NCBI GenBank assembly: GCA_002633005.1
Contig: NMRA01000407.1
Coordinates: 292,666 to 356,665 of the forward strand
DNA from: Phoronis australis
Lineage: Eukaryota > Animalia > Phoronida
DNA: 64,000 bases
Reading direction: 5' to 3'
The position numbers and the translations under genes are program-made. Positions within the stretch are counted from its first letter, which is position 1, and every line of letters begins with the position of its first letter. Below are positions 1-64,000 of this stretch, piece after piece. Under the pieces are notes generated by a model that saw only the letters and a list, made by a program, of their open reading frames with translations, had not been told where the DNA came from and made no database searches.

Positions 1-3000
1 CTATTGTTTTGAATTGTACTTGTGTTGTACTGCATTTTTAGCTTATCACAAACCACCTTAGCAGGTGTGAGTGTAGTGAAGCCTCCCATTGAAGGAATTA
101 ATCAACTCCAATCAGCATTGGCTAACTTGCAATCTATTAAAAAACATTTACACAGGGTTCTACAACGAAAACAAAGATTTTCAAAGACGGCACAGCATTG
201 GACTGTAAAGAAAAACTACTCACAAACTTAATAAATTATCATACCAGGTACAGATTTTTATGTTTTGACTAACAGACATATCAAAAGTTTAAATAAAAAA
301 CAAGCATGTTAAACTTGTAATCCTACACCAGTATAAGTAACAGGAGTAGTTATCAACCATCAAATCATGTGTGAATATACAGGTGATAACAAGTTTTAAG
401 TCCTTATCTCAAAGGCCAATCTAGTTCAAAAACCTAAAAATTTCTACCAAATTAAATAATATGTAACATGTCACAATGTTCAGATTTTTTCTGTTACCAA
501 ACTAAAAGCCTTTTTGAGCACAATTTTGTACCTTGGCCGAGATCGCAAAATCATCGACTATTCCTGTCCTAAGTTCCTGTGCATTAGTTCAGGAACAATT
601 CCTGAATGACGGTCATGTTGTTTTTGAAAACGCATAAACATCACCAAGAGCGTAAATGCATTCTTACTTTGTTTGGTTGTTTTTTGATTCTCATTTTGGT
701 TCTTTTTATACAAACTTCATTATTTATTGTCCAAATGTCACCTGTTCTTCCCATATCACGAATGGTATTTAATGCATAATCTAAGTTTGTGAAGTACGTC
801 GCATCTCCCGCAGCCAATGCTCGGCTACAGAGGTCAGCCCCGACTCATCGCCAGGGTACGTCAAACTTTAGCAACAGTACCCGTTGAGGTAATAAATTAG
901 AGAAAAAAAAACTTTTATGATAATCAAATGTCTCATCTTTATCGCCATATCATGAAAATGATGCAAAGTACCAGCCTGGAGTGAGCAATTGCCGTGTGAC
1001 TACCCGGACGTGTGAGCGAAATCCGTACTTGGTACCAAATCGGCACCAGCTTTACTGGCAGTTAAAAACGTAAAACAGAAAAAAATCCAAACACAGCAAT
1101 GTTTCAGCTAACAAAAACAAGTTCTATCTCAAAACAGCGAGCTCCACAGCTCAATTGCAATAATGCACACCTGTGCTTGATTTTGCTGCCCGGACACAGG
1201 CCAACGAAGTAATTGACCTTATGCCTGAAAATGAATGACAGGTATGATTGACTAATCAGAATACTGGAATTGTGAGTGGCACGTTTCTTTAAACTTTCTT
1301 CAACTACAGTTATAGGTTAGGTACTGCATGGAGAACAGCCCTCCTGATGACTTGTAAACATGTCGCGTGAACGAGGGAATACAGAATTGGTCTTTGACGC
1401 ATTTTATTGGCCAATACTTTCAACTTTTTGCAAATTTCTGGATGTGCCGAAGAAAGTTTCGGACCTCGGATTAACACGTGATAAAATGTCAGAAAGCAGT
1501 GGTGTTTCTACTAATTCTTAAACAATGAACTTACTAAGCTTAGTGGTGGAAAAACATTTACTTTTCATGGAAGGCGTCCTTAATATCAAATTACGGCAAC
1601 ACCCACTGCAATATGCCTGATCGCACTGTGGCACTGGTCAGTTCCACTATTAGCGCCGGAAAGCGGTCCCGGAAGACGATCGTCGTGACTTAGAAAAGTG
1701 TGTCTCGTTTCTTTATCGCGAAAAACAGCAAACGTGAAAATGACAACCGAATTAATCGCCAAACAACGGGCATGCCTTCACACACTTTCGGCAGAATAAA
1801 AGAAACCCGCACCATCGGAAATCATTTCGAGGCTTTTAATTTCATGGAAAACTAATTGTTGCCTCGTAAACAGCATACGACTCACATTTTTTGTTGTGAA
1901 ATTTGCAGTGAATTGTTTCTGCGTATCAATACGTCATGCAGCGAGTAGGGCAACCTTTCACGGATTTCATTCAAGAGGATGTTTTTTCAAACATCAAGTT
2001 GCAAAGTTTGGCCTGCGAACGAATGGAAGGAATTTGCACTCAGAGTTATCAATCTTTGAATCTTTAACGATTTTGTTGACAGTCATACAGCAAGTCAGTC
2101 CTAGAAAAGTCGCGGATACTTTTTCAACAAGTATTTTCTCCTTTTTCACGTTGCACACTTACCTAATCGAATGCATGTGTCGGTTAGAGAGCACTGATTT
2201 AACCTTCACGTCGGCAACTGCCTTGTGCTCCAGAGTCTTTCACTGGATGGTGGCAGTGAAGAACAGTAACGCGGTGCATGCACGATGNACAAGCACATCC
2301 TATACATCAGTTGCTTAAAGCACCACAGAAACATAGAATTAAAAACAAATTTACCAACATACGAGATTAGCACAACATTAGAATGGGAAATTCAGCGTCA
2401 ATCCAAATTTCATGAAAATCCATCCAGGACTTTTGAAGATACTAAGGTAAGCGTAAAAAACTAAAATTGCCACTAGGGGGCACATCGGTAGTCGGATCCG
2501 TCCGAAAGTTCGCACATGCCGTCTCATTCATGAATGGAACATATGTGCCATATTTCATGAACGTATGTCAAAGGGTTTTGGAGATAGAGCAGCGGACGCC
2601 GGACGCCGCCCGGACGGACGCATACCGGGAATTAGTGCGAGCAGAAATTTCACAATAAAATACTAGGGGAACGGGGTAGGAAAGATGTCTGTGTACATAT
2701 TTTTGGAAAGATAGTGTTGCAAGGAATCAAACAATACCAAAATCATATGTGTAAATCAATGTCGTCATATTGTAAACAATTACTGGGGGAAGTGTCCTAA
2801 GAAACTATTATGCACCACCTCGCACTCATTGTCTTCAATTTCAGTTCTCATAACTGTTAAAAAAAACATAAAAAACTGGCAGTAAGCCGGGAACTTACAG
2901 TAGCTACAACTTGGCACAGGCATCAATCCGTTGGGCTCACTAACCTGTGCCAAAATGAAGAGTGCGAAATCAGTTTGGCAAAAGCATCAGTTTGGGCTGC

Positions 3001-3819
3001 ATCATCCACACAACAGCACACGTACGACAAGTCTACGGATTGGATGAATGAATCAATTGTTTACCTGTCTTCATCGAAGATTTCGTAATTCGTGCCAGGC
3101 CTCGCCATGTTGCTCGTTAAATATGTCCACGTGTCTAAACGACTCAAGTCTAGTCGATGGCGCACCTTCCTGTGTTTTTGTTAGTCACCGTTTAATAAAT
3201 ACGAAGTCGAAACGCAAGACCTGTCCTGAGCACAAGTCCTGACGAAAGGTCACGAGTCAATTTTCAGTTTCATAATCAAGCGTGTTTATACACATTGAAC
3301 CACTAACATTACTATGTCAAATACAGCATAGACTTATCACTGAATACAAATTAAGCCTCCACCTACAAAATAAACCGTCGACTACTCATCAAATATAATT
3401 TTACGCATCAAATATCCCTCAAATGTTTCTAAATGAAAACAACAACTCGCCGCTAGAGGGAGATAGTCAAAAAGTCTCACACCCAATTCTTTACGAGAAC
3501 GTCTTTGGCCAAACTGTTCCATACAGAAACTGAAAATTTCCTTTATACAAATAAAATTAGAATTATGTGTTATTTTGATTGATTTTTTGCTAAAATATTT
3601 CAGAAATTTTTATAATATTATAAGTGGGCGGATGTGGTTTCGCGATCCCCGATATTTCACATATTTTTTCTTGAAACGCTTATAAAATTTACTACATTGT
3701 ATTTCTTGCTGCGCAAAAACTTTTCTGTGGGCATAATTTTACTAAACTGTGATAAATGTGCATTATTTTCATTCATCTTATGATGAAAAAATACACATAT
3801 CGATTGGAAATGTTGAAAC

Positions 3820-3827
3820 TGACGTCA
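3820..3827. promoter_or_regulatory. Perfect CRE palindrome TGACGTCA upstream of CPEB start
   Basis: Exact 8-mer ending 139 nt before the ATG; function not shown. Confidence 0.4.
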
Positions 3828-3965
3828 TACAGGACTATCGTCTGACTCGAGAGTTCACATTTCGTGCATCGCAGCTGAACAGAGCAGACGTGGCGAAAAA
3901 ACATTTAAAAACTCGTGAAGTCTGGAAGAAAAAGCCGAGGAACCACAGAAATATTTTCTTGTCTG

Positions 3966-4982
3966 ATGGGTGATTACGTTATTGGACGAAGCACGAATAT
4001 TAGAGCTCTCTCTCCTGTAGATTTCAACAAATTTAGCAACAATCAGTCTTTGTTTTCTTCTGACCTTTTGCTGGGCAAGGCATCGGCAATGCAAGACGAT
4101 TTGTTGGAGAAATCGGTTGTGAAATCGCAGCAGTTGTCGCCAAATCCCGATCTTAATGGTAGTGGAGATCAGAATTTAGAAGATTCATTTCGAAAAAGCA
4201 AAAGTGATGTATCGAGTCCAATTCCAGAAGAAAGGAAATGTGAGGCTTCTTTGGGAGGGGTTACGTCAGATGCCAGCATAAACAATGTTTCTTCACCGCT
4301 TCCATTTAGTCTGGGCTCTGATGCTGGTTCCCTCAGCTCAAGTCTGGTGACATCCCTTGCTTCAGTTGCTTCAGCTCCTAATCTTTGGTCAACAGCTACC
4401 GCGGATGATACTTTCTTTCAGGCTTTCCCAAATATGAACGGAACTGTTTTTCAGAACTTCCCTCAGTCTGCTGTACCCACACAAACGGTGTACGGAGCCA
4501 GTGGAACGTATCCGCCACAGATGCAGAACCTGAGTCCAACCTTGGCTCAGCAGTTGCAGCAGCAGCAGCAGCAACCCAGGAGGGCTATAACGGCTCACCA
4601 CAATTTCCCTCAAAATCAAAGACCAGCTAACATGCTGATGGGCAACACAAAGGGTTTTGGTTCATGGAACAATCTGACCAGCTCCCCCCAAGCTAGCTGG
4701 GGACAGCAGTCTCCAGTTGGGTATCAGCAGCAGCCTTCCCAAGCTCAACAGCAGCAATGGGGAGCCAATATGCAGCATCAGCGTAGTCGCACTATGCCAG
4801 CCTCTACTCCTAAGCAGTATCCCGCAAAGAGTTCGCCATCACAGATGTTCCAGCAGCCCAAATTTCGCCGCAGTACATCATTCCCTGGACAAATTCAGCA
4901 AGCAGCTATTGGTACAAAACCTTCCTTTGAAATCACTGGTGTTGATGATCAGCAGACTGGACCTGGCATGTTGGGCTATCAG
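3966..4982 (+). CDS. CPEB4: CPEB2/3/4 (Orb2-like) coding exon 1: low-complexity Q/S/P-rich N-terminal domain (339 codons)
   Basis: Lies in the 372-aa ORF. The ATG at 3966 gives MGDY (vertebrate CPEB4-like start) and an in-frame ATG at 4089 gives MQDDLL (CPEB3-like start). Contains polyQ. Ends at the phase-0 donor CAG|GTAATA at 4982/4983. The symbol denotes the CPEB2/3/4 co-ortholog. Confidence 0.9.
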
Positions 4983-6300
4983 GTAATAGTCTGTTTTTTG
5001 TGTGTGAAACCCTGTCGTACACATTCCAATTAGTCTACGACTTTGTAATCGACTGTCATATAATACGACTTATCGGAATGTGTGGACAGCTGTTACTATT
5101 CGACTTATCAAGCTAAAATTTGGATACTACTTATCAATGGAAAGATATCGCCTACTTTTATTTGGACGATTTTTTATTGACTGAGTCATATGCGACTTTT
5201 AGGCCACTGTGTACTCTCTTCAATTGTTACAGTATAAAATGTCGATAGAAAGCGAAATACGAAAAATCTGAGTGTGTAGACAGAAACTTATTCATTGACG
5301 AACTAAACAACATTATTACATCAGTTAGCTGACTATTCATTTTTCATTTAGAAATATTGGTTTGCAGATCTGTGAAAGTAGGCAAGTCAGTTTTTGCCTT
5401 GTACACAAACATCTTGGTTTTATTGGTTCACACTCAGTATCAAACTATATAAAGACCAGTCATTACTGGTTCAAAGCTGGTGAAAATTTCTTACTGTTAA
5501 CTTGTATCTTAATAAACATGACTGTGCAAAACTGATGGGTCTTGTGAGATGTGTTGCCTTAGCCTGTTAAAGATAGCCAGAGTGGCTCCAGGTCATTGGC
5601 CAAGATCTTCTCCAAGCACATGACGTGATTAATAATAACCTCCAAAGGGGCTTTTGGATCCAGCAATCTTTCCCACCTGGGGAAACTGATCAATAGATTG
5701 GGCAGAGTTGTTAGACTAATCAATTTTGAAAATGCCCACTATTTGTGAAGTCCAGTTTATTACCAGTGGATTCAGAAACCAGTTTCTGTGTGTTTCTATG
5801 ATTGACGTATACGTTGCAAAACTTCTTATATAAGTCTATTTCTTTCTGGCATCGTTCCATGAGATAGCTGGCGGCTGGAAATCAACAGAATATTCCCGAA
5901 CTTTAGCAGAAGTTTACAGGTTACTAAAAACATGTAGCATTTGTCCCATAATTGTGAACAATTTGTCATCTATTGACTTCCTTGATTGTCATCAAGTTGT
6001 TGATCCCTTGAATGCTTTCTACCTGAAGACAGTGCTTTATTTTCAAGTCTGCAATAATCTAGGCAAAATACTTTCCAAACTGAATTTATGGTTTCTTATT
6101 CAAATGTGTGGACTCTGCCCTCCACTTTAGCTTCCAAAGATAAAAGTAAAATGGTTCACAGGCCTCATGGACAGTGTAATTATAACCATTATGTGGTAGG
6201 GCAGCTGCCTGCAACTATAGTCTTTTTCTATAATTATAAAACTGACCCAGCTTTGTGTGGGTTTGCTGATGTCCTGTTATAGTTTTGGCCATTTGAGATC

Positions 6301-6360
6301 ACCAGTTCTAACTTCTATAGCTATGTTCAGACCAGTTCTAACTTCTATAGCTATGTTCAC
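6301..6360. repeat. 30-bp tandem duplication
   Basis: accagttctaacttctatagctatgttca x2. Confidence 0.9.
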
Positions 6361-6460
6361 ACCAACTAATCCCAGTTGTAACTCTTCCAAGTAACTGTTG
6401 TGTAATTGTTTCCATTTACACCCACAATTGAAACTGTCGTAACCCCAGTTCGTGGTTTTA

Positions 6461-6623
6461 CCATAAACTCGCGGGTTAATGACCGACCATGCCCGGGTAA
6501 TTGCCCGTCCCCGGCTTTTTGTAAATTTTTGGTTTAAGCGCCCACTGCTTGGGTAATCGCCCACCCCCCTGTCTCCGGGTTTCCCAATTTAAGTGCCCAG
6601 GGTGTTACCCTGCGAGTTTACAG
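6461..6623. mobile_element. Degenerate MITE related to the 28449-30847 family
   Basis: Imperfect TIR CCATAAACTCGCGGGTTAA / TTACCCTGCGAGTTTACAG; internal TTAAGCGCCC-type motifs. Confidence 0.6.
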
Positions 6624-9600
6624 TCATTTGCTATCACCTTTGAATTCACCCCATTTAGTGTCTTGGTGTACCATTGTTTCCAAGAAGATTTGAAAGCAGC
6701 ACCACCTACTAAGTTGAAACTTTTGCAACTGCTGTGTTCACTCCGAGATACAATGGTTACAGCTTCTCGCCATACTACCTTAATAGAGAGTTATAACTGT
6801 GCTGCAGTTGCACAACTTTTAAAACCAGTTTAACAGTGTTCAGGCAGAATGCTACACGTACCTTTAAATCAGTTTTATAAACTTGTTATAACAAATTTGG
6901 TGTGAACATGGTATTGGTTTGTTGTGCCTTGTTATTTAATTTTTAGTTTTACACCGTTTATTGTATAAGTATCAATCAGTTTATTGCACCATGCAGCTTG
7001 GTACAAAACTGTTTCAAGGTGGGTAAAAACTGAAGAAATTAATCTGACACAAAATCAATGTCATGAAAAAGTACATTTTTCCTTCAGTAAATTAGATAGG
7101 TTACAGGTGTGAAAGCATTGCTGTTGGTCTGATATTCTGCAGCAGATACACTTTATTAGATTGCTGTCTGTCTGCCCATACCTCACATAAATAATAGCGA
7201 ACGTCCAAAGTTCCAAACCACGTGGAATGCCGGTGGATAACCCATATATGTATGCTACTACAAAAGCATAAGAGATGATCCCTTCTGCCTTGCTCCAGTT
7301 GGTATTTACACGATCGCGTAGTTGACACTGGAGGTACTGATTAAGTGCAACTTGCTCTACCTCTCAAGTGGGTGTCAAAAATGGCCGCAGCCGTGTCAAC
7401 TTGCTCCATTTCAGTTGTGTTTACATACGTTCTTATGCCGGATCAGCTGTTCAGTGTCAGCTTCTCCATGTTAACTATACGTCTAAATGTGGCTATAGAT
7501 GGTTGATATTGATTTTCATACCTTTTTGATATGCCAATGACAATGAAATAGATTTTGAAATGTATGGTAAAATCTCATCAACTTGGTACACAATATGCCA
7601 CCAGGCGGGTGGAATTTAATTTTCTCATTTTTTCACTGATTCAGGGTTTGCAAGTGATCCTTTACCATATTCAAATTTTACCAAAAGACAATTAGTAATC
7701 TGCTCTTTTTAGAATTCAGTGTGCATTAACATGTTGACAAAGTTTATTGCACCTGGTTTTTGTAAATGTTACTAGAAGTCACCTGAATTGCCAGGTGTCG
7801 TGTCACTGACAGTATGAAATGCCTCTGGCCAGATCGTGCATCCAGAACCTGTATACTGTACCTGTTTTACGTGTTCTAGGATTCTTTTGTTGAGCTTTAT
7901 TTTTGTAACAATGTCCGTCTATTAAGTGCATCTCTAGTTTATCCTTTTACATCAAACTCAGATATATATAAAATGGCAATCAGGTCTTTGTTGGACGTGC
8001 ATTCAACAGATCCCATGAAATGTGGAGGATAGGTTTCAACCTAAGCAGTGTTTTAACACCTTTGCTGCTCTTATAATGTAGGCAAATTTCCACATCTGTT
8101 TGATGGGATGTACTTACGCTTACAAAAGTGCAAACCTTTTGAAATATGAATGAATGAACGACGACATCATGATCTTTACATTTCCTACTATGAAGAAGTA
8201 TCCACTGACACAGCCAGTGGCTGCCGTTGGTAAAGCGTGAAAATTTTGATCCCAGTCGGTGTCAAAAAGTACAAATTAGTGAAATTACACCAGTCAAACA
8301 AAGTATGGAAGGTTGCCTATGGTCCCTTGGTCAGATTGTTGAAAAAATAGCAATAGGATTTCATGAGTTTGTCTTTTCACATCTCAGTTACCTGACTTGG
8401 ATCAGACTGTGTTCATCAGAGATGAACACTTGAGATCCCCCCAACATCATGTGTGACCAAAAAGATTTACTGGATAATATGTGTTCTCATTTTGGTATGG
8501 ATGTCTTCTAAACCAGTCTGGAGGAACTTAAAAAGAAAGCCCTGTCTTCACTGTAGTTTGCTGCAAGCCTCCTCCTCTGATGTATGGTTGTTCAGTCTTT
8601 CCAAACAGATGCAATCCAGGAAAATAATGTGTGTTGACCACTAGAGTAGATGGCATTGGATTTTGCGATACAAACGTTCCTCGCCTCCCACAGTGTACAT
8701 GTGGTGTCATTGGAGATTAAATGCAACATAATTTACAGGGTTAAAAAATTTTTGTGCTCATCATTTCGTCTAATTACCACTCTTGTGGAGTGAAATGTGC
8801 AGAGCAAAGAAACTGATTTTGCAAAATATCTGTGGATGAAAGAAATTGCATTTTGTCATCAATTTGGCTCGTCTTACCCAACAAAAATTGGATCAAATAA
8901 AAGTCACTTTGATGAAAACAGTGCTCCAATGAGTTCTATGATGGATATTTACAATGGTAATTACCGGGTACCCATCCTTGGTTTAGTTTTAAAAGTTGGT
9001 TCTTCCCTCGATTTGATATGCTATTTCTGTCTACTCACAGTTCACTAACAATTTTAAGCTTAAACATGTCTCAAAATAAGAATAGAAGTGGCAATTGACC
9101 TTACACGAGAAATTGAATGACAGGTGTGATTGACCAATCAGAATGCTGCATTCCAGGCACTCCTCCACACTGCAGTTCAAGTCGCCATCTTGTCCTACAA
9201 ACATTAGCGGCTGTAGGACAAAACACGTTCAACTACAATGCTCATTTTAAATGGCCAAGAGGTGTTGTTGTGGTGTGTGTAGTTCAGACAGTCATTATAC
9301 CGAGAAAGATGAAAATCCTGTCAATTTTAGGCCTTTTCCAAAGCCTAAAAGTGACGTAATGAGCAAACGGAGGATTAATTATACTGTGTGTACGCCCACA
9401 CGAGCAGCCTAACCTGTCACCATTGTTTTAACCACTCGAAAACTAAACACAAGTACATTGCACTCTTTTTAATATTTCTTCCCACTATCGGAGTTTTGGC
9501 TCTGGATTACAGTCTTGTTAAGTGTGTGACCTGCCAGCTATCTGCGATCACTTTCTGGTTAATTATAACCATACATCATTGACAACCATTTCCATAGCAC

Positions 9601-9961
9601 TGACGAAATCAAGTTAAAATATAGTCTTTCAAGAGTCAAAATGCATTGCATGCCTACCTACTTACCTATTAGAGGCTCTTACATCTATACTGACTGTGAG
9701 TGTTTGTTATAGGACTATTCCTATTCCTTCGTAACTCCTCAGTCTTGGCCCTGTCGAGCAAGGCTCGTGAACTGATATGTTATTATCTCAACAAAATTGC
9801 AAGTAAAAGCCAAAACAAAAGTTTTAAAACTTTATTATGAACATCGGAGAAAATGCACATGAATTACCGAAAATATGTAGCATTTTGGCGCCACGCCGTG
9901 ACACTACAGAAACGGCAAGCACGTACTGAGCAAATAGGTAGTGCCCGTATTGGTTGACATG

Positions 9962-10037
9962 TACCTAGTATTTAACTCAGATATATAAAACAGCAGACAT
10001 ATACCTAGTATGTAACTCAGATATATAAAACAACAGA
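9962..10037. repeat. 40-bp tandem duplication
   Basis: tacctagtat(t/g)taactcagatatataaaaca(g/a)caga x2. Confidence 0.85.
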
Positions 10038-11044
10038 TTGGCAACATTCTGCAGTCGGCAAGTGTGCTTTGTTTAGTCTGTCTTCGGAGGTCATAATCAC
10101 GTCACCACTCAAGTACTGACCGGGTTAGGCTGGTGTTACTTCATCAAAATCACTACCTTTGAAATGTTAATTTGAATGGTTACAGTTACTCCGAATTTCG
10201 ACTTGCTACGTGTGTCTGTCTGTCACCGTGTCATGGCGCCGACTCGACCATCAGCAATCACTGGACACGAAATGCTAGGCTAAACTGTTACAGTTACAGC
10301 TCAGTAGGTTTCTTGATCCCCTCAAAATTTTAGTAAAACGTTCGTTTTGTTTTGAGGGAAGAATTGTTATTCATTAAGTATTTTTACTATTATTTTTAAC
10401 CGCATCCGTGCAGTTTTTGTCGACGCTGATGTCAACTCTATGAGGCTCATCGGAGTTGACTTCTGAAACATTTGGGCGGTTTACATGTCAGGTGTCCTCG
10501 ACGTAAATCTTCACCCCAATTTGAGAACATTTGTGTGTGTTAATTGACACAAAACTTATTTCTTGTTCGACTGGTTATTATTCAAGCAAAATAACTTTTA
10601 ACAACGACACTGCCCTTACGGTTATTGTTGACGATATAGTAGTGGCGCCTGGCGATAACTTCGATGAGACCAAAGTTGTCCGTTCATACTGCACCGCAGT
10701 GTCGACGGTCCACTGTTAAATCTACCTGTTTACTGCGAAGTTAACTGGCGCTGTTAACATTGATCCAGGTTTAAAGTTATCATCCATACTGACCACAACT
10801 CCCTAAAACATCAATGCTGAACAGACAAAGGGGATTTCGTTAAAACACAAAATACTGAAAAATATATGAACATGTTGTAATGGCCTGTAGAGATGCCGTA
10901 GAAATGCTGTTGGAGTATTCAACAGTTTTTTTAGTAGGTCTCAAAGCTTCAGGATGAAACACGTTCTGGTGCAATAGCATTACTGAGGTACAGAAAAAAA
11001 TACGGACATTAAATTATGCAGCTTCCATCTGTCTCCTAATTGAT

Positions 11045-11209
11045 TCTGAAACTTATCATACTAAAATACATCGATATGTGGGAAACATAATGTTGCTAAG
11101 TTAAAGTGCTTTTAGTTATCCTGTCTGAAACTTATCATACTAAAATACATCGATATGTGGGAAACATTATGTTGCTAAGTTAAAGTGCTTTTAGTTATCC
11201 TGTCTGAAA
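11045..11209. repeat. 79-bp tandem duplication
   Basis: tctgaaacttatcatactaaaatacatcgat... at 11045 and 11124, nearly identical. Confidence 0.92.
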
Positions 11210-13532
11210 ATCAATAACATCTCATTATAAATATTCACCTGGATTTAGTAATTCAGGCGGGGGATGGTTCGAATTTCTAGAAAGCTGGACCTTTTGCGAA
11301 CGTTGACACTCGAGTTTTCGGTAAGACGCTTGAAGCTTAATTATGGAGAAGGGAAATCTGTATCCACAGCAACGATGGCTCTCAGCTCTATGTTCCTGAG
11401 ATAATACGGAATTTGTAATACCAGAAATAAGGATGTCATGACGGTTGCTCGTAAAAAACGGGACTCAAATTTGGACGTAATGTGATCCCTCAATATAGGC
11501 CTAATGTTCTCCTGTTACCTCCTGCCAAACTTTCAAATCAGGTTTTTTAAATGAGTGATTACACCTCGTTACATACTCGGACGGTAATATTTAGCCAGAG
11601 AATGATTTGACGTAATTTTTCATCAGATTGTATTTTTGTTAAAAGTTTCTTTCATCACTGGAAATGGGAACAGCCCACTATTCCAAAGAATCACTATTTC
11701 GAAGGTTCACTTCTTGGAAGGTTCACCACTCTGAAGGTTCACTACTGCAAAAACGTCTAAAATTCCCGACTCAGGTGTAACCGTTATACTTTCACATGCA
11801 TAAATAAGCCACACCTCGGTTATTGGATGCAACTACAGTTGTATACCGACAACAATACAATACACCCGACTAATTAGTCACTTTGTTTGGATTTCATGTG
11901 CATGTGACATTGTCTGCATGTCTTAGGAATATGGAAAAATGAATACGTGCTTGCATTTTTAAAAGAATATGAAATAGGAATGTTGATGAATTATCAACCA
12001 CTATATATTCATCAATCCCATTTCAAGATCGCATCATCTCACAGCGCGACAGAAAAGTTTAGGGCTGCTGCGCTTCAACCTCACCCTCTGGAAGTGCTCG
12101 CACGGTCGGGTCAAAACTAAATGCAGTTAGGAGGCTACCCTGTCCCTGCCAGTCTTCACGAAGTCTCATTCAGTCTTAAATTTAAAACCACCGTTGGTCG
12201 CCACATCTCGGACCTGCGCCCCAGATGTTGTCCCAAATTGAGAATAAGTCTGTGGTTATATTCATGAATCATGATTGCCAGTGATTGGAACTGAGCTCTT
12301 TTGTAAACAATTTAAATCATTTTTGGGACTATTCAACTCTTGCACACCTTTTAAATGGTTCCTAAATGGACACAAATGCAACACTTTATTCATGTCAGTT
12401 CTGAATCATTAGTAAAAAATCAGAGTTATGAACTGTCTTGAGTTCTGGTTTCGGAATTGTGGACATTTGAAGTAGTGAACTTCTGAAGGTTGCGAATCTT
12501 CCGTGTAACCTTGGAAATCTTTTCCATCAAGATTGTTGCTCGTATGAAATTTGCAAGCTGTGCACCATTGACATTGATCGACACGAGAAGACTTTCTTCA
12601 TTGATCAAAGTTTTAATTAGGTTTAGGTGGGAGTTGGCATTCACCTCTGTTTCAACCACTCACTCTAAGGATCATTATGAAAATTGTATGTGTTCCAACT
12701 AGGAAGAGCACAATGGATGATGATTTACGGATGGATTCAACTACTGTGGTGCCCTTGGTGTCAATACTTTTTTGCCTGTGGCTCAATGTCTAACACGTTC
12801 CTTGATAGATCTTCTTAAAAATTTGGTACGTGTTTCTAATGAGAAAAAATACAACTGAGTCGATTTCAAGACGAATCTGGCTACTGTGGAGTCCCCTGGT
12901 GTTAATTATGTTTTTTGCGTGTGCATTGTTGTCTACCAAGTTCCTTAGTGCATGTTCATGAAATTTAATAAATTTTCAGACATATTTGCACCCTGTAGTG
13001 GCCTTTTCATTGTTTTTGTCTCTTTTGTCATCCGCCTCCCTGTACTCTGAACTGTGTGAGTAATCATAGTGAAGGATGTCAGGTGTGTACATACTGAGAA
13101 GGGAATATTTCTGACTTGCTTTATGCCTTTAAGAGGCTACTTTAAGTTTACTAGCATTTTACCCTTTAGTGGAAAATCTAATTTAAAATAATTATCCCAA
13201 GGCATGTTTCTGTTCTGTATGTGATCAACGCCTGTTTCTCTATCAGTCGCCATACGTGACAAAGCGGTCTTGTTTAAAATGGACTTCAAGGACTTGCCCA
13301 GGTTGAGGCATCAAGCATATATGTTATTATTCTGTTGGTTTGTCGATTCCTGTAGAACTTATTTGACATACCTCATCAGGTAACTTCATTCTACTGAACT
13401 GCTTATTTGAATGAAAAATCTGCAAGCGTGTACCGAAATTTGTAGTCCTGCAAAATTTTGCCATTCTGTGAACCAGTCTCTGCTTCTAATTTGTCATTGT
13501 TCAATGTGTCGCTGATTCCGATATTCTTGCAG

Positions 13533-13632
13533 GACCGCAACTATGACAGCATGCAATTTCCTGGCCTTGAGAGACAGATCTTGGACATCATGAGACAGAC
13601 TCAAATGCAGGACCAGCAGGATGCTTACAGAG
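13533..13632 (+). CDS. CPEB4: CPEB exon 2 (DRNYDSMQFPGLERQILDIMRQTQMQDQQDAYR-G), includes an NES-like LxxxLxDIMR motif
   Basis: Acceptor ttcttgcag| and donor G|GTACCC; 100 nt, phase 0 to 1. Resembles CPEB2-4 'DR..F..SLE.SLIDIMR'. Confidence 0.88.
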
Positions 13633-14060
13633 GTACCCCACCTTTATGTCATGTCTTGCTCACCTGCTAGCACGGGTGTCTGCGGTTTTGGATATGATTT
13701 GTTTATTAAGAGCATACATGCACACAAGTGAAACATTAAACAAATAATTAATGTGTGCAAATAGAAATATACTAAAACAATGAGCACATGCATGCTTATA
13801 GGAGAGCACCAAACACATCAAACTTATTTCCTTGGTAGTCTCTACAAAAATGTATGTTGTAGAATACAAGATTAAGAATGCTAGGCACTTGCTTTGGGGT
13901 GAAAATGTTCTGAACGAGATGAATATGAGACACATGAAAGGTGATAATTTAATTAATAAAGTAGTAAGTGAATTCTGAGTTATCATTGATATCAATAATA
14001 CTGAAAGGATGTAGTTTGAGTGGACAGTAAACATATTTTAATACTTCTAAATTCTGTGAT

Positions 14061-14263
14061 GTCACGGCGTGGCTCAGTGATTAGAGCCGCGGACTCCCAC
14101 TTGGGAGACCCGCATTCAAATCCTGGCTTCACTGGCTGACTATGAGCATTGCACAAAGGTGTCTGTTATTCCTCTGAGTCTTAATAGTGAACGTGTTAAA
14201 GGGAGTGAGTGAGAACCTGGATATAATGTTGAAGCGATTTCTGAGGCTGTACTTAAAAAAAAA
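14061..14263 (+). mobile_element. tRNA-derived SINE-like sequence
   Basis: A-box-like TGGCTCAGTGATTAG and B-box-like ATTCAAATCC at tRNA spacing; A-run at ~14255. Confidence 0.5.
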
Positions 14264-16124
14264 TGTCTGGTGGCCAGGAAGAGAATTTCGTAAACAATTA
14301 CCATGTTCAATAACCTTTTGGATCTACTATTGTGGTCTTAGCTTGTAAGAAATATTTGCTGTGTTATGGGAATGACGCGTCTTGAATACCGAGATGAGAT
14401 CAACGAGGTATTTAGAAGCACTGACATGAAATGATTTATGAAAGTTTAAGTTAGTTGCCTAACTTTGTTTTCTACTTTAGGCTACACAGGAGACTGAAAA
14501 TAATGATAACTGATTTGAGTGCATGGCTGTTAACTGTGTACATTTCATATTTAAGGAGTTTGTTTTGACACACATGAAATTTTAAACGGATACACACATT
14601 TGAGAAAGAAAACCATCTCGAAGGAGTTACGTTAGCAGTGAAAGTTTTTTTTTATTGCTGTGTTGGTAGTAGGACCATCCTGAAATAGCACACCGTCTAT
14701 TTCATTCTACCGTATAGTATTTACCCACAATGCAGCCCAGCGGTCAAGCCCTGTTATTGCTTCTCCACCTGGATATGTACTGGTCACTATCTCTTGCCGT
14801 GAATATGAAATTTATCATTGTAATGCAGGCAAGCTTGAATGATTGCATTTTGAATTACTATGCTGACACCTTTCTACCAGTGCTGCATGTGTTTCCATTG
14901 TCAATCAACTTAGAAGTGCCTGACACTTTGAGAAGGAGGCCAGTCATACAATGTATTTTTACCTCTGTAAAGAGGAGAGTTCAACTGAGCATCGATCATT
15001 TGAGCTATGTTTTTTGTAGATCACAGCAATACCTTTGACCCCTGCATTTCTAAGGGCATTGTAGTTTGTTACCTGTATAACATCTATGTGTAGACTAGTG
15101 GCCGTGAGTTCTTTCCACACACAGACTTACCTTTAAACATGTTACTCCTTTAACGAGTTGTTGCTAGGTTTGAGGGCTGTGTGGACGCTATTAAAACTAG
15201 TGCAACTTGTCCCACTTGTGACCATTTAGTCCATCTTATCGCGGTAGGGTAACTTCTTCTAAGGTAATTTGCAACATTTCTTATTGCTGTGTGATCGCAA
15301 ACCTGGCATAAGGCAGAAGTAATTAACAGCTGGCGCTTATGTAGTTACTGTTTTCATCCGCCTCTGTTTTCACGTCGTAATCACATCAGTTCAAAGTTTC
15401 AGCGAATGCACAGAGCGACAATTTCCGCCTTGTGCTAATTATCATATATATGTGTGCAGCCATTCCGCTTAAAATGGAGCAAATTATACCAGTGCAAGTT
15501 GTTCTAGAGTAAGTCTCTGTGTGGACAGGACTTTAAATGAACTGACAGCATCTCTGCCGCAATGAGTTATGAAGACTTATTTGTTTAGTTACTGGGATTG
15601 GTAGCTGCATCTTTATTTTTATTCATCAACATTGCCAGATTTTAGTATGCCCTGGTCACAATAGCACTTTTGTTCTCTTTTCCATTGTAACTGGAGCGTG
15701 TCTTCATTGGTCATGTTCAGTCTACAGCCCTCACTATCTGTCCTGCTTTGGCTGAGTTTCCAAAGATTATCTTGTCTGTTAAAGGTCATTTGGTTGTTAT
15801 GCTATCCAGTTCCAGATTTTAATTATCTCTTTTATTATTGATCTAGCTGTATTTCTCCACAAGTTTTTTGCATGTGTTTAAAGTGATGTTATCCACAGTG
15901 ATGCATAAGGATTTCACGCTACCTTTAAACCAGGGACATGAGGATCCGGTCATTGGTCAGTATGGTTCTGGGCAGCCATCGCAACATCTTGGTTCTTCTC
16001 AAGATGTAGGTGAATAGAAAATGCAGATGATGCCATTTAACAAAAGTTGAAAAATCCCAGTTCCTGGCATTGTGCATGTAATGAAATGTAAGGTAAATTA
16101 GATTGCAAAAAACAAAAGTCTGTG

Positions 16125-17045
16125 TTCACAAAGCAGCCAGGGGAAAGTTATAAGTCAGGCTTTACAAATCAGTCAGGTGATGGTTGTAAGTCAGGTTTCA
16201 CAAAGGAGTCAGGGTATGGTTTTAAGTCGGGCTTCACGAAGCAGGTGATGATTGTAAGCCAGGTTTCACAAAGCAGTCGGGATGGTTGTAAGTCAGGCTT
16301 CACAAAGCAGTCAGGTGATGGTAGTAGGATAAGTCAGGCTTCTCAAAAGTGGTCAGGGGATGATTGTAATCACCTCTCATAGATCAGTTAGGGGACAGTT
16401 GTAAGTAAGGCTTCACAAAGCAGTCTGGGGACTATTGTAAGCCAGGTTTCACAAAAGAGTCAGGATATGATTGTGAGTCAGGCTTCACAAAGCAGTCAGG
16501 TGATGGTTGTAAGTCAGGTTTCACAAAGGAGTCAGGGTATGATTGTAAGTCAGGCTTCAGAACGCTGTCAGGAAAGGGTTGTAAGTCTAGTTTCTCAAAG
16601 GAGTCGGTGTATGATTGTAAGTCAGGTTTCACAAAGCAATCGGGGGATGATTGTAAGTCAGGCTTCACAAAACAGTCAGATGATGGTTGTAGGATAAGTC
16701 AGGCTTCTCAAGAGTGGTCAGGGGATGGTTGTAATCACCTCTCACACATCAGTTAGGGGACAGTTGTAAGTCAGGTTTCACAAAGGAGTCATGGTATGAT
16801 TGTAAGTCAGGCTTCACAAAGAGTAATAAAGATGTGATATCTGATGTAGACTTTATTCATCAATTAAATTACATTAAAAATGCATGTTATTGTACTTCAG
16901 GAACCTTTTAAGTCAGGAAAACTTCACAAAACAGTTCAGGGGACGATTGTAAGTCAGGTTTCACAAAGCCTCAAAGGATGATTGTATGTCACGAGACGGT
17001 TGTAAGTCAGGTTTCACAAAGTGGTCATGGTATGATTGTAACTCA
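16125..17045. repeat. Minisatellite, ~39-bp unit (gattgtaagtcaggcttcacaaagcagtcaggggat)
   Basis: Many tandem diverged units; a higher-order block recurs at ~16320 and ~16686. Confidence 0.92.
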
Positions 17046-17640
17046 AGCTTGTTTCTGCTTGGGTTATTTGTATTTAAGTTACGATATTTCAAAGTTTTCA
17101 AAGCCTTGCAATGTTTACAATAACTCTAGTTGTGAAACTTACCTGGATGAAAATAAATATCCTCTGTTCCACTTACATGTTTTTCAAAAAAGTTTGCAGA
17201 AATTACAGAAATGTGCTATTTAATAATGCCATTTATAGATCCACCACTCGACAATTCGCTTTGAAATGTTTTTTGCACGCTTGCCCTCTGACCCCATACT
17301 GTAGTTCAATTCCACTGTCCTCAAGTCTATGAGTCACTGGGCAGATTCTCTAAGCTATGAGTCCCATGTCTTGTCTGCCTGCTGGCCCAATTTATGTGGG
17401 CTCATGAACTAACCAACAGGTCAGGATTGTTTTAGAAAATACAGAATTTTGGCAAATATTGGAAACATGTTTCTCGATTCATTACAGTTCATGGCAAATA
17501 CTGGATGAAATAGTTGCTTTGTGCACTCTTGATTGTGTTGAATTTATAATGATCGCTAGCGATTACTCCCATTGTGGCAGAGCTGCAGTAAACTCTTACC
17601 ACTAGTTGAGGACCCAATATGGCCATCGACTGAAATTGTA

Positions 17641-18866
17641 TCACTTGTCGAAAAAAATTTCGCCAAGTATGTTGCTCTGTCAGTAAGTTTTTTCTTGTTT
17701 GTTCGCATGATACAGGTCGCAATTTTCGTTCGATCATCACAAAATTTACACACAACACGTAGTTTTGGGCTGTAATTTTTTACGTACAGAGCTGAAAATC
17801 GGCATGATTATTGGACCAGATGTGCGATACATGTGTACCAGAAAACTGCTTACTTCCGGTTAAAGATGGCGAAAATATCGGCAATTGCGCATGCGCATCT
17901 CGATTTTGGGCTAAAAACAATTTCTCCGGTAAAAGGCTCATTATCGGACCAGTTCCTTCGAAGTTTTTCAGCTGTTAGTTTTTTATTACCTGCTATTATT
18001 CAAGGCTAAAAAACCGGAAGTTGCTTTCAAGGTGTCAGATCTGGCTCATGGTGACCCATTTTCTATGGTGCTGGGGTGCCATTTTAAACGGGAAGAGAAA
18101 AAATGTGAATTTTTGCATGTGGATTCTCTAAGGTATACCCATTCAAAAGAACTGGAACAATTTTTTTTCTCAGACTTACCGTTTTTGAGTTATTTGACTT
18201 AGAATTTCAAAAACGCAATTTCATTTTTTTTCATGAAATTTACGGAATGTCGCGAAACTAAGCAATTAGAGATAGAGTTTTGAACATTCTTTCAGAAGAT
18301 ATTTTCATTTTTGGATACCACGTCAACTTTTTGAATTATTCGAGTTTTTCTGGAAACGCTGTTCCTTTGTTAGCCGATTTTGCTGCACTGTTGTTGGTTT
18401 ACCGCCTACTGAACAAGACTAGCCTATTTCATAGTGATTTCTGACATCTATGTTCGTCATATGTATGTTATCATATGTTCATCATCGCCATCATCATCAT
18501 CATCATGTTGTTCATCATCGCCATCATCATCGTCATATCGTTCATCATCGCCATTATCATCGTCATATTGTTCATCATCGTCATCATCATCGACATATTG
18601 TTCATCATCGCCATCATCATCGTCATATTCGTCATCTTCGTCATTATCCTTATCGTCGTCTTTTCAGTTAATTTCGCCAAGTGTCGCTCAAGACTAGCCT
18701 ATTTCTTACTGATTTCTGACCTCTACGTTAGTCATAGGAATGTTATCATTACTTGTGTTGTTCATCGTCGCCACCATCGTCGTCATATCCATCATCTTCG
18801 TCATCATCTCTATCGTCGTCTTTTCTGTTAATTTCGCCAAGTTTCGCTCCTTGGAACGCTTTCATT
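17641..18866 (+). mobile_element. Second, diverged copy of the HINE-like family with internal (CAT/CGT)n microsatellite and duplicated 3' end
   Basis: Colinear similarity to 26742-27960 (caagtatgttgctctgtc, caggtcgcaatttt, acttccggttaaagatggc, ctcagacttaccgtttt). The 3' motif aatttcgccaagt occurs twice (~18670 and ~18830). Confidence 0.7.
18470..18820. repeat. Degenerate (CAT/CGT) trinucleotide microsatellite
   Basis: catcatcgccatcatcat arrays that explain the spurious poly-H/S/I/M ORFs. Confidence 0.9.
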
Positions 18867-21645
18867 TTTATCTTTTTTCGTGAAAGATTTAGCATCAAAT
18901 TTATTCTTTTTCCATATTCAAGTTTTGTACAACAGATACCCTCAGACCATATTTTGAAAAATATGGGCTTTCACAACAGTGTTTGAAGCTCTTGAAAAAA
19001 ATGAAAAACTGACATTTTATGCAAAATTGTTGAGATGTTACCGGAACCTTTCCAACTTATTTTGAGAGGATTTTGTAATGGCTGTTTCAGTGCGGGAGTT
19101 GCACTTTCCCAATGATGTAAAATCTGCAGAATGGGGGGTTGTGGTGTCAGTGGGAAAGTGGCAACATTTCAACCGTTCTGCGCTACAGTATCTTTATAAC
19201 TCGTGCAAAAGCATTACAGAATTTATCTGGATAAAAGAAAAGTAATTTCATCTTGTCTGGTCAAAGTTGAGATTGGATCAAGCAGCAGTCCTTCCGTGTT
19301 CACCCTGTGCTTGGCATGTCATGACTATGATGGGTATTGTTGCTATTCCTTTTTCTTGTTAAAGCAACCAGCTGCTGAATTATGATAGTGCCATGCCATG
19401 AATATCTAAGTAATAAGGACAAGTGTTCTGTACTTGTCAGCTACTGCAACAGTACAAGACAAAAGTAATCCAAGGAAATTCTGTATTCTGTCATGACTAC
19501 TAATTCCGTTAACGTAAAAATAGGCGACATCGTTCTAGTTACAGAACGGCTTAGCCGCCATACTTTCCTGTTAATTCTCTTTCATTTTTGGTCATGAGGG
19601 AAGTTATGGTGAACTTAGCTTTTGCTGAGACATCCTGGCGGGGGAATTCCAAGTCATAATGTCTGAATACTTTTGGCTTGCACTATATGCCATGTTGTCT
19701 GTACCTAATACTGAGGTGATGTTTGTGTTCCTATTCTTGACACACTCATCACGCTATCCTTAGAATTACTGTTTTGAGATGGAAAAGTCGTTGTGTAAGC
19801 TGCTTTGAAAATATGTGTTACTTTCCGCACTCACCCACTCACTGTTTTTTAGTTACATAAGTTGACTCTTATTTGCTTCGAACTTATGTGTTGCCAAGCA
19901 GTATGGAAAATTCCCATTTTCCTCCAAGCTCCTCCTAAAGTGCCTTCACTGCAAATGCTTGTTAGGCTGTTGCATTATTGGCATCAAGTTCAATCAAATT
20001 TTGAGTTGTGCGGAAAGCATCAAAATACTTTAAGCTGACGTGTGGTTGAACTGTTGTGAGATATGCCAAGCACCCATCCATGATGTAAATTCAATTTGAC
20101 TAGCACTGGATTGACTGCAGGAATTCTAAGATGCAGTCTCACCTTTGGTCATTGTGATACTATGTATCATTCTACTTTGGCTTAGTCAATAATATTTGGA
20201 ATGCCAAAAGCCTGAATTAGCTAGTGATTTACATTACTTATCAGTTTTAGGTTTTGCTCATGTGACAAGTACCTTGTTTTGTTTGCCCAATGGTTTAATC
20301 CTTTAACCCAAAGGACAACTGTGCTTTGTGCACAAGTGAACACCATGAGTATAGTTGAATGGTCTTTAGTCCAAATTTGGAGAACCTGGATGACCTGGGG
20401 ACATTTAATAACATTTTTACCTCTTTAATTTCTTTATTATATATATATATATTCCTGTGATAGTGTGTAATTAATGAATTTCACAAAAGCATTTTGTATG
20501 TGCCTTTTCACCTGTGTCTAACTACCATACTTGATTTGTCTATCATAGTCTGCGTGTGTAACTGATCTGCCAGTAATAGCTATATTTTTTAATTAAAAAA
20601 TATACAACGTAGACAATGCATTAATATGCTGTCCATTTCATTTTTTTCATCTAGTTTTGCTCTCTAGAGTCCGTTTGCAAGTTCTTGGAAGATTCTCCGC
20701 CACCGAATTCTGCCAAAACTGAAAGAAACCAAAGGTTTTGTTAATTAGTTCGGTATTTGATCATGGCATAACTACGTCAAATAGTCTGAATTATTTGAAG
20801 TGTTTTGTCTTTGGAGTGTCTCCGGATAAAAATAATCATTGAGCATGCGTCATAAACCATTTCTGTTCCTCAGTAGTGCTGCATCTGGCTGTGTGACCCA
20901 CTAGACAGTGCTGATGTTTCAGATAGGCCATAATCCAAGCAGTTCTAAGAATAGACCATCTATTATAGATGTGTTGGAGCACTACTTGGCCTGTATACTT
21001 GTGCCAGTTGGGTGAGCCTGAACAGCAATCCTGTCTGACAGTTTAGGTAGAATCTCCAGTAAGATGGAATACACAGTGCTGGCAATGCTGCAGAATGTAA
21101 AAGTTGGAGTTTTTTTGGAGAATTCCTATGCTGGTTTATAATTTCCATAAGTCATGAGATCATGATCATGATTGTTGAAAGACCAGTCTGGACCAGTTCC
21201 CAGTTGGCAAGTCTGTTGCATGTTGGTATCTCACTGGGGTCAGTCTGACCTTTCTTTTATTGTATATGGATACAAATGTCTGGTCAATAAAGGGCACCTT
21301 GGTGCTCTTGGACCATTTAACCCCTCATTTCAATGTCACAACTTTTTTTGGCTAGTGAACAGGCACAGCTAATCATACCATTTCAGTTTTCTGCCTTTTT
21401 GTATTTTCACAAGCACTTTTTGTTATCAAAGCCCTGCAATGATCCAAAACAGGCATGACTACTAGACAATTTATTTTTTGTTATTTAGAAGTCATTAAAG
21501 CAACCACTTAAGATGATTTCAAACCGTATTTTGTGACCTCCATTCTAACTTATAAATCAAAAGAACAGGCTATTAGTCCACCAATAAAAGTATGTGTTTT
21601 CTGAAAGAAAAATGACCAGAGATTATAAAATTATGTTTTATAGTT

Positions 21646-21981
21646 ATGTGCCATTATTATTGTTACATTACTAACTTTTTAAAGTAAAAATTTTATTTTT
21701 AAGAAAGGTTCATTCATGGCAAAAATTTTTCGTGGTCGATTTTAATGAAGACTTTTTTAAATGAAAACTAAACAATTCACCTCAAAAAAGCTGTTAGGAA
21801 TTTTTGATGTTTTATTTTATGTGCCATTATTCTTATTACGTTACCTACTTTTTAAAGTCAAAATTTCATTTTTAAGAAAGGTTCATTCGCAGCAAAACAT
21901 CCTCTTGGTCGATTTTAACGAAGACCTTTTTAAATGAAAAATTCACAATTTACCTCAAAAATGCTGTTAGGAATTTTTGAT
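21646..21981. repeat. ~173-bp tandem duplication
   Basis: tatgtgccattatt...aagaaaggttcattc...ctgttaggaatttttgat x2. Confidence 0.85.
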
Positions 21982-23251
21982 TACTCCTTTGGTTTTATTT
22001 CCATGCCAAGTTAACTCACAAAATGTAAGGTATTTTTGTAATAAATACGGTAGCAGTCGTATGCGTCTACCTTTCGGTGCGCAGAACTAGGTGTTTAAAA
22101 GGAAAACCCTTACAGCGTTTTTGAGACTAGAGAATAAATATTAAAATTGGAAAGTTTCAGTGAAATTCACTGAACCGTTTTCAAGAATTCATGTTCCAAA
22201 GTGCAAATCAAATCAATTTGCCGAAGCCAAGTGAAAGCCGAAAACTGAAGGTTTTCCGATTAATTATTTGATGAAAACTTGCTTTTGGCCAATGTAACTT
22301 GTACATGCTATTGGCTTGTTAACTATTTGAACATTCACTCGTAATGTCAACTGAATTGGCAGTGTGTAATTAACTTAATTGTCACTAATTTTGTGAAGTC
22401 TGCTAACAAGAAATCGAGTAAAACTGGTTAAGGGGAGGAGTTTACCTCTTGACCTATTAAAATAGGTCAACTAGTACTAGTACACACCACATGCCGAAAC
22501 GTATGCCGGGAGGACTGAAAGAAACCAAGCACCAAGTGTAGAATTAAGATCGAGTATCTGTGGTTAAAGTGCGCCGTGAGCACCAGGTCGAAACAGCGAA
22601 ACGTCAGATTACCAGTGAAATGAATGAATTTAGGTGAGGATGTATCTTTTTCCACAATTTGCTGTGTGATATGCCAGACGCCGTGCAGCAGCTCGGTGCC
22701 TTCGTCATAACATTATCAACGGTCGAATGTAGGCAAACATGCCACTCACTTAGGATCAAAAATATGTTATGCCTTGTTATGTTTTCCACAGCATCTTTCC
22801 ATGCTATGTTCACCTCGTTAACTCACTCATCATGGTTTGTAACCTTTGACCTTGGATACAAAGTAAACAAAGTTTCAAGTCAAGTCATTTTATTTATAGT
22901 CGGTTTGTCAAACAAGGAGAAAACAGAGAGGCTAAATGAAGATAAGGTATTTTGCTTGACATATATGAAATATTGTAAAAATGGCCAATTTTTGTGAATT
23001 AGGTTTGAGATATCCTTAATTGAGATAACATATTCAGTTGTATTTTGTTGTGCAAAGTTTTTATCACTTACCAGTTTTGTCGTGTTTAATATGTCGCGGT
23101 AATTCTGCCCCTATTTGGCACACAATCTGGCTGACAAGTGAAATTTCATTTTTACAGTTTTTTCCATAAAAGCATAGACTGAGAAAATTTTAGTCTATGT
23201 TAAGCCTGGTTTGCACTGTGTAGATGCAATAAATAGACAATCCTACACTCG

Positions 23252-23369
23252 TCTTCGGTTTATGACATGGGCACAACCTCTTGGAAATTTCGGTAAATCC
23301 CGAGGCTTGCCGAGGGGTTTTGACGAAATTCTAAAAGGTTTTGCCCTAGTCATAAACCTGAGGCGAAGA
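23252..23369. repeat. Long imperfect palindrome (MITE-like fold-back)
   Basis: ggtttatgac..gggca / tgccc..gtcataaacc, aatttcg / cgaaatt. Confidence 0.75.
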
Positions 23370-26300
23370 AGTTGTTTGCATGTCCTTTCGACTGGTAGTA
23401 CGTACCTGTGTTTCAATGACTTGGTAAGGCTTGGGGTTGCAGTCCACAAACTGGCTTGACCTGCTGGTTGTTACACTTAGACATTTTTCACTTTCAACTA
23501 ATTATGTTGTCTGGCTTCATGAATGTTAAAAGAAAAACCTGCCCTATCTATTTTTACAGTGAACTGTGAAGGCTCTGTGTTAGTTACAGTTGTGACACTG
23601 GATTTGTCAATTGTAACCTTGTCACCTTCACGGAATTCTGGCATTGTTTGGTTGTTGGTATTAGTGTTTTGCTGATGTAAGGCGTGTGGATTTCTACGTC
23701 GCACTACTTTGCGATTCTCCAAGTAATATCAAAAAAGTTCCGTAGTCAGTGTTATTAACCATTGATGTCGTAACACATTCTGGGTCATGAGAGAAAACAG
23801 TATTTGGTAAAGTGTCCATTATTTACAGCAACATAATCAGCCTTTGAAAACAGAAAATGACAATTCTAACAATTAGTTTTGTGCAAAGTGAGTGAACTTG
23901 CTGTAATGTTCAGCCAAGTGTTTGTGCCTTATGCAAAAGTAGAGGTTTGGTTCATTATGATATGTATATGTTCACATGTGACAGCGCTACTTGTGTAAAA
24001 CTATGAAAGATGACTTTTAAACTATAAAAAAGTTGAAAGGATTGAGTAACAGGGGTCCAGGATACGCAGAAACTAGGGGGATGAATGGAATTGTTGAAGC
24101 TTTAGGGGTCGGGACAGCAGGGGAGAGAGAGAAAGGTGAAAATGTTTTTTATCTTTCACAAGTCGTTATGTGTAGTTTCAGTACTAGGTTCCTGTGGTGG
24201 AAAGTTGCTAATGTTTTAGCTAGACGAGTGTTCCTCAAGGGACTCATTTTCGCCAGCAGTTAGTTTTGTTTGGACCTCACCACCAGAATGCTTTTAAGCC
24301 AAAATGGGTGACAAAACACATTTTCCTCTGGGGTAAATTGATCAATAGGATGATAAACAAAAGCCTCTTAACCCCTGCACATGTGTGTGTCCTTTGAAGA
24401 AAGTCACCTGGCTATAGAAGTCTCTAATTAGCACCTTAAGCTGTTTTGGGGTCCCTAACTCAAAGCACCAACAAAAGTATTGTTTGTGCAAAATTGCTGG
24501 TGAAAATGCATATATGAATTCGATAAGCCTGCCTCAGAATGACATCTAAATACCTCAGGCAACTTTTAACCACACTTTAAATGAAAAAATTGTTATTTTT
24601 TATGAATATAAATACAGTTTGAGCAACTGTGAGCTTATGAAATTGGAGCCCATATATTTTGGTTAACAAGACAGTTTAAGAAATCATTAGTAATTGGAAA
24701 AACGAGTGAGTTAAGCACTAAAATGTATTACAAGCACCGGTAATTAACTTCTAAATTAGCCCCTTTAATTAGATGTCACGTAAACCTGAAAGTCTGTAAT
24801 CAAGTGGCTCATCCATAATTTAGTTTTGAACTGAGGACACTAATTGTAAGAGAGGGATATTGACATAATTATCACAAATGTGCTATTCTTCCACAGCTGG
24901 CCTCCAAGCCATCTGGGTACATCATCACTTGGCTGCAGCCACTGGCCCCTCTGGGATTTCTTTGTACTGGATGCACCAAAGTTCTGTGTCTGGTCTGGGT
25001 TTTGGCATCTCAGTCAATATGTGGTCACACCATCTGCTGGGTGGAGTTCAGTGAAATTGTTAATTGTTTTTTGTATTTTTTTTTTTGTTCTATTATTAGA
25101 ACCACAATAATACTCTCATTATAACTCCAAAATGATGCAGATAAACATTCATTTAATTATTGTACTAGAATTATACATGTCTGTCTTTACCTTCCTGGCA
25201 AATCGTGAATTGACTAAGGTTAATTTGAAAACTAAATGTTAACTGGCTAATCCAAACACTTTCCTGACTATATAGGTGCTAAAAGGACATTTGTCTGACA
25301 TTAGTCCCATTTAGACATCAACTTTTGGCCCGGCTGGCCGTTTACACACACAACTCACTAACTATGGAAAGACCGAAGTTATAGGCTGGAGAGTCGAACG
25401 CACATGCGCAGGTTTACAAATGGCGGGAGTTGCAAAAACAGAGAACCTGTATGTAGGTCATTGCACAAGCGTAGTTTCGCGTTTAGACATATAATTGGCA
25501 AGGAGCAAGTTGATCAAGCGCAAATTGCTCTACCTCACAAATGGGTGGCAAAAGTTGTCACCGCTTGTTACCGCGGTGTCAGTTTTGCTCCAGGTCAGTC
25601 CTGTTTACAAACATACTTGGGCTAGAACATCTTGTTCCATGTCAGCTGATCTGTGTCAACATTTGTAGTGTAAATGGCACTTTTGTTGGTTGACAGTGGA
25701 TGTGAATTAAACCTGCTCACTTCAATATACATTCCACTCTATACAGGCCAAGGGAAAGTACACCCCTGTTGACTTGCTTGCATAAATTCATTAAATCTGA
25801 ACCATTTCAACCTGCATGAAAGTTAACTGTAATCATTGGTACTGGTGCAACACCATCATGGGGTTATCAATTTAATCTCATACAGGCATGATAGTACCTG
25901 ATAGTAGGTATGTAGTTATAGGGACAAGGCTGGTAGTTGTGAGTGCACCCAGGTGAAACATTCTTGTCAGTATTACCCCCAGTTATTAACAGAGGCTATA
26001 AAGCTGTTATTCAGATCAATAAACCCATTGGAAATCTGTCCACTTCATTCTGCGATCAATAACTCTTCATCTGTGTCAGGTGCATGTTTTAGTTAGTTTC
26101 AGCTTTCATTAAAGCTAGCTCTCACCCACCATCATTTTTTACTTAGGAACTGACCATGTCAATCCCTAATGTTGAGATCAAATGCATTCTCTGTAGGAAA
26201 AGGTTCTTGAAAGCATTCTTTAGCCTTTCATCTGCTCAAATGGAGACTCTGTTGTGTTCAATGTGTTTAATCTATTGGTTGCTCCAGATAGCAACATCTC

Positions 26301-26741
26301 ATTTGGATGTAATTGATGGTGTGGTGAGAGAATGGCTTGCATTTTGACTTTACCCTGCAATCATCCTTTATGCAAAAGTTTTCATTTGCTGAAACAAATG
26401 GAATGCACTAAAGCTTCTGATAGCAGCTCAGGTGTTTATTGATTTCACTCCAGTTGAGGATTGCCCTTAGACCAGGGAAATGTACTAGTTATTAATTTGG
26501 TCAAAACTTTGATGACAAACATTAAGAAATTGCCTTTGCCAACCATAGAGCATGCTTATTGTGAAGACTTCACTTGTATGGTAGACCTCCCATTCTTTAT
26601 ACGCAAATTCATTTTCATTCTTACCGCTTTGTTATGGTACTAGGCTGGGTAAGAGCCAAGGGTTCATGACTTCATCCACACCCTACTGTGTTTTCAATGG
26701 GTTTCCCAGGGCTTGGAATTTTCCTCTTTTATGAGGATTTC

Positions 26742-27960
26742 TTATTACTTGGCGGAATTCTTCGAATTCCGACAAGTATGTTGCTCTGTCAAGTTTTTTT
26801 TTTTTGTTCGCACTCTACAGGTCGCAATTTTGGTCCGATTTTCACGAAATTTGCACACAACGTGTAGATCGAAAAGTCCTAGAAGCCTATTGTTTTTGAT
26901 CATGATCGGATACAAAATGGCGGACGTGGCGGCCATTTTGTATCCGATTTCACAGTCAAATACTCGTAGAGGCCGCATTTTTCAACCTACAAGGCTGAAA
27001 ATCGGTACGAATATACTACAATTTTGCAGAAAATCGTTGACTTCCGGTTAAAGATGGCTGAAACATTGGACGTGGCGCATGCGCACCCCGAAATATGGCC
27101 AAAAACGTTTTCTCCTGTAGAGGGCGTATTTGCAAACCAATTACTTTCAAACTGGTCACGTGTTTGTTGAGTTTAATAAGCTTTTATAAAAAATTATTGA
27201 ACCGGAAATCACTTTCAAGATGGCGGCTGTGGGGCATGTTCACACGGTTTCAATCGCCCTGGTGTCGCATTTTTTATGGGAAGAGCAAATGACGTGAATT
27301 TTTGCATGTGGATTCCTTGAAGTATGGCCTTTCAAAAAGTCTGCGAGAGCGTATTTCTCAGACTTACCGTTTTCGAGTTATTTGCCTTTGAATTTCAAAA
27401 AAACGACAAATTTTTAATTTTCTCAAAAAATTTTTGGATTTTTGCCAAACTACCACTTTAGATAGAGTTTTGAACTGGCTTTCAGGAGATATTTTCCATT
27501 TTGCGCTACGACGTCTACTTTTTGAATTATTCGAGATTTTCGGATACCGTTGTTCCTATGCAAGCGCGCAGGGGGCTGGCTTTCAGTTCACTTTGTTTTG
27601 GTTATGTCTGCACAAGTTAACAGAGAGTTGTGACCCCGACTGACCCAGGTAGCACTGTCGTACTGTAGACTGGAATTCCAGGCTAAATACTATTGTAAAC
27701 ATAACTTTGCTCTGCAGACTGTCACATAGTGCCACCTATTTTGGATTGCGGGAACAAAGCATGGCTCGTCCGTCATGTTGTGCTATCTATTGTTCTTTAT
27801 TGTAGTGCATTATATGCTCTCTATTTGATTTCTTCGCTAGTCACATGAATGTTACCGTGTTATTCATTATTGCCGCCTTGATCGTCATGATTGTCGTCGT
27901 CCTCCCCATTGTCGTCTTTCGATTAATTCCGCCAAGTGTCGCTCCTCCGAGCGCTCTCGT
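26742..27960 (+). mobile_element. Helentron-associated (HINE/DINE-1-like) non-autonomous element
   Basis: 5' subTIR ACTTGGCGGAATT (26747) with adjacent inverted copy (26765-26777); 3' subTIR AATTCCGCCAAGT (27925-27937); then hairpin CGCTC-ctcc-GAGCG and a T-run. Confidence 0.72.
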
Positions 27961-28448
27961 TTTTTGATTTTGACTTGGTCTTATTTGATTTCCAGTTTCC
28001 GCTTTAATTTTTCATCTCTTGTCTTTAGTTTGACTTTATTCATGCAAAAATGTTTGTGTTAAATTTTACAACACAAAGAATTTCTATCACGCAAGCCTAT
28101 TTATTTGTGGAACGGTACATCACCTGGAATGTTTTCCTCGTGTTTGTTATTGGTCATTCGAAGCCCTGGTTTCCCACACACAGCCTATCAACAACTTGCA
28201 CTAGTGCAACTTACTCCACTTTTAAGTGGAGCGTACACACACGCACACATATCCAATAATTAGGGTTAGGGTAAGGTGAAAGTTGTCGCTCTGCGTGAAT
28301 ACCTAAAGCGAGTATGGCACGCAAAAGAAAACCTGTCTGCATTAACAGATAATTACTTCCGCCCTACCCCGCTTTTGGGGCCACACATGGATTATATGTG
28401 GCGCAAGTTATGCTAGAACAAGTTACCCCACCTGAATGATGTGAAGTA

Positions 28449-30847
28449 CCGTAATCGTTCGGGTTAACGCCCATGCTCAGTTAACCGCCTATCCCCGACT
28501 TTAAGTGGATTTTCGATTTAACCGCCCACTGCTCGGTTAAGCGCCCCCCTGTGATTTTTGAAGATTTCCAGTTAAGCGCCCACCTCTCGGTTAAGCGCCC
28601 ATCCCCGACTTTTAAAGAATGAAGATTTAGCGCCTAGTGCTAAGGAAATGCGCGATTCCCCGACTTTTAGAAAAAGATCGATGATCACAATGAGTGCAAC
28701 GACCCCGGGACTCCGAGACAGTGGTTTAGCAATCTGAATTACAATACAGGTAACGAGTTATTGTCTTGGGTCATGAACTCACTTCAAAATATAATACTTG
28801 AACCTTTTTGTCACTTTATTTTCTTCCCTTGTTTGCAAAGTTTAAGAATGCCGGCGGCGTCAAAGCCTCCGCTTTCAGCGACTTTGTCTGCCGCGCTGAG
28901 TTTCTGTCTGCAGTGCACTAGATAAAACATATATTCGAAAAAATCAGGCCAGAGAAATGTGACAATGGTTTTGCCAACCCTCCAAATTCTATTAAGGTGG
29001 GAAGATCTCGTATTTTGAACAAATCTCACAACTCACGGAAAGATGTCAAATTCTCAATATTTTGATGAATATAACTGCCGGGTTATAGAGGATGTGGGGC
29101 GACCGAAGGGACAGTACTCTGAAGTGCCTTACTGGGTTACCGATTTCGTTGCTGCCTGTCGATTTCTGAATTCAAACGTTCGCAATAATGTATGTTTGTG
29201 TATGATCTTGAAGTAATAAAAAACGACTAGTCAAATTTTGTTTTTCGCTAATTGCATCTCAGTCAAACTGGTTAGCAGATTTAACTAATGTCGCTGGCTG
29301 TTCTTTACTATTTCTTGTGTCAGCCCCCACGTAAGCGTGACTGTGTGAATTATCGTTTCCGCGTCCTCTTTTTAGCCATCCAGAATAATTTTGTTTATAC
29401 ATTGGCCATTTTCAGCCTGAACAAAAATTCTTACCATTCGAGTCTGAAATATCTACGACGTAGACTGCTTGACGATAGTGGGTAGGAGATTCACGCTGCT
29501 AGTTACAGGGATGGGCTTAGGGAGCATCGAGCCGGTAAATATGGGAATAGACTTGACATCGCAGTTTTGGGGAACATTGGCAACGGAGGAATATCGTAAA
29601 GAACTGGGTCTTTCGTAACAACAGCTTAAAAGTACATAGTCACGCCCGTTTTTGTTTCTTCGTCGGACTGTCGCTATGTGTGACTGATTTGTAGTGGTGC
29701 ACGTGCGCAAGTTCACACACTTTGGAGTGCATGTTACCTTGACACCAACATGTGATTGACAGGTGACTCACACGTAGGCCCTACGTGCGTGCTGAATACT
29801 GCCACTATCTTTGGCCATAAAAACGAGATGCATATTGAAAGAGGCCTTTATATTACTTGACGGCATTTTCAAGTCACGATTGTCAGCCAACTGAGACATT
29901 GCGCGATAACAGCGTGACCGAACAGTGCTGCAGTGCGATATTACAAGTGATATAAATAGGATAATCTGGACATCTTGCATGAAAAATAAATGTTTTTGTA
30001 CCACGCAGTTTGGTAAGGTGATCGTTTAGAATAATGAATTGAAACATTGCTGTTTTCTGACATTTTGTAACATATTTATGCAGTTGCTTGAAATTTTATT
30101 CTTGATCGACGACTGGCTCGACCACCCCCGATCCTTGTCTTACTTCTTTGCATAGCACGTTTGGCGCAACGGCAAGAGAGCAATGCCGGGCTGTCGAGAT
30201 AAGACAGCTAGCCGCAGAACCATACGTTGAAAATGTCATTGAGTCACGGAATGACGACTATAACATCCCAAACACAAAAAAACAGCAGAGTTAAGTTTTT
30301 CAAACTTTTATTACAACCAATTTTAAAACTGCTCTCTGACTCAGAACTTGACAGCTACATATAGTACGACTGACCTCTGCAACACGTGAAGCTTGCACGC
30401 GCGCACTTAAGCAGGGTCACATCTTGAAACAGTTTTAATTCTAGTGGAGGCTGCGTGGTGACTGGTCGTCTGCGCACCGCAGGACGGCACGGGGCTATTA
30501 CTCAGCAAGTTTGTAAATTTAATAGTGAATGACTAATCTGAGGGCAAGAGAACCTTTGTTGGGATCATCCGCTGTTATGTCATTTGGCGACGTGACGATA
30601 AAGCTCTTTGAAAAGGGCTACGCGTTCCGAGTATGATTGCTTGTCGTGTCGGGATTTAGATCGGCAGGTAAGATTAACCGCCCAGGGCGGTTGTCTGTTG
30701 TAATAAGCGCCCATGTTCGGTTAACCGCCCATCCCCTACTTTAGGTGGATTTTCGATTTTACCGCCCACTGCTCCGTTAACCGCCCTCCCCCGATTTTTT
30801 GGATTCGCCAATTTAACCGCCCAGGGCGTTAACCCGAACGATTACGG
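28449..30847. mobile_element. Non-autonomous Tc1/mariner-pogo-type DNA transposon, 2.4 kb
   Basis: Perfect 24-bp TIRs CCGTAATCGTTCGGGTTAACGCCC (28449-28472 and 30824-30847), flanked by TA on both sides. Arrays of TTAA(C/G)CGCCC subterminal motifs. No transposase ORF. Confidence 0.88.
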
Positions 30848-31916
30848 TAAGTTGTTTCAAGTTGTCCTAGTTTAAATAGCACCCAGGCAGTCACTCCCAT
30901 TGGCATTGTTTGTGGTTTTGTGATACATTTTATGGCAGTAGTTGTAAAGTAATTTTAATTAGGAGTTAGATGTCCTCTGAGTTTACATGTGTTGTTAGGA
31001 TGGTTGTATGGTGTGGGATATTGGGTATCTATAGAATGATTATCAAATGTTTGTGCCTTCAGAAGAATGAGGTTCGTGGCACTGCTGAAGTAATGAAATT
31101 ATCAGCACAGGTTAATTATCATAATATGTTAACAACCTATAGGCAGCTCCATTTACAAAAACAAGTTACTTTTATAGAGAATGCTGGAAAAGTGAGCCTG
31201 ATATGTCAACCGAATTATCTGCTGTATCTGGATAATGAGATTTTTCATTTCCTCATATGGCTTATGCTGCTGTTGTTGCATTACACGAATGAATACTGCT
31301 CCGTGTTTCTGTTCAAAATGCTGTTGACTTTATTGGTATTTATTGATTGCCTTTGGGTGAAGGTGACTTTGAACTTGCAGGTAGAGAATCGCAGTTTAGT
31401 CTTGTGCTTTTAGTTAGGTTTGTATTTTAAATCACCCCTCCCCACATCTCATTGCGTTACACGTTCAATTGAGCATTTTAATTGGGTCATGAATATCGAC
31501 TGTAGTTCCCACCTATAAATTTATTTTCTTTTCTGGTTTGATGTGGAATGTGAAAGTTTTTCAGTGTTTTTTTTTTGCATGTAACTTACGTCATTGCTGT
31601 TGACATAAAGTTGTTAATTTTTCTGTTTAAATCTGTGTTTGATGAAAATTGAACTGGGTGACTTATGCAGTCTTGTTCAACGTTACACCTGTCTGTAGTT
31701 TTAAGGTACGGCACACACAGTCACTCTACCCAATGACTGTTGACTGCCGGTTTCTTCCTGATTGCCGGTTCCTTCTTAGTCATTTGTACCATAACTGTTG
31801 GTTGTATGCTGCTAGTGATGAACAATGCTTTAATAGCACATGTTAAAAACCTGACATTTTGACTTGCACAATTTTAACTTATTGCTTAATGGTCACCTTC
31901 TGTCTTTCTAATGCAG

Positions 31917-31940
31917 CCAGGACATACGGTCGACGAAGAG
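31917..31940 (+). CDS. CPEB4: 24-nt cassette microexon encoding (A)RTYGRRR(G), equivalent of CPEB4 microexon 4
   Basis: ccttctgtctttctaatgcAG|CCAGGACATACGGTCGACGAAGAG|GTatat. Exactly 24 nt, phase 1-1. With the flanking exons it reads ..AYR-ARTYGRRR-GKSP. Confidence 0.9.
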
Positions 31941-33379
31941 GTATATTTTAAGTTGTTTCGTTTTCAATTGTCTCTTTCTTCAGTCTCCTTGAATGTTGCT
32001 TTTTGGTTTTGTCAATGTGTTTCGAGTTCTAATTTAGGAGACAACTTTGACGAGGTACAGTTAAAAGTGATCGAGAGCAAGATGACCCTGTGCACATGTC
32101 AATTTATTTCCTGTTTTCGAACTGGTGCAGATTGCACCGGATCATCTTGTTCTGACACTAAACTCAAATGGGCGTCAAGGTGCAAAATGTTGTTTCAAAT
32201 GCTACACACCTTTGTGTATCTGTCCTAATTATAAATTGTCTTGTTTCGGCCTTGATACCATATGTGAATCTGAGCTTGGGATCAATTTTTATTCCGAATC
32301 AAGTTTGTCATCCAAATGGCTCTGTTGTACGAAATCCTGAAATCCTGCACGGATGGTTGCATAAACTTTCATTTCTCATTCCCTTCTGTTTAATGATTGT
32401 TCAATTTAAGACTGAAACTGCTATTGATCAAACTATGCGGTTTGCTTTTTGCGTGTTTACTGAGTTTCCATACCATTGCCTGTTAAGGTTTCGTTCTTCT
32501 GTTATGAAAACAATGTTCCTGACAAAACTGAAATTAATCGTAAAAATAAAGGACAATGGACATCAGAAAGGATGTAATTTCTTGTTTCAGTTTATTAAGC
32601 TTGCTAGTTTCTCTCGTGACTCGCATGGACCAATATTGAACCAAATATGTTGAGTTGTATTGCACAGTGCCAGGTCCTCTGTGCGCAGAGATGTCCATGG
32701 TCTTCTCCATCCGTCCCCTAATGCTTGATATTCCCTACTGTGATGGCTCATTTCCAGTTTGTCATACATTGTGCTCCCGATACAAAAGAGTCCCGCGAGG
32801 CTGACTGCGTGGCGCTTCCTCCCTCGCTGTTCTATCATAGTTATTGTTAAATATTTTATACTCCGTTGCTGCATTTTGAATGAACACAGCTGGAATGTTG
32901 CTATACAAACTACACAGACAAAATCAATAACGTTGTATAATGCACTGGTGGACACTTCTGTCTCAAGGGCGCTGCTGCTGCTGCTCTGTTTATCTCATGC
33001 AATTAGCATCTTTTTTCGTGATTACTAGTTGTTCACCCTTTGGAGGTGCATCTTGAGCAGTCGCAAGATGATGTTCACCGCTAATCGAATCAGTAACCCT
33101 TAAATGTCTTTATTTTCAGTATATTTTAATGTACTCTGTATACAGAAATTTGGTTGTACGTATTTGATAACTTCTCACACCGTTACACCGTGGGATTCAA
33201 CATAGATTTTCTGTGTAGTCCTGTGTCCTGGCCGGTACGTACATTAGGAGGATACTGGTCCACTGGTATTGAGCCTCAATCACCCACACGCATGTACTCA
33301 TTTTAAGCACCCTGTCGGTTCTGCAGGTTCTTCAGTACCAGATGTTGTTGGATAAGCCCTCTCATTATCATCTTGCGAG

Positions 33380-34800
33380 AGTGTTTAGCCATTTTGGATA
33401 TCATCTTGGGTGGGTATGGGATTGTGAATGTGTGGCACTCGCATCCATTACAGACCTCTGTACCATACACAAAAAATGCGGATTCGTACGGAAATCAAGT
33501 CTCTAGTACGCAAGTAGGCATGGCCAGGCAAAAATACGCAAATTCAAAAGAGATTATTAATTCGCTTGTTTTTCAATAAATACACTGATTTGTAGTCGAA
33601 ATGGATGAGGAAGAAGAGTTTAAAGTTAGAAATTAAAAAAATATTCTAAAATGATTATTTTAGCCAAAAAGTTAAGCTATAAACTCAGAAAACTTGCCTC
33701 GTTTCATTCTCGAAATAGCCTGATAATCGGCAAATCGCGAGGCCTCTTCTATCTGTATGTGTGTCACAAGCCTAACCTATAAGCAACAACTTCTGTGATT
33801 TGTGGATTGCTTACGTCGTTTAATTACAGCTATTTACGGCTAAATACAGACTATTGACAAAAAGGCAAAGCATGAGTGGTCACATATTCCGAGCTGTGAA
33901 GAAAATTGTATTTTATAGCTTCTGATGGAAGGGAACATCTGTTTTTGCCACGTTATTCCAAAGAATGACAATGTCTTATTCAAAGGGCCATGGAATTTAT
34001 ACTGCAAGTTGTATAGCGTGTTGTTTTTTGTGGACATGGTGACTGCACTGACTTTGTAGCATGTTGAGCTGACGATAATTCTCGAGCCACAGTCAAGCCT
34101 CGAGCCTCGGTCATTTTACATGCTGTACAGTGGTACGAGTTCACAGACACTTGCAATGAATGATTATTCAAAACTTTCGGGAATGGTTAAGAAAATATCG
34201 TCTGGTGCAAAACATTGTCCAGTGCAGATTCATCAACACATTTTTGCAGATATGTTTTTGTGTTAAGAAATAAGGTGTACATTAGGCAATTAACATAACT
34301 AAGTTCAGTAAGGACAGTTTCTATTGATTAACAGGATATCTTTTCACTTAAGCGCGTTGTCCTTCAACTAAACAACTTAAATTATTCTGAAAATTGGTGA
34401 TCAATTCACTATGTGTATTTTAGAAACTGTTTCAGAGGCAAATAAGTAGGAAAAGTACCCATGGGCATACACAGGGGGGCTTGAATGAGTCCCCCATTTG
34501 GCAAAGTGGGCAAAAATTTTGTGAGAGAAACCAAAAGTCCGAGAAAATGAGACAAAAGTCCACTAAAGAGGCAAGAATTCGGCGAAAGCTCTGAACACTG
34601 AGCAAACCCGTTGTTTTTTTTTTAGTCAGTGAAGGTCCACTGCTAAACATTCAAACCCCCCTCCTATATTGTACGGTAATTTTGGTCTGTACGCAAAAAT
34701 CTGCAAATTTACTGAAAAATCTGCAAATCTGGTGTTCAGATTACTCCAATGCAGTTTTGGTGGTACACAGGTCTGCTATTATGTGGATGAGAAAGTTCCT
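33380..34800. repeat. Old dispersed repeat, copy 1 (paralog of 40160-41350), interrupted by a small insertion ~34430-34680
   Basis: Shared blocks such as ccaggcaaaaatac.caaatt, cattgtccagtgcag and gtggtac.caggtctg, in the same order and orientation. Confidence 0.7.
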
Positions 34801-35508
34801 GATCTTAATTCCAATTTTATTAAGTATGGTAATTTCAAATTCGTGTTGCATCAGAAACTTGTTATTGGGACTTCTACTTGTATGGTCTTGAACATGGGGA
34901 CAAATATTTTCATCAGCAATTACAGAATGCTGAACAAGTGATTTTGTAGTGAATGGATTCAACTCAATCATGCAAGCATCCACACACCCGGGTGATGATG
35001 TCACTGTTTTTTTCCTTATAAGCGCTAATCGTGGAAAGTTGAACTTGGTGTAGTCTTCTAAACTGACACTTGTTTGAATTTGGCATTCAAGTTGCAAAGA
35101 CTCCCCTATTAAGTTGTGAAGGCACGAGGTAGTACCGTATATGATCACTCAGTAATCTGGCTGACTGACCATGAAACATGAATAGTAAGAAGGAAGTTTT
35201 AAACTGTGTCCATTCATTATTCCATTGTTCTGGACAACTAGTTTCTTTATTTAGTGTTCTGTTACAAAACTAGCCAGTGTTTGTTGCCATATTGTTTTTG
35301 GTGCGTAAAGTCACGAGCCTGGCGACCAGTCCTATTGAGCCTGCTCTTGAGTAATAGTGAACTGTCAGTTCTTAGTAATCTGCACTTGCAACAAGTTGAG
35401 ACCAATTTTACATTGGCAAACGGTCTCAATCAAAATATTTTGACAGCAAGTGTGTAGATAGCAGGGGTCTTGTGTTAACCAGCATCATCCCAGTTTGTTG
35501 TTTTGTAG

Positions 35509-35688
35509 GCAAGTCCCCGTTTGGAGTTGTAGATGAACAGTACTTACTCGACGATGGTTCTCTGGACCAGACAGTGCCCAACATCAGCCCGACAAGAGGC
35601 TCACCCAGCTCTCCATTTGGTACGGAACGCATTGAGCGGTTCTCAAGGAAGGTGTTTGTGGGGGGTCTGCCACCTGACATAGATGAAG
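35509..35688 (+). CDS. CPEB4: CPEB exon: linker and start of RRM1 (GKSPFG...ERFSRKVFVGGLPPDIDE)
   Basis: ttttgtag| ... G|GTAATA; 180 nt, phase 1-1. Contains the hallmark CPEB2-4 motif RKVFVGGLPPDIDE. Confidence 0.96.
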
Positions 35689-38589
35689 GTAATATTTGCT
35701 TTCAGCTTTCTTTTTTGAAGAAATTGTGTGTATATTTGAAATATTCTCATGTAACCAGTTTTTAAAAAGTGTATCAACGTTGAGTTATGGTAGCAATCCG
35801 TAGACATTGATTTCTGTTCTTAACATTCTGGAAGTGAAAATCACGTAAATGACAAAAAATTAAATCAAGTTGTTACAGAGATAAATCATAGATACCTAAT
35901 TAAAGCCCTCTCTCATGACATAAATTGATGTTTCTCTTTCAGTTTTCTTTTTTGTTGAATGCCACTGTCTCATCAATCATAGGCTGACTCTCATAACAGT
36001 TGATTTTGTTAACTCATCATGTGTAACAAGACACCTGAGGCAGGGAATCGTGCTTTTCTCTTCTGGTTTACTAAACACACCAATGCCTCAATTTTGGAGC
36101 CGACTATCCGCCTCATTGCCTTATGAAAAAACATTCACACCAAAAAGATTCCCTCAAGTTTTGAAGGTTAGAATCATTCATGCAAAATGTTGACTACTTC
36201 AGGCTTGCCAATGAGGCATGGCGACCGAGGGCAGCATTGGTAGGAACTGAGGGGATGTACTTTTCTCCCAACAATTTCCCCTCAGGGGGCAGAGGCATCT
36301 TTCCCCTCAAGTGAGCAAGGACCCTTTACGCTAACAAAATAATGTTAAGCAAATTGTGTTCATTTGCTAAATGCTTCCGTATTGGTGTTCGCTACTGGTG
36401 GATTTGATTAAAAACTAGCCAGAAGCTAGACATACAAGCAGAGTTACAACTCATAGTTATAATCTTCTGCTAGGGGCTGTGTTAAGAGAGGCGGCGCAAC
36501 CATTGCTGTTGGTAGATAAATCAACATTACAGTTATTGCGAGATGATTCAATCACCTGAGAAATTGTAAGACTGAGTAGAGTTGCATAAATATTATAATA
36601 TTAGTTTTATTGATGCGGCTATAAAAAAGCTTCCTTCGCAAAAGCAACAATCTGGTGTTATGAAATGGGTCTCAGACATGTCCTAATAAGTAAATGGGAT
36701 ATGATGTCTGGGCTTGCAATGAAGTGACGGTTCACTATTGTTCAAGTCCAGCCTTTATAAATTGACTTATCAGGTGTGCCAATGTATTCTCTGAGCATGC
36801 TCTCAAGGAAAAACAGTCTGTTCTTTATGAGACCAAAATAATCACTGATCATCTTGGCAATGAGCAAAATGACACCAATTTTGTAATAGCAAGTGGTCTG
36901 CATGGAAATTGGTCTCTTCAACAGAACATGAGTTTATTGTCTCTTAAAATGAAGAATAGAACGCGTGTAATTTAAAGTCTATGTCAAAACACAACAATGA
37001 CTTATTGACACCATAGTTGAGACTGTCCGTTGTGCTGCAGTTCCAGTTTAGTGTAAATGTAGCTTTACGCTAAATGTGCGAATAATCCAGGTAACTATAA
37101 ATGCTTAGAACAATTCGGATAACTTTGTTAACACAGGAGAGCACTTTGTGTTAAATTCATCTGTTCACTTGGAAATAAACGTTTTGCAACTCCAGTCCAA
37201 GCCCGTAAAGGTTCGCGCTGACCCTTGTACTCTACTAAATACCAAGGCATTGACATTAGTGGGAGAGGTACATTTCCCAAATTAGTGGGGAATAACTGAT
37301 GTTAGGTAGAGTAAACACGGCTCCCTAACCGAAGGTGGCAGAATACTTGTGTTACACAGAATGATACAAAGGATTGTTCTTGACTGGATTTTAGATCCTA
37401 GTAAGTAAACAACAACTTTGTATTGACATGGACATAATACACAGATGAGCCCCCAACAACACTACAAGGACTTAGCCCCCTTACAAACTTGTGTGGAAAA
37501 TCTAATGTTACATTTGTCAGAAGAAGTACACATATGTAGTGGATAGGTTTATTTCTTGGTTATTAATCGAGTATTTAAACGACCAGATGCAGTCCAAATT
37601 GTTGTAGAGGGGCATTCCTTAAATGCAAGACACGCGCATTGAAAAATCTTCATTATGGAACAGCAACTGAATTTTAGCCTTGTCAATGAGTCAGGCTGGT
37701 AAAGTCTTGAGCTCACTCGTGAGACACCTGGCTTTCAGTTTTGCATCGTCTTCTGTGATCTCACTATTCTTGACAGAAATGTGCTCTAATCAAGCACAGC
37801 CCAGTTTGTGTAGTGCTTACAATGTGCCATTAGGATACAGTGAATATGGTCATCTTCCCTGTGAACATTAAAACCGTGCAAAGACCATGGGAAGGAACTG
37901 TTGTCATGTTATTAATTCAGCCAGACTAATTACTGAACAGTTACCAAGCTTTTGATTATTACCATCTACTACGGAACATTTGATATTTCATTTACATTAG
38001 AAGAACAGCTACAGTACTACAATTAGAATTTTAATACTTTTTGAAGATAGGGAAATGAAATTGACATGGAATGACTATGATTTGTTGAAGATTAAGTTGA
38101 TCAGACTTCGTAAGAACTTTTATGCTGTAAATTCATCTCACCAAGACGTACGTTATTAAGGATCGGAATAAAAACTGAAACTTTTCACTTGATTTGGCGG
38201 TAATATTCCTCAGCTTTTCTCAGCTTCCTAGATTATTGATGTTGGTTTTATCTAAGGAATAGGCAAACGGAATGCTAGTCTTATTGATTATTTGTGCGTG
38301 TGTATAGACTCTGACATTTAGCTCAGATAGAGATTCAGTACAATTCCTGTGACCTTGTATTTCATAGTACGTTTCATTTCCGTAGGAGACTTGTTTAACA
38401 TTGCCCATTGTGTGATAGTTTCTTAACACATGTAATGCTTGTCTGAGTTCAATCTCCAACTAATGTTTCACTGAGAGTGTCCATGGATACTGTTTTCATG
38501 TATTGCTGCATTTGATCAATGGTTTCTCAATATTAAAAGTGTGGAAATATTAAGGTGTGTTATTAGGTGGTGATCAGGTTCGTGTTGGG

Positions 38590-38762
38590 CAAATGAATTG
38601 TACCCCCTGCATCTCACATGTGATATAAATGAACAAAGAATTGTACCACCTGCATCTCACATGTGATATGGATGGACAAAGGAACTGTACCCGCTGCATC
38701 TCACACATGACATGGCTGGACAAATGAATTTACCACCTGCATATCACATGTGATATTGATGG
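38590..38762. repeat. ~43-bp minisatellite x4
   Basis: caaatgaattgtacc.cctgcatctcacatgtgatat units. Confidence 0.85.
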
Positions 38763-39283
38763 AGATTTAGAAAAGCAGAATTTTTTATTTTTTCCTCTTT
38801 GTTAAATTGTGAGCATTGTAAATATCTGTGGATTAAAGAAAAACATAAAATTTTATCGTCGTCAATTCTGGCCAGATTAAGTAGAAGTTACTTTCGTGCT
38901 TTCACTGCGCTAAAGAGTTCTAATGTTGGATGTTAGCTGGCGCAGAAGACTTCAAAAACATTGTGGCACATTCCCTCAATGTTTATTCAGCTGACATTAT
39001 AGCTTGAACCAAATTAATAGGCTTTCACCTTCATTAACATGGTGTGCTTTAAGAAAAAATTTACATAAACACAAGCAAATGCACACGCAGATGCATTGTA
39101 TTTTAATATCTATGAATATTGTCAGTGTTTAACATTAATCCTAAACTTCCACCATGGTTTTGACAAATTGTTACAACAAAGATTGAATTTTTTCTAGAAT
39201 GTAAAGTTCCAAAGGTTAGTGTGAAATGTATAATTTAGACATAATGTCATCTTACCACGAGTTGTTATTTTGTTGATTTCCAG

Positions 39284-39373
39284 AGGAGATCACCAGTGCA
39301 TTCCGTGACTTTGGACCTCTGATTGTCGACTGGCCCCACAAGGCAGAGAGCAAGTCTTACTTCCCCCCTAAAG
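39284..39373 (+). CDS. CPEB4: CPEB exon, RRM1 (EEITSAFRDFGPLIVDWPHKAESKSYFPPKG)
   Basis: atttccag| ... G|GTAACT; 90 nt, phase 1-1. Near-invariant family motif VDWPHKAESKSYFPPKG. Too short for the ORF track. Confidence 0.97.
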
Positions 39374-39594
39374 GTAACTATAATTATTGGCTGATCATTT
39401 TGTTGAAATAACATAGTTTGTTGTTCTTGTCATTTATGCTGATCATCTTACTGTCACTTGGACACTCTTAACTGTCTGGACATCGCATGCAGTGCTTCAA
39501 ATGCATAATGATATCTCCTAGAGATTTGCACTAGGTCGACAAACTCTTATTAGTGAGTGAAGCCCAGGTTAAGATAATTCAAAAGACAGTGCAT

Positions 39595-39832
39595 GAGACC
39601 CATTTTATCAAAGGTTTTAAAACTAGTCGTAACTAAGACGGTCATAGGCACGTTTTTGCGAAGGCGATTCTGCATTTTTGTTTGAGTGAAATAATTACTA
39701 GTCTGATGTAAACCTGTTCAGAATTTCGCATTCCAGCTAAGCAGCCACGGCTGAATTTTTCGCGAATAAAAAAAATGAGATGCAAGGGTAGTAGTTAAGA
39801 CCAGACTTGCAAGCTTTGATAAAACGAGATCC
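39595..39832. mobile_element. Degenerate MITE
   Basis: Imperfect TIR gacccattttatcaaag / ctttgataaaacgagatc. Confidence 0.55.
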
Positions 39833-40159
39833 GTGTTTCCATAAGCCGTTGGTTACATTAATCTCACTTTGGCTGGTATTTGCTCATGGTTGTTTGTAAC
39901 CCGTGTTATCAATGTTAGATTAGCCAGCATTAAGCTGCAGCTGTTAGTGTATTCATTCTTCAACATTGATCTTCAAATGTGTTGGCCACAATTTGTTTTG
40001 TAAATGCACAAACCCACTGTTAATAAGTCAAACGGAGGGTGCACACAAGACCCTGTTGTTGGTCATGCCTTACTGTACTGGATATTCAGCTTTTAGTGGC
40101 GGTAGGGCCAGTATTTTTTTTTTTTTTTCGAGTGAACAGTTCGCAAAACCAGATCCCAG

Positions 40160-41350
40160 GCCGTGTTGAACCATTTTTCGACAAAGTTTTTGTCCTTATT
40201 TTCTAGGGACATAATTGCAGACCTATGTACCATATGTAAAAAATGTGGATTCCTACGAAAATTGGGCTTCTAGTACCCAAGTACGCAAGACCAGGCAAAA
40301 ATACCCAAATTTGAAGCATATTATTTACTGACTGGTATGGTCCACGTAGTGATAAGCTGATAAGCAAAAATGGGAGATTCTTAAATTAGAAATTAAACAT
40401 GTCTATGTATACAATATATACATATATATGTGTATATGTATATATTCACATTTTTAACCAAAAAACTTGAGTTGCGAAATTGGAAACTTGCTTTGATTCA
40501 TTCTAAATATAGCAAGATAATCCACGAATTACAAGGCCTTTTCTATCAACATTTAATGTCACCGGCCTTAACTATAAATTACAGCTGTGGTTGGTGGGTT
40601 GTTTACTGCGTTTGCTTCTGACTGTCTCCTATTAAATACATACTGTACCGTAGTCAAAATGACAAAACGTGAGAGGTTGCATATTCTGAGCTGTGATGAA
40701 AATAGCTTCTGAAAGAAGCCGGAACATTTGTTTTTGCTACAGTATTCCAAAGAATGGCAGTGTATTATCAAAAAGACAAAAGGACTATAGAATTTGTTTT
40801 GGAAGTTGTGTAGCGCATTGTTTTCTTGCGCACATAGTGGCCACACTGGCTTTGCACCGTCAGCGGGTTAAGGTTTTTTGACAGCCAGTATGTTAGTATG
40901 TGTTTATATAGGCTTTCAATTAACAATTATTCCAAACTTTTGTGGAAGATTACAAACGTATTGTCTGATGTAAAGCATTGTCCAGTGCAGGGTCATGAGC
41001 ACTTTTTGCAGACATGTTCTAGTTTAAGAAGTAAAAAAGTCTTGAAGTCTTCTTAGTTATCTATCTTATCATGGTATGTATTACCATTGTGGCTTGTATT
41101 TACATAATTATGTAACTTCAATAAGGAACCATTCCACTCATTAACGGGATCGTTTCACTACTGCAAACGCAGTCCACCAACTAAACACAATTTCAACAAG
41201 CTAACATGCTGAAAAGTTCAAATTTTCAAAAGTTTGGTCTCTACATGAAAAACTGTAAATTTTCTGAAAAATCTACGTTTCTGGTGTCTAAAATATTCTA
41301 ACACAATTTTTGTGGTACGCAGGTCTGTAATTATGTTGAGGCTTGGTAGA
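40160..41350. repeat. Old dispersed repeat, copy 2
   Basis: See 33380-34800. Confidence 0.7.
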
Positions 41351-43110
41351 AGTAGATTGGTTTTCATTAAAAGTAACCCACATCTCTTCAAGGTGTTTTG
41401 TGTACACGCATGTTCTTGCCAGAAGAGTGCACTTTGTCTTAGAACAGCGATAAAGCTTTTGATAGATTTTCTCCATATAGGGCTTAGCCATTTACTGCAA
41501 TATATGAACTAAAAGTATTGATTGTGCAGAAGGAACTAGATCCAGGCTACTGAGTTTCTATTGACGTCACAATTCAAATTTTTCTTTGCTCTCAGACGTA
41601 GTAAGCATCCTGCAAACCAATCTGCTAGCAGTTGTCGGCGTGTTAGTAACCTTATTAACCAGAATATATCGGGCCTGATTACCTTAGTATGGGTCTAGCC
41701 AATTACCCGCAGGTATTGGCGAGTCTGTAATTTTAATAGACAGCATGCACCACCGGTTGGTCCATCCAGGTGTTACGAGTTAACACCGTTACTGACCTAC
41801 CTTGATGGCTAAAACAGCTGATGTATAGATCTAACCTCTAAATTTAGGCTCTGTCCAATGGGTGGTAAAATGTTTGCAGGATTTAGAAGACAATAATGCG
41901 CCTTTCACATTTTTGCATTTCATTTTCCATTTTAATTAGTGTATACATTAGAGTGTGGTGCACCTGTAATGAAGCGATCTGGAAGAACAAGTCATCTGTC
42001 TTGGTTTGATCGGGTGGCTGTAGAAATTGGTGTTCATTAAGATCCACTAGGCTATTCAGTGCTTTCAAGCCATTGAAAAATACTAATAGGCATTTCATTT
42101 AGATTGATCATTTTTTGTGAATTCTTCAGGGCTGCAAATATTTGTGTGTTCTTCTTTCTCATTGCACAGTTTGATAAAGAGGTCATCAGTTGTTGTAATT
42201 GTCGGCACATTTTTGAATTAACAGATTTTTGTGGATTTGCTCACATTGCTGCCCGTTTTTGTTTTTCAGTCTAGCTAGCAAACCTTTACTGTGTCTGTTG
42301 TAGTGTAATGGCCCAGTCACTTATGAAGTTGGGTGCAGTGATATTATGTGTGGCTAGCACTGTTGCTACTGTTACCGGTCATTAAGCAGAGTGTTTGTTG
42401 TGCCTGGGCCACATGGGTTGTGAACACTTGATAAGTCTGACCTAGGTGTAATGATAAACAGTCTGATGGTCAGTTGTCTTTACATGCACCTTGTTCACAA
42501 ACCAGTTCACAATTCTGTACAAAGAAAGAATCTGGTGACAGCTCAGCAGTTTCAATACCCACATCCTGAATTCCTCTGCTTTCTGGTACTGTGGTGTTTA
42601 CCTGTAATGCTCAACATTTGTCTACCTTGTTTTGGCCTCTTTTCTATGCCGTTTGGATATTGTGCTGTAATTCAACTCTTTGTCTTTCTAATGCCACTGT
42701 AGAGTTTTTGTGCTGTGAGTGCAATTTGTAAAACGGCCACAAAGACCCTACTCACCGTTATTTGTCCTCTGTCGATTACACTTATTATGTTCCTGTGTCT
42801 GTCTTGCAGTCTTGAACAGCACACCGTACACTCAGAGATCTGGCTATTATGGTTGACAGTAACATCAACCCACAAACTTTAAATCTTCCGCGAACACTTC
42901 ATAAAAAGAGCTTCAAATCGTTTTTACTCTGATATAGGATGCCCCCATTGAGTTTAGTAGGTTGTGCAGGAAAGCTTCGTTGACCGCTAGTTGTTTTTAA
43001 TTTTTGTTGAGACTTTCTAACCCAATGACCTTTTACACGCATAAGCCAATCAGTTCATGTGATTCCCAATTAGCACAGTTAAAAATGTTTGCCTGTTGTC
43101 TGTCCACCAG

Positions 43111-43229
43111 GCTACTGCTTCCTACTGTTTCAAGATGAGATGTCAGTGCAGAAGCTGATTGCAGACTGCATTGTTGAAGATGAGAAGTTGTACTGGTGTG
43201 TGTCTAGTCCCACTATGAAGGACAAGCCG
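43111..43229 (+). CDS. CPEB4: CPEB exon, RRM1 (YCFLLFQDEMSVQKLIADCIVEDEKLYWCVSSPTMKDKP)
   Basis: tccaccag| ... CCG|GTGAGT; 119 nt, phase 1-0. Confidence 0.96.
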
Positions 43230-44043
43230 GTGAGTTACAGTGTATGGCTGGTGAACGTTATGAGCACTGTCACCTTATTGGAAGTAGTGCTCTTGCCTAT
43301 TTAAAATGAATATAATGTTCAGAGAACAGGGGGCCTGTTTCTCATGGTGACTTTTGACTTTAGATAAAAGTATTAGAAATATGACTGTGACAGTCTTACC
43401 AAAATATTTTTGTCTATTCATGCAACTACAAACTCCTGTCCATTAACTTTGTGTTGAAGACAGATTTTCAATTTTAAACTGATTTTCGTGAAGCAGGGTA
43501 AGCCATTGAATTTTAGCTAAAAGACAAAAATTAATAGACTCTTCGAGCGTCAGGCCCCAGATTTCATAGCACAAGTTTTCGAGGAAGAAGATGATCTGGC
43601 GCAAGTGGCTGTGGACAAATATTAAACTGGTGGGATTTGTCACCAAAGTCAGACAATGTACCCCACCTGATTAATTTGCCTTTGTGATCAGAAGTACAGT
43701 CATGGTGGTTAATAAGAACTGAATATCAGCTGCAGACTTTCGTAGTTAATTTCTCATGGGCACAATTTTGCAGGTGCTCATGTGCAAGGCAACATTGTTC
43801 TTATTAACTTGGGCCTTTACACCGGTGCAAGGTTCATGTGAACACTGGCCGTACCAGAGACAAGTTGTTCTTGGGGTAACTTGCTGTTCAGACAAAGTGT
43901 TTTAACACCTAAGAAATACTATTCTATTTTTGTTCGGAGGATACAAGGCAATCACTAAAGATTGCATATTAAAAATATATGCCTGAAGTTCCCATTAGAA
44001 ACCCTGTCAGAATTATTTTTGTATTTTATTAATCATTTTACAG

Positions 44044-44158
44044 GTTCAAATCCGCCCGTGGAGTTTGGTGGATAGTGATTTTGTCATGGATGGCTCCCAG
44101 CCGCTGGACCCTAGAAAGACCATATTTGTTGGAGGTGTACCCCGCCCTCTGAGAGCTG
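44044..44158 (+). CDS. CPEB4: CPEB exon, RRM1/RRM2 junction (VQIRPWSLVDSDFVMDGSQPLDPRKTIFVGGVPRPLRA)
   Basis: ttttacag| ... G|GTACGT; 115 nt, phase 0-1. Family motif. Confidence 0.97.
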
Positions 44159-45170
44159 GTACGTTAAATAATTTCAAATGTTGCACTTAAGTTTATATTC
44201 ATGAGTATTAGATATTGGTCTGGTGTTATACTGTTACCCTTATTAACAGTGGTATTGGTGATGTGGCCTGATGTAATGCGAGCTGCTTTAGTTTGGAATA
44301 CAGTTGACAGTAACAGAGTTTGGTAGTGTAACTTGCATCACTGCGGCTACTTACAGTTGTAGCTTCAGAAAACAGCTTACCTGACAACTCTTCTTTACCT
44401 GTAAGGGGACACTCAAATGCAATGTAGGGGCATTGTATGTAGCTTCGCTATAATGTATGCAGTCTGCCTGGCTGGACCCCTCGTGTTTTTTGATGATATG
44501 GCCATCTATTTGTAAGTTGTTTAACCATTTGAATTGGGCTTTACTATTTGATCTACATGTGTCTGGCTTAAGAAATCTTGTCATCAAGGAAATGTTTTCC
44601 TGGTTAGTCCAATGCTTTTATATCAGCTACATTTTTTGATGTGTCCTGGTTGAATTTTTGTGTTTATTCAAATGAGCTAAAGATTAGACATGTTTGATAC
44701 CTAGCATAATATAGTGGCAGTTGGAAGTTTAATTATATCAATAACCAATGACTACTGTTACCTTGCTTGGTTTTGTATATTAATGTTGGATTTATATAAC
44801 AGGGAGACTAGGTGTGCTGGTAGTAGTCATGATATTGAACTACAAATAACAACGAAAGTTTGTGTAATAACATGACCATGAATTCACTAATTGGTGACTG
44901 GGTATTCACTAGGTATTCATTAGGTATTCACTTGGCAGTGCTAATAAACAATAGGTCCCTCTTTTTGACATATGAATAGACTGAGAGTAGAAAGCCATTC
45001 TTTCTCATGGGAAAGAGCGATTGGAGACCCACGTGATTTACCTGGCTGCAGGCATTTTTATGGGAAGGTCCCTTACTACTCTTGCGACACCTATTGAATT
45101 TTGAGTTGCCTATTGAGGTGTTGAAGAAACAGACCTGTGTAATCCAACTGGTTCCATTGTCTTGTTTCAG

Positions 45171-45352
45171 TTGAGCTGGCCATGATCATGGATCGTCTGT
45201 ATGGCGGTGTCTGCTATGCTGGCATCGATACCGACCCTGAGCTGAAATATCCAAAGGGGGCAGGGCGTGTGGCCTTCTCGAACCAGCAGAGCTACATTGC
45301 AGCCATCAGTGCACGCTTTGTTCAACTGCAGCATGGAGATATTGATAAAAGG
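45171..45352 (+). CDS. CPEB4: CPEB exon, RRM2 (VELAMIMDRLYGGVCYAGIDTDPELKYPKGAGRVAF...GDIDKR)
   Basis: tgtttcag| ... AGG|GTATGT; 182 nt, phase 1-0. Confidence 0.97.
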
Positions 45353-45838
45353 GTATGTTTGTGTAGACCAGTTATCCAAATAGTTGGTTGAAAGCAATCA
45401 ATTGGTTTTGGTATGATTTTATATCTTTGTTTCATTGTAAGCCTTACTCATGTTTTGTTACTTTCTTCCACTGGTAAGTCGTGGAGAGTTCAGTTCAGTT
45501 CATATTTTGTCCTTTTTTCAACATTCATTCACAACGGTGCATGTAGGTACAATAGCTCATTACATTTCCTCCATTTAAAAGTTCACATGATCAAAGGGGA
45601 AAATAATTTTTTAATTGCCTTGGACAGAAAGCTAATAGTCCATAGGCTGGTGCTCGGTTTGTACATTTCAGTCAATTGAAGTAAATGAAATTTAAGTGCC
45701 ATGCTGAAGGAAACAACTGTGTGATCCCAATAGCCTGGGATTGAATTGGCAGCATGCTGGTAGAGAGTACACCACACTAATTACTGGATTAGTGGACCGT
45801 GCAGGCTTATTTATCCATCCTCTCTCTTCTTTGTTCAG

Positions 45839-46066
45839 GTTGAAGTCAAGCCATACGTTCTGGACGACCAGATGTGTGACGAGTGTCAAGGAGCACGTTG
45901 TGGCGGCAAGTTTGCGCCGTTCTTCTGTGCCAACGTTACTTGTCTGCAGTACTATTGTGAGCATTGTTGGGCTCAGATCCACTCTCGCCCTGGCCGGGAG
46001 TTCCACAAACCACTAGTCAAGGAAGGAGCGGATCGTCCCCGCGCTGTTCCATTCCGATGGTGCTAA
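45839..46066 (+). CDS. CPEB4: CPEB last coding exon, ZZ-type zinc finger (VEVKPYVLDDQMCDECQG...RPRAVPFRWC*)
   Basis: ttgttcag| acceptor; 228 nt to TAA; Cys/His pattern of the CPEB ZZ domain. Joined CDS is 2031 nt (676 aa) without and 2055 nt (684 aa) with the microexon, frame intact. Confidence 0.97.
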   Translation, partial: VEVKPYVLDDQMCDECQGARCGGKFAPFFCANVTCLQYYCEHCWAQIHSRPGREFHKPLVKEGADRPRAVPFRWC

Positions 46067-48790
46067 GGCGTCCCAGTAGCTGGCCAAAAGTGGCCCGCCA
46101 CTCCATATAAGGCCCTCGTTGTCGACGGGCTCACTTGATTCATTACATAGTTTTTGTTTGCAAAATATCGTCTTTGCAAATCTCTTTCGGGTTCAGTCAC
46201 ATTATATGATATAATCAGACACCATTCATTTATCTGATTTAACTATCTCTGCTAAAGTTATAACAAGTCATGCTTCATTTTACTCACTAGTTCATACCTG
46301 AAAGTGGGAAACTGGAAAGAGATTTGCTGTTAATGTGGTAAATGTCTCATTTAACCTAGATTGGGTTTAGCGAAGATGTTATTAACCAGTATCTTATTTA
46401 ATTAATGACAAGTACCCTTAAACTTAATGCATTGGCACTGCTTAACCATAGATTGTTTTTATCAAACCCTTTTAGTGCAATGTCTTTCCTACATTTGAGG
46501 AGTTGAGCATGCTAATGCGAGAAGTTTATGGGTCACTTATATTTATTGGCGTTTTATGGATGTGTAATATCAATTTAACAGGAAGAAAAGGTGCAGTACA
46601 ACTGTTGTTACTAATTTTATTCAGTGCAGTTATGGTTATATTTATAGGAATGGTAATAATAACTAATTGTTAAATCGATCCCATGGTGGCTTTATTTTTA
46701 TAATTTGCTTAGTATGTACTTGGACTGAGTAGCTGCAATGAGCCTGTGATCTCACCCAACCAAAGAGAATAGCTAATTGACGTTTTTTTATTTTCCCAGA
46801 TGAGTTTGTGTTGATATTTTGTGTTGATTTTGTCACTGTATTCTCTTCATGCATCACAGATTCCAATTCACAACAGCACTTGAGTTATGCATAAATGTTG
46901 AGCGTTCACAGTCGACGTCTGCTGAAAACTGTTTTGGTCAGACACAAAATTTACGCCAATATTTATTCGTTTGTTAATTGATATCAAACTCGTTGACCCA
47001 CTAATGGGTGCCTTGGAAACCCAGAGATGGCAGTGCTGCCTGAAAACTGTTTAGCCGGATTAATGCTGTCTGAGTGTTTGCAGTGCACTTCAGCTTGGTT
47101 TTTTCAATTTTCCTTCCACCTAATTAGTGCCTGGATCTTATGTATATCACATTGTGAGAAAACAGGTGTACCAACTGCATGTAGTCGTAGTTCTGCGCAC
47201 AGAGGCAAATGAGATGCGTTGTGGAGACACGATACATATAGATATTCAGTTAGTGCCATTCATGTTTGTGTGTGCCATATGTGTCGCACAAAATTATCCC
47301 CAGCACGTCACCCGTCTCTACACTTCTTTATGAAGTCTGTGTGGGTGCAGCCAATGAACCGCGACTGGACACCGGCTGTGCCGTTCTTAATGAATGTGTA
47401 GTAACATAGTATTTATTCTAATTGTTGCAAGTGATGATTATGATAATAACTTATAAGTGTATAAGCGTACATAAAATGTGCAATGGGGGAAGGGGAGAGT
47501 GAGTTTTTGCTTTACTCGCTGTTTATATATTGGGTAATTAGGCTCGTTACCGTCGTGGTTTCCTGTGGATATGGTTAGCAGGGCGGTAAACTAAATTTTA
47601 TTCCAAGCATTTGCAAGTTAGGAGCAGAAGAAAGCTATTAAAGGTTTGCTGTCAGCCTCTTGGGAGCTGTGATTGTGGCCTGGTATTGCTATCAGTTGCT
47701 GTGTGATGCTCGTTGGAAACTAGAGCAGGGGCTTCCTCGTATCGTATATAGTTAAGTGGATAGTTTTTGTAATTGGACAAGAGCGAAATCTCTATGATAG
47801 CTTAAAGCCCACCAGTTGCATATATCTGGTGTGGCACAGACGGCTCGTGGTTGGCCTCGTTAGTTATTACTTGGTTTCCGAATGGCAATTTTTTTTGTGC
47901 ACTAACTTATGTTCAGCTGCCTCAGCGTAGGGGCAGCTGCCACTTGGCATTTTCTATTTTTCATAATTGATTTTTTTACTATTTATCTAGTTATTTTGGT
48001 TGTAGCCAACGTGCTCATTTGCCTGTGCACAAAAGGTTTTCGTTGGGTTGTTAGACAATTGTCAAGAGGAATAATTTTTAGTTTCATTAAGTAAACGAAA
48101 ATTAAAGTAAAAAAAGAGTGAAGGTGAAGGGTGGAAGTTTGAACTAAATGTAGTGCACTCTACTAACATCATCAAGTGCTGTTGAAAGTCTGTTGACAAA
48201 GTGATGACTTTGTCATCTTTGGCTTCTTAACTAGGTCAAAGGTCGTCCGTTGGACATATCAGTGTTTTGTGTATGTTTTGTGTGGTGTCCTATTGGCGTA
48301 CACTTTTGCAGTGTACTATTTAATATTAAATAAAAATTTCTAGTTTTTTGTAACAAATGTTCACAGTTTGTGCACTTTTCTTTGCACTGTTTTGTAATAG
48401 CGTTTCAGAGCTTTGAATTTTTCAGTGTTTCCACGATGGTTGTTTTATACTTTAGCTTTTTAAAAAAGACAAAAAATACTTGTTCGTTTACCCAGTGTTT
48501 ATAGTTCTGCTTTAATATATTTTCCAAGTTGAAAGTATTTATAAACTATTTAATAACATTATAGGATTTGATTGGGATTAAATTAACTAATTTATGGTAA
48601 ATCTATCTTTTCACAGACATCTGTTTTAATGGGAGTGTTAGGTCAATATGTCATTGTCAGTGTTAGCCTGACCTGTGTGTCTCGTAGGTCATTAAGCTCA
48701 GTTTAAGTTGAATGTAGACTGCATTCTACCTAATGTCTTAAATTAGTTTGTTTTCCATACAGCTAGGGATGTGGTGCTAATTGTAATAAT

Positions 48791-48876
48791 CAAATTGCTT
48801 GGTACTGCCATGTAGTGCAAATTGCTTGGTACTGCCATTCAGTGCAAATTGCTTGGCACTGCCGTGTAGTGCAAAT
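48791..48876. repeat. 27-bp tandem repeat x3 in putative 3'UTR
   Basis: caaattgcttggtactgccatgtagtg units. Confidence 0.85.
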
Positions 48877-49504
48877 TTCTCCTCAACTGCTCATACTCAC
48901 TGGATTCTTTGTTTCATTGTCAGTAAAGTGTGTCCTCTTGTTTCAAATTGTTCATGTCAAATATTTCCTCAGTTGACAACCAGACACAATTGATGTCATG
49001 TTTGGTGTTTGCATATTTGCATTTTAATATTGAAGATAATGAGTCCTTCAGTGACACTTTCTCGTTGTTAAAGGTGCGGCAAACCCATCTTTTGAATAAA
49101 ACATTACCTGGTACTTTAGTTTCGACTACTTACAGTTACAATGTTGGTATCAAATTGTTCTTTACCCCAATTAGAAGTATTTTGTTACATAGTCCAGATT
49201 CATTTAGTTGACTTGATCGTTACAGTCAGTTTGTGAGCCGAATATGGTTTTGGCCAATACAGTTCCTCCCAAGTGGAGGGATTACTTCTTTAAAATAAAA
49301 GACCAGTTTAATAACTTTGCAGTGAGTGTTTATATAGAAGATGGGTTTATAGCACCTTCAACTGTTGCTGTCACTTGACAATACCTTGCTTACCATAGTG
49401 TAGTCTAGTGCAAACTGGTTTGAATACATTTTACTTAACTTTTAATGTTGTCGCAAAAATAACAAGATAGTTTTGGTAAGGCACCTAGACTTGCCAGCCC
49501 GTGT

Positions 49505-50265
49505 GCAAAACTTGTCTCACTCAAGCTGTTCCCCTCTCACAGACGTGATTCCCCTCTCATGTACGCCAGTCCCCTTTCACACTTGTGATTTCTCTCTCAT
49601 GTATGCTATTCCCCTCTCACGCTGCCATACTTCCCCAGCTGGCACCATTTTTCACATCTCACGAAATACTCGTTTGGTCACGCACAAACCAACCATGTTT
49701 TCGCTCATTATTCCTTTCCTGCAAAAGTTATTCTACTGTGTGTCGTAGACTGTTTTTGTCTCTCGAACCACTTCACTTGAAAACCTGATATGAAATTGAT
49801 ACGCACAAATCAATTCTGAATAGTTTCTTTGATTGTTTGTTTTAAACAGAACCACTTCTCAACTAACTCGCTTTCATTCTAAAAAACTGTGTGAAAATGC
49901 TGTGGACCTTTCTTTGCGCTTAACAATACAAATGGCTGTCCTTGTATGTCTTGATCTCATGAACACGGGTATTTAGAAAGTATAAATAACCTTTTCAATG
50001 AAAAATGAGTAATAACCACAGTTTGTAATGCTAAAAGATAATTTCTGTTATTTTCAACATATTCGAATGATTAAAAAAATGAAACTGCAATTTAATGCGA
50101 AAATAGTGTAGCAGCTCGATCGATAAGTGAATGGGGATGAAATGACAGTGAATAATGTGTGGTTGGATAATTGGTCTGTGGGCGATCATAGAAGTGTGTC
50201 CCAGAGGCTTGGAAAATGGTGCGGGATGAAGCAATATGTGTCCGTGAGAGGGGATTTAGCGTGGG
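49505..50265. mobile_element. Probable old TIR element inside the putative CPEB 3'UTR
   Basis: Left-end tandem cccctctca(c/t) motifs and an inverted gtccgtgagaggga near 50240-50253. Confidence 0.4.
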
Positions 50266-52734
50266 GTCAGTACACGAGCTTGGCAGTCTAGGTAGTTTGG
50301 TATGACAGGGAGAGCCTGTGTTGCAAGGGCGTAGCGAGACGTTATTAGCAGGTTCGCACCCTTTCATAGGGGGCCAAACAAGGATTTACTCTCATTGTAC
50401 TGTTGGTTGTTATGTTTATTTAGACAATAGCATTTCTGAAAACACGCGAAAATTGTCGTATCAAATGTTTGGATTTTGCCTAAGTTGCCAGTAAGTACAA
50501 ACATAGCTATTTTTTGGTGAGCTACGCCGCTGTGTTAAAAATCTTTCACAAAATTCACTCTCAGGGACGTTAGATCATTATTGATATTGGGAAGTCTCGT
50601 TATTCTATTTATCAAAAGAAAAAGTTGTAACGATGCATGGAATGTGGTGTGGTATAGTGAATTTCATTGCTTCATTTATGTTGATTGATGTCTTTGAAAA
50701 CTAAATTTTCCGTGTTCTTGATGTGTCTATTTTTCTAGTTTGAAATTTGTGCAAAAATGCTCAATACATTAAATGCTGTTGGTTAAAACAATCCTCATGA
50801 AAAACTGGCTGTCTGAAGTACTATGGGAATCAGTGGGCTGCTATTTGTGTCTGGGGGGAAATTGGACAAGAAATCACTTTGGTTGTTGTTCAGTTGTTAC
50901 GTTTGCAAGTCTTTCCTAAACATTTGTTGATATTTTATTTCAAAAAGCATAGGAGTTGTTGAGCTAATTCATCATCCACCCCACTATTTTTGTACTTTTG
51001 CTGTCATTGTTTAAATCCCGTTTGTGTTTATTAGGTAGCAGCTGTATTTTATTGGACTCCACAATTTGCCAGCTTTGTCAGTAATAGGTTATGGCCTCAT
51101 TTTATCGTGCTTTTGTTGGCTCCACTGTTCTCCCTGTGCAATAAACGGCCTTTTAGAAGTCTATTTCATTGGCAACATGATTGCAGTTGTGATCTTAAAC
51201 ACAAAATGCAGTTTAGGAACCAACATGGCCGATGAGTGAAGTTAGATTTTTATTATTTTTCAATTTAACATATGCAGTACCAAATGCTTTTCTATGTTCA
51301 AGCTCTCTATCACGGCTGCGATCAATATGTTTTTGAAAAATTGTGGACATTCACAATAGTGTCAGACGCCCTTGAGAAATCAAAGGTTATTTTGGCAATT
51401 ATTTTTTCCCAAATTGGTGAGATTTTACCGACTGCTATTTGGCCCTAGGTAGTGGTGTGCGTTACCTGTAAGATGTTTAGCCCTGAACTTTGAAAAGTCA
51501 AATTTGTCGAATAGGAGATACGTGTTTAGTGATATTGGTTCGTGTTCAAGTGATCTTCCTCGAGCTCTTTGTCCTAACAGTTACTGTCACTATACTACAA
51601 AATATTACTAATTCATATTCGTCTAATCAAGTTGCTTTAACTTACCACAAAATTTATCCAGTGCTGCTAATTATTGCTTGTAATGGAATTTGAAATACCA
51701 AGTCGTACATAAATTCATTTGCCAGCTTGCAATATGTCCCCAGTATTACTATAGACTAGTTAAGGTTGTGTATAATCGCTTATTTAATATCTATTAACCT
51801 GTTATCACTTAATAAAAGGATTAGCCAAGTTTATTTTTCGTTGTCAGGATTATTTTTGGATGTCATACATTTTTTTAGTATTAAACATTTTGTAGAATGT
51901 AGCGTTGGTTTCTAAATTTTGTAAACAAGTCCGAGTTAGTTTTGTCCTTGTATGGTTGACAATTCTTGGTAATTTTTTTAACATTTCATTTTTACATTGG
52001 TTCTACGATTTTCTTCCATGCTGTTTACATCGTTTCAAAATTGCCAAATATTGTATTGTCTGTTGGTACTCCGCTAGGCAGAGATGTCGTTTGTTACAGT
52101 AATATTAACCGTACTTGGGTGTCTATTCGCTTTGGAAATCTACAAAATGAGTGTGAACAAGCATTAACCAATGGAATGTGGCATTTCTTTGCATACAGGT
52201 ATCACAGGTTTTTGAGATGAAGTGGGCATTTTCTGCTGTTTTTTTGAGCTTTGATGATTGTGCAGCGATCATACACTGCCCAAATGCAGGTTGAGAAAAC
52301 ATGCGTCTTTACCACTGGAATGTGGTTAGTCCGAAAAGGTTGATTTTGATTTTCAAACCCGAGGTGACTTTTGTTGCATTTGTCGCCCTATGTCACTGTT
52401 TTTCATCACGGCGACATTGACATTTCATCTGGTTCAGTGCAGTTCATTGGTAGACGGGTTTCCTTGCTAGTTGTGGTGTATTTTTCTTAGTTGTTTTTGT
52501 TACAGAACTGGAATATGATATCTAAAGTTTCTATGTTTTATAATCAAGCTTTCTTTTATATGGGTTATGTGTGAATGGATTTTCATAGAATAGGTGAGAG
52601 TTGATTTATTTTATAAATTAATTCAGAGTAATTTTAAACCCATAGGTTTGGACGCTGTTCCTGAAGCAGTTTATTAACTCTGCTGTCTGATTTCTACTTT
52701 CATTTTTATGAATTTGTGTACTAGATAATTGGTC

Positions 52735-52740
52735 AATAAA
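52735..52740 (+). terminator. Candidate distal polyadenylation signal of CPEB gene
   Basis: AATAAA preceded by TTTTTAT (52703) and TGTA (52717), followed by tgttgcactttgtcttcc. Confidence 0.55.
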
Positions 52741-53498
52741 TTTTAAAAATGTTGCACTTTGTCTTCCATGTGGTATTGGGAGCTTTGGGGTTGAACGATC
52801 GTCTAATCCAGAATCCAGGCAAGGGAGCCAGTTTGGAATTCACAATTTTAGGGTTGGCCAATACCTGTTAACTCTGAAGCGTTATCTAGTCTGGTGTCCA
52901 TGTTCTTGTAGCAGAAATAGATTCCAAACACTGAAAGGAATATTACGAGACCAATTTATGAGAGTAAAAGTCCTCGAGTCGTTAATGTTCATTTTTAATC
53001 AGCTTAACAGCAAAATGCAGCTTTAAATTTGAAGCTCTAATTATTTCTAAATTATCTGAGAGAACAATGGGAAGAATTTGGTTCCTTGTGTCGCATATCC
53101 TGTGACTCGAAGGCTTATCTACAACTAGGAACATTCATAAGAGCACAGAGTACGTAGCATGTACGGGATGAATCTACAGTACATGACAAAAGTATTTGGA
53201 TACAAAATGGCGTTTTCTGTCATGTTGTAAAAAGCAAAAATTACTAGAATTAAATATAAAAAGTAAAATTCTAATATAGAATGTCTTAGCTACCTTACTT
53301 ACGTTCTTGTCAATTCCCCGTCATTCTCAGTCATAAGGGAAGACTGACTATGAATTTGGCTTCTTCCCAGCTATCTGATGACGAGAATTCCAGGTCATTT
53401 TGTCAGAATACCTTTGGCTTGTATCATGATAGGAGTTTAATACATTATTAACCTTAGATAACATAAACAGGTCAGCAACTTTTTGTCTTGACAGGCAA

Positions 53499-53538
53499 TT
53501 TATTGTACTCCTCATCCCACAATCCAACAAGCTTTATT
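53499..53538 (-). terminator. Two candidate AATAAA signals for TMEM128-like gene
   Basis: TTTATT on + at 53533-53538 and 53499-53504, about 0.5 kb past the stop codon. Confidence 0.45.
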
Positions 53539-54008
53539 TGGAGACGATTCAAAAATTACCAATCAGGTGGCACAATTCAAGCTAACTTCCAACTTTCACA
53601 AGATGTGATTGGTCAATTTTCAAGTTGAATCCAGAGTACAGTTTGGTGACCTTGGGGGTTTAGAGTGCTTATTGTTAATCAAATGATAAAATAACAACAA
53701 AAATAACATACTTAACTGCATAATTATTTGCTACTTCAACACATAAAGCACATTTCAAGAAACCGACAACTTCTCCGTGTTACTGCAATCCTTGCAACAC
53801 CATTATCCCAAGCCTCCAAACCCTTCAAGGCAATGGGTTTTGCATAGGTCTGCCATCTGTTGCCCAACCAATAAACTTCATACGTCACCAAAGGTTCACT
53901 AGTTTCATATCAGATGCCAACTGTTGCACATACTGAAAAAGGAACAGGATGTCGTTCCATCCCTTCCATCTCAACGCAACATTCCACTGACATCCAGGCT
54001 TGACGAAA

Positions 54009-54117
54009 TCACACAAATGCTGGTAGGATGGCCACAAACACTATGAATCCCATGAACAATGTCAATAGTATGAATGGCGTCAGAATGTTCCAGAGGGGCC
54101 ATAGGGCAACAATAAGG
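54009..54117 (-). CDS. TMEM128: TMEM128-like last coding exon (LIVALWPLWNILTPFILLTLFMGFIVFVAILPAFV*)
   Basis: tgtttcag| acceptor; 109 nt. ALW.{2}W...TP..L...FMG resembles the human C-terminus [20 protein letters not shown]. Joined CDS is 534 nt (177 aa). Confidence 0.9.
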
Positions 54118-54321
54118 CTGAAACAGACGAGTAGAAATGGGTTGCAGCAGGGAACTGTCTTATCAAAGGGCACTTGACTCTGGCGTATAATCTCTCTACT
54201 CAAACTCGAAATTATTTTTATTTTCTATTGTACTTCTGAGTTAAGTTAAGATTATATGGGTACTATTATGATCTAAATGGGAATTATTATGCTTTAAGTG
54301 GGTATTTGAGTCTGTAAGTGC

Positions 54322-54430
54322 AAACTTTGTCTAGAAACTCATATGCATAAACTATAATGTACTTTAGCATACAATTATAATAGAATCCTATCTTGAGTTC
54401 ATACAAAAGTGGAAACTGCCAAAATAAGTT
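54322..54430. repeat. Short dispersed repeat also at ~63842-63949
   Basis: agaaactcat.tgcataaac.ataatgta ... tcttgagttcat.caaaag ... caaaataagtt. Confidence 0.7.
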
Positions 54431-56966
54431 CAAGGGTATAGAATAGACTCCAGCCTCTGGTGCAGCTAAGATGGTCTTGAATATTTACTGATAACTCAAT
54501 GAAATGGCGTGTGAGGGTGGAGCTACATGTGTATATAAAATACCATCAATTTTAATGTTAGTTGCAATGTTTGGTTTTCATGAAAATGTGCCTGTGTCCA
54601 TCTTAGCAATAGGGCTGTTTAGTGTAGTGTCTGTCACCATCATTATGGGATTTGGAGCCGCAAACACTAAAGACCAGAAATGCACACTCACATCAAATGA
54701 CCCAAAATTTCCGGGGAGGGGGGTCTTGAATACTTTTCCTCTTCGGGTAACCACAAGGGCATTTTAGGACTTGTGCTTATGTGTGTGGCAACAATAGCTA
54801 CACCCACTGCATGCTTTCAGGGATTTGAGAAGGATTGAAACCGACCACGTCAAAAGCTCACTGATAATTTCAAAGTGCTTTTAGTTAATAATTTAAAGTA
54901 CTATGTAAAATTTGGCATAATTATTCTTATTATTTTTAGTTACAGCATTATTTGACTGCATGGGTAAAAAATGTCAACATTGCGCTTGGAGTGTGTGCAA
55001 GTTGGGGCACCTTTACTACGAATGGCCATATTATGAATAGCAGTGCCTCACATGTGTTACGTTTCAGCTTCCCGTTTGATTTCGAGCAGTCATAAGCACC
55101 GAATGGAATACCGTATGCCTGGAAATTTTGTTTGACCTACACAAGACACAAAGGCACAACAATTACATCTAGGCAATTGAAATTGTCAAACTGCGTAAAC
55201 TATAATGAAAAAATCAATAAAATTGAAAGAGAAATAACGACCGGTCTAGAAAATCATAAACTCTTCTTAGCAAAATTACAGTAATTAAGGTTTTCTTGTT
55301 TCCTAAGCAGGTTCATTTGCTCCTTGTTTTGCAATCACTATCCAGACAATCAATTAAATGTCTTATATTTTGCCAGAATCATTTAGCATGGCAAAAATGA
55401 TAAAAGTGAACTGAAATGAGGATGTTGTAAAATGATTCATATTCTGGCACACTGAAAAGGAAGATGTTCAATATCAGCCAATTTAGTGCAAAAGCATATA
55501 AATGTTAATAAAGCAGCAGTTTTTATAAGTGTTGATATAAAAAGATATTACCTAATATAGACTGATTTGATTGACTCAGACAGATATTTTATGTCTTACG
55601 CATCATTTTATTACAAATATAGTTGTTACAACTGCTAATTCATTGTGTGTGCGTGCCTGCATGTGTGTTGATTGCTCGAGTACTAGTTTTCTGTGCTGTA
55701 AGATGGCGTGTTGTATTGATATTAAAGGATATGGTGGTAGATTTGAGCGCCCCTTTTATCAAGGTGTGTTGAGGTGTCAAGTTGCATTTCAGGCCTCAAC
55801 TGTAACAGTCATGTTTCAAAAGGGATCATATCACAGTAAGTTTACCTAATGCATGTAGCTTATTGATTGAGTTGTAATAAAGTATACATAACAGCATTTC
55901 ATCATTGTTGCATACTATTGCTTTTGTCTTTATTAACAGTGGTGAACATATTAATTAATGGGCTTTTCACCAGTAATGAATGGGAATTGTATTTTGTATC
56001 TTCATTTTGTTTCTAGTTTGCACTTTACCAATACAAATACAAGAGAGGAGTCAATCCCTCCTTTTCTTTTCACACGACCAAGTCTATCATCACAGTCATG
56101 GTTTCTCCCCATCATTTATTCTAAAATTTTTCATTTGAAAGATTCCACAAATATGAAGTTTTCTGTAGGCATTCCATATTTCCAAAAAAGATTAGGAAAT
56201 ACTGCTAATTAACATATATACTCCTAATTAATTTAATGCAAAATTTTACAAAAAAAACAACAGAAAATTAGCTAAAAAGTGGGACAGTCAAATTTATGTT
56301 CTTGATTCATCCAAGTAGTGGATGAGAGTTTATGCTTGCTCCCTTAATTTTACTAACAATTTAAAATTAAAGTGGTTTCAGATTACTTTTTTTCATCGAA
56401 TTATCCCCAAAAACTACTTTCTGGTCAACAATCTCTTTTACATTTTGCAAAAAAAAACAGAGAAATTAACATATCTTTACCAACTAAGATTAAAACATGG
56501 AGCAATTTATGGACTGCTATAATTCAATTGCTAATTTCAAAAATCCAAAACTTACTTATTCTCTCCTCAAGAAATGTAATTGTCTTTTTTTGGTAAAGTA
56601 CATTAATCAGATAGAATTAATTCAATCATTTGTTTGGAAAAGTATTACATTAACCAACAATGACTTATTATGATAGTCATCCTCCACATTAACTGTTTAG
56701 GAAGGAACCTTACTTTGTGCTGGAGGCAATTAATATGAAATATTAAGTTAGTAGACGGCTCTTCTTTTTGTTTGATTGTTACATGCAGTATCTGGTCTCA
56801 AAATGTACTTTTGTTTGTGCGAGCATTAAGGTGTGTCTGTGTCTGGGTGGATGGGTGGATGCGTCAAATAGTCATACTCTCCTTCATCTGTATATGATAT
56901 TAGTGTCTATCTCTTATAGAGGTAAAAGTATTTAGTTAACAATTTAATCAATGTTGAATGCTCAAT

Positions 56967-57102
56967 ATAGATTATTACATGGCCAAGTCGTTATCCCCTG
57001 TTACCTAGAGCCCGAGTGGATTTTGTAGAATTATCACCCTCGGGCGATAATTCTCCAAGAGGGTTCTAGATAAGGGGAATAACGACTCATGTAATAATCT
57101 AT
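56967..57102. repeat. Long imperfect palindrome (MITE-like fold-back)
   Basis: atagattattacatg / catgtaataatctat, agtcgttatcccct / aggggaataacgact, agaattatc / gataattct. Confidence 0.8.
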
Positions 57103-57649
57103 TCATACCACATACTGAACGAGAAACATTGCAATGAATCGATCTACCTTTCTCGACTCGCCTCGGCTTTGTAACTACTTTCTATGTCAGAGGCTAGGGG
57201 TCGGAGGTCGTGACCTTTTAAGAAAAGCCGAGCTATTTTTGTCAAATAATGCTTTTACTCAAACCAATTGAAAAATAAAACAAAATAGAAATAAAGTGAA
57301 TCTATAAATTAAGGTTTAGCAACTATTATAGCTTACTACACATTTTATCATGCTAAGCTTCGACCGGGAAAATATCGTCTGCTAAAGTAGGTTACCACTA
57401 GTAACTGGCTATAATGCTCAAGTCAAAGGATTCCGACGACACGATACCCGCATTCAAAGTGGAGATCGGTGATTTACAAAGTGAGAGAATGCGAGACAAA
57501 AATTTCACTGAATTCAAAAATCGTTTTTATGAAAATTATGCATCTTATTTTTCATAACGTATAATTGTCGGTGCAATGCCCTTTGCTGAACATGCGATTG
57601 TTGCGCGTGCTCATTTAAGAATTCTATTTCACGTTCGATGACGTCAGCC

Positions 57650-57718
57650 GCTGAGTGGTGTAGTGGTAAAGTCGGCAACTCGAAACTTGTGAGGCCCGGG
57701 TTCGAATCCGGCCTCGGT
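57650..57718 (+). pseudogene. tRNA-like sequence (pseudo-tRNA or SINE head) in TMEM128 intron 3
   Basis: A box TGGTGTAGTGG and B box GGTTCGAATCC; GCTGAG/CTCGGT acceptor-like pairing, but D, T and anticodon stems are imperfect. Confidence 0.6.
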
Positions 57719-58554
57719 TTCCCGCCAAAATGTTATTTCACTAGTGAGATAACTGGGTTATTACACAGTTGTATCTGCCATTCAAGGCTAACAGTGTGGT
57801 ATAAAATACGATATTCATTCAAAGAAAGTATTAATGTGATTTCGATCATATGGTTCTCTAAAACTGGTCTCGAAATGTCATGTTCTTGACTCACGAGATG
57901 TGGTTTGTGGGCTTAGAAACAACCGACAGTTGGTTGCTTGTGAGATCATGCTTTCAACCCATGATGACAAATTGTAGAGTCTGGTCTCAAGCAAAAACAA
58001 AGTTAACGCTCATTTTTTCCAAGACAATAAATCAACTCCAACTTGATTAAGGAACAATGTGACACCAAGTTCTTGATGATAAATAGTCTAAATGAAAAAG
58101 TTAGTTTTCATGACAGAAAATGAATTTATCACCATTTTAATAGTAAAAAATATAAAAGATAACTACAATGAAAAAAATTGTTATGCTATATTTTGTGTGA
58201 TACAACTTAATTTGTAAGAGAATGGAGACTAAAAGGATACTAAGCCCTGTTATGGTCATTTCACACAGAACAAGTTTCATCAGCGGCTATCTACAATATG
58301 CACTGATTTCACATGAGATATAAAAACCATTTTAAATACATCCTCATTGCGTCACAAAGTGGTTTTTGCGGTTCAAGGTAGGCGTCTTTGAACACAGCTC
58401 AGACAATCATATTTCGTGATTTAGCGCACCTTGTGTGGATTCTACAAACTCGATTAGATCTATTGAACATTGATAATCTTACAAAGCATCATTTTTCAAA
58501 GACTTAAATGAGCTAGACCCAAGCTCTCATAGTTTGCAAAGATGTGTCACTTAC

Positions 58555-58722
58555 CAAAGAGATCCAAATGCAAAGCATGCTGTCGCCAGAGGTATACCAA
58601 CAGGGCACTCTTTTTCCCAGTCATCTGAGCTGATCTTTTTTACACATGACAAGTATACAATAAAGAACAGAGCTATGAGGATTGTCATGCTGATGAGGGC
58701 AACACCAGCATGCAGCCACTCA
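58555..58722 (-). CDS. TMEM128: TMEM128-like exon 3 (EWLHAGVALISMTILIALFFIVYLSCVKKISSDDWEKECPVGIPLATACFAFGSLC)
   Basis: tttttcag| ... TG|GTAAGT; 168 nt, phase 2-2. Two hydrophobic segments; IVYL and P..IP..TA.F motifs. Confidence 0.9.
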
Positions 58723-59069
58723 CTGAAAAATTAAAGATAGCAGTGTCAGTGTGTGCATGCTCTCATTACTGTTATGTAAGACCCTAGAAAAATGTCCAGT
58801 TTGACTACTTTTGGAACGTCCTATGTCAGAAATGGCAACTGATCAGATCGAGAAGAAACTTTCAGATGTTATGCAAAATGATGTGTTCTGAAAAAACCTG
58901 ATAAGAATTATGTCCTCGACATCAAAGATAAGAACCATGACACCCAAAACATGACCTCGAAGACCAAGACACAGCCGAAGACACTTAATTAAAAACTTGC
59001 GTGTGACAGTCTTAGCTACAACCAGACTTTTGACCTCTGATAAAATGGGCCGTATAATAAATTACGTAC

Positions 59070-59223
59070 CGTTTAACAACTGGATCGTACATTACAGCAA
59101 TGTAGAAATCAGTGAAGTGGAAAACAGCAATGGATGACAAGAGCCAGAAGATGTTAGACAAGCTGTAACGGCTCTCTGGCTCCTGTGTCTCCTCTAATCG
59201 CCTTTTTGCTTCTTCTTCTGAGA
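59070..59223 (-). CDS. TMEM128: TMEM128-like exon 2 (VSEEEAKRRLEETQEPESRYSLSNIFWLLSSIAVFHFTDFYIAVMYDPVVKR)
   Basis: ttatag| ... CG|GTACGT; 154 nt, phase 1-2. FWLLSSIAVFHFTDF resembles human FWILASIVVTYYVDF. Confidence 0.88.
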
Positions 59224-60261
59224 CTATAATTAAAGTGAGGTGTGATATGACTCAAATTAACCAAAATTCTGAAATTAACGCGACATTTTGCTGAACAAAC
59301 GAGGATTCACAACCGACATAAATTTAGCAACATCATCTAAATGCCAACAATTTCTCTCAAGCTCAATGAAATGAATTTTTTCCTTAATGACAAAAAACTG
59401 TATAATTATTAAAAGAACAATCTATTGCAGAATAGTTGTAACCAATGAACAATAAAGTATGTCATGAGAAATAAAACAAAACAGGTAGCATATTTGCAAT
59501 CATTTTCATTTCATTTACAAAATAAAAAGTCAAGTACTTTTCACAAGTTCTGCAACAAAGTTTAATCCAATATTAAAGCTTTTATCTCATTCTTTTAAAA
59601 TTATGTATGCCCCCCAATTTTTTAAATAACTGCAATATTTCATAAGTTTGGAGAATTTGTCACAATTTTAGTGTTTTCAGGAGCTATCACTGATAATTTA
59701 AGAATGCGCAAGCACCAAAACAATGATTGTATGTCTCTCCTTTGTAGTAACAAGTGGGTATTTTTTCAGCCAAATATGGCAAGGAGAGGTGCAACTGAAA
59801 CTGACAGTTTGTTACCCAGAGGTACACGTTAGCTAGAATTCTTGAGAGACAGGCACACTGGCCAAGGAAGTCTGGATTATATCAGTTGGGAATTGGGTTT
59901 TAAGCCCAGCTTGGGCATTTAAAAGTGTAAATTTGGTGGAAATTTTTGGGTTTTGGGTTGGGTGTTAATCAAGACAAGTAGGGTAAGGCTTAAATATGAA
60001 GAATTAAGAATAATTTAGATTGAACAAAGCAAAAAAATAAAAACATGTCAGTAATGGAAATAGTTTTACTAATAGTAATAGGATGCCCCAGACCACTCTA
60101 CAGAATGGTCGTGATGTAATCTCAGGCACTTCAGGAACTATAAACTGGACATGTTATTATCACTGACATGAGTTGGAGAAAGCTTCGATTTCAGTAGAAG
60201 CAAGCCTTTATTTGAGTAGGAGCAAGCCTTGATTTGAGTAGTGACAAAATAACGCATCAGC

Positions 60262-60527
60262 TTTTTGGGAAGATTTTAGTGCTTTGACAGCGAATTTGTT
60301 GCGAACTTGCTGGAGCAGGATACCGTGGTAAGGCGTGGTACTGAGAAAAAAGAACATTTGCTCATGGTTTGTTGAACCCGTTTTGTGTAAATTTATTGTG
60401 TTTTGTGTTTGACACAGACAGCTGAAATGAAGCACCTGTCTAATTTCTAGTCCTTAGTGTCATACCTTGAAGTATATTTGTAGAGAATTGGGGACGATCA
60501 GATGCTGAGCCTGGCTGAGGACGCCTG
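60262..60527. repeat. Dispersed repeat, inverted relative to 61565-61817
   Basis: Reverse complement shares acaggcgtcctcagc, tctgatcgtcccca, caataaatttacacaaaac and caagttcgcaa.aaattcgc. Confidence 0.85.
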
Positions 60528-60834
60528 TCAAGGTGGTTGCAGCCGTAAATAAAATGCGTGACGTAAATTGGTCCCAGATTGACATGCTTCGAGTTATTCC
60601 AGAAGTGCCTGTTGGGTGACCATATTGGATAACAGTTGTGCACCTTTCTCTTTCTTTTAGAATATTTTCGAGGGGCTGATTACGGATGCCTGTGGTTGAA
60701 AATAGGGACCCCCGCGGCCCGGGGCAATAGACAGAGGATATCCGACCAGTGCGGTTGTTAAAACATCGATGTAACTTTCATAGAAGAAAATTTAAATGCA
60801 TGTCACGAGACACATCGTACAAATAAAATACTAC

Positions 60835-60937
60835 CTCCCATGAACGATTCCTTCATTCGTTTTTGAACTCTCCTTCGCAGTTCACTATCAGAAATCCCAT
60901 GATGTCCTAGAGTTTGTTTTGGTTCACCGTCCTCCAT
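60835..60937 (-). CDS. TMEM128: TMEM128-like exon 1 (MEDGEPKQTLGHHGISDSELRRRVQKRMKESFMG)
   Basis: aaaATGG start context; donor G|GTAGTA; 103 nt, phase 1 matches the next exon. LRRR motif as in the TMEM128 N-terminus. Confidence 0.78.
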
Positions 60938-61564
60938 TTTGAAGTTAGCACAAGAAATCTAGTCTATCAATAGTTTCCCATTACAAGTTATTTACTTATA
61001 TTGTTTTCCAAATGACATTCTATACAAATAAAAAAATTTTATTGTATATTAGCGTATTTTATAAGAATTATAAACATGAAACTAGTCGCTTGTTCTTCCA
61101 GGTATTTGTACTAAATCAAATTACAAAACGGTCTTTCAAAGGTCAAGGACGCGTCTTGTTGTTACTGCTTTGCTGGCGCTGATCTGGGGTTCAGGTATTC
61201 AGAATTTTCAGTTTCATATTCAGACAAAATTTTTGCAGTACTTCACATTAACTGAAATATATAAATCTTTCACGTCCTATGTGACATATTTAGCTGTTCA
61301 TTTATCTACTGATTTTGATTGTGAGATGTAGGTCTGTCTCAACCAGTGGCAGTGCCTCCAGTCCAGTGCCTCACTCAGCTGTCTGACGTTGGGTTAGTAG
61401 AATTACATCATCCTTTTGATAAGGTTCTACGCTTAGTGTTTATTTATCTGCAAGTAGTTAAAATGGGTCATGAATTCATGTCTTGACTGTTGTCTTAGTG
61501 TCTGTGTTATTGAAATGCATTCTGATTTTTTTCTCAAATCTTGTCAAAAATCCAGTTAGAAACC

Positions 61565-61817
61565 ACAGGCGTCCTCAGCTTCTGATCGTCCCCAGTACAC
61601 TATATAATACTACAAGGTATGGCACTCTGGACTAGAAATTCCATGGGTGCTTCACCTCAGCTGTCCATAGCAAACACAAAACTCAATAAATTTACACAAA
61701 ACAGACATTCAACAAACCATGAGGAATTGTTCTTTCTCCTAATACCATTTACGGTGTCCTGCTTCACCAAGTTCGCAAGAAATTCGCAGTCAAAGCTCAA
61801 AAATCTTCTCAAAAAGC
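61565..61817. repeat. Dispersed repeat, inverted partner of 60262-60527
   Basis: See partner. Confidence 0.85.
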
Positions 61818-61825
61818 CCATCTGG

Positions 61826-62011
61826 AGCAACTCCTTGGTCCCGCGAAGGCCAAGGACGATACAGAATTATCCGATGAGTTACGGTTGAATGGCAATCGTC
61901 GATTTGTCACGGAAAGTTATGAAATCGAGACAAATCGGCAATTGCTGTTCATCCATAACTGATCAGATAATTCCATATCATCCTTGACCTTTGCGGGACC
62001 AAGGAGTTGCT
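61826..62011. mobile_element. Fold-back MITE with ~50-bp TIRs and 4-bp CTGG target duplication
   Basis: AGCAACTCCTTGGTCCCGC... / ...GCGGGACCAAGGAGTTGCT; CTGG at 61822-61825 and 62012-62015. Confidence 0.82.
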
Positions 62012-62029
62012 CTGGACAGGTAAGAGAAG

Positions 62030-62250
62030 AAACCTCAGCCCCCCTGTCTGTTGAGGCTAGGATTCACGAGAGAATTGAGAATCCTAGCCTCAACAGACAG
62101 GGGGGGGGTTGAGGTTTATCTTACCTAGGACGTGGGACAGGGCGCTGAAGAGGATCCCGCGAAAACTGTGCGACAGATCACATGACGAGTCACGTGACAA
62201 CTCAGTGGTCTGATGAAGTCCTCGAGAGGACGACGTAACATAGCCATCTC
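62030..62250 (+). mobile_element. Penelope-like retroelement 3' fragment with inverted 5' duplication and hammerhead-like core
   Basis: Translates IHERIENPSLNRQGG/LRFILPRTWDRAL (GIY-YIG C-terminal LNR-GG motif, frameshift in the G-run). Followed by CTGATGAA-GTC...GAC-GTAAC. Confidence 0.7.
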
Positions 62251-63508
62251 TATATAACCGGGTTCTTATATTGGGAGTATTGCACTGTATCTTACTCACG
62301 AGAATTTTATTTAGACAATTTCACTGACAAGGATGGATAAATCTGTAGACAGATAGAATAACTGCTCTCAATAGACTTGGAATTTTAGTTATCTTATACC
62401 CTGAGAATTAATTTGGTTAAGAATACATTACAGTCATGGCAGACTTTTTAAAAAACTGGCGGGTTTGTTCTGGCTTGGTTTGATAGTATATGATGCACTA
62501 AGGTTGTTGGTAATACCACGTTATTGTCTTCAGCAAGAGCTGAGAGGGGGTGATTGGTCTGTCAAAAAGAATGTTGCCAAACTGGGTTTCCGCAGTTGAA
62601 TACTTTATCCATTAACACATGAAATTGCAATAAACACATCAGATCAAGTATACAATTTCTGGATAAACTACAACACCTTGTCATTGGTGCACACCGTAGT
62701 TGTATAATCTCTTTGTGATTAATACTTTTATCAATAAAGCATTTCATGAAGTGATCAGTCTGATTGTAGCAAGGTTATGATTATGTAAGATGTTATCAAA
62801 TCAAGGTGCAGGTTTCAAGGTCAATAACACTGTGTCAGTCTTAATTTTAGATGTGAGTGAGGATATTGAGTTTGTGCACAGTGTCAACTGCATTTTCCAA
62901 CTTTTGTTTCATTCATGCCATTTTTACATTTTTGTATTGTAAAGTGCCTACTAGTATTCTTTGTGCCTTTTAAAAAAGCTACATTCCATTTTATTGCGGA
63001 CATAAGATTTTAACAACGTGAACTTTAAGTGCCTTGAGTGTGGTTGGTGTTCAGGTTCTATTGTAAGGTTTTTTGTGTGTGGTAAGAGCTTGCAGTGTGC
63101 GATAAGAGTTTGAGGTGTGTGGTAAGAGTTTTCCGTTTCAAGACACCTACAGGTGTTAAATGTGTCAAACTTGCTCTTTACTCAGATGAGAAACGATTTT
63201 CAAATACACCACCTGGTGTTTAAATCAGAGAACTAAGGGTAAATCTGATGGACAGTGCCAGTGAATGGGAAGGGTGAATGGAGTTGTGGCTGAGTTGCGA
63301 TAAACTAGAGTTCCTCGTGGAGTCGTGGTTTTTGTTGGAAAGTGACCTAAATTAAAAGTTGGTTTGTGTGAAAAATGGAAGGACTAGTACCTCTTCAACA
63401 AAATCCTATTGGGTTAGGTAGCAAGTTAAAGTCAGACTTTGGCCTGTTCTTCATTGTTGTCGTGGAAATGAACGTAATGCATGTTTACTTAATTCTTCTC
63501 TATTTCAG

Positions 63509-63533
63509 GAAAGAATGTCTTCCACAGGTTTAG
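63509..63533 (+). other. Candidate 25-nt exon containing a start codon (MSSTGL..) of a downstream gene
   Basis: cttaattcttctctatttcAG|gaaagaATGTCTTCCACAGGTTTAG|GTGAGT; both splice sites are near consensus. Confidence 0.5.
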
Positions 63534-64000
63534 GTGAGTAAATGGCCAAGGTTTTGCCATGAACAGCACTGCTGTTCTCCATACAGTGTCTTGAAATTCA
63601 TGGATTGCTTTGTTACCAAGTTTTTTTTAATTTGTTAAACACAGCATTTCATTAAGTTAACACTTATCATCCTTAATTGGTAGTTTCTCCAATAGGACTA
63701 TCCAGTAAATCGTCTCGCTCAAGACATCGTCAGTGGCAATTTGTTCTTAATGGCCCCATCAGTAAAGCTAAAAGTTCATATTTAAACTGGAAATTTTGAG
63801 TTTTTATTCATTGTACACAGCATCTAGGGGCCGTCAAATGTGAACTTGGTTCAGAAACTCATTTGCATAAACCATAATGTATTCAAGCAGTTACACCTCT
63901 CTTGAGTTCATTCAAAAGAATGGAAAAGTGGAAAGTGTCAAAATAAGTTTGAATTAGATTTTAGGTGGAAAGAACAGATCCTGGCTCCTAGTTGTTCTTA

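Follow-up and report, generated by a model that had tools for sequence, protein, structure and literature searches.

A 24-nt cassette microexon in an invertebrate CPEB2/Orb2-class gene matches the autism-linked CPEB4 microexon and is likely older than the bilaterian radiation

The window, by which we mean the whole 64,000-nt stretch of DNA that was analysed, carries a gene of the CPEB2/3/4 class on its forward strand, which we modelled as nine exons separated by GT-AG introns (Table 1). RNA reads supported the joint between exons 1 and 2 as well as those leading from exon 3 to the last exon. The encoded protein has the features of the CPEB2/3/4 subfamily, namely two RRMs and a C-terminal ZZ domain behind a long low-complexity N-terminal domain; single-exon Pfam matches comprised PF16366 (Table 1) and the start of PF16367, PDB entry 2mki (CPEB4) was also matched, and the RNA-binding region was 96% identical to that of a chiton, 91% to mouse CPEB2 and 87% to Drosophila Orb2. 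The domains and the high identity to CPEB2-4 uphold the Orb2-class assignment made in the initial annotation. The N-terminal domain (426 residues: 53 Gln, 56 Ser, 34 Phe/Tyr/Trp and 3 His) matched no Pfam family, and the best matches of the N-terminal exon were lophotrochozoan CPEB2-like proteins (chiton 45%, Lineus 40%, Owenia 38%). In a quick gene tree of 44 proteins with long-branch outgroups, which gives clade but not phylum, the protein fell within a lophotrochozoan set (support 99) and outside the mollusc set (97), with its position among Owenia, Lingula and the nemerteans unsettled. The evolutionary argument had initially been made conditional on the genome being that of a protostome, and it is among the protostomes that this lophotrochozoan placement puts it. 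The putative 3’ UTR contains two GTGCAAT sites (46475-46481 and 47478-47484), which we take to be miR-92 seed matches, and several CPE-like TTTTAT motifs, all noted with no chance control. In vertebrates, CPEB2-4 carry miR-92 sites that are conserved, and conservation across bilaterians is reported for a segment of a Cpeb 3’ UTR. No MARCHF5-like motif was found in 1-3966, a stretch that may be too short for one, and no Rfam family was found in the window.

Table 1. Features of the gene in the window and optional inserts of invertebrate CPEB2-like proteins at the microexon slot
Feature	Positions	Strand	Description
Exon 1, coding part	3966..4982	+	Gln/Ser-rich low-complexity N-terminal domain; 339-aa ORF from ATG 3966; reads join its end to exon 2
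Exon 2	13533..13632	+	100 nt; conserved LLDIMR-type motif; donor serves both isoforms
Microexon acceptor region	31837..31916	+	78-nt AG-free zone; UGC at -5, -34 and -52; pyrimidine tract
Microexon	31917..31940	+	24-nt phase 1-1 cassette; peptide ARTYGRRR, residues 373-380, 46 residues upstream of RRM1
Exon 3	35509..35688	+	GKSPF linker with Ser383; start of RRM1
Exon 4 (RRM1)	39284..39373	+	read joints
Exon 5 (RRM1)	43111..43229	+	read joints
Exon 6 (RRM1-RRM2)	44044..44158	+	read joints
Exon 7 (RRM2)	45171..45352	+	read joints
Last exon, coding part	45839..46066	+	CPEB ZZ domain and stop; PF16366, E 9.5e-21; 3’ UTR next, reads to at least 46400
Chiton Liolophura			optional insert ARTYGRRQ
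Two Octopus			optional insert ARAYGRRR
Three bivalves (Mercenaria, Ruditapes, Dreissena)			diverged optional inserts, e.g. ALNFKQKL
Lingula			optional insert ARPYGRRR
Lineus			optional insert GRGYGKRQ
Horseshoe crab Tachypleus			optional insert ARGFGRRR
Two spiders (Argiope, Larinioides)			optional insert ARNYGRRR
Shrimp Penaeus			optional insert GRGYTRRR
Tunicate Clavelina			optional insert AGLFRRRR
Acoel Symsagittifera			optional insert HRQSYRRR

Within the 21.9-kb intron between exons 2 and 3 (13633-35508) lies a 24-nt microexon, bounded in the window by AG at 31915-31916 and GT at 31941-31942, that encodes eight residues, four of them arginine. Exon 2 joins exon 3 either through the microexon or directly, and with either join the reading frame stays open across the two RRMs and the ZZ domain, yielding proteins of 684 aa with the microexon and 676 aa without it. 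The coordinates, length, AG/GT ends, phase and in-frame peptide first noted for this exon all proved exact when the window was rechecked. We scored every stop-free AG-24nt-GT/GC stretch of the intron against the eight-residue peptide, with the minus strand as control, and found that the microexon scored 42 and the runner-up 10 (90 candidates), while the best of 218 minus-strand candidates reached 14. Note that the score of 42 is a self-match, as the reference peptide was taken from the window, so the real test is an external one: in the available part of bioRxiv 10.1101/2023.03.19.532587, the human CPEB4 sequence is printed as TIK-ARTYGRRR-GQSS, identical to the window peptide at 8/8 residues and in the same slot. 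The peptide of vertebrate CPEB2 matched at 7/8 residues. No block shuffle of the intron reached a score of 30 (0/300; maximum 24) and ~6e-9 exact matches would be expected by chance, which bears out the earlier judgement that an 8/8 match with the CPEB4 microexon (me4) is very unlikely to be fortuitous. Beyond the exon itself, the flanking intron DNA gave no alignment to other loci.

Splicing was assessed in three raw RNA runs (X2, X3 and X4), all from one study and chosen by species label, of which ~18-19% each was read and whose sample tissues are given as codes. All 112 reads over exon 2 matched the window at 99+%, so the runs come from the same species or from one indistinguishable from it. 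At the exon 2 donor, 4, 11 and 10 reads (X2, X3 and X4, respectively) ran across the whole microexon and on to exon 3, and 11, 10 and 10 passed directly to exon 3, giving 25 included and 31 skipped in total (45% inclusion, 25/56, 95% interval 31-59%; 27-52% per run, in coded tissues); the difference between runs was not significant (Fisher p 0.13). The joint 31940-35509 (GT..AG) was crossed by 4, 4 and 12 reads (20 in total) vs. 24, 11 and 19 for the next constitutive joint, and the single contig obtained from a run of a related organism (X1, organism A) was the skipped form. Reads were therefore present on all three junctions singled out by the initial annotation (13632-31917, 31940-35509 and 13632-35509), and the hidden exon is really spliced. 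These data confirm that 31917-31940 is an alternatively spliced cassette exon. The junction reads rule out an artefact or pseudo-exon, and the skip reads in 3/3 runs together with the skipped X1 contig rule out a constitutive exon. Use of a tandem AG that lies four bases inside the exon, which would shift the frame, was not seen at the exon 2 donor among loose-end groups of at least 3 reads. Introns 3 and 4 also contain copies of a dispersed repeat (33447-34790 and 40214-41340), which attracted many RNA reads of 85-95% identity from elsewhere in the genome and belongs to an abundant transcribed family.

Skipping or reduced inclusion of the 24-nt microexon of human CPEB4 is linked to autism. 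That exon is catalogued as HsaEX0016969 in human and MmuEX0012543 in mouse, and CPEB2 and CPEB3 have an equivalent B-region exon; for vertebrate CPEB2, ARSYGRRR was present in 23/109 proteins of one retrieved set, and isoform pairs showed an optional 8-aa insert. The mouse and zebrafish tables list the vertebrate microexon at 24 nt (PMC8797185, PMC12626424; available portions). Like me4 and the CPEB2-3 B region, the window exon is a 24-nt, phase 1-1 cassette, and it sits, as me4 does, between the LxDIMR exon and the exon leading into RRM1; its proposed orthology to the vertebrate CPEB2-4 exon is thus borne out by slot, length, phase and sequence. Unlike vertebrate CPEB4, however, the window gene is of the single-copy invertebrate type and lacks a histidine cluster, the serine following the exon is in a Ser-Pro rather than a Ser-Ser context, and neither reads nor scan gave a second, 51-nt (C-region) cassette. 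Drosophila Orb2 belongs to the same subfamily and shares the Gln-rich N-terminal domain, but has no insert in 3 models and, in the part of the literature available, is described with a His/Gln amyloid core that the window gene does not share. Other short in-frame cassettes, those of APBB1/2/3 (6 nt) and MADD (9 nt), are likewise kept in deuterostomes and protostomes; as far as the available source text goes, neural inclusion of these is documented for insects and for outgroups, whereas the window exon is longer and apparently missing in insects.

To describe the spread of the exon, we compared 30 protein clusters, of which 24 were named invertebrate clusters; part of them were chosen for taxon interest or for a visible basic motif, so that the fractions below are those of a non-random sample, and amphioxus and hemichordates lie outside the named invertebrate set. 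Isoform pairs differing by exactly eight residues at the microexon slot occurred in 10/24 named invertebrate clusters and in 14 species (Table 1), and the same optional insert distinguishes automatically annotated X1/X2 CPEB2-like models at NCBI (Liolophura, Octopus, Lingula, Lineus, Tachypleus, Argiope, Penaeus, Clavelina and Symsagittifera). RNA-supported NCBI models of 14 invertebrate species thus already encode the insert, uncommented as a homologue of me4, and the initial remark that gene predictors miss an exon this small holds only in part. A similar basic stretch was present in all full models of three further clusters (Tubulanus, in all three models, a mite and a tick). The insert was not found in the protein models of the other 11 clusters (Owenia, Haliotis, Patella, scallops, damselflies, mayfly, Drosophila, tardigrade, starfish, Oikopleura and the coral Xenia), and it was seen in no insect, gastropod or starfish protein model among those examined; as this rests on protein models rather than genome scans, absence here does not equal loss. 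The damselfly Ischnura has a different, 10-residue option instead, and in Haliotis the X1/X2 models (P0004, P0036) differ by another optional insert, of 15 Arg/Ser-rich residues, before exon 2.

Identity to the human peptide was 5-8/8 for most inserts and at most 4/8 for the strongly diverged ones of the bivalves, tunicate and acoel. Arg and Lys together numbered 3-4 in 11/14 invertebrate inserts and 2 in the three bivalves, and, judging from these peptides, basic charge is what stays constant across phyla. We also scanned 80 metagenome loci, many of which had too little upstream DNA to be informative, against 2566 control candidates (maximum score 23). Clear genomic copies (24 nt, phase 1-1, score 38) were found in 2/80: the invertebrate locus L004 has ARTFGRRR 777 bp ahead of exon 3, and L055, a vertebrate locus of CPEB4 type, has ARSYGRRR 448 bp ahead of it. 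Two bivalve-type copies (L015:4273-4296 and L018:1194-1217) scored at the control level (10) and were accepted only for their resemblance to bivalve inserts; in heterodont bivalves the 24-nt length and phase are retained and the peptide has drifted to two or three basic residues. A tentative further variant lies 3.9 kb upstream of exon 3 at L006:2495-2518 (score 11), and the transcript L003 includes the microexon.

The same slot, length and phase and a near-identical sequence across phyla strongly favour common descent over convergence, and we regard it as close to certain that the invertebrate microexon and vertebrate CPEB2-4 me4 descend from one exon. Similar arginine-rich microexons could instead have arisen repeatedly in one hot-spot intron: neural exons often evolve recurrently in the same genes (bioRxiv 10.64898/2026.09.05.749416; available text), several lineages have other optional exons in this very intron, and the least similar inserts, those of bivalves, tunicate and acoel, share no more than half of the human residues. 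We consider such independent origins very improbable, however, as length and slot are common to vertebrates, molluscs, a brachiopod, a nemertean, chelicerates and a crustacean, mostly with 5-8/8 identical residues, and the phase is identical wherever DNA is available; for vertebrates vs. lophotrochozoans and chelicerates this alternative is largely refuted. The eight-residue isoform pairs in 14 invertebrate species agree with the initial proposal that the microexon arose before the CPEB2/3/4 duplications and likely also before the bilaterian split. The acoel insert, about half identical, likely points to the last bilaterian ancestor, and the microexon is likely older than the bilaterian radiation.

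Other optional exons occupy the same region. Three loci matching Xenia (L053, L056 and L057) and three Xenia-like loci (L045, L047 and L052) have a 39-45 nt, phase 1-1 exon in the microexon slot (mini-exons at the approximate positions ~L047:8582-8626 and ~L053:3874-3912), which is Lys/Arg-rich, begins with Ala and occurs in each of the three Xenia models; the intron of these loci, covered in full, had no 24-nt copy. This exon may be a forerunner of the bilaterian microexon or may be unrelated, since the next cnidarian exon starts ~20 residues later than the bilaterian one. In Penaeus (X3/X5) and in vertebrate CPEB2 (C region), the microexon is immediately preceded by a second optional exon, which encodes 17 residues starting with Gly. 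Optional exons upstream of the microexon occur in chelicerates and nemerteans as well, and a two-cassette layout may be ancestral. In the upstream part of the window intron (13633-31916), no read group pointed to a second cassette and none of 148 candidates exceeded the reverse-strand control outside a degenerate 36-nt tandem repeat. This repeat (16116-17050, ~19 copies) contains long open frames and is linked to exon 2 by no reads.

As to regulation, the 24-nt exons of mouse Cpeb2 and Cpeb4 are tabled as eMIC-dependent (PMC8797185, available supplement), and the zebrafish cpeb4 exon shows 88% neural inclusion vs. 2-18% in most other tissues (PMC12626424, available supplement). We propose that an SRRM3/4-type (eMIC) splicing factor would turn the microexon on mainly in neurons, and we consider such neural control in invertebrates rather probable. 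The available part of PMC8797185 describes the eMIC as bilaterian-ancestral and its target sets as almost wholly rewired between phyla, and orb2 is not one of the four exon positions it gives as common to the fly and mouse programmes. The AG-free zone of the microexon acceptor (Table 1) is the longest among the eight acceptors of the gene (13-54 nt in the others), and the acceptor weakly resembles the target pattern published for eMIC/SRRM4 (PMC8797185). A UGC at -5 was present in 4/6 genomic copies, but also in 1/7 constitutive acceptors of the window gene (that of exon 2), and L004, the best invertebrate copy, had no UGC within 60 nt of its acceptor. In clusters whose NCBI models carry the microexon, 9/9 assembly-derived proteins were skipped forms (P0051, P0057 and seven Penaeus-cluster proteins), which suggests that skipping is the bulk default.

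We also weighed the reading that the microexon is homologous and alternative, yet no neural switch in invertebrates, being included broadly or in another tissue such as muscle or gonad, with neural control born in vertebrates. The inclusion of 27-52% in the coded-tissue runs also fits broad inclusion, eMIC-type motifs are weak and inconsistent, eMIC targets turn over rapidly (PMC8797185, available part), all three Tubulanus models contain the insert, and a 20-species survey that covers octopus names no CPEB exon among ancestral neural exons in its available text (bioRxiv 10.64898/2026.09.05.749416). In that text, though, the ancestral call demands an insect exon, a rule that shuts out any exon that insects lack; an overall level of ~45% could arise in whole-animal RNA because CPEB2-class genes are neural-rich, and the bulk assemblies are mostly skipped forms. 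We judge an origin of neural control within vertebrates possible but unlikely.

At the protein level, inclusion adds eight residues to the linker that immediately precedes the RNA-binding domain of this translation regulator of the CPEB2/Orb2 class. In human CPEB4, the me4 arginines bind a histidine cluster and thereby prevent pH-dependent aggregation (PMC11711090, available part), and with 8/8 identical residues the window exon might be expected to work in exactly the same way. Its N-terminal domain, however, has 3 His in 426 residues and no more than 2 per 24 residues, vs. 9 in turtle CPEB4, and the maximum per 24 residues was at most 5 in all 12 exon-bearing invertebrate proteins measured. 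In the absence of this cluster, transfer of the human condensate mechanism to the window gene is not supported, and an identical mode of action is extremely improbable. Since the microexon survives in proteins that lack such a cluster, the mechanism published for autism cannot have been its first function. Given the 34 aromatic residues of the N-terminal domain, we favour a reading in which the arginines form a patch that engages aromatic contacts within condensates: the insert would tune self-association through arginines that contact aromatic residues instead of histidines, and we give this ‘sticker’ role an even chance of being the main ancestral function. The predicted fold of the included chiton isoform was of low confidence throughout (mean pLDDT 41.8) and uninformative.

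The main rival for protein function is a phosphorylation switch, in which a serine three residues into the next exon becomes a basophilic kinase site (PKA, CaMKII or S6K type) once the arginines are added. The B region of mouse CPEB3 is required for S419/S420 phosphorylation (PMC4767366, available part). Inclusion completes an RxRxxS motif at Ser383 of the window protein, and the same holds in the two Octopus, Lingula, Tachypleus and the two spiders. But the serine is found in only 7/14 invertebrate pairs, with chiton, shrimp, tunicate and acoel keeping a basic insert without it, and the skipped form of the window species retains RxxS. Moreover, a serine followed by proline is disfavoured by PKA/CaMKII/S6K-type kinases, and Ser383 is Ser-Pro; we hold this switch unlikely to be the main ancestral job. 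Still less probable in our view is that the basic patch acts not on condensates but on localisation or RNA contact, either as a signal for nuclear import or as an additional arm that binds RNA next to RRM1. CPEB3 shuttles via the nucleus (PMC2995057, available part). The basic run lies 46 residues upstream of RRM1, and a conserved short helix is predicted just upstream of the insert. This helix is presumably the CPEB4 export signal. Against a role in localisation or RNA contact, the stretch up to RRM1 is a disordered, variable linker. Taken as a whole, we regard an ancestral me4 orthologue under a neural eMIC switch, which would tune self-association by arginine-aromatic contacts, as the best explanation and a reasonably likely one.

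The vertebrate exon is known; what appears to be new is its age and spread. No statement on invertebrate conservation of the microexon was found in the searched portions of the literature, and in the full text available the peptide string ARTYGRRR occurred solely in work on human CPEB4. Conservation was likewise not stated in the available parts of PMC10284499, PMC8011179, PMC10735318, PMC12628316, PMC11965684, PMC8379844, PMC2995057 and PMC2995058, nor matched in 11/15 supplementary files of PMC11711090. The survey of 20 bilaterians (bioRxiv 10.64898/2026.09.05.749416), as far as its available text goes, calls only the APBB and MADD exons bilaterian-ancestral neural and does not mention CPEB or orb2 in the main text; its supplements may list the microexon. 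An exon that is identical letter for letter between human and a lophotrochozoan, and recognisable in chelicerates, shrimp, tunicate and acoel, would be a third and larger ancestral candidate. Invertebrates differ in whether they have the microexon, the histidines or the downstream serine, which makes them a ready-made series in which to look for the function of the microexon, and octopus, Lingula, spiders and Symsagittifera offer tractable models, in testable contrast with fly Orb2.
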